A stretch of DNA of 64,000 nucleotides, taken from the NCBI RefSeq assembly GCF_050013435.1, contig NZ_JBEKFG010000004.1:12967-76966 (forward strand). The letters run 5' to 3'. How positions within the stretch are numbered: position 1 is the first letter of the stretch; every line of letters begins with the position of its first letter. Under the pieces are notes generated by a model. The model searched no databases. It was not told where the DNA came from and saw only the letters and a list, made by a program, of their open reading frames with translations. The DNA comes from Candidatus Binatus sp. (GTDB lineage: Bacteria > Desulfobacterota > Binatia > Binatales > Binataceae). The translations under genes were made by a program, and so were the position numbers. Below, piece after piece: positions 1 to 64,000 of this stretch.

Positions 1-740
1 TCGCATTCGCGCCCAACGCGACCGGCGCGCACAAAGCAACGCTACAGGTCTTCGATAACGCCGCCACGAACCCCCAGACCGTGGCGCTCAGCGGCACCGG
101 CATTGCGGGTCTGACCACCTCGAAGAGCAGCCTGGTATTCGGGAGCGTGAAGTTCGGCGCTAAGCAGGTGAAGTCCTTCAGTGTGACGAATCATCAAACT
201 CAGCCGGTGGCGCTGAGCGAAAGTATCGGCGGGATCAACGCCGCCGATTTCTCGATTACCGGCGGTTCCTGCGCTGCGACTCTGGCCGCCAGGACGGAGT
301 GCGCGATAATCGTGACGTTCACCCCGGGCGCTCTGGGAACGGAATCGGCGACGCTGATGGTCTCTGACAGTCCCGATCCGCTCAGTCCCTACACCGTCAC
401 GCTCAGCACCGGACCGACGATCCCGGCAAGGGTCACGCCGGTCACGCTTGGGTATGGCACGCTGACAAAAAAGAGACTCTCGAAGACCAGGACCGTGACG
501 ATCGGCGACCTGCCGCGATCCCCGCTAGCCTTAGGCGCAACTATCACCGGCGCAAATGGCGACTTCAAAGTGACCGGCGGTACCTGCGGCGCGACGCAAA
601 CGGCAGGCTCATCGTGCACGATCGCGGTGACGTTTAGACCCACGGGCGGCGGATCGGCCGAGAGCGCCAGCATGGCGGTGAACCTCAGCGGTGACCCCAC
701 CAGCCCGCACGCGGTGACCTTGACGGGCACCGGCACGTAG
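1..740 (+). CDS. C-terminal fragment (5' truncated at window edge) of a large secreted protein with repeated Ig-like choice-of-anchor-D/ASPM-type domains
   Basis: Open frame runs to position 1 with no stop. Repeated units of the form 'LSGTG..V.FG.V..G..K...VTN.G..PL.L....G.....F.VTGG.C...LA....C...VTFTP...G...A.L.V.D.P.SP..V.LSGTG', the same domain type as the C-termini of the 1064..4810 and 51484..54132 proteins. Confidence 0.6.
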   Translation, partial: AFAPNATGAHKATLQVFDNAATNPQTVALSGTGIAGLTTSKSSLVFGSVKFGAKQVKSFSVTNHQTQPVALSESIGGINAADFSITGGSCAATLAARTECAIIVTFTPGALGTESATLMVSDSPDPLSPYTVTLSTGPTIPARVTPVTLGYGTLTKKRLSKTRTVTIGDLPRSPLALGATITGANGDFKVTGGTCGATQTAGSSCTIAVTFRPTGGGSAESASMAVNLSGDPTSPHAVTLTGTGT

Positions 741-1063
741 CTCACTCGTCCCCCCCGCCAAATCTCAAAGCTTAGGCCGACACCCTGCTGCGCGGGGCGC
801 ACTGTTGCAGAAATGTGCCATTGCGGATGTATCGGGGCTGCTACGCGGCCATCCGGCGTAGTGATTCTCAGCACAATTTCACGGCATAAGAGTTGCTCCT
901 ACACTGTTTGGCCTAATTTTGCACACTTTCGCCTAAGTCGTTGTATTCAGAAACGTCGGTTTATTTATTGTCTGCTTAGGGATGGATTTGCGATGAACCG
1001 CATGCGTGGCCATGAATGTGGTCAAGTCCCAGCGTTAACCGCCGCTTTCCCAGGGGAATCGTA

Positions 1064-4000
1064 ATGCCTAAATCTGCACTTTGGAAACTCACAGCGCCGT
1101 GCCTGCTGATCATCGCCGCCGCCCTGGCGACTGCGTCCGTCACGGGCGACAACGCCAACATTGTGCTCGGCCAGGGCAACTTCACATATAACACCGCCAA
1201 TCCTCCCGACGCGCACAAACTTTCTTCTCCTCAGGGGGTTGCGGTCGATGCCAGTGGCCACCTTTATATCGCAGACACCGCCAACTCGAGGGTGCTGGGC
1301 TGGAGGGACGAGACGGCTTTCACCAATGGTTCTTCGGCCGACTTGGTTATTGGTCAGCCGGACTTTTTCTCGTTTGCCTCCAACAATGGCGGTGTGAGCG
1401 CGAGCAGCCTCAGCGATCCTTCTGGGGTTGCGGTGGACGGGTCGGGCAACCTCTACGTTGCCGACAAACAGAACAACCGCGTGCTCGAATACAACACGCC
1501 ATTCGGCGGTTCGTTCCCCTCCGCTGGGGGCTCCGCCAGCCTGGTGTTCGGCCAGGCAGACAGCTTTGCTTCGAATACCGCCAATAATGGCGGGCTGAGC
1601 GCGAACAGCCTCAACTATCCCACTGGGGTTGCGGTGGACGCATACGGCCACCTCTACGTCGCCGACTGGATCAACCACCGCGTGCTCGGATACACCTCTC
1701 CGCTTGCCGACACCACCGCCAACCTGGTGTTCGGGCAGGGCGGCAGCTTTACTTCGAATTCCGCGAATAACGGCGGCCTGAGCGCGAACAGCCTGAACTA
1801 TCCCGTTGGGGTTGCGGTGGACTCAAGCGGCGACCTCTACGTCGCGGACAGCCAGAATGACCGCGTCCTCGAATACAACACCCCGGTTATCAGCGGCGCC
1901 ACTGCCGCCAATGCCGTGTTCGGGCAGGGTGGCAGCTTCACTTCGTCGGGCTGCGGCGCGGCGACCGAGAGCAGCCTCTGCCTCCCCTATGGGGTTGCGG
2001 TGGACGGCTCGGGAGACCTCTACGTCGCCGACGAGGACAACAACCGGGTGCTTGAATACAACGCCCCGCTTGCGAACGGTGCCAGCGCTAATTTGGTGTT
2101 TGGGCAGGGCGGCAGCTCCACCTCGCGTGCCTGCAATTACGACACCGGCGTCCTCGTTCCCAGCGCCATCGACCTGTGCGGCCCCTTTGGCATCGCAGTT
2201 GATCCTACCGGCAACCTCTTGGTCGCCGACACCGACAACCACCGCGTGCTCGAATACGATACTCCGCTTGCGCCCAATGCCACTGCCGATGCTGTGCTGG
2301 GGCAGCCTGACTTCTCCCACAAGCAATCAAACTTCGTTGACCTATACTCCCTTTCCAGCCCATACGCGGTCGCGATCGACACAAGCGCAACGCCAAACCA
2401 CCTTTATGTAGCCGACTACTCCAACTCCAGGGTGCTGGCCTGGAACGACGTGGCGACGTTCACCAACGGCACTGCGGCCGACCTGGTCATTGGTCAGCCG
2501 GACCCTTACTCGATTCTCTGCAACGACGGCACCGCACCCGGTGATGTAATTGGACTTGGCGCTGACAGCCTGTGCTACCCATATGGGGTTGCGGTGGACT
2601 CAAGCGGCAACCTCTACGTGGCAGATGGCGGCAACAACCGCGTGCTCGAATACATCACCCCATTCGCCGGTTCGTTCCCCTCCGCTGGAGGGTCCGCCAG
2701 CTTGGTGTTCGGGCAGGGCGGCAGCTTCATCTCGGGTTTGTGCGATTACGACACCACCGATGGCAGCTCCACCGCCAACGACCTGTGTTATCCCTATGGC
2801 GTCGCAGTTGATACTGCCGGCGACCTCTACGTCGCCGACAACGGCAACAGCCGCGTGCTCGAATACAGCGCCCCGCTTACCAATGGCGCCGCCGCCAATC
2901 TGGTGATCGGGCAGGGCGGCAACTTCGCCTCGGATTCGTGCGATTACGACACCGGCGGCGGCACCTCCACCGCCATCGACCTATGCGCCCCCTCTGGGGT
3001 CGCAGTGGACGCAAACGCCGACCTCTACGTCGCCGACAACGGCAACAACCGCGTGCTCGAATACAGCGCCCCGCTTACCAATGGCGCCGCCGCCAATCTG
3101 GTGTTCGGACAGGGCGGCGACTTCGCCTCGGATTCGTGCAATTACGACACCGGCGGCGGCACCTCCACCGCCATCGACCTGTGCGCCCCCTCTGGGGTTA
3201 CGCTGGACTCAACCGGCAACCTCTGGGTCGCCGACCAGTCCAACAGCCGCGTGCTCGAGTACAATACGCCGCTCGCCCCCAACACCACCGCCAATACCGT
3301 CATCGGGCAGGATGCTTTTACTGACAACGACTGCAACCTCGGTGCGGCGAGCGCCAGCGCGGGTAGCCTGTGCTATCCAAGTGGCGCCGCGCTGGGCTCC
3401 GCCGGCCACCTCTACGTCGCCGACACGTCGAACAACCGGGTGCTCGAATACAACGAGCCGCTGAGTACACCATCACCAACCGCCACGCCGACCGCCACGC
3501 CGACGCCGGCGCCGCCTACCATCACGGTAGCTCCTACTTCGCTCTCATTCGGCAAGGTTCCGATAAGCAACTCGGTTACGAAGACTCTGACGGTCCATAA
3601 CACCGGCAAGACCACTTCGCTGGTCATCTCGAGTGCGACCTCGTCCGCCTCTGAATATACCCTAAGCGGCACAGGGACATGCGGTTCGATTCCCGTGACG
3701 GTCGCGCCCAAGTCGTCGTGCACGCTCGCAGTCACATTCACGCCCAACGAGATCGGGGCGCCCGGCGCAACGCTGATGCTCCACGACAACGCCACCGGCA
3801 GCCCACAGACCGTCACGCTCAGCGGCTCAGGCGTGGCCACGATGGCCGTCTCGCCCACCAGCTACGCATTTCCCAGCGAGAAGGACGGCTCCCGCAAGAT
3901 CAAGTCGATCACGGTGCACAACTATCAGAGCACCTCGGTTTCGCTCAGCGAAAGCATGAGCGGGGCCAACGCTGGCGACTTCCAGGTCACAGGCGGCACC

Positions 4001-4810
4001 TGCAGCTCATCGCTGGGCTCCAAGGCGGTCTGTACGCTGATTGTCACTTACTCTCCAACCGCGACGGGTACGGAATCGGCGACCATGACGGTTACCGACA
4101 GCCCCGACCCGCTGGGTCCATACACGGTTTCATTCACCACGGCGGAAACGATTCCGGATTCCATCTCCGCGAAGAAGTTGAACTTCGGCAACGTCGCTCA
4201 GACCGCGTCCAGGACACTGACCATCACGGTGACCAACCTCGCCACCGAGGCGCCGATCACGCTCACCACCCCGACCTTTGGCGGTACCAATCCCTCCGAC
4301 TTCTCGATCTCGAGTAGTAGCGCCACCACCTGCACAGGGTCGCTGGCGGCGGCGTCGAGCTGTACCTACGGGGTGATATTTACACCCAACACCGAAGGCG
4401 CCTTGAGCGGCACGCTTTCAATCGGGGTTGCGCAAGACCCCAATGGCGGTCCGCCCGCGGTCAGCCTGAGCGGAACCGGACTCATACCGATCAAGGTGAA
4501 TCCGTCGAGTCTCTCCTTCGGCACGGTCAAGCAAGGCAAGAAACCGGCCAAGACGGTCACCGTGACCAACAACGGCGGCGCGGCGGTTTCGCTGAGCAAA
4601 AGCATCACCACCGATACCGGTAATCCCGACTTCTCGGTGACGGGCGGGAATTGCGCAGCGTCTCTGGCGGGCGGCGGCACTTCGTGCACCTACACGGTGA
4701 CGTTTGCGCCAAGTCAGACTGGATCGGAAAGTGCCACGCTTGGGGTCAGCGCGGGCGGCGATGGGGCCAGCCCGCATAACGTCAACCTTTCGGGGACTGG
4801 CGGTTCCTGA
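1064..4810 (+). CDS. Giant secreted NHL-repeat beta-propeller protein with Thr/Pro linker and 5 C-terminal Ig-like (choice-of-anchor-D-type) domains
   Basis: Signal peptide MPKSALWKLTAPCLLIIAAALATASVTG with SD AGGGGAA upstream. At least 13 repeats of 'P.GVAVD.SGNLYVAD..NNRVLEY..P' (NHL repeat signature). Linker PSPTATPTATPTPAPPT, then repeated LSGTG-bounded beta-sandwich domains. Confidence 0.75.
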   Translation: MPKSALWKLTAPCLLIIAAALATASVTGDNANIVLGQGNFTYNTANPPDAHKLSSPQGVAVDASGHLYIADTANSRVLGWRDETAFTNGSSADLVIGQPDFFSFASNNGGVSASSLSDPSGVAVDGSGNLYVADKQNNRVLEYNTPFGGSFPSAGGSASLVFGQADSFASNTANNGGLSANSLNYPTGVAVDAYGHLYVADWINHRVLGYTSPLADTTANLVFGQGGSFTSNSANNGGLSANSLNYPVGVAVDSSGDLYVADSQNDRVLEYNTPVISGATAANAVFGQGGSFTSSGCGAATESSLCLPYGVAVDGSGDLYVADEDNNRVLEYNAPLANGASANLVFGQGGSSTSRACNYDTGVLVPSAIDLCGPFGIAVDPTGNLLVADTDNHRVLEYDTPLAPNATADAVLGQPDFSHKQSNFVDLYSLSSPYAVAIDTSATPNHLYVADYSNSRVLAWNDVATFTNGTAADLVIGQPDPYSILCNDGTAPGDVIGLGADSLCYPYGVAVDSSGNLYVADGGNNRVLEYITPFAGSFPSAGGSASLVFGQGGSFISGLCDYDTTDGSSTANDLCYPYGVAVDTAGDLYVADNGNSRVLEYSAPLTNGAAANLVIGQGGNFASDSCDYDTGGGTSTAIDLCAPSGVAVDANADLYVADNGNNRVLEYSAPLTNGAAANLVFGQGGDFASDSCNYDTGGGTSTAIDLCAPSGVTLDSTGNLWVADQSNSRVLEYNTPLAPNTTANTVIGQDAFTDNDCNLGAASASAGSLCYPSGAALGSAGHLYVADTSNNRVLEYNEPLSTPSPTATPTATPTPAPPTITVAPTSLSFGKVPISNSVTKTLTVHNTGKTTSLVISSATSSASEYTLSGTGTCGSIPVTVAPKSSCTLAVTFTPNEIGAPGATLMLHDNATGSPQTVTLSGSGVATMAVSPTSYAFPSEKDGSRKIKSITVHNYQSTSVSLSESMSGANAGDFQVTGGTCSSSLGSKAVCTLIVTYSPTATGTESATMTVTDSPDPLGPYTVSFTTAETIPDSISAKKLNFGNVAQTASRTLTITVTNLATEAPITLTTPTFGGTNPSDFSISSSSATTCTGSLAAASSCTYGVIFTPNTEGALSGTLSIGVAQDPNGGPPAVSLSGTGLIPIKVNPSSLSFGTVKQGKKPAKTVTVTNNGGAAVSLSKSITTDTGNPDFSVTGGNCAASLAGGGTSCTYTVTFAPSQTGSESATLGVSAGGDGASPHNVNLSGTGGS

Positions 4811-4949
4811 GCGCCACGGTGCAGGGGCCCCCGGTCCCTGCACCTGAATGAGGATAAGAATCGGCGCCGCCATGTGATTTGCGCCAGGTGCGGGCGATTC
4901 TCGATTCGGCGTTTATCGCGCGCCCATGGACGAGCGCCCCAAAGGCCTT

Positions 4950-5432
4950 CTACTTCCTGAAATCGATCGGCTGCGGGCAGGCCGAACCGCCGGCGTTGTA
5001 GCCGTAAACCATCTCGCCGCCGAGGTCCGCGCCCGCCGTTATCAAACCCATGACTGCGATCAGACCGGCGAGAAACACGTACCGTCCCCGCGCCGGCATC
5101 GGCCGCGTCAAAAGCGCCCACACCGTCAGCACGCCCGTCACCACCGACGCCGCGACCATCAGATGCTTATGATGCCGCAGCAGGTCGTGGCGGACCGATA
5201 CCGAAACCATCAGGCCGGGCGCCGCATAGAGACCGCTGGCAACCGACGCCGCCGCGCCCAGCGCGCCCAGCACCAGCATCCAGAGCGCGGTCCATTTGAG
5301 CCCTTCGCTCCCGCTAATCGACGCGAGGAAATAAAGCAGCGCCGCGCCATAGAGAAACGCGATCGGAAAATGCACCAGGAGGGGATGGATATTCTGCAGC
5401 TGCGATGCGCCCGGCGCGATGCGCTCTAGCAC
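4950..5432 (-). CDS. DUF2231-family integral membrane protein
   Basis: Four predicted TM helices. The 'HPLLVHFPIAF' motif is typical of DUF2231 proteins. Confidence 0.5.
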   Translation of the reverse strand: MLERIAPGASQLQNIHPLLVHFPIAFLYGAALLYFLASISGSEGLKWTALWMLVLGALGAAASVASGLYAAPGLMVSVSVRHDLLRHHKHLMVAASVVTGVLTVWALLTRPMPARGRYVFLAGLIAVMGLITAGADLGGEMVYGYNAGGSACPQPIDFRK

Positions 5433-5450
5433 GGCGAGGCCTGCCCGCGG

Positions 5451-5831
5451 CTACTTCACTGACTCGACGACGATGTATTCCGTGCCGTTCTTATTGTATT
5501 CCTTGCCGGTCACCGTCACCTCGTCTTCCATATGCTTGATAACGCTGTCGGGAAGCGGCGCCGCATTCTTGTTTGGCAACACGATGTAGGATTTCTCGGT
5601 TCCTTTTTCGATAAGTACCACCGGCGTCCCGCTGGATGCGCATTTGATCGCGCACGCCTTGTGGCCCGCGCCCTTCGCACCCATCGTGCCGTAACAGTAG
5701 GCGTCTTCGAGATTGCCGGTGACCGATTTCTCGCCGCCGTCAGCCGCCAGCACCAGCGGCGCGGTCGCTGCGCCCGCCACTCCGATAGCAACCACGAGTC
5801 CCAGTCCGAATTTCGCGAGTCGATTCATCAT
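5451..5831 (-). CDS. Small secreted hypothetical protein (signal peptide; Cys/Lys-rich core)
   Basis: SD GAGGGGGTG precedes the ATG. N-terminal signal peptide MMNRLAKFGLGLVVAIGVAGAATAPLVLAA. No recognisable family. Confidence 0.45.
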   Translation of the reverse strand: MMNRLAKFGLGLVVAIGVAGAATAPLVLAADGGEKSVTGNLEDAYCYGTMGAKGAGHKACAIKCASSGTPVVLIEKGTEKSYIVLPNKNAAPLPDSVIKHMEDEVTVTGKEYNKNGTEYIVVESVK

Positions 5832-5848
5832 TCACCCCCTCAAAGCGA

Positions 5849-6049
5849 TCAACGCCCGACGATGTGAAGCGAGCAGCGCGCTCCCATCCCGTGGCTGCCG
5901 CCGGAGCAACACGACGCGCTCGGGCAGCATGACTCCTTCTTCTGGCAGCATTCGGGTGTATCCGACGCACGCCTGCCGGTCGTGGAGGACATTCCAAATG
6001 GCGCAACCATCACGGTTGCGAGCAAAGCCATCAGCGCGAGCTTCTTCAT
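5849..6049 (-). CDS. Small secreted cysteine-rich protein (CC/CC/CC motifs), possible metal-binding periplasmic peptide
   Basis: Strong SD AGGAGG 8 nt before ATG (MKKLALMALLATVMVAPF signal peptide). Mature part reads ECCQKKESCCPSASCCSGGSHGMGARCSLH, with 8 Cys, His and Met. Confidence 0.45.
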   Translation of the reverse strand: MKKLALMALLATVMVAPFGMSSTTGRRASDTPECCQKKESCCPSASCCSGGSHGMGARCSLHIVGR

Positions 6050-6112
6050 GATGAAATCCTCCTGAATATTCTGGCCACCGGCAAACCCGGGCTTCACAAT
6101 CGGCGAAATGCA

Positions 6113-6185
6113 ATTCTAGCGGCGATACCAACGTGCTTCAACCGCCGCGCCGCCGTCGCCCCCCGCTGCTGCCGCCGCCACAGGG
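6113..6185. repeat. 75-bp dispersed direct repeat, copy 1 (family B: ..AGCGGCGATACCAACGTGCTTCAACCGCCGCGCCGCCGTCGCCCCC..)
   Basis: Near-identical to 8191..8262 and 10419..10488. Confidence 0.8.
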
Positions 6186-6620
6186 ATAAGGCGCGGCGCA
6201 GAGCGGAGCGGATTTCGGTGATGAGACAGGAGGGAAAGGGCTAAGTGTCTGAAAACTCGCTTGGAAAAGGGTCAGTTTCGGGTGTCTTATGCCAACGCGA
6301 GGCAGAACTGGTCCGTCGCGGCGCGCTGGAAAGCTCTTTGGACTTAAAACCGGGCTCGAACTCTGCGTTTGCGAAGCGCCCGCTGTCGGTGCTAATCCGA
6401 TTCAGGATTGAAGATAGAAATTCCGGATGAATTCCTCGACCGCCATTTCGAGAACGGTCGCGGGTCAAGGCTCATCTCTCATTTCATGCGGGGCTCGCGG
6501 GCTATGCGACCTCAAATTTGAGGCGCATGTAATGCATACGGCAAAAGTCTATCGCGTGGTCGCCGAGGAAATTATCGACAAGTTACTCGCCGAGCGCGCG
6601 CCATTGCAGGAAGAGAAACC

Positions 6621-8048
6621 GTGAGCCGCCGAAAAGCCCTCGTCCTGATCCTCATCTGTTATGTGATCTCGCGCCTGGTTTTCTTCTGGCTGGGCGTCAC
6701 GTTCTGGGGATACTCCATTGGCGATATGCAGGTGCTTGAGCCGATACTGCTCAAACAGCATCTCGTACAAAGTCTATGGTATCTGCATATGCAGCCGCCG
6801 CTTATGAATCTGGCGCTTGGCATATGGATGAAGTTTTTGCCGGACTACGCACCGGCGCTCTGCTTCAAGGTGCTCGGCCTCGGTATCAACCTGTGCATCT
6901 TGTCGGTCATGCTGGACTTGCGCGTGCCGACGCCGTTGGCCCTGTCCGCGACCATCCTTTTCATGCTGAGTCCCGAACAGATCGTCTATGAGAACTGGCT
7001 GTTCAATTCGTGGCCAACTATGTTCCTGCTGACGTTGGCCGCCTGTTGCCTGGCCCGCTTTTTTGTCACGGAGCGCAAGCCATGGGGCGTCGGATGTATC
7101 GTTTCGTTCGGGCTGCTGGTATTCCTCAACACGACGTACCAGATAGTCTGGTTCGGCGCGCTGGTCGGCGCGCTGTATTACTGCGCGCCGGAGTTCAGGC
7201 GGCTGCGCCCCGCGATAGGCTGGACAGGCGGCGCGATCCTGGCGCTCTACCTCAAGAATTTCTTGCTGTTTGGCACATTCGCGACTAGCAGTTGGTTCGG
7301 GATTAACCTGGCGGGCATGACGACCAGTGCGCTGATGGATCAGGATAGGCTCGTGGCGGCTGGCAAGCTACCTGCCTATTCGCTGGGTAGCGAGCTGGAG
7401 CCGCCCAAGGATTACTACGGCGCGGCTGGCCCGGCCACCGGCATACCCGCGCTTGACCGGCGCTTCAAGGAAAACGGCGCTTCTAATTACAACCACCTGG
7501 ACTGGGTCGGCATCGCACGGGAGCGCGCTATCGGCGCGCGGTGGGTATTGCGGCACCGACCTATGGTCTATCTGCGCGAGGTTTGGATGGCGTTTCGCGT
7601 TCAGCTCAGACCCGCGACGTGGTACGGCTATGTGGGAACCATCGCGGATCGCATGCCTTGGTGGCGCGTGTTTTATGAACGACTGATCTTGGCACCCGCC
7701 AGCCGCGAAATTCCGCTAGACCGCGTGCCGGTGCCGTTGGCGTTCGCGGTCGGGTTCCCGCTGATCTGGCTCGTCTCCGGCGTATGGCTATGGAGAGCCA
7801 GCGGGCCGGAGCGTCCGGTGGTGCTGGCTATGTGGCTGACGGTGCTGTACGTCACGGCGACGATTGTGCTTTTCAATGATCGTGAGAATAACCGGCTGCG
7901 CACGCCGATCGATCCCTACTACATCATCCTGGCGGTATTCTTCGCTAATCTGTGCTTCAACGGCATCAAACACACCTGCACTGGTCCCGGCGGTCCCCTT
8001 GCGAAATCTAATTCGCGCGAGCGCGAATGCACCGGAGAATGCCAATAG
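6621..8048 (+). CDS. Polytopic integral membrane protein, possible GT-C-type glycosyltransferase
   Basis: GTG start after GGAAGAG. At least 9 hydrophobic helices plus a C-terminal soluble region. No firm family assignment. Confidence 0.35.
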   Translation: MSRRKALVLILICYVISRLVFFWLGVTFWGYSIGDMQVLEPILLKQHLVQSLWYLHMQPPLMNLALGIWMKFLPDYAPALCFKVLGLGINLCILSVMLDLRVPTPLALSATILFMLSPEQIVYENWLFNSWPTMFLLTLAACCLARFFVTERKPWGVGCIVSFGLLVFLNTTYQIVWFGALVGALYYCAPEFRRLRPAIGWTGGAILALYLKNFLLFGTFATSSWFGINLAGMTTSALMDQDRLVAAGKLPAYSLGSELEPPKDYYGAAGPATGIPALDRRFKENGASNYNHLDWVGIARERAIGARWVLRHRPMVYLREVWMAFRVQLRPATWYGYVGTIADRMPWWRVFYERLILAPASREIPLDRVPVPLAFAVGFPLIWLVSGVWLWRASGPERPVVLAMWLTVLYVTATIVLFNDRENNRLRTPIDPYYIILAVFFANLCFNGIKHTCTGPGGPLAKSNSRERECTGECQ

Positions 8049-8190
8049 CCGCGGCTGACGGCCTGTGGCGATCGCCTCGACGATCCTGGGCGCCAGAAAC
8101 GCCAGTCGCATCTCAACGCCGCTTCATCCGCATCGGGACGAATCGAGCTAGCGCAAGTTCGTTCGGAGTCGCGGCATCACGCCCTTCATC

Positions 8191-8262
8191 AATTAGTGAA
8201 CGCGAGACTGGCGGCGATACCAACGTGCTTCAACCGCCGCGCCGCCGTCGCCCCCGCCGCTG
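8191..8262. repeat. 75-bp dispersed direct repeat, copy 2 (family B)
   Basis: AATTAGTGAACGCGAGACTGGCGGCGATACCAACGTGCTTCAACCGCCGCGCCGCCGTCGCCCCCGCCGC. Matches copies at 6113 and 10419. Confidence 0.8.
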
Positions 8263-8842
8263 ATGCGCTCGCATACGTCGATCGAGTCGATTTCCTTTGG
8301 CTCGATTTGATTTCGTCACATGGCACACGGCCCGACGCATAGGCGCGGTTTCTCCTGTGAGAATAACCGAGCGGCCGTCGCGCTCCCGCGCGTCGAAAAA
8401 TGCGCTGCATGACGTGCGCGCGCGTAATCTGTTTGGTCAGCACCTTCGCCGAACATCAATGATCGACTGACTTTTCGGACTCGATGAGTGGCCTCGGCTA
8501 TGAGCGCGATCCAAAATTCGGCAAAATTATACTTGCCGTAGCAAGAGCAGGGCGCTAGCACGAGTTGCCGCCGAGGGATTCAGCCCGGGAAAGCTTTGGA
8601 GCCTCTGGGATATGATAACCGCAAACGTTGGGGAGCTTTTCGAGTCATTTAATGTCCTGTCTTCGTTCGCGCAAATATTTATCCTATTTTTAATGGCGTC
8701 GACGCCTGATCAATAGCGTGGACGCACGGTCTACCGGCAGTTTGCACTCCCTACTCGGCGACTATCCGGGCCTTCCGCCCGCACCAAAGTGGGGAAGGAT
8801 TGGGCGTGATGCGGTCTCGTGATCCAGGTTATCGATCAGGCT

Positions 8843-10357
8843 CTATCCGTCGACGCCCGGGAGTGGAATCTGCGGCGCTTCGACATGCAGACCATATGAG
8901 AGCCAGGTCCAGAACAGCACCAAACCGTCTTGGCTCGCGGCCGTGCGCGGGTAGGTCAGCAAAAGCGGATTGCCGGCCAAGTCGGTTCCCGCCATCCACA
9001 GATAGGTTAGGACGCTTCTGTCTGGCTGGTTCGGGAAGTTCGGCGGCGCCAGCGGAAATTCTGGTGTCAGCGGGAATTGCGCCGAGTCGCCCTGCTGGGA
9101 ATCGCCGTAGGCGCAGTCATACATCAAGGCGAGCCCGAACGGCGCCAAGGGCAGGACGCCATTGGCCTGAGGCCGCTCCAGGATGAACTCGGCCGTGCGG
9201 CCGGTGAACCCCTGGCTGCTCAGACCGCCCAGGGTCACAGCAGCCGCGGGAAGCGTGAACATCTGCATTTGTCCGGTCGCTTGGTTGCCGAACACGAACC
9301 ACACGAAAGTGTTGCCGTTGCCGAGCCCGCCCCAGGTGCCATCGCCCGGCCCCGCAGCGAAATGGGTCTCGCCGTACTCGTCGGCGACGAAAATATCGAG
9401 GCTGATGGTGTCCTCGGGCGAGACCGGGAAGTTTGGAAGCGACCAAGCCGCGAAGGGCAGGCTCTCGATCCACGTGTAGTAGGTGGAAAAGCTGAACGGT
9501 ACTTCGACGGCGTCGGCGAAGTCGCCCGTGTTTTCATCATTAGGACCCTCGATGATCGTCCAGCTCGACCAGCATTGGGAATTGGTCCCTGCTTGGTAAA
9601 GATCATTGCCGCTGGCGTCCAAGCCCAGCCACATCGCCGCTTCGGCTCGGTTTGGCGCGGTGGGTTGATAAAAGACCATCGGCACGGGCCATTGCGCCTG
9701 GATATAGTAGAACTGCTTTGCCGGATTGGTCAGCTGGGCGCCGCTCCATATGCCGGAGTTTGCGATGCCGAAGTTTGCCGGGCCGCCGTCCGGAAAGACC
9801 GGCTTTTGCTGGACCTCTTCCAGTCGTAGCGTTTGGCCCTCCGGGATTGAGGGGCCTCGCTCGCGCACAACCTTCCGAGGGGGCGCAAGCACGAAATCGC
9901 GGGAGACGGCGCGAAGCCATCGTGCGTGACGTCGCGGAGATCGCGTCGGGTCGGGCCGCGGCGGATAGCCTCGAGCGATCAACTCCGAATTGGGGAGGGC
10001 CAGGTCAGCGCCGGTCAGCGCGGGGATCTTCCGCCCGACCGGCTCCCGCTTGGGCGCCGCGGTGGGCGGCGACGAAGGATCGCACGTGAGAAGCACCGTA
10101 TGAGCTTCCACGGCGCCGTCTTCGTCGATGCAAGTGAGCCCCAGTTTGATCGGCCGCACGCCTGGCGGCAGGCGAGTATGAAACCGCACGATTCCAGCGT
10201 CGTCCGCGTCGAGCCGGAACTCCCGATCAGGCGCCCCTGGTTCATGCAGATAGCAGGTGGATCTGGCGCGCACCTGGAGCGAAACGGTCGTCTCCACGTG
10301 CGGGGAGAGGTTGTAGTCGAAGCGTTTTCCCGGCGAATGAGTTGTGGGCTCTGACAT
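8843..10357 (-). CDS. Peptidase G1 (eqolisin/scytalidoglutamic peptidase-like) family protein with about 200-aa N-terminal extension
   Basis: SD GGGAGGGA before ATG (MSEPTTH). Motifs align to scytalidoglutamic peptidase: SGIWSGAQL ~ SNWAGAVL; AAMWLGLDASGNDLYQAGT ~ ASAWVGIDGDTCETAILQTGV (catalytic Gln); YYTWIESLP ~ YDAWYEWYP; TAEFILERP ~ NAEWIVEDF (catalytic Glu). Confidence 0.6.
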   Translation of the reverse strand: MSEPTTHSPGKRFDYNLSPHVETTVSLQVRARSTCYLHEPGAPDREFRLDADDAGIVRFHTRLPPGVRPIKLGLTCIDEDGAVEAHTVLLTCDPSSPPTAAPKREPVGRKIPALTGADLALPNSELIARGYPPRPDPTRSPRRHARWLRAVSRDFVLAPPRKVVRERGPSIPEGQTLRLEEVQQKPVFPDGGPANFGIANSGIWSGAQLTNPAKQFYYIQAQWPVPMVFYQPTAPNRAEAAMWLGLDASGNDLYQAGTNSQCWSSWTIIEGPNDENTGDFADAVEVPFSFSTYYTWIESLPFAAWSLPNFPVSPEDTISLDIFVADEYGETHFAAGPGDGTWGGLGNGNTFVWFVFGNQATGQMQMFTLPAAAVTLGGLSSQGFTGRTAEFILERPQANGVLPLAPFGLALMYDCAYGDSQQGDSAQFPLTPEFPLAPPNFPNQPDRSVLTYLWMAGTDLAGNPLLLTYPRTAASQDGLVLFWTWLSYGLHVEAPQIPLPGVDG

Positions 10358-10418
10358 GCGGTCCCTCCCTTGTGGTTGCGGAATCGGGGCTAACACCCCC
10401 GGTCGACCCGAACTCCAC

Positions 10419-10488
10419 AATTAGTGAACGCGAGACTAGCGGCGATACGAGCGTGCTTCAACCGTCGAGCCGACGTCGCCCCCGCCGA
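10419..10488. repeat. 75-bp dispersed direct repeat, copy 3 (family B)
   Basis: AATTAGTGAACGCGAGACTAGCGGCGATACGAGCGTGCTTCAACCGTCGAGCCGACGTCGCCCCCGCCG. Contains the stop codon of the LysM gene. Confidence 0.8.
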
Positions 10489-11422
10489 ACAGCTCGCGCC
10501 ATCCCTTGCGCCGCCGCGCCCCGGGCAATCGCGCGCCCAGACGCTGCAGGTGCAGCTCGAGAATTTGCTTGAGTTCGTCGTTGAGCCGCTCGATTTCGAT
10601 TTCCTCGGGCATCTTGGGCCGCGGCTGCCCTTCGGTAATTGCGCCGCGGCGCCGGCCGTAAAGCTGCTGCAAGCGCAACTCCGCCTTCGCGAACATCGCT
10701 TTGTACTTGTAGTCGAGCCGGCTGAGCGCGTCGGTCATCGCCGCCAGCGTCACGAACCTGCGCCGCATCCGCCACCATTCGAACAGCGTCAGCAGCGTCG
10801 CGCCGAGCATGAACAGCGCAAAGAATCCCAGGCTGATGGCGGTTGCACGCCACCACGGCAGCAGCTTGGCGCCAAGCTGCAAGTCCTGGTTGTCGCCGGT
10901 CAGCTCCTGGACCTGCGCCTGCAGCGATTTGACCTGCTCCTGCGCCGAATCGGCCTTCTGCTCCGCGGTTTGCTGCTGCGCGCTCAACGTCTCGATCTGT
11001 GACTTGAGCGTATTGACCTCGGTGGTGAAAGGATGCGGAACCTTCAACACCTCGTCCACCTGCAGTTCCTCGTCAGGATGAATCCGGTTGGCGTGGGCGA
11101 GTTCATCGGCGGTGATCCCGAACATCTGCGCAATTGCGCCGACCGAATCGCCCGGGCGAACCGTGTAAGGAATGATGTTCGCGGGATGACTCGGCTTGAC
11201 GACGGGGCTTGCCGCCGATTGGTCGGCGGGCTGCTGCGTGTCGCGAGCCTCAGACGGTTCGGCCTCGCTCGGCGGACTCACGACTCGCGAGGGCGGCGCA
11301 GAGGGCGGAATCGTGCTCTCGTTGAAATCGGATTGAGCGAACGCAAGTCCACCGCCGGCAACGACAAACGTCGCCGCGAGGGCCAGTCTGGATAAAGTCG
11401 AACTGAACCGTCGCGCGCTCAT
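10436..11422 (-). CDS. LysM domain membrane protein with coiled-coil region
   Basis: Start MSARRFSS with signal/TM. LysM motif YTVRPGDSVGAIAQMFGITADELAHANRI..LQVDEVLKVP. Gln-rich coiled coil, then a TM helix. Confidence 0.6.
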   Translation of the reverse strand: MSARRFSSTLSRLALAATFVVAGGGLAFAQSDFNESTIPPSAPPSRVVSPPSEAEPSEARDTQQPADQSAASPVVKPSHPANIIPYTVRPGDSVGAIAQMFGITADELAHANRIHPDEELQVDEVLKVPHPFTTEVNTLKSQIETLSAQQQTAEQKADSAQEQVKSLQAQVQELTGDNQDLQLGAKLLPWWRATAISLGFFALFMLGATLLTLFEWWRMRRRFVTLAAMTDALSRLDYKYKAMFAKAELRLQQLYGRRRGAITEGQPRPKMPEEIEIERLNDELKQILELHLQRLGARLPGARRRKGWRELFGGGDVGSTVEARSYRR

Positions 11423-11496
11423 GATGGATCCTTTGCCTGCCAACCCATTCCAGTATCCATCAGATCCCGCCAAGGGTCTAGGATGCGCCAAACATG

Positions 11497-12477
11497 CTAC
11501 GATCGCGTCGCTGGATGCAGCGCCGCGTAGGCAGCCCCCCCCACACCGCCTCGCGGACCCAGTGCCGCACGCACGATCTTCGCCTGCGATACGATCGCCG
11601 TGAAGGCCCGCTCGCGCACCTGCGCCATCATGGCTTTGCGCATGTATGGCATCGCGCCGGCGACGCCACCCCCGATCACAACCAGCTCGGGATTGAATAT
11701 GTCAAGAAAAGACGCAATCGCAATTCCGAGGTAATGGCCGGCCGTGGCGAACGCCTCGAGCGCGAGTCTGTCGCCGCCGCGAGCCTGGGCCGACAGTCCG
11801 CGCACCGAGAAATTTCCTTCCGAATCGACGATTTGCGCGGGCAACGGCGCACCCGGCGACAGTCCCAGGCGCTGTTCGACCAGGCCGCGCAGCCCCGACG
11901 CCGATGCGTATGACTCAAGGCATCCGTTCGCTCCGCAGTCGCATCGCGGACCGTCCGGATTGACCGTGACATGCCCCAATTCGCCCGCCATCCCGCTTCG
12001 CCCGTGAACCAGTTTGCCGCCGACGATCAGTCCGCCACCGACTCCGGTGCCGAGCGTCAGCAGCACGACGTCGCGCCGCCCGCGCGCCGCGCCGCGCCAG
12101 CATTCGCCGAGCGCCCACGCGTTGGCGTCGTTCTCGACGACGACGTTGCGGCCGATCAGCGCTTCGAGCTTGCGACGCAGCGGGTATGCGCGCCATGCGG
12201 CGACGTGCGGCGCCTGCATCACGGTTCCCGAGTACACGTTCAGCGGTCCGGGCACCGCGACTCCGATCGCTCGCGGCGATCCAAGTCCGCGCCGGCGCGC
12301 GGTGTCCAATAGATGAGTGAGCTGCGCGGCGATATTTTCAGCGACGGCTGCGGCGTGGCGCGATGCGTGCGAAGGCCCGTGCTCCATCAGGATCACATCG
12401 CCGCCACTGGCAGACACGGCTGCGCACCGGATATTGGTGCCACCCATATCCAACCCGACCGCCCATGCGCGCGTCAT
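11497..12477 (-). CDS. ROK-family sugar kinase (glucokinase-like)
   Basis: N-terminal GLDMGGTNIR. ENDANAWALGE motif. ROK zinc motif CDCGANGCLE. Confidence 0.75.
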   Translation of the reverse strand: MTRAWAVGLDMGGTNIRCAAVSASGGDVILMEHGPSHASRHAAAVAENIAAQLTHLLDTARRRGLGSPRAIGVAVPGPLNVYSGTVMQAPHVAAWRAYPLRRKLEALIGRNVVVENDANAWALGECWRGAARGRRDVVLLTLGTGVGGGLIVGGKLVHGRSGMAGELGHVTVNPDGPRCDCGANGCLESYASASGLRGLVEQRLGLSPGAPLPAQIVDSEGNFSVRGLSAQARGGDRLALEAFATAGHYLGIAIASFLDIFNPELVVIGGGVAGAMPYMRKAMMAQVRERAFTAIVSQAKIVRAALGPRGGVGGAAYAALHPATRS

Positions 12478-13340
12478 TTTCCGGATTGGCCGGGGAATTT
12501 CATCAGCGCGAGATATTCGCGATTTCCGGCCGCGCCTTCAATCGGCGATTCGATTGTGCCGACCACGTCGAGGCCGATACTCTCCGCGAACCCGACGATT
12601 CCCGCGACCGCTTCGCGCCGGAGTTTTTCGTCCCTGACGATGCCGCCCTTGCCGACCTTGCCCTTGCCGACTTCGAACTGCGGCTTGATCAGCGCGACGA
12701 TCTCGGCGCGCGGCGCGACCAGCACCAGTACCGCCGGAATCACCAGCCGCAGTGAGATAAAACTGGTGTCGATCGTCACCAGCTCGGGCGCGTGGGGCAA
12801 GTCGTCGGGCGAAGCGAGCCGGATGTTCATGCGATCGAGCACGGTGACGCGTGGATCCTCGCGCAGCTTCAGCGCCAGCTGCCCGTAGCCGACATCCATC
12901 GCGATCACGGCCTTGGCGCCGCGGCGCAGCAGCACGTCGGTAAAGCCGCCGGTCGATGCGCCCACGTCCATCGTGAGCTTGCCATCGACCGAGATGCCGA
13001 AATGCTCGAGCGCGGCGATCAGCTTGTACGCTCCGCGCGAGGCGAACTGCGGCGCACCGGCCATGAGCGCGATGGGAGTTTCAGAATCGACCTTGAGGTC
13101 GGCTTTGTAGGCGGGCCGCGAGTTGACGCGCACGCGCCCGGCCATTATCAGGCGCTGGGCGAGTTCGCGGCTGTCGGCCAGACCGCGGCGGGCCATTTCG
13201 GCGTCGAGCCTGAAGCGGACCAGCGGCGCCGCAGCGCGCCGCGGCTTGGGCTTGGGCTTGGCGCCGGGACCATTGCTAGAAGGGTGTTTCGTCGTCGTCC
13301 TTTGCGCCGGCGTGGTGCTCGTCCTCAGACGATGCTTCAA
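12474..13340 (-). CDS. tlyA: TlyA-family rRNA 2'-O-methyltransferase (S4 + FtsJ-like MTase)
   Basis: RLDAEMARRGLADSRELAQRLIMAGRVRVN (S4 domain). DVGASTGGFTDVLLRRGAKAV..AMDVGYGQL (SAM-MTase). The true start is probably internal, since the longest ORF overlaps xseB by 64 nt. Confidence 0.7.
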   Translation of the reverse strand: MKHRLRTSTTPAQRTTTKHPSSNGPGAKPKPKPRRAAAPLVRFRLDAEMARRGLADSRELAQRLIMAGRVRVNSRPAYKADLKVDSETPIALMAGAPQFASRGAYKLIAALEHFGISVDGKLTMDVGASTGGFTDVLLRRGAKAVIAMDVGYGQLALKLREDPRVTVLDRMNIRLASPDDLPHAPELVTIDTSFISLRLVIPAVLVLVAPRAEIVALIKPQFEVGKGKVGKGGIVRDEKLRREAVAGIVGFAESIGLDVVGTIESPIEGAAGNREYLALMKFPGQSGK

Positions 13341-13557
13341 AGGGCGCCGTGCGCAGTTCGCCGCCGGCGCTCCGCGTTAGCAGTTCGACCTTGCGCTCGA
13401 CTTCGTCGAGTTTCCCATTGAGCGCCTTCACCAGCATGACGCCGCGTTCGAAGGCTCCGATAGATTCTTCGAGCGTAAGCTCACCCGAATCGACCTGGTT
13501 GACGATCGTTTCAAGATCCTTGAGCTCGTCCTCGAATTTTTTCGTTTTTGCGACCAT
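13276..13557 (-). CDS. xseB: Exodeoxyribonuclease VII small subunit
   Basis: About 90-aa coiled-coil protein with FEDELKDLETIVNQVDSGELTLEESIGAFERG, the typical XseB pattern. Lies immediately downstream of xseA. Confidence 0.8.
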   Translation of the reverse strand: MVAKTKKFEDELKDLETIVNQVDSGELTLEESIGAFERGVMLVKALNGKLDEVERKVELLTRSAGGELRTAPFEASSEDEHHAGAKDDDETPF

Positions 13558-13574
13558 CGTTCAGCAACCAAACT

Positions 13575-14930
13575 CTAAATTGTCCGGCCGGTCGCGCGCG
13601 CGCTCAGCCGTCCCCTGGCCAGCCTGATATCGAGCTCATCGTCCAGCTTTACCGTGGCCGCGTCGAGCACCGCGCGTGAATTGGCCTTATTGATCACCAC
13701 GGCGTAGCCGCGGTCGAGAACTTTCAGCGGCGACAAAGCGTCGAGCCTGCCCGCCATCGCGCCGAGCTGGCGCCGCCGGCCTTCGAGCGCCGACACAGTG
13801 CCATGAACCAGACTGTTGCCGAGCCGGGAAGCCGCAAGGCGCATCTCGCGCACCATCGCATCGGGACTGCGAAGCCGCAGCCGCAATTCGCGGACGGTGC
13901 GCCGGCGCTCCGCGATTCGCGAAGACACCGCGTCCGACAGTTCGCCCTCGATCCCGGCAACGCGTTCGCGCGCCCCGGCGATAGCGACGCCGGGATGACG
14001 TATCCGCGCCGCCAGATCGTCGATCGATTCGCGCCGGCCCGACAGTTCGCGTTGCATCACGCCGGCGAGCGACGCGCCCAGCGATGCGACCCGCTCGGTC
14101 AACTCTGGCTGGCTGGGCACCACCATCTGCGCGGCCGCAGTGGGAGTGGGCGCGCGCAGGTCGGCGACGAAATCGGCGATCGTATAGTCCACTTCGTGGC
14201 CTACGGCGGAAATTACCGGGATCGCCGACTGGAAAATCGCCCGCGCGACGATCTCTTCGTTGAACGCCCACAAATCTTCGAGCGAGCCGCCGCCGCGTCC
14301 AACGATCAGCACCTCGGCGCGGCCGTCGCGATTGAGATCGGCGATCGCATCGGCGATCTCCTGGGCGGCGCCGTCGCCCTGCACCTTGGCGGGCCTGAAA
14401 ATCACCTGCAGGTTCGGGAATCGATCGAACAGGATGCGCAACATGTCGCGCAGTCCCGCGCCGCCGCGCGCCGTCACGATTCCGATCCCGTGCGGCAGGT
14501 ACGGCATCGCGCGTTTGCGCGCCCGATCGAACAGTCCTTCGGCCTCGAGGCGCCGCTTCAACTGCTCGAAGGCGACCTGCAACGCGCCGACGCCGCGCGG
14601 CTCCATTTCCTCGGCATAAAGCTGCAACGCGCCGCGCTGTTCGAAGATTTGCACCCGTCCGCGAACAATCACTTCCATCCCGTCGGCGGCTTTGAACCGC
14701 ATCCGGTTGAACGCCGACTTGAACATCACGACGTTGATCGCGCTGCGGGAGTCCTTGAGCGTGAAGTAAAAATGATTGGACGGGGCCAGCCGCGCGTTCG
14801 AGATCTCGCCGACCACCCAGCGCTCGCCGAGATTGGCGTCAAGCGCGTCGCGCACCATCCGCACCAGGTCCGATACGCTGATCGGGCCCGAGCGGCGGCT
14901 GCGGATCGAAAGATCGAGCTGCCCGTTCAT
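13575..14930 (-). CDS. xseA: Exodeoxyribonuclease VII large subunit
   Basis: N-terminal OB-fold region (VSDLVRMVRDALDANLGERWVVGEISN). Conserved catalytic core GIGIVTARGGAGLRDML..RGGGSLEDLWAFNEE. Confidence 0.85.
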   Translation of the reverse strand: MNGQLDLSIRSRRSGPISVSDLVRMVRDALDANLGERWVVGEISNARLAPSNHFYFTLKDSRSAINVVMFKSAFNRMRFKAADGMEVIVRGRVQIFEQRGALQLYAEEMEPRGVGALQVAFEQLKRRLEAEGLFDRARKRAMPYLPHGIGIVTARGGAGLRDMLRILFDRFPNLQVIFRPAKVQGDGAAQEIADAIADLNRDGRAEVLIVGRGGGSLEDLWAFNEEIVARAIFQSAIPVISAVGHEVDYTIADFVADLRAPTPTAAAQMVVPSQPELTERVASLGASLAGVMQRELSGRRESIDDLAARIRHPGVAIAGARERVAGIEGELSDAVSSRIAERRRTVRELRLRLRSPDAMVREMRLAASRLGNSLVHGTVSALEGRRRQLGAMAGRLDALSPLKVLDRGYAVVINKANSRAVLDAATVKLDDELDIRLARGRLSARATGRTI

Positions 14931-14977
14931 TGCCGTTTAGCTTATCAGAACCAATCGGCAGGCACCTACCTGGCGCA

Positions 14978-15649
14978 TTAGATGAGCTTTTCTACGATTG
15001 CCCGCGCCAGGGGCTCGCGATGGCGCATCCGGCCCAGATAGGGAGCCTTGGCGATTCGCATCAGCGACGCCTCGTTGGCCTCGGTCTCTGATGAGGCGGC
15101 GGGATCGCAATCGCAAAGGATGCAGCCTGCGACTTTGAGTCCCCGGCTCTCGCAGCGCTGAATCGTGAGCATCGTGGCGTCCACGCATCCGGAGCGGTTG
15201 CCTGCCACCACGATAACTTCGAGGCCGAGCATCGCGGCCAGATCGGCGAAATCGCTGTCGCAGGTAATCGGCGCAGTGATTGCGCCCGCGCTTTCGACGA
15301 GCACGACGTCGTTATCCGCGCCGATCTCGCCAAAGCATCGCGCGATATTCTCAAGGTCGGGTGGCGGCAGTCGATCGATGGCGGCCGCATCGGCGGGTGC
15401 AAGCGTCGAGCGATAGCGATACGGGCAAATCAACTCGAGCGGCGCAACGGAACCAACTGCCAGCGCCAACGCATCCGCATCCCTGGGCGCCAGCGCGCCG
15501 TCAATTTCCGCGCATCCGGTTTCTACCGGCTTCATTACGCCCACGCGCATCCCACGCGCTCGCAATGCGAATCCCAGCGCGCATCCGACAGTGATCTTGC
15601 CCACGCCAGCGCCGGTACCAGTGATGAGGAATCGATGTCGGTGTCCCAC
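14978..15649 (-). CDS. bioD: ATP-dependent dethiobiotin synthetase
   Basis: P-loop FLITGTGAGVGKT plus MKPVETGC, diagnostic of BioD. Confidence 0.75.
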   Translation of the reverse strand: MGHRHRFLITGTGAGVGKITVGCALGFALRARGMRVGVMKPVETGCAEIDGALAPRDADALALAVGSVAPLELICPYRYRSTLAPADAAAIDRLPPPDLENIARCFGEIGADNDVVLVESAGAITAPITCDSDFADLAAMLGLEVIVVAGNRSGCVDATMLTIQRCESRGLKVAGCILCDCDPAASSETEANEASLMRIAKAPYLGRMRHREPLARAIVEKLI

Positions 15650-15760
15650 GCGCGATCGCCCAGACCATTGAGGCTACCATCAAACCGATGCCCGCGTGAA
15701 AAAAAACGCGCCGGACATCAAGATGCCCGGCGCGTTGCGATCAATTTTTTTGCCGTCGGG

Positions 15761-17209
15761 CTAGTCGCCCTTGGATTTGGCGGTGTCGCCCTCTGCCGTG
15801 GATACCGCCGGCTGCGACTCGCCCTTGGCAAGCTGGAGCTTGAACGTGTTCCAATGCTTGAGGATGTCGACCGCGCGATCGAGTTGCACGTCCTTTTCCT
15901 CTTTGGCCTTGGCGCCCTTCGCGCCTGGTCCCTTGTCGCCCTTTTCGCTCCCGGGGGCAGGAGCCGCGCTCCCGCCATTGGCCGGATTCTTGTCGTTTTT
16001 CTTCTGCCCGTTCTGGAAATGATGGGGCAGATCAGACTCGTGGATTTCCGGGTTTTCGTCGAACTCGGCGCCCTGCTGGGTTAGCGATGCGATCGTTTCC
16101 TTGGGCAGCTCGACATCGACGTCGGGTGTAATTCCCACTGCCTGAATGGAGCGGCCGGTGGGAGTGTAGTAGCGCGCCGTGGTCAGCCGCAGCGCGGAAT
16201 GGTCGTCGAGCGGCAGAATCGTCTGCACCGAGCCCTTGCCGAAGGTCTGGGTGCCGAGAATGACGGCGCGCTTCTGATCCTGCAAAGCGCCGGCGACGAT
16301 CTCGCTGGCGCTGGCGCTGCCGCCGTTGACCAGCACCACCATCGGATAGTCGGCGAAATCCTTCTTCTTGTGCGAGAAGTATTTCTGCTGCTGATTTTCC
16401 TCGCGCCCCTGCGTGTAAACGATCAGGCCGCCGTCGAGAAAATCGTCCGAAACCTTTACCGCCTGGTTCAGCAATCCGCCCGGATTGTCGCGCAGGTCGA
16501 ACACGATTCCTTTGAGCTTGCCGTGCTCCTTCGCTTCGAACTCGTCAATTGCTTTTTCGACGCCCTCGCCCGTGTTCTCCTGGAAGGTGGTGACGCGGAT
16601 GTATCCGTAGCCGCCGTCAAGCATCTTCGACTTGACCGACTGAATCTTGATGACGTCGCGCGCGAGCGTCACCGTGAACAGCTCGGGCACGTTGTTGCGA
16701 TGCAGCGTCAGCTTGATCTTGCTGCCCTTGGGCCCGCGCATCCGCTTGACCGCCTCGGTCAGCGACATGTCCTTGGTGAAGTCGTCGTCGATCTTGATGA
16801 TCTGGTCGCCGGCCTTGAGTCCGGCGCGATACGCCGGCGTGTCCTCGATCGGCGCAACTACGGTGAGCGCGCCGTTCTTGATGGTTATTTCGATTCCGAG
16901 TCCGCCGAAGCTGCCGCGCGTCTCGACTTCGAGATCGCGGTACAGGTCGGGCGTCAGGTAGGCGCTATGCGGGTCGAGCGACGCCAGCATCCCGCTGATT
17001 GCGCCGTCGATCAGTTTTTTGGTCGATACCGGTTCGACGTAGTTTTTCTGCACGATTGCGAGCACGCTCGCGAACGTGTCGAGCTCCTGGTAGGTGTCGT
17101 TGGAGAGCGCCTGGGCTCGGCGCACGGCGACCTCCTGCAGCACAAGGAAACAGGCAACCAGGGAAACCGCCAGCGTGATGGACCATCGATGTCTTTTGAT
17201 CATGGACAT
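15761..17209 (-). CDS. ctpA: Carboxyl-terminal processing protease (S41 family, PDZ domain)
   Basis: PDZ segment GGLGIEI..GDQIIKIDD. S41 catalytic region VVLVNGGSASASEIVAGALQD..GKGSVQ. N-terminal TM anchor. Confidence 0.85.
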   Translation of the reverse strand: MSMIKRHRWSITLAVSLVACFLVLQEVAVRRAQALSNDTYQELDTFASVLAIVQKNYVEPVSTKKLIDGAISGMLASLDPHSAYLTPDLYRDLEVETRGSFGGLGIEITIKNGALTVVAPIEDTPAYRAGLKAGDQIIKIDDDFTKDMSLTEAVKRMRGPKGSKIKLTLHRNNVPELFTVTLARDVIKIQSVKSKMLDGGYGYIRVTTFQENTGEGVEKAIDEFEAKEHGKLKGIVFDLRDNPGGLLNQAVKVSDDFLDGGLIVYTQGREENQQQKYFSHKKKDFADYPMVVLVNGGSASASEIVAGALQDQKRAVILGTQTFGKGSVQTILPLDDHSALRLTTARYYTPTGRSIQAVGITPDVDVELPKETIASLTQQGAEFDENPEIHESDLPHHFQNGQKKNDKNPANGGSAAPAPGSEKGDKGPGAKGAKAKEEKDVQLDRAVDILKHWNTFKLQLAKGESQPAVSTAEGDTAKSKGD

Positions 17210-17325
17210 TTAATTAGTGTCGCTCGGGACTCGTGATTGTGAGTTTGTACATTTAATTTAAGCAGATGCGCTGCTCTAATGCATACGCCCGCGGCACCCC
17301 CCTCGTTACCGATATAATAGCATCT

Positions 17326-17910
17326 TTACCCCTGCTTTGAGTCGAGGAGTTGCTGCAAGGCGTCCTTGACATCCGGCCGCGACCAGTCGAATCCGCCCAT
17401 ATGGTGCGCGACAATCTGGCCCTTGCGATCGATTATGAAAGTCTCGGGCACCCCGCTCACCTCGTACGTCTCGCTGATCTTATTTTCGGGGTCGAGCAGT
17501 ATTGTGAAATGGTACCCGTTCTTCTTGACATAGGACGCCACCACGTCGCGCCCTCCGGTGTCCTGGCTGGCCGCGAGCATCACGAAGTCCTTGTTGCCCT
17601 TGAAATCGTCGTACAGCGTCTGCATCGAGGGCATTTCTTCCCGGCACGGTCCGCACCACGTCGCCCATACGTTGAGAAATACGACTTTGCCGCGCAGCGA
17701 TTCGAGCGAGACAGTTGTTCCGTCGAGCGTCTCGAGCTTGAAATCGGCCGCTCGACTGCCGGCCGCCACCGTCGTCCTGGACTGCTCGGCCGTTTCGGGC
17801 GAAATCGAATCGATGCGTGCGCCGCGATGCCCGCTCAGCGCGACGAGCGTAATGCCGGTCATCACGACGATGGCGGCGACGACGTAGAGGACTTTGTCCT
17901 TGATCTCCAT
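17326..17910 (-). CDS. TlpA/ResA-family thiol-disulfide oxidoreductase (thioredoxin fold, membrane anchored)
   Basis: WATWCGPCREEMP active site. N-terminal TM helix. Confidence 0.8.
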   Translation of the reverse strand: MEIKDKVLYVVAAIVVMTGITLVALSGHRGARIDSISPETAEQSRTTVAAGSRAADFKLETLDGTTVSLESLRGKVVFLNVWATWCGPCREEMPSMQTLYDDFKGNKDFVMLAASQDTGGRDVVASYVKKNGYHFTILLDPENKISETYEVSGVPETFIIDRKGQIVAHHMGGFDWSRPDVKDALQQLLDSKQG

Positions 17911-17915
17911 CGCGC

Positions 17916-18785
17916 TCAGGCCCGCGCCGCGTTCATGGCAGGAGGCTGGTTTTTTTCGCCGGGCTGCTGGCCGCCTTCCGCCTGGTCTTTTTCCCTGGTG
18001 AGAATCAGCGCGACGCCGCCGAGGACCATCATCGCGAACGCAATCAGCTGCGCCTCACTGAGACCATGGAAGACCCGCGGATTGATTCGCACGAACTCGA
18101 CGAGAAAGCGGGCGGCGCCCGCCAACAGCAGGTACCAATACATCAGCCGGCCAACCGGATGATACGTTTTGCGCATCGACCACAATATCGCGAACACGCC
18201 GAGATACAGAATCGTTTCGTAAACCGGTGCGGGATGCACGCGGACGCCGGGGAAGAAGCCGGAAACGAGACGGTAATGCTCGTCCAGTTTCAGCACGGTC
18301 TCGGAGTTCCAGCCGACGATCGCGCGCGGATAAGCCATCGCCCACGGCATCGTGGACGGCAGCCCCCAGTCGCCGTCGCCCGCAAGCTGGCATCCGATTC
18401 GCCCGATTGCCTGCCCGACGGCCATAGCAAGCGCGCACATGTCCATCGTTACGGCGAATCCGATTCGATACCACCGCGACACGAAGTAAGCGCCGAGGAT
18501 TCCACCGATCAAGCCGCCGTAAAACACGAATCCCGAGCCCGAGAAGATCATCGACTTGGGATCGGCCAGGTAGGTGGGCAGATCGTCGAGGATCGCGTAG
18601 ATGCGCGAACCGACCAGCCCCGCCACGGCTCCGGTGATCACGATCGAGGAGGAATATTCGGGATCGAGGCCGCGGCGGATGCATTCGAGGCGGATAACGA
18701 AGTCGGCCGCCAGGAATCCAAGCGCCATCATCAGCCCGAAGCTGTAAACGGTCAGCGGGCCCAGGTGGAACAAGACAGGAATCAT
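17916..18785 (-). CDS. lgt: Prolipoprotein diacylglyceryl transferase
   Basis: Polytopic membrane protein. Lgt signature GRIGCQLAGDGDWG (compare GRLGNFINGELWG). Confidence 0.8.
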   Translation of the reverse strand: MIPVLFHLGPLTVYSFGLMMALGFLAADFVIRLECIRRGLDPEYSSSIVITGAVAGLVGSRIYAILDDLPTYLADPKSMIFSGSGFVFYGGLIGGILGAYFVSRWYRIGFAVTMDMCALAMAVGQAIGRIGCQLAGDGDWGLPSTMPWAMAYPRAIVGWNSETVLKLDEHYRLVSGFFPGVRVHPAPVYETILYLGVFAILWSMRKTYHPVGRLMYWYLLLAGAARFLVEFVRINPRVFHGLSEAQLIAFAMMVLGGVALILTREKDQAEGGQQPGEKNQPPAMNAARA

Positions 18786-18869
18786 TGTGGCTCGAATTAT
18801 AGTACGCGACCGCCGGCCCAGACCACAAAGGCTTTCGCCTTGCAGCGATCACTATTATATGACGCCAGT

Positions 18870-19316
18870 ATGCGGGCAGTTGTTCAACGCGTCAGCCGCG
18901 CGGAGGTGCGCGCCAACGGGCGCATCCTGGGCAAAATTGCGCGTGGATTCGTCGTGCTGCTGGGAGTCGCCGGCGGCGACAGCGAGGCCGACGCGGCGCA
19001 TCTGGTAGATAGAATCGCCGGCATGCGCGTATTCGCCGACGACGCCGGCAAGATGAACCGCTCGTTGGGCCAAGCCGGTGGCGCAATCCTGGTCGTGTCG
19101 CAATTCACGTTGCTCGCCGACACGAATTCAGGCCGCCGGCCGTCGTTCACTGGAGCAGCCGCGCCCGACGAAGCGCGCCGCCTCTACGAGCACTTTCTCT
19201 CGCTCGCGCGGATGCGCGGTGTTAAGGTTGAGAACGGTGAGTTCGGTGCGACGATGGAAGTGGAAATCATCAATGACGGCCCGGTGACGATCATCCTCGA
19301 CAGTCGTGAAAAGTGA
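18870..19316 (+). CDS. dtd: D-aminoacyl-tRNA deacylase
   Basis: MRAVVQRVSRAEVRANG..GFVVLLGV..SQFTLLADT..GRRPSFT, the Dtd family pattern. The upstream part of the long ORF (18066..) is antisense to lgt and is rejected. Confidence 0.85.
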   Translation: MRAVVQRVSRAEVRANGRILGKIARGFVVLLGVAGGDSEADAAHLVDRIAGMRVFADDAGKMNRSLGQAGGAILVVSQFTLLADTNSGRRPSFTGAAAPDEARRLYEHFLSLARMRGVKVENGEFGATMEVEIINDGPVTIILDSREK

Positions 19317-19345
19317 AGATTGAAGGACTGGAGAAGTAGGTTACG

Positions 19346-19822
19346 ATGCCGCGAGCGGGATTCTATACCGCCGAATCGGGGAAGATCTCGTTTCGGCGCG
19401 ACGGCAACTGGTACAGCGACGACGAGCGGATCGACAACCCGCGTATCTCGCTGCTCTTCAGCCGGAGCATCAAGCGCAATCCCGACGGCAGTTACTATCT
19501 GCAAGTCGCTGAAGAACGCGCGCCGATCACGGTCGAGGACACGCCCTACGTAGTCAAGGCGCTCGAAGACGACGAGCTGGGCGGATTCGTGATCGTGCTG
19601 AACGACGAAAGCTGCGAGCCGCTCGATCCCACCGCGCTGGAGATCGGCGCCGGCCACGTTCTCTACGCGCGCGTCAAGGGCGGCGATGCGCGCGCCCGCT
19701 TCCTTCGCTCCGCCTACTACCATCTCAGTGACCGCTTCGAATCCGACGACGCCGGACGTTTCTACGTCAATCTCAGGGGCTATCGGTATCCCCTCAATAG
19801 CGCGCCAGCGCCGGGCGACTGA
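19346..19822 (+). CDS. DUF1285-family protein
   Basis: FRRDGNWYSDDERIDNPRISLLFSRSIKRNPDGSYYLQV..APITVEDTPYVV resembles the DUF1285 consensus (RDG.W.Y.G..I.R..LV.LF...L....G.YYL....E...I.VED.PF). Confidence 0.5.
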   Translation: MPRAGFYTAESGKISFRRDGNWYSDDERIDNPRISLLFSRSIKRNPDGSYYLQVAEERAPITVEDTPYVVKALEDDELGGFVIVLNDESCEPLDPTALEIGAGHVLYARVKGGDARARFLRSAYYHLSDRFESDDAGRFYVNLRGYRYPLNSAPAPGD

Positions 19823-20313
19823 TGCACCTGGCCGAGCCGAATCTACACATCGTTTTGGTTCGCCCCGAGATCCCGCAGAACACGGGATCGATCGCGCGTC
19901 TGGCCGCTGCGATCAGGGCCCGGCTGCACCTGGTGGGCCCGCTCGGATTCTCGCTCGAGGATCGCTATCTCAAGCGCGCGGGCCTCGATTACTGGCCGCT
20001 GGTGGATTTGCGCACGTATGAAGGATGGGAGCAGTTTGCCGCGACGCATGGCGATTTGCCGGAATCGAAGACGAAATTTTTCTCGACTCACGCCGGCGCG
20101 ACGTATCTCGATGCGCACTATGCGCGCGGCGATTTTCTTTTCTTCGGCTGCGAGACGGCGGGCCTGGGCCGCGATTTCGTGCTTGAAAGAATTGACCGTG
20201 CGTACCGGATTCCAATCTTCGAGGCGGGCGTCCGCAGCCTCAATCTCTCCAACGCGGTGTCGATCGTGGTTTATGAAGCGCTGCGCCAGAGCGGCGCGCT
20301 CAATGCTTCTTGA
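19822..20313 (+). CDS. trmL: tRNA (cytidine/uridine-2'-O-)-methyltransferase TrmL (SpoU family)
   Basis: LHIVLVRPEIPQNTGSIARLAAA..LHLVGPLGF..RAGLDYW, the typical TrmL pattern. About 160 aa. Confidence 0.8.
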   Translation: MHLAEPNLHIVLVRPEIPQNTGSIARLAAAIRARLHLVGPLGFSLEDRYLKRAGLDYWPLVDLRTYEGWEQFAATHGDLPESKTKFFSTHAGATYLDAHYARGDFLFFGCETAGLGRDFVLERIDRAYRIPIFEAGVRSLNLSNAVSIVVYEALRQSGALNAS

Positions 20314-20578
20314 CGGCGCAACTGCCGCAGCCCGTGCTGCAGCCGCCCTTCTCGCCGCCGTCGGCGGGCGGCGCGCCGAAATAATAACCCGCCTGCTCGA
20401 GTTCGCCGGGCGAGACCCACTTGAGATGGTCGGCGACGGCGGTATCGCAATGCACACAGACGCGGCGTTCGGCGCCATCGTCATCGAGCGCGACGTAGGT
20501 CAGCACCGGCTTGCCGCAAACCGCGCAATCCGCCATCGGGAATGACGCATCTCTAAGTGCGAGTAGAGGCGTGGGCAT
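20300..20578 (-). CDS. Small zinc-ribbon protein (CxxC..CxxC plus GCSTGCGSC tail)
   Basis: CAVCGKP...CVHCDTA and a C-terminal Cys cluster. No family assigned. Confidence 0.4.
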   Translation of the reverse strand: MPTPLLALRDASFPMADCAVCGKPVLTYVALDDDGAERRVCVHCDTAVADHLKWVSPGELEQAGYYFGAPPADGGEKGGCSTGCGSCAVKKH

Positions 20579-20719
20579 CGCGAACTAACCTAACATCATC
20601 GCGCGCAGTTGAGAAATCTGCGAGTTCACCCCTTCCACCCTCGCTCCTGAGATCGAGCACATCTCTCTTACCCCCTTACCCCTTCCTAACACGGACGAAG
20701 TCCCGCATCTTTTCTTAGT

Positions 20720-20780
20720 ATCGGGTGCAGGGATCACCCCTGCCCAAGGAAGTGTGAAACCCACGGTGGGTTTCACATTC
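20720..20780. repeat. Mosaic intergenic repeat module (family A) with two hairpins; probable terminator of the ABC operon
   Basis: GGGTGCAGGGATCACCCCTGCCC (20723..20745) and the perfect palindrome GTGAAACCCACGGTGGGTTTCAC (20753..20775). Related modules occur at 37030..37060. Confidence 0.6.
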
Positions 20781-20788
20781 AATTGAGT

Positions 20789-21700
20789 TTATGGTCGGCG
20801 GTACGGCTCCCCCAGCGCGCTCGGCGCGGCCGCCTGTCCGCCAAAGCCTGCCAGTACCACCAGCGTCAGCGCATACGGGAGCGCGAGAAACAGTTGGTAG
20901 GGAACGACGGTGCCGAGCGCCTGCAATCCGAATTGCAACGCCATCGCGGCGCCGAACAGCACCGACGCAGCCGCCAGGCCCCACGAATTCCATCGCCCGA
21001 CGATGACCACGGACAGCGCGACGAAGCCGCGGCCGGCCGAGATATTTTCGACGAACGTGTTGGCGTATGCGAGCGTCAGAAACGCGCCAGCCAGGCCGGT
21101 CAGCGCGCCAGACACGATCAGCGCCTGCCACCGGATGGCGATTACGCCGAGTCCGAGCGCGTCCGCCGCTTCGGGGCGCTCACCGCAAGCGCGAAGTCGC
21201 AGGCCATAGCGCGTGCGCGCGATCACGTACCAGAGCGTCGGCACGAGAATGAAGGTGAAGTAGACCAGTCCGTTGTGATCGAAGAGCACCGGACCGAGGA
21301 GCGGGATTCGCGCCAGCGCACCGAGCGGGATTTTCGCAATCGGCGCCACCATGAACGCCTTGCCGGTCACGCCGAACAGCTTGCGATAGAAGACGCCGGT
21401 CAATCCCAGCGCGAGGATGCTGACCGCGGTTCCAGTCACGACCTGGTTGACGGCGAGATTCACCACCAGCGTCGCAAAGATCGCATTGATCGCGACGCCC
21501 GCCGCGATCGCGCCCGCCAGACCCAGCGCGGTACTGCCGCTGAAATATGCGATCGCCAGCGCGACGAACGCGCCCGCCAGCATCGCGCCTTCGATGCCGA
21601 TATTGATGACGCCACTTTCCTCGACGAGCAGCTCGCCCAGCGCGGCCAGCAGGATGGGCGTCGCCATGGTGATCGCCGAGGTGAGGAACGCTTCAAGCAT
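20789..21700 (-). CDS. ABC transporter permease (CUT2/BMP-type, second permease)
   Basis: Polytopic protein with ILLAALGELLVEESGVINIGIEGAMLAGAFVAL, typical of CUT2 permeases. The start chosen at MLEAFLTS gives an 8-nt overlap with the upstream permease. Confidence 0.75.
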   Translation of the reverse strand: MLEAFLTSAITMATPILLAALGELLVEESGVINIGIEGAMLAGAFVALAIAYFSGSTALGLAGAIAAGVAINAIFATLVVNLAVNQVVTGTAVSILALGLTGVFYRKLFGVTGKAFMVAPIAKIPLGALARIPLLGPVLFDHNGLVYFTFILVPTLWYVIARTRYGLRLRACGERPEAADALGLGVIAIRWQALIVSGALTGLAGAFLTLAYANTFVENISAGRGFVALSVVIVGRWNSWGLAAASVLFGAAMALQFGLQALGTVVPYQLFLALPYALTLVVLAGFGGQAAAPSALGEPYRRP

Positions 21701-22769
21701 CCGGCATCTCCGCAAGCGGCGCCGCCGCGGCCGCATCATGAGGCGCGCCGAAAATATTCTCGCGCAGTCCGCTCCAGGCCGGGGTGTCGAAGGCGAGGAT
21801 GATCAAGATGACGAGGCCCTGGATAACCTGCACCAGCTCCGGCGAGACACCCTGGGTCCGCTGCATCGCCTGCGAGCCGTTGTCGAGCGCGCCGAACAGG
21901 ATCGCGGCGGGAATGATGCCGAGTGGATTGAGGCGCGCCACCAATGCGACCGCGATCGCCTCGAAACCCCATCCGGGCGAGAGCTTCTCGTACAATCGAT
22001 GCGAAATCGCGGAGATCTGCACCGCGCCGCCCAGCCCGGCCAGAGCGCCCGACAGTGCCATCACCCACAACGTGAGCGCCGGGATTCGGATGGCGAAGAA
22101 TGTCGCGGCGCGACGGTTGCGGCCCATCGCGCGCAGCTCGAATCCGGCTCCGGTACGGAACAAAAGCAGGTAGCACGCCGCGGCGAGCGCGACTGCGAGG
22201 ATCATGCCCAGGTTGATGCGGCTCGGCGCGAAGTAGAACTCGAGCTGCGCGGCGCGTGCGATTGGCGAGCTGGTCGGATACGCGCGCGACGGTTCCATCA
22301 GCGGACCATGCACGACCCAACTGAGCGCCTGCACGGCGACGAAGTTGAGCATGATCGTGCTGATAACTTCGTTTACGTCGCGCCGCGCGCGCAGCCATCC
22401 CGCCACGGCGCCCCAAACCGCGCCGCCAAGCGCGCCGGCGGCGAGAATGATCGCAATTGCGATCGCATGCGGAAAATTGCCGAGATGCGGACCGATCGCG
22501 CCGGCCGCGATCGCGCCGATCGTAAGCTGTCCGTCGGCGCCGATATTCCATAGCGCGCCCGAGAAAGCGAGCGAAACCGCAAGCCCGGTGAAGACCAGCG
22601 GTGTGGATTTCACAATGGTATCCGCGCACGCGTACCAGCTGCCGAACGCGCCTTCGCCAAGCGCCGCGAACACGCCGATGGGAGACGCGCCGAGCGCGGC
22701 GAGGACGATCGAGATGAGCGCGGCGGCGAGCGCCAGCGCCGCGAATGGTTTCGCAATCGAGGACAGCAT
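21693..22769 (-). CDS. ABC transporter permease (CUT2/BMP-type, first permease)
   Basis: Start MLSSIAKPF overlaps the ATPase stop (TGATG). The 152-codon N-terminal extension in the ORF track is Arg-rich junk antisense to other frames. Confidence 0.7.
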   Translation of the reverse strand: MLSSIAKPFAALALAAALISIVLAALGASPIGVFAALGEGAFGSWYACADTIVKSTPLVFTGLAVSLAFSGALWNIGADGQLTIGAIAAGAIGPHLGNFPHAIAIAIILAAGALGGAVWGAVAGWLRARRDVNEVISTIMLNFVAVQALSWVVHGPLMEPSRAYPTSSPIARAAQLEFYFAPSRINLGMILAVALAAACYLLLFRTGAGFELRAMGRNRRAATFFAIRIPALTLWVMALSGALAGLGGAVQISAISHRLYEKLSPGWGFEAIAVALVARLNPLGIIPAAILFGALDNGSQAMQRTQGVSPELVQVIQGLVILIILAFDTPAWSGLRENIFGAPHDAAAAAPLAEMPDA

Positions 22770-24247
22770 CAGTCGCGCGCCCCGGCCATCAGCAGGCCCA
22801 GCCGCTCGGGATCGCGCTGGCCAGGGCTGGTCTCGCGGATTTTTCCGCGGCTGATAATCAACAGCCGCCCGCATATCGCGAGCAACTCGTCGAGGTCGCT
22901 CGAAATCAGAACCGCAGCGCCCCCACTGGGGGCGGATGCGAAGTCGAGAATCGCGCGATGGACGTCGGCGGTCGCGGCGAGGTCGAGGCCGCGGCAGATA
23001 TTGTGCGCGACGATTACCCGCGGCCGCGACGCGATCGCGCGCGCCACTTCCAGGCGCTGGCGGTTGCCGCCCGAGAGCGCGCCGGCGAGCGTTTCGGGAC
23101 CGGGCGCGCGAATCCGAAAACGATCGATGAGCTGGCGGCATAGATCGATCGCGCGCGAAACGTTCAACCATCCATGCGAAGTAACCTGCTCCCGGAGCGG
23201 ACGCGCGAGAATCAGGTTTTCCCACAGCCGCATGTCGAGGATGAGTCCGTCGAGGTCGCGATTTTGCGGTATCACCGCCATCGCGCCCGACGAGCCGCCG
23301 TGCAGCGTGACTTTACCACTGCTCGGACGGCGCACGCCCGCGAGCACCTCGACGAGCTCGGTCTGGCCGTTGCCGTCAACGCCGGCAATTCCCACGATCT
23401 CGCCGGCGGCGACGCGAAACGAAAGCCGGTCGAGAATCCGCCGTCCGGTACGATCGTCGAGGGTCAGATTTTCGATTAGGAGCACGGGAGCGCCCGAAGG
23501 CGGCGGCGCCGCGGACGCAGCGGGCTGAGTCACGATTTCGCCAATCATAAGGCCGGCCAGTTGCGCCTCGCTGGTATCGGCCGGAGTGGTGCGGGCGACC
23601 ACGCGGCCGCGGCGCAGCACGGTGATTCGATCGGCGACGGCAATTGCTTCGGCAAGCTTGTGGGTAATCATCACGACGATTCGGCCGTCGGCGCGCAGGC
23701 TGCGCAGCAAGTCCAGGAATGCGGCCAGTTCCGAAGGTGCGAGCACGCTGGTCGGTTCGTCGAGAATCAGGACCCGCGGATTGAAGCTGAGCGCGCGCAG
23801 CACTTCGAGCCGAACGCGCTCGGCAACCGAACGATTCTCGACGGTGGCGCCCGCCGGCGGCATTTCGAATCCGAGTTTCGCGGCGAGCGAGCGCGCACGC
23901 GCCGCGACTGCGTCGAGGTCGAGCGCGCCGGCGCCGGTGTCGAAGCCGCCCAAAGCGAGATTTTCCTCCCAGGTCATCCGCTCGAACAGCATCGGGCTCT
24001 GATGCACCGCCGCAATTCCGGCGGCCAGCGCCGCGCGCGGCGAGCCGGACTGCAGCCGCCGTCCATCGAGGACGGCTTCGCCATGGTCGGCGGCGAGCGA
24101 GCCGGCCAGGACATTCATCAAGGTAGTCTTGCCGGCGCCGTTTTCGCCGACCAGCGCGTGAATCTCGCCGGGGAGCGCTTCGAAATCGACGGCGTCGAGC
24201 GCGAGGGTACGGCCGAAGCGCCTGGTTATGGCATTGGCGCGGAGCAC
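22769..24247 (-). CDS. ABC transporter ATP-binding protein, duplicated NBD (CUT2 type)
   Basis: Two Walker A motifs (GENGAGKTT; second half GVDGNGQTEL). LSGG signature motifs. Confidence 0.85.
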   Translation of the reverse strand: MLRANAITRRFGRTLALDAVDFEALPGEIHALVGENGAGKTTLMNVLAGSLAADHGEAVLDGRRLQSGSPRAALAAGIAAVHQSPMLFERMTWEENLALGGFDTGAGALDLDAVAARARSLAAKLGFEMPPAGATVENRSVAERVRLEVLRALSFNPRVLILDEPTSVLAPSELAAFLDLLRSLRADGRIVVMITHKLAEAIAVADRITVLRRGRVVARTTPADTSEAQLAGLMIGEIVTQPAASAAPPPSGAPVLLIENLTLDDRTGRRILDRLSFRVAAGEIVGIAGVDGNGQTELVEVLAGVRRPSSGKVTLHGGSSGAMAVIPQNRDLDGLILDMRLWENLILARPLREQVTSHGWLNVSRAIDLCRQLIDRFRIRAPGPETLAGALSGGNRQRLEVARAIASRPRVIVAHNICRGLDLAATADVHRAILDFASAPSGGAAVLISSDLDELLAICGRLLIISRGKIRETSPGQRDPERLGLLMAGARD

Positions 24248-25573
24248 CTAGGCGGCGGTTGCGCCGTAATGGACGCGCACATATTCGAGCGCGGCTTCGC
24301 GGGTTTCGAGCGCGCCGTCGAGTTGATGGTCCTCGACGTCCTTCAAAATTTCCTTGAAGCGCGGCCCCGGGGTGAATCCCAGCTGCTTGAGGTCCTCGCC
24401 GCCGATTAAACGCGGCGGACGAATCTCGGCCGGGGTCATCGTCGTCATGGCGTGGCGGCAAAAATGCCAGTAGCCCAGGCAGGAGCTCGACGCCATCGCG
24501 TCCATGAACGCGACTTCCATCAATTCGTCAAACCCGTCTTCCGCGAGCATTCGCTTGAGCGTCGCCGGGCGCATCCGCGGCGCCATGCAGAGCTTGAGAT
24601 GATTCTTCACCAGGTACGCGACCCGCTCCTGCACGGCGCGCGAGCGCTTGAGCCGCGCCATGATATTCGCCGCCACGACGGCGCCATCCTCGGTGTGCCC
24701 GTAGAACGTGACCTTGTCGCCGGCGACCGCACGGGATTGCGGCTTGGCGATGTCGTGCAGCAGGATGCCGAAGGCGACGGTCTCGGTGCATCCGGAGGCA
24801 AGCATCGCGACGCCGATTCGCGTGTGGGTGTACACGTCGCCCTCGGGATGGAAATTTTCGGGCTGCGCGCATCCGCGCATCGGGACGACTTCGGGCAGGA
24901 TCAATTGCATCAGACCGCTGTCCATCATCAGGTCCATCGCGCGCGCGGCGGCGCCCTCGGTCATCATCATGACGATTTCTTCGCCGATTCGTTCGGCCGC
25001 AATTCCAATAATCGTCGGCGCGGCGCGTTTCATCGCGGCCCAGGTCGCGGGATCGATGCTGAAGTTCAGGCGCGCGGCGAAGCGGGCGGCGCGCAGGATG
25101 CGCAAATGATCCTCGTCGAAGCGGTCGTAAGGATTTCCGATCGCGCGGATGATTCCGGCGCGCAAATCGCGCATTCCGCCGACCAAATCGATCAGGCGAT
25201 CGGCGATCGGATCGTAAAACATCCCGCCAATGGTGAAGTCGCGGCGGATTGCGTCTTCCTCGATCGCGCCGAAGCGCACCGAGGAGGGCCGGCGTCCGTC
25301 AGTATATTCGGCATCGGCGCGAAAGGTCGCGACTTCGATCGGCTTGAGGTCGTCGAGCACAACTCCGATCACGCCGAACTTCGCCCCGACCGCCACGGTG
25401 CGGTCGAACAGTTTCTGCACAACATTGGGACGCGCGTCGGTGGCAATGTCGTAATCCTTGGGCTCGACGCCAAGAATTCGATCGCGCACACATCCGCCGG
25501 CGAAAACGGCGCGAAAGCCGGAATCGATGAGACGGCGAACGATGTAGAGCGCCTTTTGTTCTATGTCGCTCAT
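24248..25573 (-). CDS. cca: CCA-adding tRNA nucleotidyltransferase (PolyA-pol head + HD domain)
   Basis: Start MSDIEQKALYIV. GGCVRDRILGVEPKDYDIAT (nucleotidyltransferase head). HD motif ILLHDIAKP. The 80-codon N-terminal extension of the track ORF is a translated intergenic repeat (CHPERSRRI..FAQNDSKK). Confidence 0.8.
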   Translation of the reverse strand: MSDIEQKALYIVRRLIDSGFRAVFAGGCVRDRILGVEPKDYDIATDARPNVVQKLFDRTVAVGAKFGVIGVVLDDLKPIEVATFRADAEYTDGRRPSSVRFGAIEEDAIRRDFTIGGMFYDPIADRLIDLVGGMRDLRAGIIRAIGNPYDRFDEDHLRILRAARFAARLNFSIDPATWAAMKRAAPTIIGIAAERIGEEIVMMMTEGAAARAMDLMMDSGLMQLILPEVVPMRGCAQPENFHPEGDVYTHTRIGVAMLASGCTETVAFGILLHDIAKPQSRAVAGDKVTFYGHTEDGAVVAANIMARLKRSRAVQERVAYLVKNHLKLCMAPRMRPATLKRMLAEDGFDELMEVAFMDAMASSSCLGYWHFCRHAMTTMTPAEIRPPRLIGGEDLKQLGFTPGPRFKEILKDVEDHQLDGALETREAALEYVRVHYGATAA

Positions 25574-25615
25574 GGGCGACTCTCCGGCCGCACATTTTAG
25601 CAGGGGCCGGGCGCG

Positions 25616-25810
25616 GCATGAAGGAAGAATCACCTGCGCGGTGGCAGGGCTCAGCCCTGCACGGTCTGTTGGGACTTTTTTTGAGTCATTCTGAGCGAAG
25701 CGAAGGAACCCGGATCCGGCGTCCGACGTCGGCCAGACACGCGCTGGCGCGCGCGAGATCCTTCGGCTTCGCTCAGGATGACACAAAGAGGAGACGCGGA
25801 GGGGCTTTTG
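25616..25810. repeat. Mosaic intergenic repeat (family A) copy
   Basis: GGCATGAAGGAAGAATCACCTGCGCGGTGG..GGGCTCAGCCCTGCAC..GAGTCATTCTGAGCGAAGCGAAGGAACCCGGATCCGG..TCCTTCGGCTTCGCTCAGGATGAC, a long imperfect inverted repeat. Modules are shared with 26862.., 37017.. and 39040... Confidence 0.8.
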
Positions 25811-25920
25811 CAAATGCCAACGCAGTTCACTATAGATTTGGCCAAGTGCACCGACGTCCGGTCTCGCTTAAATTGCGAAAGCGGGCGCATCAGAAACGGC
25901 AATCGGAAGGAGGCTGGCGC

Positions 25921-26769
25921 ATGAAATCGAAAGTTGCGGGTTGGCTATTGTTGTGTGCCGTAGCTTGCACGCTGATGGCCGCGCCGGCGATGGCTCAGCC
26001 TCGCTTCGGCGCCTACGACGACGGCCACGTTTGGCGCGACCCGGGATGGTGGCATACCAATAATCCCCAGTGGATGTATGCGTATCATCCTGAATGGGTA
26101 GTGGAGCGGCGCGATTGGTGGCAGTACGACCACCAATATCATCCGGACTGGTTCTGGGCGCCGTTCTGGGGATCGTATCCGCTTTGGACCTGGGGCGCTC
26201 CTTACGAAGGCGTCTATCACGACTACTGGTGGTGGCATCGGTACCATCCCGATTGGATGTATGCGAACCATCCTGAATGGGGTGAGCCATATGGCGGGTG
26301 GCTGCGCGCCGATTACGGCGCGCATCCCGGATGGTTCACGTCGAATTATTGGCGCGACCATCCGCGCGACTGGGCCCATCCTGACCGGGAATTCTGGAAT
26401 CGTGAGAACGGCCGCTTCAACAATTATTTAAACGAGCATCCAGAGCGTCGTTCTCAGCTAAGCGCCGGAGCAGGCCGGGGCGGCGCGCGGGGCCAGGAAC
26501 ACGGCGTCGAGGTCCAGCGCGGTACCGAACACCCGGGCGGCGCGCGGGGCGAGGAACACGGCGTCGAGGTCCGGCGCGGTTCCGAACACCCGGGCAACAT
26601 GCGCGGTGCCGAACACGAGGGAGGCGCCGAGCGGGGCGCCCGTCCGGGCGGCGAGCATCCTAATGAAGCCGCTCGCGGGCACACTGAAAATGCCCCTCAT
26701 CCGGAGCATCATGAGGAATCGCACCATGAGGGCGGTGGCGGCTCCGGCGGCGAACGGGAAAGGAAGTGA
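25921..26769 (+). CDS. Secreted Trp/His-rich repeat protein (YHPDW/HPEW repeats, then RGxEHGVEVxRGxEHPG repeats)
   Basis: SD GGAAGGAGG before ATG. Signal peptide MKSKVAGWLLLCAVACTLMAAPAMA. Composition is strongly biased to W, H, Y, P, E and G. Confidence 0.55.
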   Translation: MKSKVAGWLLLCAVACTLMAAPAMAQPRFGAYDDGHVWRDPGWWHTNNPQWMYAYHPEWVVERRDWWQYDHQYHPDWFWAPFWGSYPLWTWGAPYEGVYHDYWWWHRYHPDWMYANHPEWGEPYGGWLRADYGAHPGWFTSNYWRDHPRDWAHPDREFWNRENGRFNNYLNEHPERRSQLSAGAGRGGARGQEHGVEVQRGTEHPGGARGEEHGVEVRRGSEHPGNMRGAEHEGGAERGARPGGEHPNEAARGHTENAPHPEHHEESHHEGGGGSGGERERK

Positions 26770-26861
26770 AGGCGCATCGCGAGCGACTGACCAATCGTCG
26801 CGGACGGCGATGCGTCTGTGCTGTCCGCCCGGCTGTCGAGTGCTAAGGCCGCCCGCCGTTG

Positions 26862-27175
26862 GCGGGCGCGGCATGAAGGAAGAATCACCTGCGCGGTGGG
26901 CGGCGGGGGTGACCCCTGCACCCGGTGTTAAGAAGACGCGAAAATCTGCGCAGGCAGGGCTGAGCCCTGCACCCAGTATTAAGGCCGCCCGCCGTTGGCG
27001 GGCGCGGCCCCTCGCCGTGGCGACGGCAAAGAAGAAGATCCGGGATTCTTCGCTTCGCTCTAGAATGACACGGGCGCCGCTTGCTTTTTTTCCGTCATCC
27101 TGAGCGCAGCGAAGGATCTCGCGCGCCAGCGCGTATCGCTTCAGCACCAGCATCCGGTTATGCACAGCTCTCCTA
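26862..27175. repeat. Mosaic intergenic repeat (family A) copy
   Basis: Shares its 5' module with 25616 (GGCATGAAGGAAGAATCACCTGCGCGGTGG). Shares a 135-nt 3' module (>95% identity) with 39100..39239, including GTCATCCTGAGCGCAGCGAAGGATCTC. Confidence 0.85.
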
Positions 27176-27200
27176 ACAGAGAGAGGAAACCGGCAGCGAG

Positions 27201-27989
27201 CTAGCCCTCGCCCAGGCGCGATTGCCCCAGCAGGATTCCGCCATCGACGGCGATCACCTGGCCGGTCACGTTAAGCGCCTTGTCGGAGCAGAGCCACGCC
27301 ACCGTGCGGCCGATATCCTCGGCGGTCTGTTCGCGGCCGAGCGGAACGAGCTGGCGCACAACAGAGTCGAAGACCATGCGCGCGTTCGCATCGCCGCCGC
27401 CGAGCACTGCGCCCAAATCCTGCCATACCTTGGTGTAGATGAGCCCCGGCGCGACCGCATTGACGCGAATTCCGGCCGGACCAAGCTGGAGTGCGAGGGT
27501 TTTAGTGTACGAGATCACGCCAGCCTTGGCCGCGGCGTATGCGGCTAGCATCGGAGACGCTTGCAGGCCGGCAACCGATGAGGTGTTGCAGATCGCGGCG
27601 CCACTGGTCATCCGCGGCGCAACCTCACGCGAGACTAAATAGACCGAGTTCAGGTTGAGATCGACATAGCGGCGCCAGGTCTCGACGCTGTCCCACCCGG
27701 GTTGATTGCCACTCTCGAACCATGCCCGATCACCGCCGCCGGCGTTGTTGCATAGCACGTCAGGATGAGCGCCGAAGCGGGAGGCAATCTCCTCGACCGC
27801 GCGATTCACCTGCTTCTCGTCAGTGACGTCGGCGGCAAAGCCCTGAACCTGGGCGGCGATCGCGGCGGGGGGCGGCGCCAGATCGCGATCGATGACGGCG
27901 ACCTGCTCGACCACCTTTTCTTCAAGCAGCGCGTTGACGATCCCGAGTCCGAGTCCGCGCGCTCCTCCAGTCACGATTGCGTATTTCAC
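27201..27989 (-). CDS. SDR-family oxidoreductase (short-chain dehydrogenase)
   Basis: N-terminal AIVTGGARGLGLG (TGxxxGxG). NNAG motif. YxxxK region (YAAAKAGV). Confidence 0.8.
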   Translation of the reverse strand: MKYAIVTGGARGLGLGIVNALLEEKVVEQVAVIDRDLAPPPAAIAAQVQGFAADVTDEKQVNRAVEEIASRFGAHPDVLCNNAGGGDRAWFESGNQPGWDSVETWRRYVDLNLNSVYLVSREVAPRMTSGAAICNTSSVAGLQASPMLAAYAAAKAGVISYTKTLALQLGPAGIRVNAVAPGLIYTKVWQDLGAVLGGGDANARMVFDSVVRQLVPLGREQTAEDIGRTVAWLCSDKALNVTGQVIAVDGGILLGQSRLGEG

Positions 27990-28028
27990 TGATTTTTTCT
28001 CCGGACGAGCTGGGTGCGGGCCGGGCGC

Positions 28029-29102
28029 TCAGGCGGCTTCCTTGCGGTTGCCCGAGTATTCCTTTCTATAGACGCGCAGCAGCGACGCAAACACCGACAT
28101 GATCGCGGGGCCCAGGAACAGGCCGAGCGGACCGTACGCTTCGAGTCCGCCGAGAATCCCGAGAAACAGCGCGATAGTGGGCAGGCCGGTGCCGTGCTTC
28201 ATCGCCAGCGGCTTGATGAAATTGTCGATCACCGCGAGCGCGATCGAACACCAGATGACCAGGCCGACCGCCGCCGACCATCCCGAGGCAAGGCCCAGGT
28301 AGAGTGTGGCGGGAATCCATACCAACGCGGTGCCGCCGATGGGCATCAGTCCCGCGGCAGCCGAGGCGATCGCAAGGAACAGCCAGTACGGCACGCCGAA
28401 GATCAGCATGCCCACGCCGATCGTCACGCCCTGCAGCACCGCCGACAGCATCAGCCCGCGCATCACCGACGAAAGCGTGGTGCGCAGGGTGTCGAAAATC
28501 GCTTTCTTGTCGTCTTCATGCAGCGGGGTCAGGTCGCGCAGGCCGCGGTAGTAATAGTCGCCGTCGCGCAGCATGTAGAAGAACGCGAGCAGCGCGATAC
28601 CGAAGTCGATGATGAACGAGAGGATGTTTTTCGCGGCCTGGGTCGCATTCCTGGCGACGAAATTGCTGGTCATCTGCGCCGCTTGCAGCGTGAGCTTGGG
28701 CAGCTCCTCGTCGAGCTTGTAACCGCGTTCGCCCATTTTTTTGGAGACCCATGCACCGAGATCGGTGTGGACCGCCCAGTCGTGCAGCTTCGTCACGCCC
28801 CCGCTATTGACCAATTCCGTGGCCTGCGTGTAAAGCGTCTGCGCCTCGACCACGAGGCGGCCCGAGGCCCAGATTGCCGGCAGAATGACGCCAAGCCCGA
28901 CGATAATGCTGATGATCGCCGTCGACAGCGATCGGCGCTTGACGTACTTTTCGACTTCGATCAGCGCGGGATGCGCCATGAATGCGAGCAGGATTCCCCA
29001 CACCAGCGGGGTCAGGAACGGCAACAGCAGTTCGTACAGCTCGTAGGCCATCACGGCCAGAAAGCCGAAGAAGAAAAGCTGCACTATGCGTTCGCGTTCC
29101 AT
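28029..29102 (-). CDS. AI-2E family transporter (PerM/UPF0118)
   Basis: 8-TM protein with length and pattern typical of the family (LLPFLTPLVWGILLAFMAHP, GGLEAYGPLGLFLGP). Confidence 0.75.
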   Translation of the reverse strand: MERERIVQLFFFGFLAVMAYELYELLLPFLTPLVWGILLAFMAHPALIEVEKYVKRRSLSTAIISIIVGLGVILPAIWASGRLVVEAQTLYTQATELVNSGGVTKLHDWAVHTDLGAWVSKKMGERGYKLDEELPKLTLQAAQMTSNFVARNATQAAKNILSFIIDFGIALLAFFYMLRDGDYYYRGLRDLTPLHEDDKKAIFDTLRTTLSSVMRGLMLSAVLQGVTIGVGMLIFGVPYWLFLAIASAAAGLMPIGGTALVWIPATLYLGLASGWSAAVGLVIWCSIALAVIDNFIKPLAMKHGTGLPTIALFLGILGGLEAYGPLGLFLGPAIMSVFASLLRVYRKEYSGNRKEAA

Positions 29103-29290
29103 TCTCGTGGCCGTGGCGTCGATCCGTCGGGATGCGATACTCGGCGCGAAATGCTAGCAGATGCCGCCGCTATCGTCGCCTGCCGCGGGACGGTGAATCG
29201 GGACGCGCGGTTTTTCGGTTGCCCGCGAGCGCAAGATCGGTTACCGTCAGCGTTTGCTTGATGTATCTACTCAACACGCCTCGCCCGTGA

Positions 29291-29365
29291 AGGCACGTAG
29301 CTCAGTGGGAGAGCGCTTCCTTGACACGGAAGAGGTCGGCGGTTCAATCCCGCCCGTGCCTACCA
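29291..29365 (+). tRNA. tRNA-Val (anticodon GAC)
   Basis: Cloverleaf: acceptor AGGCACG/CGTGCCT. D arm GCTC-AGTGGGA-GAGC. Anticodon arm CTTCC-TTGACAC-GGAAG. T arm GGCGG-TTCAATC-CCGCC. Encoded CCA. Confidence 0.85.
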
Positions 29366-29436
29366 GGTCCGTGCCCACAGCCGCGCGCGCGAATTTCGCC
29401 CCGCCAGTTTCCCGCAATGATTAGAATCTTCGCTTG

Positions 29437-31377
29437 ATGAGTTCCAAAGTAACCGTAACCGTCGGCGGCGAATCCCGCGTCGTGCCGGTTGGCACTATCG
29501 TTCGCGACGTACTGGACGGGATTCCAAGCCGCGAGCTGGTGGCCGCGCGCATCGACGGCAAGGTGGTCGATCTCACGCACAAGCTCGAGCACGACGCGTC
29601 GGTCGAGCCGGTGATTGCGGACTCGCCCGAGGGTCTCGAGACAATCCGTCATTCTACGGCGCATCTGATGGCGATGGCGGTGCAATCGCTGTATCCCGGG
29701 ACGCAGGTGACGATCGGCCCGGTTATCGAGGACGGCTTTTTCTACGACTTCGCGCCCGCCGCGCCGTTCACGGTCGAGGATCTGCCGAAGATCGAAGCCA
29801 GAATGCGCGAGTTGGTGAAGGCCGACCACAAGATTCAGCGAAGTGAAGTGTCGCGCGAGGACGCGATCCGCAAGTTCTCGGCGATGGGCGAGAAATACAA
29901 GGTCGAGATAATCCAGGGCATCCCCGACGATCACGTATCGATCTACAGCCAGGGCGACTGGTTGGATCTGTGCCGCGGACCGCACGTCCCCTCGACCCGC
30001 TATCTCAAGGCGTTCAAGCTCACCAGCGTGGCGGGCGCGTACTGGCGCGGCGACGAGCACAACGCGATGCTCTCGCGCATCTACGGCACCGCGTTCGCCA
30101 GCAAGGAGGCGCTCGAGGAGCATCTGAAACTCGTCGAGCTCGCCCGCCATCGCGACCATCGCAAGCTGGGCCGCGAGATGGGCCTGTACATTTTCGATCC
30201 GATCTCGCCGGGCTCGCCGTTCTACCTGCCCAAGGGCGTCATCATCTTCAACGCGCTCGTCGACTACATGCGCCGCCTGTACCGGCGCTACGGCTACGAC
30301 GAGGTGGTCACGCCGCTGATTTTCAAGAATGAGCTTTTCAATACGTCGGGGCATTGGGAAAATTTCCGCGAGAATATGTTTCTCTCGCCGGATCCCGACA
30401 GCGCGACGAACACTATCGACACCGGCCCCGAAGGATGGCATCACGGCTACGGGCTCAAGCCCATGAATTGCCCCGGCCATACCTTCGTGTACCGCGCCGA
30501 GAAGCGCTCGTACCGCGATCTTCCGCTGCGCATCGCGGAGTTCAGCCGGCTGCATCGCGCCGAACGCTCGGGCACGCTGCACGGCCTGATGCGGGTGCGC
30601 GCGATGTCGCAGGACGACGCGCACATCTTCTGCCGGGAAGATCAGATCGAGGACGAAATCGGGCTGAATCTGCAGATGGTTCGCGAGGTTTACGCCGCGC
30701 TGGGTTTCGAGCGCGTCGAGTTCAAGCTGGCGACGATGCCCGAGCATCATCTCGGCACCGCGGAGCAATGGCAGATGAGCGAGGCCAAGCTCGGCAACGC
30801 GATGAAGCGCAACGAAATCGCGTACGAGATAAATCCGAAGGAGGGCGCCTTCTACGGCCCCAAGATCGAGATTTACGTTTCCGACGCGCTCAAGCGTAAG
30901 TGGCAGGTGGCGACGATACAGCTCGATCCCAACATGCCCGAGCGCTTCGACCTGACCTACACCAACCGCGCCGGCGCCGAAGAGCGTCCGGTGATGATTC
31001 ATCGCGCGATCCTGGGCTCGCTCGAACGCTTTATCGGCGTGCTGATCGAGCATACCGGCGGCGTGCTGCCGTTGTGGCTCGCGCCGGAGCAGGTGCGGGT
31101 GCTGTCGCTTAGCGAAAAGGTCGAGGACTACGCCAAGGAAGTCACCGGGCTGCTCAGGCGCGAGGGACTGCGCGCCCACAGCGACATCCGCAACGAGAAG
31201 CTCGGTTTCAAGGTTCGCGAGGCCGAACTGGCCAAGGTGCCGTATATGATTGTGGTCGGCGAGCGCGAGGCCGCCGATCGATCGGTGTCGGTGCGGCTGC
31301 TGCGCGGCGAGAAGAGCAATGCGATGCCGCTGGCGGCGCTGGTCGAGCTATTGAAGAAGGAGCCGATCCCGGCTTAG
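29437..31377 (+). CDS. thrS: Threonine--tRNA ligase
   Basis: TGS domain N-terminus. Class II motifs (HRDHRKLGREM, FRAE..RSYRDLP, GLMRVRAMSQDDAHIF). Conserved thrS-infC-rpmI-rplT order. Confidence 0.9.
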   Translation: MSSKVTVTVGGESRVVPVGTIVRDVLDGIPSRELVAARIDGKVVDLTHKLEHDASVEPVIADSPEGLETIRHSTAHLMAMAVQSLYPGTQVTIGPVIEDGFFYDFAPAAPFTVEDLPKIEARMRELVKADHKIQRSEVSREDAIRKFSAMGEKYKVEIIQGIPDDHVSIYSQGDWLDLCRGPHVPSTRYLKAFKLTSVAGAYWRGDEHNAMLSRIYGTAFASKEALEEHLKLVELARHRDHRKLGREMGLYIFDPISPGSPFYLPKGVIIFNALVDYMRRLYRRYGYDEVVTPLIFKNELFNTSGHWENFRENMFLSPDPDSATNTIDTGPEGWHHGYGLKPMNCPGHTFVYRAEKRSYRDLPLRIAEFSRLHRAERSGTLHGLMRVRAMSQDDAHIFCREDQIEDEIGLNLQMVREVYAALGFERVEFKLATMPEHHLGTAEQWQMSEAKLGNAMKRNEIAYEINPKEGAFYGPKIEIYVSDALKRKWQVATIQLDPNMPERFDLTYTNRAGAEERPVMIHRAILGSLERFIGVLIEHTGGVLPLWLAPEQVRVLSLSEKVEDYAKEVTGLLRREGLRAHSDIRNEKLGFKVREAELAKVPYMIVVGEREAADRSVSVRLLRGEKSNAMPLAALVELLKKEPIPA

Positions 31378-31456
31378 GAAGTTCATCCGGCCACCAAGCC
31401 GGAGGAGGTGTCATATCCGAAGAGATTTCAGAACCCCGCCCTCAAGGGAGCCCGCG

Positions 31457-31948
31457 ATTCGCGTCAATAACCTGATTCGCGCTCAAGAAGTCCGTGTAAT
31501 CGACGCCGACGGCAGCCAGGTCGGAATCCTGCCGCTGCGCGAGGCGATCAAAGTGGCGGAGAGCCGCGGCCTGGACCTGGTCGAGGTCTCATCGACAGCG
31601 ACGCCGCCGGTGTGCCGGGTCACCGACTTCGACAAGTACCGGTACTCGCAGAAGAAAAAGACGCACGACTCCAAGAAGCACACCATCAGCATGATCAAGG
31701 AAGTGAAGATGGGGTCGGCGACCGGGCAGCATGATGTGGACTTCAAAGTTAATCACATCAAGCGCTTTATCGGTGAAGGTCATCGTGTTAAGCTCACCGT
31801 TTCGTTCCGCGGCCGCGCGATTACCCATCCGGAACTCGGACGGGCGCTGATCGAGAGAATCATCGCGCAGGTTACGGAAATCGCGCAGGCGGAAGGCACG
31901 CCCCGGATGGAAGGACGCAACATGTCCGTGCTGCTGACGCCGCGATAG
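31457..31948 (+). CDS. infC: Translation initiation factor IF-3, with probable non-AUG (ATT) start
   Basis: IRVNNLIRAQEVRVIDADGSQVGILPLREAIKVAE...PPVCRVTDFDKYRY matches the IF-3 N-domain. There is no in-frame ATG upstream of the domain. ATT at 31457 is preceded by SD AAGGGAG at 6-nt spacing (AUU starts infC in E. coli). Confidence 0.75.
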   Translation: MRVNNLIRAQEVRVIDADGSQVGILPLREAIKVAESRGLDLVEVSSTATPPVCRVTDFDKYRYSQKKKTHDSKKHTISMIKEVKMGSATGQHDVDFKVNHIKRFIGEGHRVKLTVSFRGRAITHPELGRALIERIIAQVTEIAQAEGTPRMEGRNMSVLLTPR

Positions 31949-31983
31949 AAAAAAGTTCAGGAAAGAAGCAAAGCGACCATCGT

Positions 31984-32181
31984 ATGCCGAAAATCAGAAC
32001 CAGCCGTACCGCGGCCAAGCGCTTTTCCGTGACCAAGAGCGGCAAGGTCAAGTTCAAACACGCGTATGCCCGCCATATGTTCTCGGCCAAAAATCCGAAA
32101 CAGAAAGCGCGGCTGCGCAGGACCGGTATCCTGGGCAAGGCCGACGCCGAAAAAATTAAGATAATGATGCCGTACGGTTGA
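31984..32181 (+). CDS. rpmI: 50S ribosomal protein L35
   Basis: MPKIRTSRTAAKRFSVTKSGKVKFKHAY... Confidence 0.9.
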   Translation: MPKIRTSRTAAKRFSVTKSGKVKFKHAYARHMFSAKNPKQKARLRRTGILGKADAEKIKIMMPYG

Positions 32182-32241
32182 GCGCGGCCAACTAAGAATT
32201 AACTTACCCGATATCTACCAAGGAAGGATTTCACCACTCCG

Positions 32242-32607
32242 ATGCCTCGCGCCAAAGGCGGACCCAAGACGCGCCGCCGTCATAAGCGTCAACTCAAGCT
32301 CGCCTCCGGCTTCGTCGGCGGGCGCAAACTTTACCGGCAGGCTCGCTCGACCCTCGAGAAGGGCCTCACCTACGCCTATCGCGATCGCAAGCAGAAAAAG
32401 CGCGATTACCGCACGCTATGGATTGCGCGTATCAATGCGCTGGCGCGCGAAAGCGGAATCTCGTACAGCAGCCTGATGAACGGGCTCAAGAAAGCGGGCG
32501 TCGAGGTCGATCGCAAGATGCTCGCGAAGCTGGCGCAGGAGCGCGACGGATTGTTTACCGAGCTGGTGCGCACCGCCAAGAGCGCGCTCGGCTTGCAAGC
32601 AGCATAG
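32242..32607 (+). CDS. rplT: 50S ribosomal protein L20
   Basis: MPRAKGGPKTRRRHKRQLKLASGFVGGRKLYRQA... Confidence 0.9.
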   Translation: MPRAKGGPKTRRRHKRQLKLASGFVGGRKLYRQARSTLEKGLTYAYRDRKQKKRDYRTLWIARINALARESGISYSSLMNGLKKAGVEVDRKMLAKLAQERDGLFTELVRTAKSALGLQAA

Positions 32608-32751
32608 AGCCGCGCCGTTCCAGGGGCCGCGCACCAGGAAACCATGTGGGTCGTTCGCCCACGTGGTTTTTTGTTTTTGGTTTTTCAGTGGGTGCAATAT
32701 GGCACCACGGATGAATGGCGAGACTGAGCTGGACGGCCGGGGAAGAGCACG

Positions 32752-33798
32752 ATGAGAGAACAACTCGAGGAAATCAGGCGCCGTGCGATGGCGGAACTCG
32801 GCGACGACGCCGGCGAGGCGCAGATCGACGCGGTCCGGGTGCGCGTGCTCGGCCGCTCGGGCGAGCTTACGGAAATCATGCGCGGGATGCGCGAAGTCCC
32901 CAATGCGGAGCGTCCCGCCATCGGCCAGCTCATCAATCAGATCAAGGGCGAAGTCGAAGCGCGCATCGAGGCTCTGAGCGAGAAACTCAAAGCCGCGGCG
33001 CTGAGCAAATCGCTCAATGAAAAACGCCTCGACGTGACGCTGCCCGGGATGCGCATCGCGCGCGGCCATCTCCATCCGATCACCGACATTCTCGAAAAAA
33101 TGCTGCAAATTTTCGAGTCGATGGGCTTCGAAGTCGCGATGACCCAGGATATCGAGGACGACTTCCACAACTTCGCGGCGCTCAACTTCACCCCGCATCA
33201 TCCCGCGCGCGACATGCAAGACACCTTCTACCTCGAGGGCGGGATGCTGCTGCGAACGCATACCTCCAACGGCCAGATCCGCGTGATGGAGAAACGGCGG
33301 CCGCCGCTGGCGGTGGTTTGTCCCGGGCGATGCTATCGGCGCGACGACCTGTCGGTGCGCGCCTCGCCGATGTTCACGCAGATCGAGGGCTTCATGGTCG
33401 ATAAACGCGGGCGCATCACGATGGCGCAACTCAAGGGCGTGCTGACCGAATTCGCGCGCGCGTTCTTCGGCACGACGGCGGTGCGCTTTCGCGCCAGTTA
33501 TTTTCCATTCACCGAGCCGAGCGCCGAACTCGACATGCATTGCATCCTGTGCGACGGCGCCGGATGCCCGGTCTGCAAGCATTCGGGATGGACCGAAGTG
33601 CTCGGCTGCGGAATGATCCACCCCAACGTGATGCGCGCGGTGCAGTACGATCCCGACGAGTACCAGGGCTTCGCCTTCGGCATGGGCGTCGAGCGCACGG
33701 GTCTGCTCAAGCTCGGGGTTGACGACATGCGTCTGTTTTTCGAGAACGACCTGCGCTTTTTGAGCCAGTTCCCGGCGCTGAGCGGAGGTGTGCGATGA
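32752..33798 (+). CDS. pheS: Phenylalanine--tRNA ligase alpha subunit
   Basis: Class II core (FTPHHPARDMQDTFY, RTHTS, GMGVERT). Confidence 0.9.
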   Translation: MREQLEEIRRRAMAELGDDAGEAQIDAVRVRVLGRSGELTEIMRGMREVPNAERPAIGQLINQIKGEVEARIEALSEKLKAAALSKSLNEKRLDVTLPGMRIARGHLHPITDILEKMLQIFESMGFEVAMTQDIEDDFHNFAALNFTPHHPARDMQDTFYLEGGMLLRTHTSNGQIRVMEKRRPPLAVVCPGRCYRRDDLSVRASPMFTQIEGFMVDKRGRITMAQLKGVLTEFARAFFGTTAVRFRASYFPFTEPSAELDMHCILCDGAGCPVCKHSGWTEVLGCGMIHPNVMRAVQYDPDEYQGFAFGMGVERTGLLKLGVDDMRLFFENDLRFLSQFPALSGGVR

Positions 33799-36212
33799 AG
33801 CTTCCGCTCAGTTGGATGCGCGACTTCGTCAGCGTGGACGCGCCGGTCGAGGAAATCTCGCGGCGCCTCAGTTACGCGGGGCTGGTGGTCGAGAATGTCG
33901 AAAAACTCACGCCCGGATTCGCGGGCGTGTTCGCCGCCAGGGTGCTCAACGTCGAAAAGCATCCCAACGCGGACCGGCTGAATCTTTGCGACGTGGACGC
34001 GGGCACCAAAGGCCAATTCAAAGTCGTGTGCGGCGCGCCCAACGTGAAGGCGGGCATGATGGCGCCGCTCGCTCTGGTTGGCGCGCAGCTTGGCAAGCAG
34101 CCGCCGCTGGAGGCAGCCGTCATTCGCGGTGTGCGTTCCGAGGGCATGCTCTGCTCGGAGCGCGAGCTTGGCCTGTCGCTGGATCAGGCTGGAATCCTGA
34201 CGCTCGGCGCCGATGCGCCGCTGGGTGGCGACGTGGCCGCGTATTTGCACCTCGACGATACCGTGCTCGATGTCGAAATCACGCCGAATCGGGGCGATTG
34301 CCTGTCGGTGCTGGGCCTGGCGCGCGAGGTCGCGGCCTTGTTCGCCGCCCGGCTGCGCGCACCACGGCTGCGCGCGGCGCATTCGGCCGGCTCGCCCGAC
34401 GGCGCGCGCTTCACGGTTTCGGTTTCGATCGACGCGCCCGATCTATGCCCTCGTTACGCCGCGCTCGCGATGACCGGAATCAAGATCGGTCCTTCGCCGG
34501 CGTGGCTCAAGCGCCGGCTGGAACTATGCGGGATGCGCGCGCTCAACAACGTCGTCGATGCGACCAACTACGTGATGCTCGAACTCGGCCAGCCCTTGCA
34601 CGCGTTCGACTTCGGCAAAATCGCAGACGGAAAGATCATCGTGCGCCGCGCCGGCGACACGCGCGAGTTCGTCACGCTCGACAACGTCGCGCGCACGCTC
34701 GATCCGAACGATCTGCTGATCGCCGACGGCGACAAGCCGCTGGCAATCGCGGGCGTGATGGGCGGTCTCAACTCCGAGGTCGGCGATCCGACCGGGACTA
34801 TTTTGCTCGAGAGCGCATACTTCGAGCCGATGACCATAGCGCGCACGGCGCGGCGCCTGGGTTTGCGCAGCGAGGCGAGTTACCGCTTCGAACGCGGCGT
34901 CGATCGAGCGGGACAAGTCGGCGCGCTGATTCGCGCCGCCGAATTGATCCGCAGGATCGCGCGCGGACGCGAGGCGTCGCCGATAGCCGACTTCGAGCCG
35001 CGCAAAGCCGAGCCGCGCGAGATTGCGCTCGACCTCGGCGCGATGGAATCGTTGCTGGGCGCCGCGATAGCGCCGACTGTGGCCAGGAGCCGGCTCAAAT
35101 CGCTGGGCGCGCAAGTGAGCACGCGCGCCAAGGGTGTGCTGGCGGTGGTGCCGCCGTCGTTCCGCTCCGACCTGGTCGAGCAGACCGACTTGATCGAGGA
35201 AGTCGCGCGGCTCGGCGGCTTCGAGGACATCCCGGCCCTGCTGCCGCAACGCGTCACCGCGCTGGCTCCCGTCAATCGCGAGCGCGAGTTCTTGAAGGGC
35301 ACGCGCGAAGTGATGCTGGGATGCGGCCTGACCGAAGCCGCCACTATCGCGTTCATCGCGCCCGCCGACAACGCGCGCTTTTCGGGGATTGTGGCCGCCG
35401 CCCGGCCCGTCAAAGTAACCAACCCGCTGTCCGCGGAACTCAGCGAACTGCGGGTGAGCCTGATACCGGGGCTGGTCACCGCGCTCAGGTTCAACTTGAA
35501 CCGCGAGGCCCGCGCCTTTCACGCATTTGAAATGGGCAAGACCTTCCGCATGGACGGCGACGCCGCGACCGAGCAACATCATCTCGCCGCCGTCAGCTAC
35601 GGAGCCTACGCGCTCTCCGCGATCGGCGAGCACAGCGTCGCGGCGGGATTTTTTTCGATCAAGGGAATCCTCGAGACGTACCTGGAAGCGATTGGAATTT
35701 CGCCGCGGGTGGCGTTCAAAGCTCTCGAGAGCGCCGATGCGCCATTCCTGCATCCCGGCCGCAGCGCTATCGTTATGCTCGACGACGCGCCGATCGGTTT
35801 GATTGGCGAGTTGCACCCCGCGGAGGCGATGCGGCTGGACCTCGACGATCCATGCGCGGTCTATGAACTTGACTTGAGTGGGCTCATTGCCTATGGTTTC
35901 TCGCCGCGCAAAACTTTCCAGCCGCCGCCAAAATATCCCGCGATCAGGCGCGATTTGGCGTTGGTGCTGGATCGAAATTTCCCGGCGGATATGGTAATCA
36001 AAGCCATTTGGGAATGCGGCGCATCGCTGCTGGAAAGCGTCGAGGTGTTCGACGTGTACGAGGGCACGGCGGTGGCCGCCGGGAAAAAGAGCGTGGCGTT
36101 GGCTTGTCGTTACCGTGCAAAGGATCGCACGCTGACCGATGAGGAGGTTAACCGCATTCACGCCGTGTTGATCGAGCAGGCGCTGATGCGATTAGGGGCG
36201 GAGTTGCGGTAA
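33795..36212 (+). CDS. pheT: Phenylalanine--tRNA ligase beta subunit
   Basis: ATGA overlap with pheS. tRNA-binding domain N-terminus (MKLPLSWMRDFV). B3/4, B5 and FDX-ACB regions. Confidence 0.9.
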   Translation: MKLPLSWMRDFVSVDAPVEEISRRLSYAGLVVENVEKLTPGFAGVFAARVLNVEKHPNADRLNLCDVDAGTKGQFKVVCGAPNVKAGMMAPLALVGAQLGKQPPLEAAVIRGVRSEGMLCSERELGLSLDQAGILTLGADAPLGGDVAAYLHLDDTVLDVEITPNRGDCLSVLGLAREVAALFAARLRAPRLRAAHSAGSPDGARFTVSVSIDAPDLCPRYAALAMTGIKIGPSPAWLKRRLELCGMRALNNVVDATNYVMLELGQPLHAFDFGKIADGKIIVRRAGDTREFVTLDNVARTLDPNDLLIADGDKPLAIAGVMGGLNSEVGDPTGTILLESAYFEPMTIARTARRLGLRSEASYRFERGVDRAGQVGALIRAAELIRRIARGREASPIADFEPRKAEPREIALDLGAMESLLGAAIAPTVARSRLKSLGAQVSTRAKGVLAVVPPSFRSDLVEQTDLIEEVARLGGFEDIPALLPQRVTALAPVNREREFLKGTREVMLGCGLTEAATIAFIAPADNARFSGIVAAARPVKVTNPLSAELSELRVSLIPGLVTALRFNLNREARAFHAFEMGKTFRMDGDAATEQHHLAAVSYGAYALSAIGEHSVAAGFFSIKGILETYLEAIGISPRVAFKALESADAPFLHPGRSAIVMLDDAPIGLIGELHPAEAMRLDLDDPCAVYELDLSGLIAYGFSPRKTFQPPPKYPAIRRDLALVLDRNFPADMVIKAIWECGASLLESVEVFDVYEGTAVAAGKKSVALACRYRAKDRTLTDEEVNRIHAVLIEQALMRLGAELR

Positions 36213-36259
36213 TTAAGCGTGCCTAACGCGAGCGGGTGGGGATCGTTACGCCGCAGGGC

Positions 36260-36553
36260 ATGACTAAAGCCGATCTTGTAGATCTGATCTACGAGCGGGT
36301 AGGCTCCTCGAAGAAGGAAGCCTGTGAAGTGGTCGAAGCGGTATTTGCGATCATCAGGGATTCATTGCGCCACGGTCAGAAAGTGAAAATTTCCGGCTTC
36401 GGCACCTTTCTCGTCAATCAAAAACATGCGCGCCGCGGGCGCAACCCGCAGACCGGCGAGCCGATTACCATCGACTCCCGCCGCGTCCTCTCCTTCAAGC
36501 CCAGCCAGGTATTGAAGGAGCGGGTTAACAACGGCGCCAAGCCGGCGGTATGA
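36260..36553 (+). CDS. ihfA: Integration host factor alpha subunit (HU/IHF family)
   Basis: MTKADLVDLIYERVG..VKISGFGTFLVNQKHARRGRNPQTGEPITIDSRRVLSFKPS. Immediately downstream of pheT, as in the pheST-himA arrangement. Confidence 0.85.
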   Translation: MTKADLVDLIYERVGSSKKEACEVVEAVFAIIRDSLRHGQKVKISGFGTFLVNQKHARRGRNPQTGEPITIDSRRVLSFKPSQVLKERVNNGAKPAV

Positions 36554-37014
36554 CGCCGATGCCACGCCAGCCGTCAGTTCGCCGGCAAAAATCCAAGCCG
36601 GATGCGCGCGCCACGATGTCCTTGTTCCCCGAGCGCGGGCTGAAGATCGGCGAAGCGGCGCGCGCGCTGGGCGTCGAGACCTACGTGCTGCGTTTTTGGG
36701 AAACCCAGTTCCCATTTCTGAAACCCAGGCACACCCGCACCAAGCATCGCTTCTACAATGAAAAGGACCTCGACGTGCTGCGCCTCATCAAGCGCCTGCT
36801 GCACGACGAAGGCTTCACGATCGTAGGCGCCAACAAGCACATCAAGGAATTCGGCATCGACGCGCTGATGACCGGCAAGCCGATCGCGAAGCCGTCCCCG
36901 GCGTCATCGGAGCGCGCGCCGGCGCGATCTCCCGGAATCGACGGTCAAGCCCGCCGCGTGCTCAATGAGGTCCGCCGCGACCTCGAATCGATCCACAAGA
37001 TTCTGGAAGACTGA
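36550..37014 (+). CDS. MerR-family transcriptional regulator
   Basis: HTH LKIGEAARALGVETYVLRFWETQFPFLKP...FYNEKDLDVLRLIKRLL. 4-nt overlap with ihfA. Confidence 0.75.
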   Translation: MTPMPRQPSVRRQKSKPDARATMSLFPERGLKIGEAARALGVETYVLRFWETQFPFLKPRHTRTKHRFYNEKDLDVLRLIKRLLHDEGFTIVGANKHIKEFGIDALMTGKPIAKPSPASSERAPARSPGIDGQARRVLNEVRRDLESIHKILED

Positions 37015-37016
37015 GT

Positions 37017-37325
37017 CGCGCACTCACCAAGCTAAGGGAGAGCGAAACCCACCGTGGGTTCCGGCAGGGGTGACCCCTGCACCCAATGTTAAGGCCGCGC
37101 TCCGTTGTCGCGCGCGGCCCCTGCACCCGCAGTGAGAAGTCGTGAAAATCTGCGCAGCGCATCTTTTCACGACTACGCACTGGCAGGGGTGAGCAGGGCT
37201 GAGCCCTGCACCCAGTGTTAAGGAGAAGATGCGGCCTGACGGCCTGCTAGGACTTTTTTTGAGTCATCCTGAGCGAAGCGAAGGAACCCGGATCCGGGCT
37301 TCGCCCTGTTAGAAGTGGTTAAGGG
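37017..37325. repeat. Mosaic intergenic repeat (family A) copy, multi-module
   Basis: GAAACCCACCGTGGGTTCC hairpin. GGCAGGGGTGACCCCTGCACCC. GGCTGAGCCCTGCACCCAGTGTTAAGG (shared with 26930..). GAGTCATCCTGAGCGAAGCGAAGGAACCCGGATCCGG (shared with 25690..). Confidence 0.85.
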
Positions 37326-37456
37326 GGAAAAAATAGTCGTCGTTGGCCGTAGTGTTTTCTGTCATCGCGAGCGAAGTCTGCGTAATCGAGGGACCCCGGA
37401 TCTTACCCCGCCCGTTACTTCATGGGAGAGGCGGCCGGCCGTCCGGTAGTCGGCTT

Positions 37457-37528
37457 GATTCCGTGGGAACCTGCCTCCTTCGTTCTCTCACGTCGGGAAC
37501 GCGGGTTCGACTCCGGCTGGGATCACCA
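37457..37528 (+). pseudogene. Degenerate tRNA-like element (possible decayed tRNA-Arg(ACG) or integration-site remnant)
   Basis: Acceptor GATTCCG/TGGGATC (two G-U pairs). T arm GCGGG-TTCGACT-CCGGC (one G-G mismatch). CCA end. Anticodon-like loop TCACGTC. The D loop lacks GG, there is no variable loop, and position 33 is C, so it is not a functional canonical tRNA. Confidence 0.3.
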
Positions 37529-37598
37529 CTAGAATGAATAACTCTCAAAAGAATGTACGTGCAGTAAGTGTTCGATAGCCACGGAGGCTGCGCAGGTA

Positions 37599-38873
37599 GT
37601 GGAGGAGGACATGGGCACCAAAACAGCGATCGAATTAATGCAAGAGGAGTTGTTCAGAAAATCGCAAATGTTCGAGCGATATTCGGGATTCTGGTACGAG
37701 CAGCAGTCGTTCCTAGAAATGACCCGGATTGCAGGCTCAAGTCAGCTGGAATTCCTTTCCAAGGCAACCGAAGCGGCGCGTCTGTCGTTTAGCGCGGCTG
37801 ATCTAGTGGGTAGTTCGCTTTTGAAAACCCCTCTCGCTGCCCTTACGAAATCTTTTGCTGAACAGGCGACAGCCTTTCAGCAGATCAATAGATCGATAGC
37901 TAGCGATATGGGACGATTTGCACTGATTTCTGAGCAAATCGCGGCTCGGTTCCGTATGCCAGCGATCGAAGAAATGGCCGCGCTTAGAAATATGCTCGAA
38001 GCTGCTCACGAGGCCACAAGGTTCGTTGCGGAAAAAATGAATTTCCTTCGGGCGGCGGAGTCTTTTCAGGTCGCTTGGATCAATATCGAATCTCCGTTGA
38101 ATTCGCTTAAAGCCTTGTCTGATCTGAACGGGATTGGAAACGCCCTCAAGACTTTCCAACCCTTCGAATCTGAGTTAACGGGTATCCTACGATCGTCTCT
38201 AGGTGACTGGCGGAACGTGACAATTCCACAACCAGTCTATGAAGACGCTCTCGAAAGAGTTGATTTCTACGCGGGACAAGGCTTTGACCTCGAACTCACA
38301 AATTTCCCACAGCCCGCATTCGACCTGATTCTTGATGCGGCAGAGATCCGGCCCAGGTCGCCCTCGCTGGCGGTACGCAAGCTTGAAGGCGCGGTCACGA
38401 TAGAGCTTCTCACGGATCACGAATCTATGATGGGATTCGCCTACGATCTGTTGTTTGAACTCGAGAGCCGATTTAGAGCTTTCATCCACCGGCAGATGGT
38501 CAGCAGGTTCGGAGAGCAGTGGTTACAGCGTCAGGTTCCGGGTCCGATGCGGAAAGCGTGGGAAAGTAAACGAGCGGTGGCCCTTGAGCGAGGCGAACCC
38601 ATACAGGATTTGATTTTCTACGCAGACTTTACAGACTATGTAACAATCATATGCAGACGCGATAACTGGAATAGTGCTTTTCGAGAAGTGTTTCTCCGAA
38701 AGGAGGGCGTCCAGGAGGCATTTTATCGTCTCTTCCCGATCCGGATTTGCACAATGCACGCGCGACCGATCACACAGGCAGACCTGCTGCTGCTCTTCGT
38801 AGAGTCGGACCGCCTGCTCAAAGCCATCGACGCTAAATCGCGAAGAGCCACCAGAGAGGTCACGGCCCGATAA
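37599..38873 (+). CDS. HEPN-domain protein (C-terminal Swt1/Abi-like HEPN with Rx4H motif) in low-GC islet
   Basis: The C-terminal 140 aa read ..DLIFYADFTDYVTIICRRDNWNSAFREVFLRKEGVQEAFYRLFPIRICTMHARPIT.. (R-x4-H HEPN signature). The N-terminal 280 aa are helical and unassigned. Local GC is about 48-50% against about 66% in the flanks. Confidence 0.5.
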   Translation: MEEDMGTKTAIELMQEELFRKSQMFERYSGFWYEQQSFLEMTRIAGSSQLEFLSKATEAARLSFSAADLVGSSLLKTPLAALTKSFAEQATAFQQINRSIASDMGRFALISEQIAARFRMPAIEEMAALRNMLEAAHEATRFVAEKMNFLRAAESFQVAWINIESPLNSLKALSDLNGIGNALKTFQPFESELTGILRSSLGDWRNVTIPQPVYEDALERVDFYAGQGFDLELTNFPQPAFDLILDAAEIRPRSPSLAVRKLEGAVTIELLTDHESMMGFAYDLLFELESRFRAFIHRQMVSRFGEQWLQRQVPGPMRKAWESKRAVALERGEPIQDLIFYADFTDYVTIICRRDNWNSAFREVFLRKEGVQEAFYRLFPIRICTMHARPITQADLLLLFVESDRLLKAIDAKSRRATREVTAR

Positions 38874-39039
38874 TCGGATTAGTCTGCGGCCCCGCGCATC
38901 GTGGATCAAAACCGGCAAAACCTTGCAGAGCGAGGCAATCCGGAGCCAAGCGGCGGTCGGGATGACGGAGTGAGACGGAATGGGGCGCGAGAGGAACTTG
39001 GAATTTGGACCCGCTCCCGACGCTCGATGACTCGCGTCG

Positions 39040-39240
39040 GCCTCGCCCTGTCAGGGCGAGGCACGACTAACGCCGGACACCGGAGTTTCCGGCGAGATTC
39101 TTCGCTACAGCAGCTTTCGCTCAGAATGACACGGGCGCCGCTTGCTTTTTTTCCGTCATCCTGAGCGCAGCGAAGGATCTCGCGCGCCAGCGCGTATCGC
39201 TTCAGCACCAACATCCGGTTACGCACAGCTCTCCTGTCGG
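39040..39240. repeat. Mosaic intergenic repeat (family A) copy
   Basis: Palindrome GGCCTCGCCCTGTCAGGGCGAGGC, then a 135-nt module nearly identical to 27046..27174. Confidence 0.85.
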
Positions 39241-39271
39241 AGTGGTGCCGAGGGATGGAGGCTGGAGAAAA

Positions 39272-41821
39272 CTATTCCGCGATGCGGTCGCGCGAGGCTA
39301 GTTGGGCGCGGGCGGGCTTGCGTGCAGAGGCCGTCGCTTCCGCAGTCGAAGGCTGACGTATCAGCACGCCGAGCGGCGCGAGATTCAGTTCGGTGGCGCA
39401 TTGCTCGGTCGCGCGATGCGCGACGCGTCCGGCCTCGACCATCTCGGCAATTATGCACACCGCGCCGGCCATCGTGAGCGCCCCCAGGCCAAGCGCGATC
39501 TCAGGCAGTCCCGCGATCGCGGCGACGGCCGCGCTGATCACGCCCGCCGCCAGAGCCAGCTTGGTGATTCGAGTGGACTTTATCCGCACCAGTACGCGGT
39601 TGGTGACCTTGCCCGCCTCGTGCTCTTCGTCGGCGGTCTTGAGTTCGATTCGGGTCCACGGATTGGGGCGCACTTCGAGGTCGTAGTCGTTCCATCCCGC
39701 ATCGACGACGGCGCCATGGCCGCTGCGCGCGAACAGCTTCAGCATCCGGTCCATCAGGCGGTCACGCGTGATGCTTTCGTCGTTCCAATAGTCCAGCCGG
39801 ATCGAACGCCTGAGCCAGTTGATGGTTGGGCGTTGGCGCACGCCGTCGGCGCCCGCGAGTCCGGTCAGGGCTTTCGCCCGCGTCTTGTAGCGCGTCATCG
39901 TTCGCACCATCGGTCCCGTGTAAGCGAGATACGCGATCAGAAGTCGCGCGGTAAAACTTTGGTGAGATTTTTCCAGCGGCGCATGCCACGCATAGTAGAG
40001 CGCCCAAATCGGCCCGAGCGCGAGCATCGCAGCCGCGGGAATGATCGACACCCCAAGCACGATCGACGCGGCAATCGCGATCGCCGAGAGCACGGTCCAT
40101 TCGAGCGTCTGCGGGAGAACCCTGGCCAGGGTAAGTGCGGGATCGAAAATCGTCTGCGCGCCTGCGGTTGCATTCCAGAGCACGCGTTTGCGGCTGCCGC
40201 CCGGAATAGTGCGCGCGAGGCCGGGAATCGTGCCGCGCCACGCGATTTGGCCCATCACGTTGAAGCGCTCGGGATAGCGCGGATACAGCATCGCCTCGGC
40301 GCGTCCATAGCCGCGCTGCTGTCCGTAGTAAGCCTTGACCGTGTTGCGCCGGAAGTGCCAGACGAAGGCGGCCGGCGAGAAGCCGAGCTTGAAGCCCGCG
40401 TCGAGCAATCGCCAGCAAATGTCAACGTCGTCGCCCGCCGACGTGAACTGCGGATCGAATCCGCCAATCTTCGCGAGCGCCGCCTTGGAGAAGAGCATGT
40501 TGCAGCCTGCCAGATGCTCGGCGCGATCCTCGGCGACCAGCACGTGGCACGGGGCGCCCGGCGATGCGGCGCAACTGGCTTCGATCCAGCCGTCTTCGTG
40601 CGGCGCGTAGTTCGGTCCGCCGCATCCGTCGAAGTTGTTTTCGATCATCAAGCGGACCATCAGCGTCAGCCAATGCGGATCGACGACGCAGTCCGAATCG
40701 GTGTAGGCGATTATTTCGCCGCGCGCCGCATGCATCCCGACGTTGCGCGCGACGCCGAGGCCCTTGTTGGGCTGGCGAATGAGACGGAACTCCGGAAAGT
40801 CCATCGAGATGTCAGCGGTGCGATCGCGCGAGCCGTCATCGACGATGACCACCTCGAAATTGGGGTAGTCGAGGCGGCGCAGCGACTCCAGGCAATCGCG
40901 CATGGTGCGCTCGGCGTCGTACGCGCAAATCACCACCGACACCATCGGCGTCTTCGGCGGCCGCGGCGGGCAGGTGCCATTGAGCGTCACGAACGGCATC
41001 ACATCCGACGCGCGCATCATGCGCACGCCAAGCCAGTCTTGAGAAACCGGAGCAGGAACGGGAGGAGCAACCACGCCAGCCGCACCCGTGCCAAACGCCA
41101 CTGCTACCGCCTCGTCCTGCCCCGGCGATGCCTGTCTGAATTCGATCACCACCGGCCGCGCCTCCGCGAGGTTGTGCAAGGCGACGACGAAATCGCGAAT
41201 CTCGAGCGGCTCGAGCGCCGGGATTTCCGCGTAAAGAAAATCTTCTTCGAGGATTGAAAGGGCGCGCGTTTCCGGCCGCACCTTTATCCCGACCATCGCG
41301 TCAGGCGCGCGTCCCTTGATCGTCTTTACCACGCCGCGCAGGCGCCGCCGCGCGTTTTCGAGTCCGCCCGCGCGCAGCGCGTCCGGGGCGATTTCGCAAT
41401 TGAGGATGTAACCGGCCAGGGCCGGATGCGTGGCGAAAATGTTTGTTGTATGCGCGATCCGCGAGACCACGGATTTCCATCCGCGGCGGCTGGTCAGCTC
41501 GTCGGCCGTGATTCTCAACTCGACCATCGCGACCAGTCCCGACTGGGCCGCGATGTCCAGGCAGGGCTGCGCATTCGCCTCGGTCAGCACCAGGCCGGTG
41601 GTGTGCGAGGCTCTGAGGTCGTCGAGTCGCTTTCTTAGTTTGAGCTTGTGAGCAAACTCGAGTGTCGCGCTGACGTCGGCGAGGCGCATCGCCTTGAAAA
41701 AGAACTTCTGTCCGGCACGGGCAAGGAACTTACCGTGCGGGGTGACGCGTTGGACCGGACCGGAATTGGTAAGCATCTGATGTAGGCGCCCTCTCGATAA
41801 GGACCCAAGTGCCAAAGCCAT
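39272..41821 (-). CDS. Multidomain processive family-2 glycosyltransferase (N-terminal GH-like/unknown domain + GT2 + C-terminal multi-TM domain)
   Basis: GT2 core MVSVVICAYDAERTMRDCL..VVIVDDGS..YTDSDCVVDPHWL (DxD). GQQRGYGRAEA occupies the QxxRW position of cellulose/chitin/PNAG synthase-type GT2 enzymes. At least 6 TM helices follow. Confidence 0.6.
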   Translation of the reverse strand: MALALGSLSRGRLHQMLTNSGPVQRVTPHGKFLARAGQKFFFKAMRLADVSATLEFAHKLKLRKRLDDLRASHTTGLVLTEANAQPCLDIAAQSGLVAMVELRITADELTSRRGWKSVVSRIAHTTNIFATHPALAGYILNCEIAPDALRAGGLENARRRLRGVVKTIKGRAPDAMVGIKVRPETRALSILEEDFLYAEIPALEPLEIRDFVVALHNLAEARPVVIEFRQASPGQDEAVAVAFGTGAAGVVAPPVPAPVSQDWLGVRMMRASDVMPFVTLNGTCPPRPPKTPMVSVVICAYDAERTMRDCLESLRRLDYPNFEVVIVDDGSRDRTADISMDFPEFRLIRQPNKGLGVARNVGMHAARGEIIAYTDSDCVVDPHWLTLMVRLMIENNFDGCGGPNYAPHEDGWIEASCAASPGAPCHVLVAEDRAEHLAGCNMLFSKAALAKIGGFDPQFTSAGDDVDICWRLLDAGFKLGFSPAAFVWHFRRNTVKAYYGQQRGYGRAEAMLYPRYPERFNVMGQIAWRGTIPGLARTIPGGSRKRVLWNATAGAQTIFDPALTLARVLPQTLEWTVLSAIAIAASIVLGVSIIPAAAMLALGPIWALYYAWHAPLEKSHQSFTARLLIAYLAYTGPMVRTMTRYKTRAKALTGLAGADGVRQRPTINWLRRSIRLDYWNDESITRDRLMDRMLKLFARSGHGAVVDAGWNDYDLEVRPNPWTRIELKTADEEHEAGKVTNRVLVRIKSTRITKLALAAGVISAAVAAIAGLPEIALGLGALTMAGAVCIIAEMVEAGRVAHRATEQCATELNLAPLGVLIRQPSTAEATASARKPARAQLASRDRIAE

Positions 41822-42088
41822 GCCACCGGGAAACCCCAGCGATTATGCGGCTTTTTCGGCAAACGCCCACCTCGCGCCAACCAATTGGGATGAGCCCTGT
41901 ACGATTTGCGCCTCGGGCACGGACTCGGAGCGAACGATTCGCAGGGTGCAAAATCAGGCAGGGTGCCTCCTTTGCAAAATCAGGCAGGATTCCTCGTAAT
42001 CGACACGCTAGATTGGTTATTTTGCGAATGTTATACGTCATTTGGTTGACACATCAACGTTGGAATCCTCCGACCGGGTTTTACCGCA

Positions 42089-43834
42089 ATGAAACTACTG
42101 CTTGCTTGTGGATGCTGCAGGCCATCAAAGTTCAAACGACACCGTGATACGACCGACGCGCCAATTGAGGCCACCCCCGAAGAACTGCAGGCGATAAGGC
42201 TGCAGCTGGCTGAGATCGAGCAATCGCTCTCGCGCCTATGGGGTCCGACAATTTGGAGCCGCACGCCCGAGTGCATCCAGGTACGCGCCGAGGCGGCGGA
42301 CCTGATCGACCGGCACTTCGACGGCATCGTCGACCAGTGGGTAGAGGCGATCGCCGCCATCACCGACAGCCGCGCTGAATACGATGAAAAGGCGCGCAGA
42401 GCCAGTTTGATCAATGCGCTGATCCGGCTGGGCGATCATCTGCGCGATCCCGACGACATTTGCACCTACGTTTATCTGCGCAAGCATTGCCAGGAGGGGA
42501 TGCTGGCGCGGGCCAAACCCTCTCAGTTCAACACTATCCACATCGCGCTCAAGCAAATAATTCTCAATCACGTAAAATCCTCAATGACCGGTCCCGCGAT
42601 GGAATTGGTGCGCGACCTGGTGGTCGCGGCAATCGACGAGCGGCGCCTGATGGTCTCGCAGTTCTACATCGAATCGCGCGAACGGTTGCTGCGCGAATCC
42701 GAAGAGAAGTACCGCAACACGATCGACCACGCGCCCGATCCAATGTATGAGATCGAAGCGGATACCTGGATCGTGACCGGGCTGAATGCGGCTGCCCTGC
42801 GGCTCCATCAAACGGAGGTGCCAGCAGCCGCCAGAGGTTGGTATGACCACGGCCATGACAAGATGCAGATTATTGGATATCCGATCACAGATTTCGTACC
42901 GCCGGAGCTAAGGGGAAGGGTGATCGACAGCCTGGAGACGGTTTTGCGCCAGGGATCGGCACAGAGCTCGGAATTTCCGATCGGGCCGCTCTTCTTCGAC
43001 GTAAACATCGCGCTGATCACCTATGGCAAGAAGGAATTCATCCAGATGATCTTGCGCGACGTGACGCAACGGCGCGACATGCTCGACTCGCTGATCAAGG
43101 CCGAGCGATTGGCGGCGGCGGGCACCTTCGCGGCGGGCGTGGCGCATGAGGTGAACAACCCGTTGGCGTCGATTTCATCGCTGGTTCAATCGATCCTGAC
43201 CGGCGAGAACGACCCCCAGCGGCGCACCACGCTGCACACCATCCTGTCCCAGATCACGCGCATCTCGAGCACGCTCAAGGACCTGGTGAATTTCGCGCGA
43301 CCGACCACGGCGCAACGCAAGCCGGTGGACGTCAACGGGCTGATCGGCGAGACGCTGCGGCTGATCAGCTACAACACCCGCTTCAGCGGCATCCAGGTTG
43401 AACCCATCCTTGATCCCGATCTGCGCCGCGCGTTTGCCGACGACAACGAAATTCAGCAGGTGCTGCTCAATCTGCTGTTCAACGCCGCCGACGCCTCCCC
43501 TGCCCAGGGCGGCGTGATCAAGGTGATCACCGAGAACCAGCGCGCCGGACAGGGCGCGGACAAATCGCGCCGGGTGGTTATCAAGGTGGTGGACAACGGG
43601 ATCGGAATCCCGCGCGAATATCTGGAACGCGTGTTCGATCCATTCTTCACCACCAAGCCCGCGGGCGCCGGCGTCGGACTGGGGCTGTCGCTATGCCAGC
43701 GCATGATCCTGTCCAACCAGGGCACCATTCGGGTTGACAGCGAGGTCGGCCACGGCACCACCATCACCATCACGCTGGCGGCCGCGGAGGATTCGGTCCG
43801 CGCGGAGCAGGCAGCGAGCATGGCCGCGTCTTGA
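42089..43834 (+). CDS. Sensor histidine kinase (PAS + HisKA + HATPase)
   Basis: H-box HEVNNPLASISS. N/G boxes NLLFNAADAS, VVDNGIGIPREYLERVFDPFFTTK, GVGLGLS. PAS region around residues 200-320. Confidence 0.8.
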   Translation: MKLLLACGCCRPSKFKRHRDTTDAPIEATPEELQAIRLQLAEIEQSLSRLWGPTIWSRTPECIQVRAEAADLIDRHFDGIVDQWVEAIAAITDSRAEYDEKARRASLINALIRLGDHLRDPDDICTYVYLRKHCQEGMLARAKPSQFNTIHIALKQIILNHVKSSMTGPAMELVRDLVVAAIDERRLMVSQFYIESRERLLRESEEKYRNTIDHAPDPMYEIEADTWIVTGLNAAALRLHQTEVPAAARGWYDHGHDKMQIIGYPITDFVPPELRGRVIDSLETVLRQGSAQSSEFPIGPLFFDVNIALITYGKKEFIQMILRDVTQRRDMLDSLIKAERLAAAGTFAAGVAHEVNNPLASISSLVQSILTGENDPQRRTTLHTILSQITRISSTLKDLVNFARPTTAQRKPVDVNGLIGETLRLISYNTRFSGIQVEPILDPDLRRAFADDNEIQQVLLNLLFNAADASPAQGGVIKVITENQRAGQGADKSRRVVIKVVDNGIGIPREYLERVFDPFFTTKPAGAGVGLGLSLCQRMILSNQGTIRVDSEVGHGTTITITLAAAEDSVRAEQAASMAAS

Positions 43835-43853
43835 GAATCGAAATGCGATGAAC

Positions 43854-45272
43854 AACGACGCTTCATGGACCGCACAGGAGCGCGGACCGTACCGGCTGCT
43901 GATCGTCGAGGACGAACCCTTGATGCGCTCGATCATCGTTCAGCTGGCGCGCAGCGAAGGCTACGAGGTGACGGAGGCGCCGGCCGCCGCGGTCGCGCTG
44001 CACATCTTCGAAAAAGAAAAAATCGATCTCGCGATTCTCGACCTTAACCTGACCAGCGGCGGCAGCGGACTCGATCTGCTGCGCAAGATGCGCGAACTCG
44101 ACCCCGAGGTGATGGGAATAATCGTCACCGCCTACGCCAGCGTCGAGTCAGCCGTCGAGGCGCTGCACCAGGGCGCTTACGATTACATCACCAAGCCGTT
44201 TGCCAACGATCACCTGAAGAAGGTGATGCGCAACGCGCTCGAGGGCAAGGCGCTGTTCAGGGAGAACCGTTTTCTGCGCCAGGAACTGCGCGAGAAGTAT
44301 CGCTTCGAGAGCATCATCGGCAAAAGCGACGCTATCGAAAGCGTGTTCCGCGTCATGGAAAAAGTCGCGCGCACCGACACCAGCGTGTTGATCACCGGTG
44401 AGTCCGGCACCGGCAAGGAACTGGTCGCCCGCGCGATTCATTTCAGCTCCGACCGGGCCAGCAACCGCTTCCTGCCGATCAATTGCGGCGCGCTGCCCGA
44501 GAACCTGCTCGAGAGCGAACTGTTCGGCTACAAACGCGGGGCATTCACGGGCGCCGGGGCGGACAAGGTGGGCCTGCTCAAGGCCGCCGACAAGGGCACC
44601 GTCCTGCTCGACGAGATTGGCGAGTTGCCGCTCGCGCTGCAGGTCAAACTGCTGCGCGCGCTCCAGGAGCGCGAGGTCTACCCGCTGGGCGCCAACGATC
44701 CGGTGGCGTTCGACGTGCGCGTGCTGTGCGCCACCAATCGCAACCTCGAATCCGAGGTCAAGGCCGGCCGCTTCCGCGAGGAACTGCTCTACCGAATCAA
44801 CGTCATCAACATCAACCTGCCCGGTTTGCGCGAGCGTCAGGACGATATTCCCCTGCTCGCCAACCATTTCCTGCGCAAGTACGAGAAGTCGTTGCCGCGA
44901 ACTGCGATGCGCTTTTCCAAAGGCGCGATGCGCCTGCTGATCAACTACGCGTGGCCGGGCAACGTCCGCGAACTCGAAAACGCCGTCGAGCGCGCCGCGA
45001 TTCTGGCCGAGACCGACGTCATCCATTCGCACGATTTGCCCGACAAGCTGCGCAGCACGTCGCCGGTGATGGCGAGTATCGAGAACTCGGGCCTCACGCT
45101 CGAGGAGCTCGAGCGCGAGCATATCAAACGCGTGCTCGACAAGGTCGAAAACGACAAGGTGAGGGCCGCGCAGGTGCTCGGCATTCACCTCTCGACGCTC
45201 TATCGCAAGGTTCAGCGCTACCACCTCGACGGCGACCTCCCGGTGAATCAGGAGCCTGCGCGCTCGGCATGA
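43854..45272 (+). CDS. Sigma-54-dependent response regulator (NtrC family: REC + AAA+ sigma54-activator + Fis HTH)
   Basis: [22 protein letters not shown]+ GESGTGKEL with GAFTGA motif and ESELFGY. C-terminal [17 protein letters not shown]. Confidence 0.85.
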
Positions 45273-45360
45273 GGGGATGGCAACAGGCGTGGCAATCCGG
45301 CAGTCAAGGATATAGACTTTTCGCTAGACCGACTGGACGGCAGCCGGCGCGGAGAAAAAT

Positions 45361-45576
45361 ATGGATCTGTTTGCGCCAACTCACCTGCTGATCATTCTGC
45401 TGATCATTCTGGTCATCTTCGGGCCCAGCAAGCTCGGCGATGTCGGCGGCGCGATGGGCAAAGCGATTCGCGATTTCAAACGCGCGATGAACGAGCCCGA
45501 CGATACGGCCAAGACGGTAGCCAAGCCCGACGAGGCGAAGGCCGCCGATGTTGTAAAGCCCGACAAGATTTCCTGA
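45361..45576 (+). CDS. tatA: Twin-arginine translocase subunit TatA/E
   Basis: MDLFAPTHLLIILLIILVIFGPSKLGDVGGAMGKAIRDFKRAM, the canonical TatA TM plus amphipathic helix. Confidence 0.85.
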   Translation: MDLFAPTHLLIILLIILVIFGPSKLGDVGGAMGKAIRDFKRAMNEPDDTAKTVAKPDEAKAADVVKPDKIS

Positions 45577-45983
45577 TCCGCCGCGCTCCGCCAACTTTCC
45601 CGGACATTCACTTAATGCGCCTGCGATAACGCGCGTCCGTAACACGCGTCATCGATCCTTTCGATCCGTCCGCAGCGTGGGCCCAGCCTGATTGGATGCG
45701 CCATGCGCCCGACATCAAGACGGTCCCGGCGCGCCGCACAAGCGAGTGCGGCAGACTGCCCGAGCGCGCACGCGATCAAATCCAATTTTGTTCGCGCTGA
45801 TCGCACTGACCGCCATCAGCGTATTCGCCGCGAGGAGGATCGGTGTACCTGATGGAGCTGAAGGTGCTCTGCAGAACCAAATTGGTCTGGAAAATCTTGC
45901 AGAGGGAGGCTGTCTGGATTAAAAACAATTTGTAATCAGGAAGTTAAAATCAAAGAGCAAATTGTGATCGCGCGGATTGCGTT

Positions 45984-45999
45984 CGGCATAAAAATTGCT
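45984..45999 (+). promoter_or_regulatory. Candidate sigma-54 (-24/-12) promoter for the upstream cytochrome operon
   Basis: cGGCAT-AAAAA-TTGCT, with GG and GC 12 nt apart as in the TGGCAC-N5-TTGC consensus. Same element ahead of the second cytochrome operon. An NtrC-type activator is encoded 700 nt upstream. Confidence 0.45.
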
Positions 46000-46017
46000 T
46001 AAATAACAGAGCAATGA

Positions 46018-46328
46018 TTTTAGAAATATTAATGAGCGGGCATTTTCCCAAGGTTTACAAGGCGGTCGCCGAAGCGCCCAAAACCATGCTGACTCTTTCG
46101 GATACGACCACATCGCCTTTTGGATACAGTTGTGCCGCTCGGGACAATGTGCGACCGCCGGCATTGAGCCGCTGAACGAACGTTTTTAACGACGGCAGGC
46201 GCCTGAAACGGAGACGGCAAGATGGACAGGGTTACCGCCGATCAGTCCAAAGAGTTGATGGGTTTGCCGCTCAGGAGCCACCTAATGGTACTGGCTAGCC
46301 ACACGAACCGACGGCAGATGGTGAGCGA
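46018..46328 (+). promoter_or_regulatory. Long conserved 5' leader (about 210 nt shared with 54657..54863), candidate cis-regulatory RNA / upstream-ORF region
   Basis: About 75% identity over 210 nt with blocks of exact identity (TTTAGAAATATTAATGAG, GGGCATTTTCCCAAGG, CGGATACGA, CTTTTGGA-ACAGTTGT, CGACGGC, GGAGACGGCAA-ATGGA). In this copy the conserved block ends at an ATG opening a 36-codon upstream ORF (46221..46331), directly ahead of the cytochrome start. Confidence 0.5.
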
Positions 46329-47513
46329 ATGCGCTCGTTGATGTCAGGTACACTAGTAGTGTTGCTGCTCGCGGCGCCGGCGTGGGTGCTGGGCGGCAGT
46401 TCGGAGGCGTCGGCGGCGTCGCCCGAGTTAGCGGCGGTCGCGCCCGGCATAACCTATCCTGTGCTCCCCACCGAGCTGACGCCGCCGACCTACGACTATG
46501 CGGCGCCCGAGACGTGCGCCGGTTGTCATTTTATAGAGGAAGGGAACTTACCTGGCCTCGACCACACTTCGCGTGTATTGGGCGTTTGGTTTGAGAGCGC
46601 TGCCGCTGTCAACGCTTCGTGTACGGCCGGTCCTACGACTTCGGGCGGGGTTACGACCCCCGGCGCTCCATTTGCGTGCTGTACAGGGAAAGGAGCAGGC
46701 ACTTGCTCGAGCATGTGGCAATTGACGGGCAGCGGATGGTTCGCCTCGCGGCACGCGCAGTCCGATTATGCCACGACCGAGAACGGGTTTTGCGCGAAGT
46801 GTCATTCGCCCCTTCAAGCTTACGCTCCCGCAAGCTTCAGCAATGGAGCCGTTGCCAATGCTCCCTCTGTTCCGCAGCAGCGATTCCAAGCTGTGACCTG
46901 TGCAACGTGTCATCCTCCGGATAACATCACCGCGCAGATCGGCGCGTTGAATCCAAGTGCTATGGACGGCGGGGCGGTCTCCATCTATCTCTGGAAGGGC
47001 TACAACAATCCCGCCTCCTATCAGACTCTGAGCACCGGAGTGAACTCCGACGGCACTTCGCAGGAAGACCTGCTATGCCTCAACTGCCATGAGCAGCGTC
47101 ACAACACCGACGATTCGGCCATGTGGGCTATGATGACGACCACCTACGGTCCTAACGGTGGTCCGGTCAGGTGCATCGATTGCCACATGTCGGAGTACCA
47201 GTTCATCGGTGGCGGCAGCACCGGCCTGCCGCTGCTCGAGGAAAGGTTTCACGACTGGAACGTTGGCGCGGACCTTCCTTACTCCTGCGGCGCGGTAGGA
47301 TCAGTGTCGGGATGTCATAACAGCACATATTCCACGTTCACTGTAGCCGACGCGCAGAACCTTATCCCGTTCATTAAAGAGCAGCACACCGATTGGTGGA
47401 CCCTGCCGCCGTTCAATGGAGTGGTACAGGCCGCAGTGCCGGCACACGGGGCGCCTACGCTCATTGAGTACAAGACACTAGAGCGAGAGATATCGAAAAT
47501 TGACGCCATGTGA
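46329..47513 (+). CDS. Secreted multiheme c-type cytochrome (5 CxxCH + one CX8CH)
   Basis: Signal peptide. CAGCH, CAKCH, CATCH, CLNCH, CIDCH, plus LPYSCGAVGSVSGCH (Cys-8 residues-Cys-His). Confidence 0.75.
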   Translation: MRSLMSGTLVVLLLAAPAWVLGGSSEASAASPELAAVAPGITYPVLPTELTPPTYDYAAPETCAGCHFIEEGNLPGLDHTSRVLGVWFESAAAVNASCTAGPTTSGGVTTPGAPFACCTGKGAGTCSSMWQLTGSGWFASRHAQSDYATTENGFCAKCHSPLQAYAPASFSNGAVANAPSVPQQRFQAVTCATCHPPDNITAQIGALNPSAMDGGAVSIYLWKGYNNPASYQTLSTGVNSDGTSQEDLLCLNCHEQRHNTDDSAMWAMMTTTYGPNGGPVRCIDCHMSEYQFIGGGSTGLPLLEERFHDWNVGADLPYSCGAVGSVSGCHNSTYSTFTVADAQNLIPFIKEQHTDWWTLPPFNGVVQAAVPAHGAPTLIEYKTLEREISKIDAM

Positions 47514-47526
47514 GCGCAGTAGGAAG

Positions 47527-49086
47527 ATGATGAATATCAACCCCGCCACATCGAGGCGACCGACGCAGCTACCCCCGGAGGCTTTTGTTCGTCCGGCTGG
47601 GCTCTACGGGCAGTTGCCAATCCCGAGACTGGCTCGGATCGCTGCGATTCTATGTGCGTTGATCCTCGCGTGGAATGCTCAGGGTTGGTGCGCCGGTCCC
47701 CTTCCCCTGAACCTGGACCGTCCCGACTATAATTACTCCGGCCTTACGTGTATGAGCTGCCACTTTAATGCTGCTGAGGGAAATCCCCTCCACACGTCGC
47801 GCGCCGCCGGTGTTACGTATAGCACCACCACGGGCATGTGGGAGCGAACCGGCCATGGCTGGTGGGATTCGCGGCACGCCCAGTCGCAGAACGGCTGGTC
47901 GAATCCGACGTCTACACTTGGCTGGGAACAGCCCAGCGGGACCTACGGCGAGAACGACAATACTTTCTGCGCCAACTGCCACTCGCCGCTTCAGGCCAGC
48001 GTGTACGGGGTCGCATCAATTTCGGAATCGGGCACCACGGCGACAGTGACGCTCTCGGCGCCAGGAATTCCGCTTGCGGACATCGCAGTCGGTGACACCA
48101 TATTCATCGCTGGCAACACCGTTGCTGGCTACAACAACGTTGAAACCACGGCGCCAGCCCCGGCCATAGGTGGATGGACGGTGACCGGTATCACGGATGA
48201 CCCCACCGACACCTTAGCGGCGACAATTACGTTCACAGGGCTTAGCCCTGGTGGTCTTGCGACCGGCACAGGCGGCACTCTCGGAGATACTACCAGGACG
48301 AGCGTGGTGTTCAGCGGCCAGGTGCAAAACCCGGTCACAGTTGTGAGCACTGCTACAGGTACGATCGCTGCAAGTGCTGTAGGCTTTACAGGCGTGTGGT
48401 GCAGTTCGTGCCATCCGAGCAGCAGCCTCGGCGCAGCGATTATTGCGCGATATCCCGGTGTTACTCTGGTATCGGGTGGCGTAACGGCTACGCTCGTCCG
48501 CGGCGCGAATCCGGCCCTGGCAGCCTCGTGGGTTCCGATACTCCCGGGTTTCGACCCTAATGGTGTTTCGTATGAAAGCGACTTCTGCCTGACCTGCCAC
48601 GAACAGGATCCGCATAACGCGGCGTCGAATTCGGTCTTTCAGGTAATGTACGCTTCGGGGGTCTCTTGTATCGATTGTCACATGGCACCATTTGCCATTA
48701 ATACCGGCACCACGGTCGATTCGTTCGGAACTCCGGCGGGGCTTACGGAGCGGTTCCATGACTGGAAGGTCGCCGAAAACTTACCGTACTCGTGCGGCGC
48801 ACAGGGTTCCCTAACTCAATACACCTGCCACTCGGGGTTCAACGCCGCCTCCGCTTTGGCTTATATCCCTTTCATGACCGGCCAACACAGCGCATGGTGG
48901 AGCCTGCCGCCGTTTTCGTCCTCCTCGGAAGCGGTATCAGCACATGAACTGAACGCGACCTCGGACCAGCTCGCGCTGTGGCGCGAGATACAGGCGGTTT
49001 ACGGAGCGAGCGGTAAAGATACCAACTATAAAGAAGCCAGCTATGAGGAAGGGGCCCGGCTGAAGGCCGTGGTCGCAAGGCCATGA
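47527..49086 (+). CDS. Secreted multiheme c-type cytochrome, paralog of 46329..47513 with about 130-aa insertion (5 CxxCH + one CX10CH)
   Basis: CMSCH, CANCH, CSSCH, CLTCH, CIDCH, plus LPYSCGAQGSLTQYTCH. Shares an ERFHDW.V...LPYSCGA block and a C-terminal 'HTDWWTLPPF'/'HSAWWSLPPF' block with its neighbour. Confidence 0.75.
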   Translation: MMNINPATSRRPTQLPPEAFVRPAGLYGQLPIPRLARIAAILCALILAWNAQGWCAGPLPLNLDRPDYNYSGLTCMSCHFNAAEGNPLHTSRAAGVTYSTTTGMWERTGHGWWDSRHAQSQNGWSNPTSTLGWEQPSGTYGENDNTFCANCHSPLQASVYGVASISESGTTATVTLSAPGIPLADIAVGDTIFIAGNTVAGYNNVETTAPAPAIGGWTVTGITDDPTDTLAATITFTGLSPGGLATGTGGTLGDTTRTSVVFSGQVQNPVTVVSTATGTIAASAVGFTGVWCSSCHPSSSLGAAIIARYPGVTLVSGGVTATLVRGANPALAASWVPILPGFDPNGVSYESDFCLTCHEQDPHNAASNSVFQVMYASGVSCIDCHMAPFAINTGTTVDSFGTPAGLTERFHDWKVAENLPYSCGAQGSLTQYTCHSGFNAASALAYIPFMTGQHSAWWSLPPFSSSSEAVSAHELNATSDQLALWREIQAVYGASGKDTNYKEASYEEGARLKAVVARP

Positions 49087-50336
49087 TGACTGGAGCATCG
49101 AAGCGAAGTAAGCGCAATCGGGCACCTGCCATGTGGTCGTTGTCGCTGTTGTTCTTTGGGCTGCTTGCGGTGCTGCCTGCGGCAGGCGCGCAAGCTGCCT
49201 CGAGCGACGAAGGCATGCTGCTTGCGGGAGGCCTGGATCAGCTCAATGGCCCGATGACCACCGCGGAGTATTACAACTTTAAGACGGCAGCCTTCTCCTG
49301 CAAGTTTTTAGGAGGAGTAAATGCTGCTGCCGGAGCGTGCAAGAACACTTTAGCGACGGGCCGTTTCTACGCGTCGGTGGCGCCGCTATCAAGCGGCGGG
49401 GTGTTGATTGCGGGCGGCAACAGCACCGGCGTGACCTGCCTCAACTCCGCGGAGATTTACAATCCGTCAACCGGCAGGTTTACTCCAACCGCTACCAGCA
49501 TGACTGACGCCCATTGTTTCGCGCATACCACCACCGTGCTGACGAATGGCTGGGTTCTAATCACCGGCGGAGAGGACACAACCGGAAACATCGTCAACAC
49601 CGCGGATATGTACAATCCGGCGACTGGGTTCACTTGCTCAACGCTTGGAGGAGTCTCGGCTACTACCGGCTACTGCACAAACACGATGACCGATGTCCGC
49701 TTCCTCGACACCGCAACGCTGTTAAAGAATGGCAGCGTGCTGATCGCGGGCGGTAACGATGGTTCGATCGTTAACACGGCGGAGCTTTTCAACCCCGTCG
49801 CGGGAACCTTCACTGCGACAGGGACGATGACCGACAGCCGCGAAAACCACACCGCCGCCCTGATCGTAACCGGGTCTAATTCAGGCGACGTGCTCATCGC
49901 CGGCGGTATCGACGCTGCGGGCAACGTGCTGCAAACTGCCGAGCTCTACAGTCCGACGGCCGGCACTTTTGCAGCAACCGGCACGATGACCCATCCCCGC
50001 TATCTGCATACCGCGACCCAGCTTAACACCGGGAAAATCCTGATCACCGGTGGCGAAGACGGAGCCGGTGCCGTGCTGGCGAGCGCCGAGGTATACGATC
50101 CTGTTTCCGCAACCTTCGCGTCGGTTAGCTCCATGACCACCGCTCGCGCGCTTCATACGGCTGTGCTGATTACCTCGGGACCCAAGAAGGGTTCTGTCCT
50201 GATCGCCGGCGGGATCGACAACAACGGCAATACACTCGGCACGGCTGAGTTGTACAATCCCAAAACCGGCAAGTTTACCGCGGCCGGTAGCATGGAACTG
50301 GGGCGCTCGTCGCAGGATGGTACGGCGCTGCCATAG
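49083..50336 (+). CDS. Secreted Kelch-repeat beta-propeller protein
   Basis: Signal peptide. Six or seven repeats of 'G.VLIAGG.D..G..L.TAELYNP.TG.FT..G.M...R..HTA.LL..G'. ATGA overlap with the upstream cytochrome. Confidence 0.7.
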   Translation: MMTGASKRSKRNRAPAMWSLSLLFFGLLAVLPAAGAQAASSDEGMLLAGGLDQLNGPMTTAEYYNFKTAAFSCKFLGGVNAAAGACKNTLATGRFYASVAPLSSGGVLIAGGNSTGVTCLNSAEIYNPSTGRFTPTATSMTDAHCFAHTTTVLTNGWVLITGGEDTTGNIVNTADMYNPATGFTCSTLGGVSATTGYCTNTMTDVRFLDTATLLKNGSVLIAGGNDGSIVNTAELFNPVAGTFTATGTMTDSRENHTAALIVTGSNSGDVLIAGGIDAAGNVLQTAELYSPTAGTFAATGTMTHPRYLHTATQLNTGKILITGGEDGAGAVLASAEVYDPVSATFASVSSMTTARALHTAVLITSGPKKGSVLIAGGIDNNGNTLGTAELYNPKTGKFTAAGSMELGRSSQDGTALP

Positions 50337-50351
50337 GGCGACGAGTGACCG

Positions 50352-51281
50352 ATGGCCGATTGTTCGCAATGTGAGACACCGTTCCCGATAGGCGCGAAGT
50401 TCTGCGCTGCGTGCGGCAATCGCGTCGATGCGGCTGGCGTGGACGAACTCCGGCGGCCAAGCGACAGCTGGCCTGGCCGTGGTGGCTTATCAGCTTCATG
50501 GATTGTCGCAGTCAGTGGCGCATTTTTGCTCGGCGGAGTCCTGACGTGGATGTTTATGCCTGCCGGGAAACACGACCGCTCGCAAGTCGCCATGCAGCCA
50601 ACTACCCAGGGACGTGCATCGACTTTGAACGGCCAGGTATCTGGCGTCATGCCGCCCGGACATTCGACGCCCTCCTTACCTTCTGGGCATCCGATGGCTG
50701 GTGGTCCGGCCCACGCCGCCGGCACGCTTATCGCCAAGGCGGAGAAACAGGCCAAGGCCAGTCCCAACGACATCGCAGCCTGGAACCGCCTCGGCGACGT
50801 GGCCTTCCGATCCGCGGTGTTCGACCCCGCGAATTATGACCACGCGCGTGAAGCGTTCACGCACGTGCTGGAACTCGACCCCGACAATCTCGACGCTCTG
50901 CGCGGGCTCGGAAACGTATGCTTCGATCAAAGACAACTCGACAAAGCGATCGCGGCGTACCAGCACTACCTGCGGCTTAAACCGAAAGACGCGCAGGTAC
51001 TAACCGATCTCGGCACGATGTATATGGCCCAGCAAAACTCGCACGAGGCGATCGCGCGCTACTCCGCGGCGCTCGCGCTGGCGCCGAGGTCCTTTCCAGC
51101 TCAGTTTAACCTTGGGGTGGCCTATCTGATGCTCAATGATAACCCCAATGCACGTGAGGCTTTGTCGCGCGCGCGCTCGCTTGCACCTGGAGACGCTGCT
51201 CGCACCAGGATCGATATGCTGTTGGCGCGAATAGATTCAAATGAAATGGCGAAGGGCACTGCTGCCAGCAAGTCGCGATGA
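50352..51281 (+). CDS. Zinc-ribbon / TM / TPR-repeat protein (CcmI/NrfG-like architecture)
   Basis: N-terminal CSQC..CAAC zinc ribbon. One TM helix. A periplasmic region with 4-5 TPR motifs (AWNRLGDVAF.., ALRGLGNVCF.., VLTDLGTMYM.., AQFNLGVAYL..). Confidence 0.6.
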   Translation: MADCSQCETPFPIGAKFCAACGNRVDAAGVDELRRPSDSWPGRGGLSASWIVAVSGAFLLGGVLTWMFMPAGKHDRSQVAMQPTTQGRASTLNGQVSGVMPPGHSTPSLPSGHPMAGGPAHAAGTLIAKAEKQAKASPNDIAAWNRLGDVAFRSAVFDPANYDHAREAFTHVLELDPDNLDALRGLGNVCFDQRQLDKAIAAYQHYLRLKPKDAQVLTDLGTMYMAQQNSHEAIARYSAALALAPRSFPAQFNLGVAYLMLNDNPNAREALSRARSLAPGDAARTRIDMLLARIDSNEMAKGTAASKSR

Positions 51282-51483
51282 AATTTCCCTCACGCTTCAG
51301 TGTGCCGAGTCAAAAGTGGCATCGCTGAACATTGGACCAGTTAAGAGAGCAATCAGGTTAACTTAGAGTAGCTAGAGGCGCCGATATAATTGTTGCCTAA
51401 TCCTCCCAACGGGATCATTAGGCTCGCTTAAGCCGTGTTCCAGTGGTCCGGTTGTTTTCCCCGTCAACACGGGGGAGAAGCAA

Positions 51484-54132
51484 ATGAACAAGTACGCAGG
51501 AAAAGTACGGATCGGCGTGATCGCGATCTTTTGTGGGCTCGCGTTTGCGATTGTCGGCCTTCATCGTTCTTCAGGCCGCGCCTATAGCGGGGTTCCCACC
51601 CCGACCCTACTGGTTTCGGACGTTTGCTCCTACGCCGTCACGGCTTACTCTGCCGCGAGCAACGGCGACGTCTCCCCGCTGATCCCCGTCCCTACCGGAC
51701 TTTCCGCACCGCAATTTGTGACCATTGACCCGAGTGGAAACATTTACGCCACCAACGCCTGCACCAACACCATCACCATTTACGCCGCGGGGAGCAAAGG
51801 CGACACCGGTCCCATCGCCATCATCGGCGGGCCCATGACCGGCCTGAGCGACCCAGCAGGCATCGCGCTGGATTCCAACCTCAACATCTATGTGGCGAAT
51901 GCAGGCGCCCCAGGCGTGTCTGTCTATCAGCCACTGGGAAGCAGCACCGGGCTGCTCAACGAGACCCCCATCGCCACCATCAGCGGGAGCAACACCGGCC
52001 TGCTCTACCCACAAGGCATCGCGGTGGATTCCAGTGGCAACATCTATGTGGCGGATGAAAGCGCCGCCAGCGTGTTTGTCTATCCGCCGCTGGCAAGCAG
52101 CACCGGGCTGCCCAACGAGAGCCCCATCGCCACCATCAGCGGGCTCGACACCGGCCTGAGCAGCCCCGAAGGCATCGCGCTGGATTCCAGCCTCAACATC
52201 TATGTGGCGGATGAAAGCGCCTCGAGTGTGTTTGTCTATCCGCCGCTGGCAAGCAGCAGCGGGCTGCCCAACGAGGCCCCCATCGCCACCATCAGCGGGA
52301 TCGATACCGGCCTGATCAGCCCATACGGCATCGCGTTGGATTCCACCACCGGCAAGATCTATGTGGCGGACGCGCTCGCCACCGGCGTGTTTGTCTATCC
52401 GGCGCTGGGAAAGAGCGTCGGACTGCCCGACGAGGTCCCCCTCGTCACCATCACCGGGAGCAAGACCGGCCTGAGCTACCCACAAGGCATCGCGCTGGAT
52501 TCCAGCGACGACATTTATGTGGCGGACACCAGCAGCGTGTTTGTCTATTCGGCGGGGAGTAAGGGCAATGCCGCTCCCAGTTCGGCCACCATCAGCACGA
52601 CCATGACCACCGGCCTGGGATGGCCACAAGGCATCGCGCTGGATTCCAGCGGCAAAATCTATATGGCGGATGACGGACCTGGAGCCAATGGCCCCGGCAG
52701 CGTGTTTGTCTATCCGGCCGGGAGCAAGGCCAATGCCGCTCCCACCGCCACCATCAGCGGGACCAACACCGGCCTGAGCTACCCACAAGGCGTCGCGCTG
52801 GATTCCAGCAAAAATATATATGTGGCGGACGAAGGCGCCGTCAGCGTGTTTGTCTATTCGGCGGGGAGCAATGGCAACGTCGCCCCCACCACCATCATTA
52901 GCGGGAGCAACACCGAGTTGGACACCCCGGAAGGCATCGTGGTGGATCCCAGCCTCAACATCTACGTGGCCGACGACGGTGACGGATCTTGCGATGGCAC
53001 CGAGAGTTTGTATGTCTATACGGCCGGGAGCATCGGCAATGCCGCCCCTGGCGCCACCATCAGTGGTGGCAACACCGGTCTGTGCTACCCGTACGGCATC
53101 GCGCTGGATTCCAACCTCAACATCTATGTGGCGGACGAGGGCGCCGCCAGCGTGTTTGTCTATCCTCCCTTGGCCAGCCTCCCCAGCCAGCCCAATTATC
53201 CCAACGTGACTCCCATCGCCACCATCAGCGGGAACAACACCGGCCTGAGCGGTCCGTACGGCATCGCGTTGGATTCCAGCGGCAACATCTATGTGTCGGA
53301 CTATTCCGCCAACGGCGTGCTTACCTATCCGGCGCTGGGAAGCAGCACCGGGCTGCTCAACGAGCCCCCCACCGCCACCATAAGCGGTCCGCTCACAGAA
53401 CTGGGGGAGCCTCAGTTCATCGCCGTCCAGCCGGCTGCCGCGCCGACACCGACGGCAACGGCGACTACCACGCCGACTGTGACGGCCACTCCAACCGCGG
53501 TGGCGACGACCTCGATATCGGTACCGAAGAAGCTGGACGTGGGCAAATCGACGCTGGGCAACACGGTGTCCAAGAACCTCGACGTGAAGAACACGGGGAA
53601 GGCGGACTTGTTCATCAACAGCGTATCCTCATCCGACCCTGAGTTCGTCCCCGGCGCCTCGACCTGTCCGGCGGGCGGGCTTGCGCCCAAGGGCAAGTGC
53701 ACGATCGCGATCGGATTCACGCCGACCGTGCTTGGCGCGGGTAGCGCGACGCTCACGCTCGACGATAACGCGGGCACGGGCACGCAGAACGTGGCGCTGT
53801 CGGGGACGGGGGAGCCCGATGTGACGGTATCGCCCGACAGCATCGCTTACGGCAAGGTGAAGTTGAGCGCAAAGAAAAGCAAGACGGTGAAGGTGAAGAA
53901 CGAGCAGCCGGTGGCGGTGACGCTGAGCCAGATCATCACCGGGACCGACGCGAGCTACTTCACGGTGACGGGCGGGACGTGCAGCGGCACGCTGGCGGCC
54001 AAGGCGAAATGCACCTACATCGTGACGTTCACGCCGGTGCTCGGCGTCGAGCGCACGGCGACGCTCAGTGTCACGGCGAGCCCCGACCTGCTAAGCCCGC
54101 ACAATGTGAGTCTAGCCGGCACCGGCTCATAG
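51484..54132 (+). CDS. Secreted NHL-repeat beta-propeller protein with Thr/Pro linker and C-terminal Ig-like (choice-of-anchor-D-type) domains
   Basis: SD GGGGAGAAG. TM/signal anchor. At least 12 repeats of 'P.GIALDSS.NIYVADE.A.SVFVYP' and an AAAPTPTATATTTPTVTATPTAVATT linker. Three LSGTG-bounded domains as in 1064..4810. Confidence 0.75.
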   Translation: MNKYAGKVRIGVIAIFCGLAFAIVGLHRSSGRAYSGVPTPTLLVSDVCSYAVTAYSAASNGDVSPLIPVPTGLSAPQFVTIDPSGNIYATNACTNTITIYAAGSKGDTGPIAIIGGPMTGLSDPAGIALDSNLNIYVANAGAPGVSVYQPLGSSTGLLNETPIATISGSNTGLLYPQGIAVDSSGNIYVADESAASVFVYPPLASSTGLPNESPIATISGLDTGLSSPEGIALDSSLNIYVADESASSVFVYPPLASSSGLPNEAPIATISGIDTGLISPYGIALDSTTGKIYVADALATGVFVYPALGKSVGLPDEVPLVTITGSKTGLSYPQGIALDSSDDIYVADTSSVFVYSAGSKGNAAPSSATISTTMTTGLGWPQGIALDSSGKIYMADDGPGANGPGSVFVYPAGSKANAAPTATISGTNTGLSYPQGVALDSSKNIYVADEGAVSVFVYSAGSNGNVAPTTIISGSNTELDTPEGIVVDPSLNIYVADDGDGSCDGTESLYVYTAGSIGNAAPGATISGGNTGLCYPYGIALDSNLNIYVADEGAASVFVYPPLASLPSQPNYPNVTPIATISGNNTGLSGPYGIALDSSGNIYVSDYSANGVLTYPALGSSTGLLNEPPTATISGPLTELGEPQFIAVQPAAAPTPTATATTTPTVTATPTAVATTSISVPKKLDVGKSTLGNTVSKNLDVKNTGKADLFINSVSSSDPEFVPGASTCPAGGLAPKGKCTIAIGFTPTVLGAGSATLTLDDNAGTGTQNVALSGTGEPDVTVSPDSIAYGKVKLSAKKSKTVKVKNEQPVAVTLSQIITGTDASYFTVTGGTCSGTLAAKAKCTYIVTFTPVLGVERTATLSVTASPDLLSPHNVSLAGTGS

Positions 54133-54621
54133 GCGGTGCGATCGGGCGCGAACGATCCCGCCGCAATAGAACGAAACGCCCGTCCGGCCATCGTGGCATG
54201 GCATTGGCGAGAACGATATTGGCGATGATCAGCTCGCGCCATGGTCGGCGGCGTCGGCGAATCATGGTATCGTCGCCTAATCAATGTCCCTCGGCAACGC
54301 CGCCCGGACTTCATTCAGAGGAATGGCGCCGACATGACGAGGGATATCGACGGGTGTCCCTCCTCAAAACCTCATCGGGGGCGATGATGCTGTCGTGGAC
54401 ATTGTCCGCGCCAAAAGTTCCATCCGAACACGAGACGGCCGGAAAGCGCTATCGACGATTGCTCACGGCGCCGGAAGTTCGAATCTTGCCCTTTACACTC
54501 GCCTTTGAAGGTGCCGCGCGGAACAGAGCCGCGGCTGGAAAAATCTTGCAACGGGGGGGGCGGTTTGGACTACAAAGCGACTTAAAATGCGAGCGTAAAA
54601 TGCGGCCGGGAGAATTGGGGC

Positions 54622-54637
54622 CGGTATAAAAATTGCT
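54622..54637 (+). promoter_or_regulatory. Candidate sigma-54 (-24/-12) promoter for the mtrAB-like operon
   Basis: cGGTAT-AAAAA-TTGCT. Identical architecture and flanking ATAAAAATTGCTTA as at 45984. Confidence 0.4.
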
Positions 54638-54656
54638 TACTTGGCAGGCTGACGTC

Positions 54657-54860
54657 TTTAGAAATATTAATGAGAGGGCATTTTCCCAAGGGTCACAAGG
54701 CCGCCACGGAAGGGTCCTAAAGCTGAATGGTTCTTCCGGATACGATCGCGTTGTCTTTTGGACACAGTTGTCCTGTCTTGGGGGCGATGTGTAACCGACG
54801 GCGGTAAGCCGCTAGAGGGCGCGTTTGCCGACGGCGGACGCCCGAAATGGAGACGGCAAT
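54657..54860 (+). promoter_or_regulatory. Conserved 5' leader, second copy (see 46018..46328)
   Basis: Aligns to 46018..46223. Here the conserved GGAGACGGCAATATGGA ends exactly at the decaheme cytochrome start codon. Confidence 0.5.
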
Positions 54861-55883
54861 ATGGAGGAGGAACGCAGCTCGCGAAAGTTTTGGGCAGGTC
54901 TTTTGGTGGCACTGGTCGCGGTTGGAATCGCCTTCGTGTTTTCATCGCCCCCCGCAATCGGCGCGGAAGGCACCCTGCTTTCCCAAGCCGCGGGATCGGG
55001 GACGACGCTGCCGCCCGGCTACGTCCATAATGACACCTGCGTCAGTTGCCATGATGTGCAGGTCAAGGCCTTCCGCAACACGATGATGGGCCATCTTATG
55101 CTGGGCCGGCCGCGCGACGACCGAGAAAGCCTCGCGTGCCAGGCCTGTCATGGTCCCGGCCGCGAGCACTTACGCCATCCGAGCAAGCCGTCGCCGGGAT
55201 TTGTGAGCTTTCGCGAGACCTCCTTCAAGGACATCAAGGTTGAGAACGAGCGGTGCCTCGAATGCCATCAAAACGGCGAGCGCGGCTTCTGGCGGGCCAG
55301 CACCCACGCCGAGCGCGGCATTCGATGCGTCGATTGTCACGCCGTGATGTGTCCGGTGACGGCGAGCGCGCTGCCGCAGGCGCAACTCAAGAAGTCGCCG
55401 CTTGGCACGGAGTTCGTCAATCCATTCATCGTGACGCGCCCCGAAACCCAGGTTTGCCTGCGCTGCCATCTCGACAAAAAGATGGAGATCAATCTGCCGT
55501 CGCACATGCCGCTGCGCGAGGGATTGATGACGTGCACCGACTGCCACAACCCACATGGCGGGCCGTATCAGAAGCAATTGCGGGCGGCGATGGTCAATGA
55601 GGTCTGCTACCGCTGCCATGCCGAGAAGCGCGGGCCGTTCCTGTGGATGCATGCGCCGGTGGCGATGAACTGCATCAATTGCCATGTCCCGCACGGCAGC
55701 GTGAATCAGCACATGCTGGTGATCAACATGCCGGTGCTGTGCCAGCGCTGCCACATCGGAACTAGTCATACGAGTCAACCTCATAGGAGAGGTCAAATTT
55801 TCGTGATCAACCAGCAATGCGCCAATTGCCATTCACAGATACACGGCTCGAACTCGCCGGGCGGGAGATATTTCACGCGTTGA
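54861..55883 (+). CDS. Periplasmic decaheme c-type cytochrome, MtrA/PioA/MtoA/DmsE family
   Basis: Start MEEERSSRKFWAGLLVALVAV (signal anchor). Ten CxxCH motifs in about 340 aa, several as CxxCHxPHG. Directly followed by an MtrB/PioB-type barrel gene. Confidence 0.75.
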   Translation: MEEERSSRKFWAGLLVALVAVGIAFVFSSPPAIGAEGTLLSQAAGSGTTLPPGYVHNDTCVSCHDVQVKAFRNTMMGHLMLGRPRDDRESLACQACHGPGREHLRHPSKPSPGFVSFRETSFKDIKVENERCLECHQNGERGFWRASTHAERGIRCVDCHAVMCPVTASALPQAQLKKSPLGTEFVNPFIVTRPETQVCLRCHLDKKMEINLPSHMPLREGLMTCTDCHNPHGGPYQKQLRAAMVNEVCYRCHAEKRGPFLWMHAPVAMNCINCHVPHGSVNQHMLVINMPVLCQRCHIGTSHTSQPHRRGQIFVINQQCANCHSQIHGSNSPGGRYFTR

Positions 55884-55954
55884 AGCGGGAGGCACAGGAA
55901 AGCACGGCATCGCTGGGCCGCACCGCGTTTTGCAACCGGCCCGGGAGGAAAGTC

Positions 55955-58210
55955 ATGAACCTCAAGCGGTTGTTAGCCGGATGTGGAACGATGGCGCTCG
56001 TGTTGTCGATGGTCTCGCCGGCACTGGCACAGGTCGATGTCGGGAAATACACGGTGCAGGGATCGGTCGAGGCGGGCGCCATCCCCCAGCCCGTCCCCTA
56101 TGACGACTCCGCGGCGAAGTATCAGGAGTACCGCGATCTGGCGCAGCAGTTCATCGTGCCGAAACTCCAGTTGATCCTGGGCGACAAGGCGGAGAACTAC
56201 TACGTGCAGTTCGACGCGGTTAACGTCGCACAAAAGAACCAGATGTATTCGCTGCGCTTCGGCGAGTACGGCCTGCTCGATGTTCAGGCAAAATTCTTCG
56301 AGATTCCACACGCCTTCAGCGACGGCGTCGCGAGCACGCCATACGACGAAAACGGCGGCAGCTTCACGCTATCCTCGAAGCCCACTGGTACCGGCACCGC
56401 CCTCCAATCCTGGCTGGCAGCGAACGACAAACCGTTCGACATGAGCCTGCTCGAAGGTGTCGCGGACATCAACGTGCGCTATACGCCCACGCCGTCGCTG
56501 AGCTTCAGCGCGAACCTGGATTATCAGAACCCCACCGGCCAACAGCCATTCGGTGGCAGCTTCATGTTTGGCGCCAATCCGGGCAGTTACAAAGTGAACG
56601 AACTCTGGGCGCCAATTCAGTACTACATCTATAACTTCGGCACCGGCATGGAATACGCGAAAAACGGATGGCTGGTGGGGTTCCAGTACCAGGGATCCTT
56701 CTTCGTCGACGACTACAGCACCCTGACCTGGGACAACCCGCTCAATACCAGCGGAGTAGGCGGCAATTGCGTGGATTCCACCGTCTTCAGTTCCACGTCG
56801 CTTACCGGCCCATGCGAGGGACGGGCAGCGATGTATCCGAACAACCAGGCTCACAACTTCATCGTGAATGGAGCGGGTCAGCTTCCATTCAACACGCACG
56901 TGATGGGCAGCCTCGAGTACGGATTCTGGCTCCAGAACTCTCCCTTCATCCCGCTTACGAGCAACAGCACGCTGAAGCAGTCATTAAGTTCGGTCGGGGC
57001 GCCCAATAGCCTCGGCGGCGACGTGCAACCTTTCTTCGCCAACTTCACGATCGACAGCAATCCGATCGAGCCGCTGGACATCAAGGCGGTCTATACCTAT
57101 TTCGATTACGACAACCTGACGCCGGGGGTCACCTTCAAAGGCGTTAAGTCGCTCAATGACATCTCGGACCCGCAGATGCCTTTCAGCGCTTATCCCTTTT
57201 CATTTTCGGAGCAGGACGTCAGCCTCGAGCCAACCTACCACGTGACTGATACTATAGCCGCGCACTTTACTATGAAGTGGCAGACCAACCACAACGAGGG
57301 GCTGGAGGTGCTGCAGCAGGATCAGCTCAGCTATGGGCCTGCGCTCGATTGGAACCCATATCCGTGGCTGACTTTCCGGGCGGATTACCAGCACGCGCAC
57401 CGCGACTCGCCGGGATACAACAACAACCGCGCCGACCTAGTCGAGATCCTTGGCGGGATCCCGGGAGGGATCGCGGAGGTTCAGGACCTGCGGCGGTTCG
57501 ACGAGGCCACGGTCGATGTGAACCAGACTTCGCTCTATGCCTCCGTGCAGCCGATCGAAAACGTCAGCCTGTTCAGCTCCTTCAGCTACGACGACTATAA
57601 CTACCCCTCGACCGACTTCGGCCTGCAGCATACGTCGAGCTACACGCCGTCGGTGGGGGGCAGTTACGATCCGCTTCCGACCCTGCATTTTTTCGGCGAC
57701 TACGCATGGCAAGCGTACGATTGGAACCTAAGGTCGCTTTACGGGGGTACCGGCGTAAAGCCGGGTGTGCCGGGAAAATCGTGGGTTTGGACGGCGGATG
57801 GCCGCAACCAGGGCAACAATTTCGATCTCGGGATGGACGTCGCGATACCGCAGAATCATATCCTGAAGCGGCCGTCGCACCTGAAAATCCAGTACACCTA
57901 TACGGTTGGCAGCAACCTCACCCACCAATCGGGCGCTACGGCGGCCGGTTCGGCGTCGGAGGCGATCGACTATCCAAATGCCGGCACCCAGATGGAAGAG
58001 TTGATGGTTCAGTACGAGTACGATTTGCGCGACAACCTCGCGATCAACATCGGGTACTACTTCAACAATTTCGGCGAACACAATTACATGGTGGACCAGA
58101 TGGCGAACTACATGCCCGGCGCCAGCAAAAACTCGACATTTCTCGGCAACTCCGACATGTCCCCCTACAACGCCAATGTCGGATTCATAACTCTTAAATA
58201 CAAATTTTAA
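55955..58210 (+). CDS. MtrB/PioB-family outer-membrane beta-barrel (porin component of porin-cytochrome conduit)
   Basis: SD GGAGGA. Signal peptide MNLKRLLAGCGTMALVLSMVSPALA. About 750 aa, rich in alternating aromatic beta-strand pattern. C-terminal ..GFITLKYKF ends in the aromatic residue typical of OMPs. Position after the decaheme gene. Confidence 0.7.
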   Translation: MNLKRLLAGCGTMALVLSMVSPALAQVDVGKYTVQGSVEAGAIPQPVPYDDSAAKYQEYRDLAQQFIVPKLQLILGDKAENYYVQFDAVNVAQKNQMYSLRFGEYGLLDVQAKFFEIPHAFSDGVASTPYDENGGSFTLSSKPTGTGTALQSWLAANDKPFDMSLLEGVADINVRYTPTPSLSFSANLDYQNPTGQQPFGGSFMFGANPGSYKVNELWAPIQYYIYNFGTGMEYAKNGWLVGFQYQGSFFVDDYSTLTWDNPLNTSGVGGNCVDSTVFSSTSLTGPCEGRAAMYPNNQAHNFIVNGAGQLPFNTHVMGSLEYGFWLQNSPFIPLTSNSTLKQSLSSVGAPNSLGGDVQPFFANFTIDSNPIEPLDIKAVYTYFDYDNLTPGVTFKGVKSLNDISDPQMPFSAYPFSFSEQDVSLEPTYHVTDTIAAHFTMKWQTNHNEGLEVLQQDQLSYGPALDWNPYPWLTFRADYQHAHRDSPGYNNNRADLVEILGGIPGGIAEVQDLRRFDEATVDVNQTSLYASVQPIENVSLFSSFSYDDYNYPSTDFGLQHTSSYTPSVGGSYDPLPTLHFFGDYAWQAYDWNLRSLYGGTGVKPGVPGKSWVWTADGRNQGNNFDLGMDVAIPQNHILKRPSHLKIQYTYTVGSNLTHQSGATAAGSASEAIDYPNAGTQMEELMVQYEYDLRDNLAINIGYYFNNFGEHNYMVDQMANYMPGASKNSTFLGNSDMSPYNANVGFITLKYKF

Positions 58211-58331
58211 GCCGAGGCTATTGGAGTACGAGCAGCAAGAGTCCGGGACAAACAACGAATGACCTATCTTCCGCCGCGGCCCGGCCCGCAAATCAAACGG
58301 CGGAAAAGGAATGGAAGGAAGGAGAGAAGAC

Positions 58332-58745
58332 ATGACCGAGAGTTTGACAACCAAGGGTCGATCGAGAGTGTGGATTTGGACCGCGACGGTTATACCGGCG
58401 GTTGCAGCGCTGGCGTTGATCTCAACCGCCGCCCGCGCAGCCGATCTCACGTCCGCGGCCAGCAGCTACACGGATACGTGCGCCAAGTGCCACGGCCCGG
58501 CCGGCAAGGGCGACGGTCCCAAAGCGGCCGAGCTGAAAGACAAGGACGGCAAACCGGTCGCCATCGGAGATTTGTCCGATTGCGCCAAGATGAGCAAGGT
58601 TACCGATGACGACTTGTTCAAGGAGCTGAAAGAGGGCGGCGCGTCGGTGGGCAAGAGCAAGTTCATGACGCCCTATGGCGATGCGATGGAGGATGACGAG
58701 ATCAAGGCGATGGTTGCGTACGTCAGAACCTTGTGCAAGAAGTAG
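58332..58745 (+). CDS. Periplasmic monoheme class-I cytochrome c (MtoD-like position)
   Basis: SD GGAAGGAAGGAG. Signal peptide. Single CAKCHG heme site. Met-containing C-terminal half (KFMTPYGDAMEDDEIKAMVAYV). Confidence 0.75.
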   Translation: MTESLTTKGRSRVWIWTATVIPAVAALALISTAARAADLTSAASSYTDTCAKCHGPAGKGDGPKAAELKDKDGKPVAIGDLSDCAKMSKVTDDDLFKELKEGGASVGKSKFMTPYGDAMEDDEIKAMVAYVRTLCKK

Positions 58746-58774
58746 CGGCGCGCACCACGTCGGCAATCGGCCAT

Positions 58775-58880
58775 CCCAATACGGGCACTCAGTTCCATGG
58801 GTTGATGTTTTAGTATGTGTACGATTTTGCGCGATAACGTCGCGATCAACGTCGGCTACTACTTCAGCAAGTTTAGATAA
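58775..58880 (+). pseudogene. Remnant of a second mtrB-like gene 3' end
   Basis: Aligns to mtrB 57966..58210 with internal deletions (..ACGATTTTGCGCGATAACGTCGCGATCAACGTCGGCTACTACTTCAGCAAGTTTAGATAA against ..ACGATTTGCGCGACAACCTCGCGATCAACATCGGGTACTACTTC..AAATACAAATTTTAA). Confidence 0.55.
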
Positions 58881-58910
58881 CCCGCTTTCACCGAAGGAAG
58901 GAGATAAGCC

Positions 58911-59324
58911 ATGTCGAAGAGTTTGAGCAGTAAAATTCGATCGAGTCTGTGGATTTGCACCGCGTCGGCCATACCGGCGGTTGCAGCACTGGCGTTGTTC
59001 TCAACCACCGCCCGCGCAGCCGATCTCACGTCCGCGGCCAGCAGTTATACGGATACGTGCGCCAAGTGCCACGGTGCGGCCGGCAAGGGCGACGGCCCTA
59101 AAGCGGCCGAACTGAAAGACGCGGCCGGCAAGCTGGTCGCCATCGGAGATTTGTCCGATTGCGCCACGATGGCCAAGGTTACTGACGACGACATGTTCAA
59201 GGAGCTGAAAGAGGGCGGCGTGTCGGTGGGCAAGAGCAAGTTCATGACGCCCTATGGCGATGCGATGGAGGACGACGAGATCAAGGCGATGGTTGCGTAC
59301 GTCAGAACCTTGTGCAAGAAGTAG
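58911..59324 (+). CDS. Periplasmic monoheme class-I cytochrome c, tandem duplicate of 58332..58745
   Basis: About 90% identical protein with the same CAKCHG site and its own strong SD (GAAGGAAGGAG). Confidence 0.75.
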   Translation: MSKSLSSKIRSSLWICTASAIPAVAALALFSTTARAADLTSAASSYTDTCAKCHGAAGKGDGPKAAELKDAAGKLVAIGDLSDCATMAKVTDDDMFKELKEGGVSVGKSKFMTPYGDAMEDDEIKAMVAYVRTLCKK

Positions 59325-59612
59325 CGACGCGCGTCAAGCTCGAGTATGAGTCCAGGCGCGCGGGATTGAGGGCGAGCAGACTTAGGCAGCCGCCGGCTTG
59401 TAGTTGGCCGGCGGCCTTGCGCAGCAGTTGTACTGGCATTCCCTCTGACCACCCAAAGCAGCCGAGTGAATGCCCTCGCACGGGTAACCGACTAGATCTC
59501 ACCAGAGAGCGACTCACGGCAAGCGGGTCCGATCCCAGGGATCGGACCGCTTGCCGCTCGGAAACCGGGCGTCGCTTCCCTATATTCAAAAAAGAAGCAA
59601 CGCAGGTGGAAT

Positions 59613-61145
59613 ATGCAAACGAGCGGAGATGAGCCGGGCGCGCCGGAAGTGGAGCGCCCGGAGGGGCAAAATGGCGGCGCAGCCGAACGCCAATTGCCAA
59701 GTTTGGCTCGCAATCGGCTGAGTATCGCTGGTCTGATCATTGCCGTCATCATCCTGGCGGACATGCTTTCCCTGGCCGGCATGACGATGCTGGGGGTGCA
59801 GCTGAACCCCTACGTCGGCATTTTTGCCTACCTGATCGGTCCGGCCGTCATGATAGTAGGCCTGTTGCTCATTCCGGCCGGCATGCTGATCGAACGTCGA
59901 CGGCGCCGGAGATTTTTGCCCGGTGAGCTGCCGCCCTTTCCCAAGCTCGATCTCAACCAGCCTTCGGTTCGGCGCGGCTTTCTCGGCGCGGTCGGCTTTG
60001 CGTTCTTTTTCGTGGCTCTCAGCATGGTGGCGAGCTACCAGGGCTACCAGTTCACGGACTCGGTGATGTTCTGCGGGCAGACCTGTCACGTCCCGATGAA
60101 GCCGGAATTCGACGCCTACCAGGATTCGCCGCACGCGCGGGTCGCATGCGCGGGCTGCCACGTGGGACCCGGCGCCACCTGGTTTGTTCGCTCCAAGCTG
60201 TCGGGCGCCTATCAGGTCTATGCGGTAATGTTCAACAAGTACCCCAGACCTATCGAAACTCCGATCAAGGAGTTGCGCCCGATTCGCGCTGCCTGCGAGC
60301 AATGCCATTGGCCACAGAAGTTCTACGGCGCGCAACTCAAGGTCTTCCCGCATTATGGATACGACGAGAAGAACACTCCCATGCGTATCCAGATGCTGAT
60401 CAAGACCGGAGGAGGAACTGCCGAATTCGGCCACGCCACCGGAATTCACTGGCACATGAACATCGCCAACGAAGTATGGTTCGCGGCTACTGACAAGCAG
60501 TCCCAGGTGATTCCGTGGGTAAAAGTGAGGACGCCTGACGGAAGGACCACGGAATACCTTGCCAAGGGCAGTACGCTGACCCCAAAGCAGATCGAAGCGA
60601 TGCCCATCCAGCAGATGGACTGCGTGAGCTGCCATGCCCGCCCGTCGCATAAGTTCCTTCCGCCCGATCAGGCGGTCGATGCGTCGTTCGAGGCGGGTCA
60701 GCTAGACCCTTCGCTGCCCTTCCTGAAGAGGCAGGCGGTCAAGGCCCTGATTAAGCACTACAGCACGTCGGAGGAGGCGGCCGAGGGAATCGCAACCTCC
60801 CTCGATACCTTTTACCGCAATCGCTATTCCGAGATTTATACCGTGAAGTGGCCGCAAATCCGCGCTGCCATCGCCGCCGTGCAGCAGATCTACAAAAAGA
60901 ACATGTTTCCTTTCATGCACGTTGACTGGCGCACTCATCCCGACAACATCGGCCACCTCTATTACCCGGGATGTTTCCGCTGTCACGATGGGCAGCACGT
61001 CAGCTCTGATGGCCGGGTGATACCGCAGGATTGCGATACCTGTCACTCGGTCCTTGCAACTCCTACAAGTGTCGCCCAGTTCAAGCATCCAGTTGATGTG
61101 GGCGACACGACTTGCAGCGCCTGTCATACAGGAGGCGTGCTGTAA
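59613..61145 (+). CDS. Inner-membrane heptaheme c-type cytochrome, ImcH-like (NapC/NirT-related quinol dehydrogenase)
   Basis: Two or three N-terminal TM helices. Seven CxxCH (CGQTCH, CAGCH, CEQCH, CVSCH, CFRCH, CDTCH, CSACH). Length (510 aa) and layout match Geobacter ImcH-type proteins. Confidence 0.5.
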   Translation: MQTSGDEPGAPEVERPEGQNGGAAERQLPSLARNRLSIAGLIIAVIILADMLSLAGMTMLGVQLNPYVGIFAYLIGPAVMIVGLLLIPAGMLIERRRRRRFLPGELPPFPKLDLNQPSVRRGFLGAVGFAFFFVALSMVASYQGYQFTDSVMFCGQTCHVPMKPEFDAYQDSPHARVACAGCHVGPGATWFVRSKLSGAYQVYAVMFNKYPRPIETPIKELRPIRAACEQCHWPQKFYGAQLKVFPHYGYDEKNTPMRIQMLIKTGGGTAEFGHATGIHWHMNIANEVWFAATDKQSQVIPWVKVRTPDGRTTEYLAKGSTLTPKQIEAMPIQQMDCVSCHARPSHKFLPPDQAVDASFEAGQLDPSLPFLKRQAVKALIKHYSTSEEAAEGIATSLDTFYRNRYSEIYTVKWPQIRAAIAAVQQIYKKNMFPFMHVDWRTHPDNIGHLYYPGCFRCHDGQHVSSDGRVIPQDCDTCHSVLATPTSVAQFKHPVDVGDTTCSACHTGGVL

Positions 61146-61172
61146 GCGAATCGGCGCGGACGAGAGAGACAA

Positions 61173-62474
61173 ATGGCGCACGGATCAAGACGGATGGTTA
61201 GCGGCTTTGGGCGCATCGCGTGCGCTGTTGCGGCAATGCTGCTGTGTGCGGTCGCGATGGGCCATGCCGCAGCGACGACCAAGGCCGCTGCGACCGAGGG
61301 CGCTGCGACGACCAAGGCCGCTGCGGCCAAGGTGCTCACCGATAAGGATTGCCTGGGATGCCATAATCTGAAGGCCAGCGCCAAGTTGCAGGCGCGGGTG
61401 GTTAGCGTCTACGTCAATGCGGAGATTTACCAGCCCTCGGTCCATTCGAAGGTAGGTTGTGTCGCCTGCCATTCTGACATCCATGCCTTTCCACATCCCG
61501 ATTCGGTCAAGCCGGTTTCATGCGCCGGCTGCCACGCGAGCGAGACTTCGGGGTATGCGGGCAGCGTTCATGCAATCGCCGAGCGGGAGAAGAAGAGCCG
61601 CTTTCCGGCCTGTCTCAACTGTCACGGCAACCCCCACGGCATCCTGGCCAAGACTGACCCGAAGTCGCGAGTCTATCCGCTCAACCTGCCGCGCACCTGT
61701 GGCACCTGCCACGGAAATCCCGAGCTTGCCAAGAAATATGGCTTTCCGGATGTGTACGCGTTGTACATGGATTCGATTCACGGCTTCGCCCTGACCTCCG
61801 ACGGGCTGTTGGTGGCGGCAACCTGCGCCAGTTGCCATGGGGCGCACGATATCCTGAGCAGAAAGGACCCGAAGAGCCGGACCTTCCCTAAAAATGTGCC
61901 CGCCACCTGTGGCGGGTGCCATGCCGGCGTCCAAGTCGACTACCTTGCCGGAGCGCACGGCCAGGCGATGACCGCCGGGCGCGCGAATGCTCCGGTATGC
62001 ACCAATTGCCATACCGCGCATCAGATTGCCCAGGTGGACGTCGTGAACTGGCAACTCAAAACCGTCGCCACCTGCGGCAACTGTCACAAGACGAGGCTTA
62101 AGAGCTACCGCGATACTTTCCACGGCCAGGTGACCGAACTCGGTTTCGTCGCCACGGCACGATGCTGGAGTTGCCATGGCTCTCACCTGATTCTGAAGGC
62201 TTCCGATCCGAAGTCCAAGGTCGCGCCGGCCAACCTCCCAACCACGTGCGGCAAGTGCCACGCCGGCGCAACCGCGAGTTTTGTCAGCTACGAGCCACAT
62301 CCCAATGTGCACGACCGGCGGCAGAACCCGGCTTTATATTACGCGGCCCTCTTCATGAACCTGCTGCTGGTGGGGGTTTTCCTCTTCTTCGGCCTGCACA
62401 CAGCGCTATGGCTTGCGCGGTCGCTGGGGAACGGGTCGCGGGGGAAGGGCAATGGAGTGAGCGGTGAACAGTAA
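61173..62474 (+). CDS. 11-heme c-type cytochrome with C-terminal TM anchor (Cbc/CbcL-type periplasmic subunit)
   Basis: Signal peptide. Eleven CxxCH, many as CxxCHxxH/CxxCHGxPHG. C-terminal hydrophobic helix LYYAALFMNLLLVGVFLFFGL. Overlaps the downstream b-type cytochrome gene by 11 nt. Confidence 0.7.
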   Translation: MAHGSRRMVSGFGRIACAVAAMLLCAVAMGHAAATTKAAATEGAATTKAAAAKVLTDKDCLGCHNLKASAKLQARVVSVYVNAEIYQPSVHSKVGCVACHSDIHAFPHPDSVKPVSCAGCHASETSGYAGSVHAIAEREKKSRFPACLNCHGNPHGILAKTDPKSRVYPLNLPRTCGTCHGNPELAKKYGFPDVYALYMDSIHGFALTSDGLLVAATCASCHGAHDILSRKDPKSRTFPKNVPATCGGCHAGVQVDYLAGAHGQAMTAGRANAPVCTNCHTAHQIAQVDVVNWQLKTVATCGNCHKTRLKSYRDTFHGQVTELGFVATARCWSCHGSHLILKASDPKSKVAPANLPTTCGKCHAGATASFVSYEPHPNVHDRRQNPALYYAALFMNLLLVGVFLFFGLHTALWLARSLGNGSRGKGNGVSGEQ

Positions 62475-63294
62475 CGATTCAGAACAATATTATTTTCGCT
62501 TCTCGCTGGGGCAGCGCTACCTGCACGGCTTGGTGATCACAACCTTTTTGGGTCTTGCCGCCACCGGAATGACCCTGCGGTTCAGCGAACGGGGTTGGGC
62601 AAAGTCACTGGCGGAAATCGCCGGCGGATTCACTGCGATCCTATCTCTGCATAAGTTCTGCGCGGTGCTTATATCAGCCGGCTTTCTCTACCATATTGGA
62701 GAGCTCTTCTATCGGGCGATGATAAAGAAGGAGCGGGGCCTTTTTTTGGGGCCATACTCGATGACTCCGCAGCCCAAGGATGCCGTGGACCTCTTTGAGA
62801 TGCTGCGCTGGTTCCTTTGGATGGGTCCGCAGCCCAAATTCGACCATTTTGCCTACTGGGAGAAGTTCGACTATTGGGCGGTGTTCTGGGGAATGGCGAT
62901 TATCGGCGCCACCGGCTACATGATGTGGTTCGGACCTTTCTTTGCCCGCTTCGTGCCCGGCTACCTACTCAATATCGCGCTCCTGATTCACGGTGAGGAA
63001 GCTCTGCTGGCCGTCTGGTTCATCTTCATTATCCACTTTTTTAATTCCCACCTGCGCCCTGAGAAGTTTCCGCTCGACCCTGTGATATTTACCGGCCGCG
63101 TCAGCGGTGGAGACTACCAGCACGAGCGCCCGCTGGATTATTCGCGGCTTGGCGAGTCCGGCGCCCTGGAAGCGTTGCGCAGTGACCCGCCTCCCCTTTG
63201 GCTCAAGAATTTCTCCCGCTTGATCGCGATTGTTGCGGTCGGCATCGGCTTTGCGTTGCTCGCGCTTACCTGGATCGCCTTTTGGACCGAGTAG
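62464..63294 (+). CDS. Membrane di-heme b-type cytochrome (HydC/FdnI/cytochrome b561-like) partner of the 11-heme cytochrome
   Basis: Five TM helices. RYLHG motif in helix 1 and conserved His in later helices (LIHGEE, IHFFNSH), consistent with the PF01292-type fold. Confidence 0.55.
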
Positions 63295-63445
63295 CCGCAT
63301 GCCCGCCAATTATAATTTTTCTGTCACGGCCCGCAGGCTTGTTTTTGTTGCCTGCTCGCCGTATGTTCACGCGCATTAAACTACAGACTCCTATTGAACT
63401 GGAGCACCAGAACATGAACGCCGCTATCGCACAAGGAGAATCGCA

Positions 63446-64000
63446 ATGGTATCCGGTGTAATTATACTCATCGCCGCAATCTTCATTTTGAGCGGCGTCA
63501 AAATCCTTAACGAATACCAGCGCGCCGTAGTCTTCCGCCTTGGGCGGCTCATGCGGTACCGCGGCCCAGGCATAATTTACGTGATCCCCTTCATTGAGCG
63601 GATGGTCCGGATCGATCTGCGTACGGTCGTGCTCGATGTCCCACCGCAGGACGTAATCACCAAGGACAACGTGACCGTCAAGGTGAGCGCGGTGCTCTAC
63701 TTCCGGGTGAGCGATCCATCGCGCGCGGTTACCGAGGTGGCAAATTACCTGTTCGCGACCATGCAGCTCGCGCAGACCACGCTGCGCTCCGTCGGCGGAC
63801 AGACCGAACTCGACGAACTCTTAAGCCAGCGCGACAAAGTCAACGCGCGCATCCAGTCGATCGTCGATGCCCATACTGAGCCGTGGGGAATCAAGGTCAT
63901 TCTCGTCGAGTTGAAGAACATTGACCTGCCGCAGGACATGCAGCGCGCGATCGCCGCGCAGGCCGAGGCCGAGCGCGAACGGCGCGCCAAGGTTATCGCG
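63446..64000 (+). CDS. SPFH/band-7 (stomatin/HflC-like) protein, 3' end beyond window
   Basis: SD AAGGAG. N-terminal [23 protein letters not shown] core ([35 protein letters not shown]..). Reading frame open to 64000. Confidence 0.75.

Follow-up and report, generated by a model that had tools for sequence, protein, structure and literature searches.

We find that the tandem duplication of a monohaem cytochrome c gene in the uncultured soil and peat bacterium Candidatus Binatus is real, and that it is the product of an ordinary kind of genome history. The window, by which we mean the whole stretch of 64,000 nucleotides analysed, carries two such genes for class I cytochromes, copy 1 at 58332–58745 and copy 2 at 58911–59324 (these and all features below lie on the forward strand), with a dead piece of the neighbouring outer-membrane porin gene between them. 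Very probably the full account consists of a duplication, a 222-nt deletion, a porin relic that has since evolved neutrally, and two cytochrome genes that have been retained and subjected to gene conversion.

The cytochrome pair is part of what its gene content marks as an Mto-like extracellular electron transfer cluster. An MtoA/PioA/MtrA-like gene for a periplasmic decahaem cytochrome c (54861–55883; Pfam Paired_CXXCH_1, 1.6e-27, plus an NrfB-like match; 10 CXXCH motifs in 340 aa, which is also the annotated length in relatives) is followed by the gene for a 751-aa outer-membrane beta-barrel porin of the MtrB/PioB/MtoB type (55955–58210). The porin matches PF11854 (MtrB_PioB) with E = 2.8e-68 over profile positions 5–635 of 635 and has a signal-like N-terminus, MNLKRLLAGCGTMALVLSMVSPALA; a decahaem cytochrome next to an MtrB/PioB-family barrel is the combination by which an MtoAB/PioAB/MtrAB module is recognized. 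The reading frame of the decahaem gene has an alternative opening at TTG 54825, and a sigma-54-like promoter is located ahead of it at 54623–54639. Spacer 1, of 121 nt (58211–58331), leads from the porin stop to the ATG of copy 1, spacer 2, of 165 nt (58746–58910), separates the two cytochrome genes, and spacer 3 (59325–59612), which is structured and invariant in length, precedes the gene for a membrane-anchored, NapC/NirT-related multihaem cytochrome of 510 aa (59613–61145), located in the ImoA/CymA position. Quinol dehydrogenases of the NapC/NirT family (CymA/ImoA) are tetrahaem proteins of about 20 kDa with a single N-terminal membrane helix, whereas the protein found here matches PF03264 (E = 2e-09) over residues 126–210 only and has six CXXCH motifs and one CX3CH motif; with 510 aa and 6–7 haem motifs it is therefore a relative rather than a typical member of that family. 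Further downstream are the genes for an 11-haem cytochrome c of 433 aa (61173–62474) and a cytochrome b561-type membrane subunit of 276 aa (62464–63294; PF01292, E = 3.1e-06, slightly under the gathering score). An Rfam search of 54000–64000 returned nothing relevant, and a scan for promoters and terminators gave a number of sites not above that in shuffled sequences.

The two cytochrome regions align without gaps (58314–58750 against 58893–59329), with 395 of 437 nucleotides identical (90.4%), head-to-tail and at a repeat spacing of 579 nt, and the products, 137 aa each, are 85% identical. An earlier sequence-only reading had proposed a tandem pair of about 90% identity in which each gene has its own Shine-Dalgarno site, and it was right in both respects, as GGAAGGAG stands 7–9 nt ahead of both ATGs. 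A further ATG ahead of copy 1, at 58311, is not a conserved start. Copy 1 matches Pfam Cytochrom_C (1.3e-09) and Cytochrome_CBB3 (8.2e-09), copy 2 matches Cytochrom_C (3.9e-09), and against the class I models (PF00034 / PF13442) the two proteins score 39.7 and 38.1 bits with a cut-off of 21.3. Both have a single CXXCH, at residue 50. AlphaFold2 predicts an all-alpha class I fold, with a pLDDT of 81.5 overall and above 90 across the mature domain, and the top Foldseek matches of this model are all class I cytochromes. The best of them are of the c552/c6/c553 type (Kuenenia stuttgartiensis Kustc0562/0563 and Thioalkalivibrio c552), at E = 1.8e-4 to 5.5e-4, target-normalised TM scores of 0.64–0.83 and 22–29% identity; the Binatus pair differs from them in its conserved Cys84...Cys135 and GKGDGPKAAELK segment past the haem motif, and in being set in a porin-cytochrome cluster. 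Among 48 homologues C50, C53, H54, M87 and M112 are invariant and C84 and C135 nearly so. Since the CXXCH histidine, His54, is the only histidine in either protein, His/Met ligation of the haem is predicted.

The history of the duplication can be read from spacer 2. Its head, the 12 nt past the stop of copy 1 (58746–58757), is common to 59325–59336 past copy 2, and when cggcgcgcacca is set against cgacgcgcgtca the identity ends after about 12–14 nt. The next 137 nt (58758–58894) are a dead relic of the porin 3′-region that aligns to its paralogous source at 57954–58092, at offsets 801/802. Local alignment of spacer 2 to the porin gene gives a score of 109 (200 shuffles, 20.5 ± 2.3, maximum 28.5), in two ungapped blocks at offsets 801 and 802 with 76–78% identity, and BLAST reports 79.5% identity over 112 nt (E = 5e-21). 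Similarity thus extends beyond the cytochrome reading frames, to which it would have been restricted had the earlier reading been mistaken. That reading had described a fragment of 105 nt that aligned, with internal deletions, to the last 250 nt of the mtrB-like gene. The derivation from the porin holds, but the fragment is 137 nt long, its source lies between 257 and 119 nt ahead of the last base of the porin stop codon and is not the terminus of the gene, and in place of large internal deletions there are a 1-nt insertion and one terminal deletion of 222 nt.

Within the relic, read in the porin frame, TAG replaces CAG at 58809–58811, an additional T near 58824 shifts the frame by +1 and a second stop lies near 58876; the translation is TSAIGHPNTGTQFHGLMF*YVYDF / LRDNVAINVGYYFSKFR* against SEAIDYPNAGTQMEELMVQYEYDLRDNLAINIGYYFNNFGEHNYM in the porin. 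Internal indels of 3–4 nt suggested by a gapped alignment were rejected, as less-decayed relics show substitutions at these places (ttcc vs atgg), and the comparison of relics across lineages leaves a single real insertion, of 1 nt. The left edge possibly includes a 3-nt indel. At the right edge the relic is fused, at a decayed ATGG junction, to a copied Shine-Dalgarno tail, accGAAGGAAGGAGataagcc (58890–58910), which duplicates the last 21 nt of spacer 1 (58311–58331, including the Shine-Dalgarno site) ahead of copy 2. Positions 58093–58314 of the copy 1 unit are absent from the copy 2 unit, and these 222 nt consist of the 118 nt that end the porin copy plus 104 nt from the start of the 121-nt spacer. 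In the least decayed relic, that of L094, the junction is intact (...aatttcATGGAAGGAAGGAG): ...ggcgaacacaatttcATGGAAGGAAGGAG is porin sequence up to catgg, joined to the spacer tail ggaATGGAAGGAAGGAG. Public gene calls stretch the reading frame of copy 2 into the relic, and the resulting 'proteins' of 165 aa and 161 aa, starting LRDNIAINVGYY..., are an annotation artefact.

The lineages compared show that an ancestor of several Binatus lineages carried one monohaem cytochrome c gene directly past its mtoA-like and mtrB-like genes. From the anatomy of the junctions, we suggest that a head-to-tail duplication of about 0.8 kb then took place, with breakpoints within the porin gene on the left (at about 57954–57960) and some 12 nt beyond the cytochrome stop on the right (~58757). 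At first, some 257 nt of the porin 3′-end, then the 121-nt spacer and then the cytochrome gene would have made up the new copy. A single deletion of 222 nt would next have occurred between two ATGG(AA) repeats, located at 58089–58092 in the porin and at 58311–58314 in the spacer; it would have spared the ribosome-binding site and produced the present 165-nt spacer. The mechanism is not unusual. The head-to-tail copies, the breakpoint in a neighbouring gene and the dead fragment left behind are those of a textbook tandem segmental duplication, and the short ATGG direct repeat at the junction and the paralogues under gene conversion are like those of microhomology-mediated duplication and deletion with later concerted evolution of the copies. 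What stands out against the textbook case is the age of the relic, which is found in several species, and the fact that sister lineages carry another spacer haplotype, unrelated to the first.

At least five lineages bear the relic (the window, L095–97, L094, L099/100 and L101/102), all with the same junctions and with a spacer of 165 nt (167 in L099), and they differ from one another at 7–18% of four-fold sites. The five relics have derived states in common, namely the extra T (gattttgcg), atgttt and gataac, and the relic retains porin states of other species where the porin of the window has changed (ttcc vs atgg; caacgtcggc vs caacatcggg). The relic of L099 is like the other relics and unlike the porin gene of L099 itself, which is L011-like. 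These comparisons indicate a single old origin, and the relic is ancient and common to diverged Binatus lineages, a point that the earlier reading had not seen.

Other lineages (L011, L093, L098, L091 and L105) have a second type of spacer, of 97–114 nt and without the porin relic. The first roughly 47 nt of the 97-nt type resemble the sequence past copy 2 (nhmmer E = 0.016–0.1, collinear), whereas the relic spacer has 12 nt in common with that sequence only; the two types therefore have different right junctions, and no single deletion could convert one into the other. Against the porin 3′-end plus spacer 1, the 97-nt spacer gave a pairwise local alignment at shuffle level and no nhmmer match. 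Residues typical of copy 2 (Leu/Val75 and Ser/Cys/Thr78) are present with both spacer types, which speaks for a single duplication of the gene with one or more rearrangements later on; copy 2 of the window has Leu75 but a copy-1-like Ile at residue 78. A history in two steps could be built on this, in which a duplication with short flanks gave the 97-nt spacer (as in Binatus soli and others), a later duplication of the porin end, spacer 1 and copy 1 gave three copies, and unequal crossing-over brought the number back to two and left the relic before a largely copy-2 gene. We consider such a history possible, if rather doubtful. The unequal lengths of post-stop sequence (12 nt vs about 47 nt) and the residues found with both spacers, of which copy 2 of the window has Leu75 only, are in its favour, as are the grouping of this copy with copy 2 of L093 and L098, both of the 97-nt type, in a nucleotide tree, and the occurrence of that type in deep-branching lineages, including some without mtoAB. 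However, it requires three events, a three-copy intermediate is found in none of about 12 lineages, the joint copy-2 clade has a bootstrap of only about 20%, and the diagnostic residues could have spread by gene conversion. To explain why the spacer type is discordant with the trees of flanking genes, one has to assume either an old polymorphism or recombination from lineage to lineage. Phylogenies of the NapC-like, 11-haem and porin genes have the form of a star-like radiation and conflict with each other. A cytochrome gene tree rooted on the outgroup gives weak support for a clean split between copy 1 and copy 2; for this purpose the genes are too short and have undergone too much gene conversion.

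We favor the duplication of about 0.8 kb also over a larger unit. The sequence-only reading had the barrel gene in full, and possibly the decahaem gene as well, duplicated together with the cytochrome gene and the second barrel later trimmed. Its central claim, a tandem duplication reaching into the 3′-region of the porin gene, is borne out by the alignments of the gene pair and of the spacer. In bacteria, large tandem duplications that later suffer deletions are common, and a porin-derived fragment is indeed present between the cytochrome copies. On the other hand, the smaller unit suffices, and a longer remnant, of a second porin or of a decahaem gene, is seen in none of the sampled genomes. 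The 5′ edge of the relic furthermore meets the 12-nt head at the identical base in five out of five relic-bearing lineages, about 12 nt past the copy 1 stop, so that a larger unit would need an extra deletion ending exactly there, and the sole demonstrable deletion is on the 3′ side. Trimming did occur, as one 222-nt deletion between ATGG repeats, but at the opposite end of the relic from the one that the earlier reading implies, and we regard the larger unit as quite unlikely.

Between lineages the relic spacers are 80–90% identical (94.5% for the window vs L095), and identity at four-fold sites of the adjacent NapC-like gene is 82–90% (93.7% for the window vs L095). The divergence of the relic equals that of four-fold sites; it is without function and drifts at the neutral rate. 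The relic lies directly ahead of the ribosome-binding site of copy 2, and its spacer measures exactly 165 nt in four of the lineages and 167 nt in the other despite 10–20% substitution, which could suggest that it was co-opted as a leader or regulatory element for copy 2. We find this highly improbable, since the substitution rate is that of four-fold degenerate sites, the predicted RNA fold of the spacer is no better than that of shuffles (z = +0.73) and an unrelated 97-nt spacer works in other lineages. The adjacent 288-nt spacer is likewise without indels, and indels are thus simply rare in the region. Spacer 2 had no match in Rfam. The contigs come from short-read metagenome assemblies, in which repeats are prone to mis-joining, but the chance that the arrangement is an assembly artefact or a fortuitous similarity is negligible, given ten independent metagenome contigs (JGI and ENA) with 99.9–100% identity over 57900–59450, the same architecture in diverged lineages, in some cases on contigs of 0.6 and 3.6 Mb, and an alignment score about 38 standard deviations over shuffles.

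Each Binatus locus spanning the site has exactly two copies, in about 12 sampled lineages, while the Binataceae outgroup (L103/L104) has mtoA, mtrB and one cytochrome c gene, followed by Rieske and cytochrome b genes. Copy-number variation among related genomes, for which the earlier reading had proposed to look, was thus not seen within Binatus, and its suggestion that the region may still be recombinogenic holds for gene conversion in relatives but not for copy number, which is fixed at two. When metagenomes were scanned with the hairpin conserved in spacer 3, only 8 contigs came up, with two copies wherever a contig spans the site. Scanning one genome per species with the cytochrome alignment gave 80 loci and one close Binatus genome (L011), the patterns being too general, and look-ups of exact proteins were far more productive. 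The two copies of L094 are 98.8% identical (bootstrap 99), and those of L091 and of L011 each cluster within their own genome, which shows that the copies are occasionally homogenised by episodic gene conversion. In the window 2 of the 39 differences between the copies fall in the last 130 nt; conservation of synonymous sites in the 3′ third of the genes is not unusual over all copies (14% vs 15–17%), so this near-identity looks like a local conversion tract. Every copy in all lineages is an intact open reading frame. The dN/dS ratio is 0.2–0.5 between paralogues and, against orthologues, 0.12–0.29 for copy 1 and 0.3–0.54 for copy 2; these values point to purifying selection keeping both genes intact. 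In copy 2 of the window/L095 clade, 8 non-synonymous changes stand against 1 synonymous change.

Judging from gene context, the two secreted cytochromes would most likely function as periplasmic electron shuttles between the outer-membrane conduit of MtoA/MtrB type and complexes of the inner membrane, where the downstream genes encode their putative partners, complexes of NapC/NirT-like and of cytochrome bc type. In Sideroxydans lithotrophicus ES-1 the Mto cluster comprises mtoA, mtoB, mtoD, imoA/cymA and pmcA (PMC4412085), and the Binatus cluster is like it, and like PioAB/MtrAB, in combining, in this order, a decahaem cytochrome, an MtrB/PioB barrel, one or more small secreted monohaem cytochromes and a NapC/NirT-family membrane cytochrome (PMC4412085). 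The periplasm of ES-1 contains two monohaem cytochromes that differ in partners and in potential (PMC13390432); these are unrelated, whereas the Binatus proteins are tandem paralogues with 85% identity. The clusters also differ in the NapC-like protein (tetrahaem in ES-1; 510 aa with 6–7 haem motifs in Binatus), in the 11-haem cytochrome and cytochrome b561-like subunit that follow the NapC-like gene in Binatus, and in their hosts, Binatota here and Gallionellaceae for ES-1.

Both cytochrome genes lie directly past the MtrB_PioB gene, which is the genomic position of MtoD, but the proteins are not members of the MtoD family. MtoD (Slit_2498, PDB 4XXL) has bis-histidine axial ligation (PMC4412085), whereas His54 is the only histidine of either Binatus protein. 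A phmmer comparison with 4XXL was marginal (E = 0.018) and covered residues 21–71 only, the haem-binding N-terminus, and 4XXL is not among the top 50 Foldseek matches. PmcA (Slit_2494), a His/Met cytochrome of low potential, is the partner of MtoA and ImoA (PMC13390432). In Binatus, two slightly different copies may have been retained for different partners or for dosage. We speculate further that the relic and 97-nt spacers are an old two-haplotype polymorphism passed between Binatus species by homologous recombination, and that the cytochromes are specialised, like MtoD and PmcA of Sideroxydans, for two inner-membrane routes (NapC-like/quinone vs cytochrome bc complex/oxidase), although we hold this combination to be fairly unlikely.

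As a rare genomic change that is clean and can be dated, the relic serves to mark a group of Candidatus Binatus lineages; it also exposes recombination among them, as spacer type conflicts with the trees of flanking genes. Binatus, a widespread uncultured genus of soil and peat, is furthermore found to have an Mto-like porin-cytochrome cluster that is complete and in which two monohaem cytochromes of the periplasm have been kept. Our search of one library of literature on Binatia/Binatota together with MtoA, MtrB or cytochrome gave incidental mentions only, and no description of an Mto-like cluster with two monohaem cytochromes in Binatus was found there. The pair parallels the recently revised two-shuttle model of Sideroxydans (PMC13390432), and, as a near-identical natural pair of proteins, it offers material for testing what determines partner specificity. 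We point out, finally, that spacer 3, whose first 12 nt (59325–59336) form the right edge of the duplicated unit, is exactly 288 nt long in five lineages and has hairpins at 59386–59416 and 59516–59551 (RNA fold z = -3.7).

We find the cytochrome pair in a + strand porin-cytochrome gene cluster, at its 3′ end, where the genes of a decahaem, mtoA-like cytochrome (54861-55883; 340 aa, ten CXXCH) and of an MtrB/PioB-family barrel, the porin (55955-58210; 751 aa; Pfam PF11854, E = 2.8e-68), precede two genes for monohaem class I cytochromes c of 137 aa each (copy 1, 58332-58745; copy 2, 58911-59324). A NapC/NirT-related multihaem protein (59613-61145; 510 aa), an 11-haem cytochrome (61173-62474) and a cytochrome b561-like protein (62464-63294) are encoded further along the same strand. 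The sequence-only reading had described the pair as approximately 90% identical, and this is confirmed: with their ribosome-binding sites the copies (58314-58750 and 58893-59329) align without gaps at 395 of 437 identical positions (90.4%), and the proteins are 85% identical. Its interpretation as a tandem duplication is also correct, as pairwise alignment matches the 165-nt inter-copy spacer to the porin gene with a local score of 109, against 20.5 ± 2.3 for shuffled spacers (BLAST E = 5e-21). By repeat search this match consists of two ungapped blocks with offsets of 801 and 802. The porin-derived segment (58758-58894), hereafter the relic, is 137 nt long rather than the 105 nt first reported, and it is not the end of mtrB: its source is 57954-58092, between 257 and 119 nt from the 3′ end of that gene. 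In the porin frame it reads TSAIGHPNTGTQFHGLMF*YVYDF and then, after a +1 shift, LRDNVAINVGYYFSKFR*, where the live gene has SEAIDYPNAGTQMEELMVQYEYDLRDNLAINIGYYFNNFGEHNYM (asterisks, stop codons); the relic is thus a dead copy. The arrangement is not an assembly artefact, since 57900-59450 is 99.9-100% identical in ten independent metagenome contigs.

A single duplication of approximately 57954-58757 would yield exactly the left junction that is observed. The relic starts about 12 nt after the copy 1 stop in all five lineages that carry it, and these 12 nt (cggcgcgcacca) agree with those directly following the copy 2 stop (cgacgcgcgtca), beyond which the identity is lost. The earlier proposal that the duplicated unit held the whole barrel gene and was trimmed later is unsupported, as it requires a later deletion with an end coinciding with the duplication junction; a larger unit is improbable and also unnecessary, since the single duplication suffices and no larger remnant of a second unit was found in any genome examined. 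What survives of the trimming is one deletion, but it would have arisen at a microhomology, on the relic's 3′ flank. Missing from the relic unit are the last 118 nt of the porin gene and the first 104 of the 121 nt between porin and copy 1 (58211-58331), a net loss of 222 nt (the 801/802 offset minus the 579 offset). In L094, the relative with the least-decayed relic, porin sequence ...ggcgaacacaatttcATGG is fused directly to GAAGGAAGGAG of the ribosome-binding region, and the porin-to-cytochrome spacer reads ggaATGGAAGGAAGGAG, from which we suggest that the 222 nt were lost between two ATGG(AA) repeats.

The relic is old, with a single origin. The spacer containing it is common to the window, its sister L095-97 (97.5% identical), L094, L099/100 and L101/102, with a length of 165 nt (167 in L099), the same left and right junctions, the frame shifted by the same additional T (gattttgcg), and atgttt and gataac as derived states. 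It has not been refreshed from the live gene: at sites where the porin gene of the window has changed, it retains the states that other species have in theirs, and in L099 it is like the relics of the other lineages and unlike the porin gene of that genome, which is L011-like. Identity of the relic spacer between lineages is 80-90% (94.5% for window and L095), and that of four-fold degenerate sites in the neighbouring NapC-like gene is 82-90% (93.7%). The spacer showed RNA structure no better than shuffles (z = +0.73) and no Rfam match, and its constant length is not special, as the 288-nt spacer after copy 2 is likewise without indels in the same five lineages. We conclude that the relic is a neutral remnant. 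Two database proteins, P0010 (L099 5001-5486) and P0020 (L102 685-1182), are public calls of the copy 2 ORF that reach upstream into the relic, the second half of which is in frame with the cytochrome gene in their lineages; these 165- and 161-aa 'proteins', starting LRDNIAINVGYY...GEHNFMEGRRG, are an annotation artefact.

The window was assigned to Candidatus Binatus (Binatota) by the names of near-identical database proteins, and diverged loci were gathered by exact-protein look-up and pattern scans. A check of related genomes for copy-number variation at this site had been proposed; every Binatus locus spanning it has exactly two tandem copies, and the number has been stable since the duplication. 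A more remote member of the Binataceae (L103/L104) has a single cytochrome c gene after mtoA and mtrB, and Rieske and cytochrome b genes come immediately next; the duplication therefore took place either inside the genus or at its base. Ancient and with copy number fixed at two, the event is neutral outside the two functional genes, an ordinary, well-explained genome history in a poorly studied phylum. Two Binatus lineages (L091/L092 4378-5000; L105 416-1050) are entirely without mtoA and the porin gene and retain, immediately 3′ of tatA, the last ~100 nt before copy 1, the two cytochrome c genes and the NapC-like module; the cluster's periplasmic and inner-membrane portion can therefore occur where the outer-membrane conduit is missing. 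In L098 (1025-4372), the gene call joins mtoA and the porin gene into one putative fused ORF of 1115 aa, which may be a real fusion, a frameshift or a sequencing error. A third cytochrome c of class I, with 52-54% identity to the pair (L001 15734-16093; L106-L113), lies ~5.3 kb downstream of it, past the window end, and has Rieske and cytochrome b/c genes as neighbours in every Binatus locus; the outgroup's single cytochrome c is flanked immediately by the porin gene on one side and by the Rieske/cytochrome b genes on the other. An older mtoAB-cytochrome c-bc cluster may have received the NapC-like/11-haem/cytochrome b561/Band_7 block by insertion.

A second type of spacer, of 97-114 nt and without the relic (97-type), is found in L011 (Binatus soli), L093, L098, L091 and L105. 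Its first ~47 nt resemble the sequence after copy 2 (nhmmer E = 0.016-0.1, always collinear), compared with 12 nt of post-stop sequence in the relic spacer, and its remainder has no detectable source; neither type is derivable from the other by one deletion. Copy-2-typical residues (Leu/Val75; Ser/Cys/Thr78) occur with both types, and the window's copy 2 clusters with copy 2 of 97-type genomes in a small nucleotide tree. These comparisons suggest one gene duplication and then further rearrangement, which a larger, outgroup-rooted tree backs weakly. Spacer type conflicts with the flanking-gene trees: the porin tree pairs L011 (97-type) with L099 (relic; 100% bootstrap) and separates a group of L098 (97-type), the window and L095 from L093/L011/L099 (100%), and the NapC-like tree pairs L091 (97-type) with L101 (relic; 95%). 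As both spacers are complex one-off rearrangements, the conflict means either that lineages have recombined or that an old polymorphism has been sorted among them.

Every cytochrome copy is intact. Between paralogues dN/dS is 0.2-0.5, and between orthologues 0.12-0.29 for the first copy and 0.3-0.54 for the second; the C50-x-x-C53-H54 haem motif, M87 and M112 are invariant in 48 homologues, and C84 and C135 nearly so. Between window (58911-59324) and L095 (5001-5414), copy 2 shows 8 non-synonymous changes and 1 synonymous, and copy 1 shows 1 and 2, small numbers that would fit either relaxed or positive selection acting on copy 2. Gene conversion between copies is evident: those of L094 are 98.8% identical (bootstrap 99), and those of L091 and L011 cluster within their own genomes (85% and 72%). 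The near-identical 3′ ends in the window point to a conversion tract that predates the separation of window and L095, as the last 130 nt hold only 2 of the 39 differences while synonymous divergence, taken over all copies, is uniform from one end of the gene to the other (14-17%). The suspicion that the site is recombinogenic thus holds for gene conversion and exchange between lineages only, with copy number fixed at two.

By sequence inspection both proteins carry an N-terminal signal-like segment ending ARA/AD, and an AlphaFold2 model (pLDDT 81.5; >90 across the mature domain) matches class I, c552/c6-like cytochromes (Foldseek E down to 1.8e-4). MtoD of Sideroxydans lithotrophicus has the same cluster position (PMC4412085) but is bis-His ligated, whereas the Binatus pair has one His. 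Similarity to 4XXL (E = 0.018) is confined to the haem-binding end, and 4XXL is absent from the top 50 structural matches; membership of the MtoD family is ruled out on these three grounds. In the ES-1 cluster, MtoD and the His/Met-ligated PmcA have recently been found to serve as two monohaem cytochromes that differ in their partners (PMC13390432), a functional analogy for retaining two copies, which may be specialised here too.

The 288 nt between copy 2 and the NapC-like gene (59325-59612), a length exact in five lineages, are strongly structured (RNA fold z = -3.7), with two conserved hairpins (59386-59416; 59516-59551, GCGGGTCCGATCC-nnn-GGATCGGACCGC), a T-run being absent 3′ of both; no Rfam match was found for this spacer, which may be a candidate processing, attenuation or protein-binding site. 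The ~330 nt 5′ of the mtoA-like gene (54545-54865) are a 73-82% copy of 45900-46260, upstream of another multihaem cytochrome gene pair (46329-47513, 47500-49086). Both regions contain a GG-N10-GC, sigma-54-like element, GGYATAAAAATTGCTTA (45985-46001; 54623-54639), and a sigma-54 activator/response regulator gene lies at 43734-45272. As kinase, activator and tatA genes are directly 5′ of mtoA or of the first cytochrome gene in L091 and L093, the window lineage seems to carry an ~8.6-kb insertion with a duplicated promoter. Elsewhere in the window there are three copies of a 70-nt element ~2.1 kb apart (6098-6167, 8190-8259, 10418-10487), a 120-nt repeat pair of 96% identity 12 kb apart (27062-27181, 39123-39242), and long internal repeat arrays in two large repeat-protein genes (1258-3467; 51758-53434), one of them encoding an NHL-repeat protein (51484-54132).
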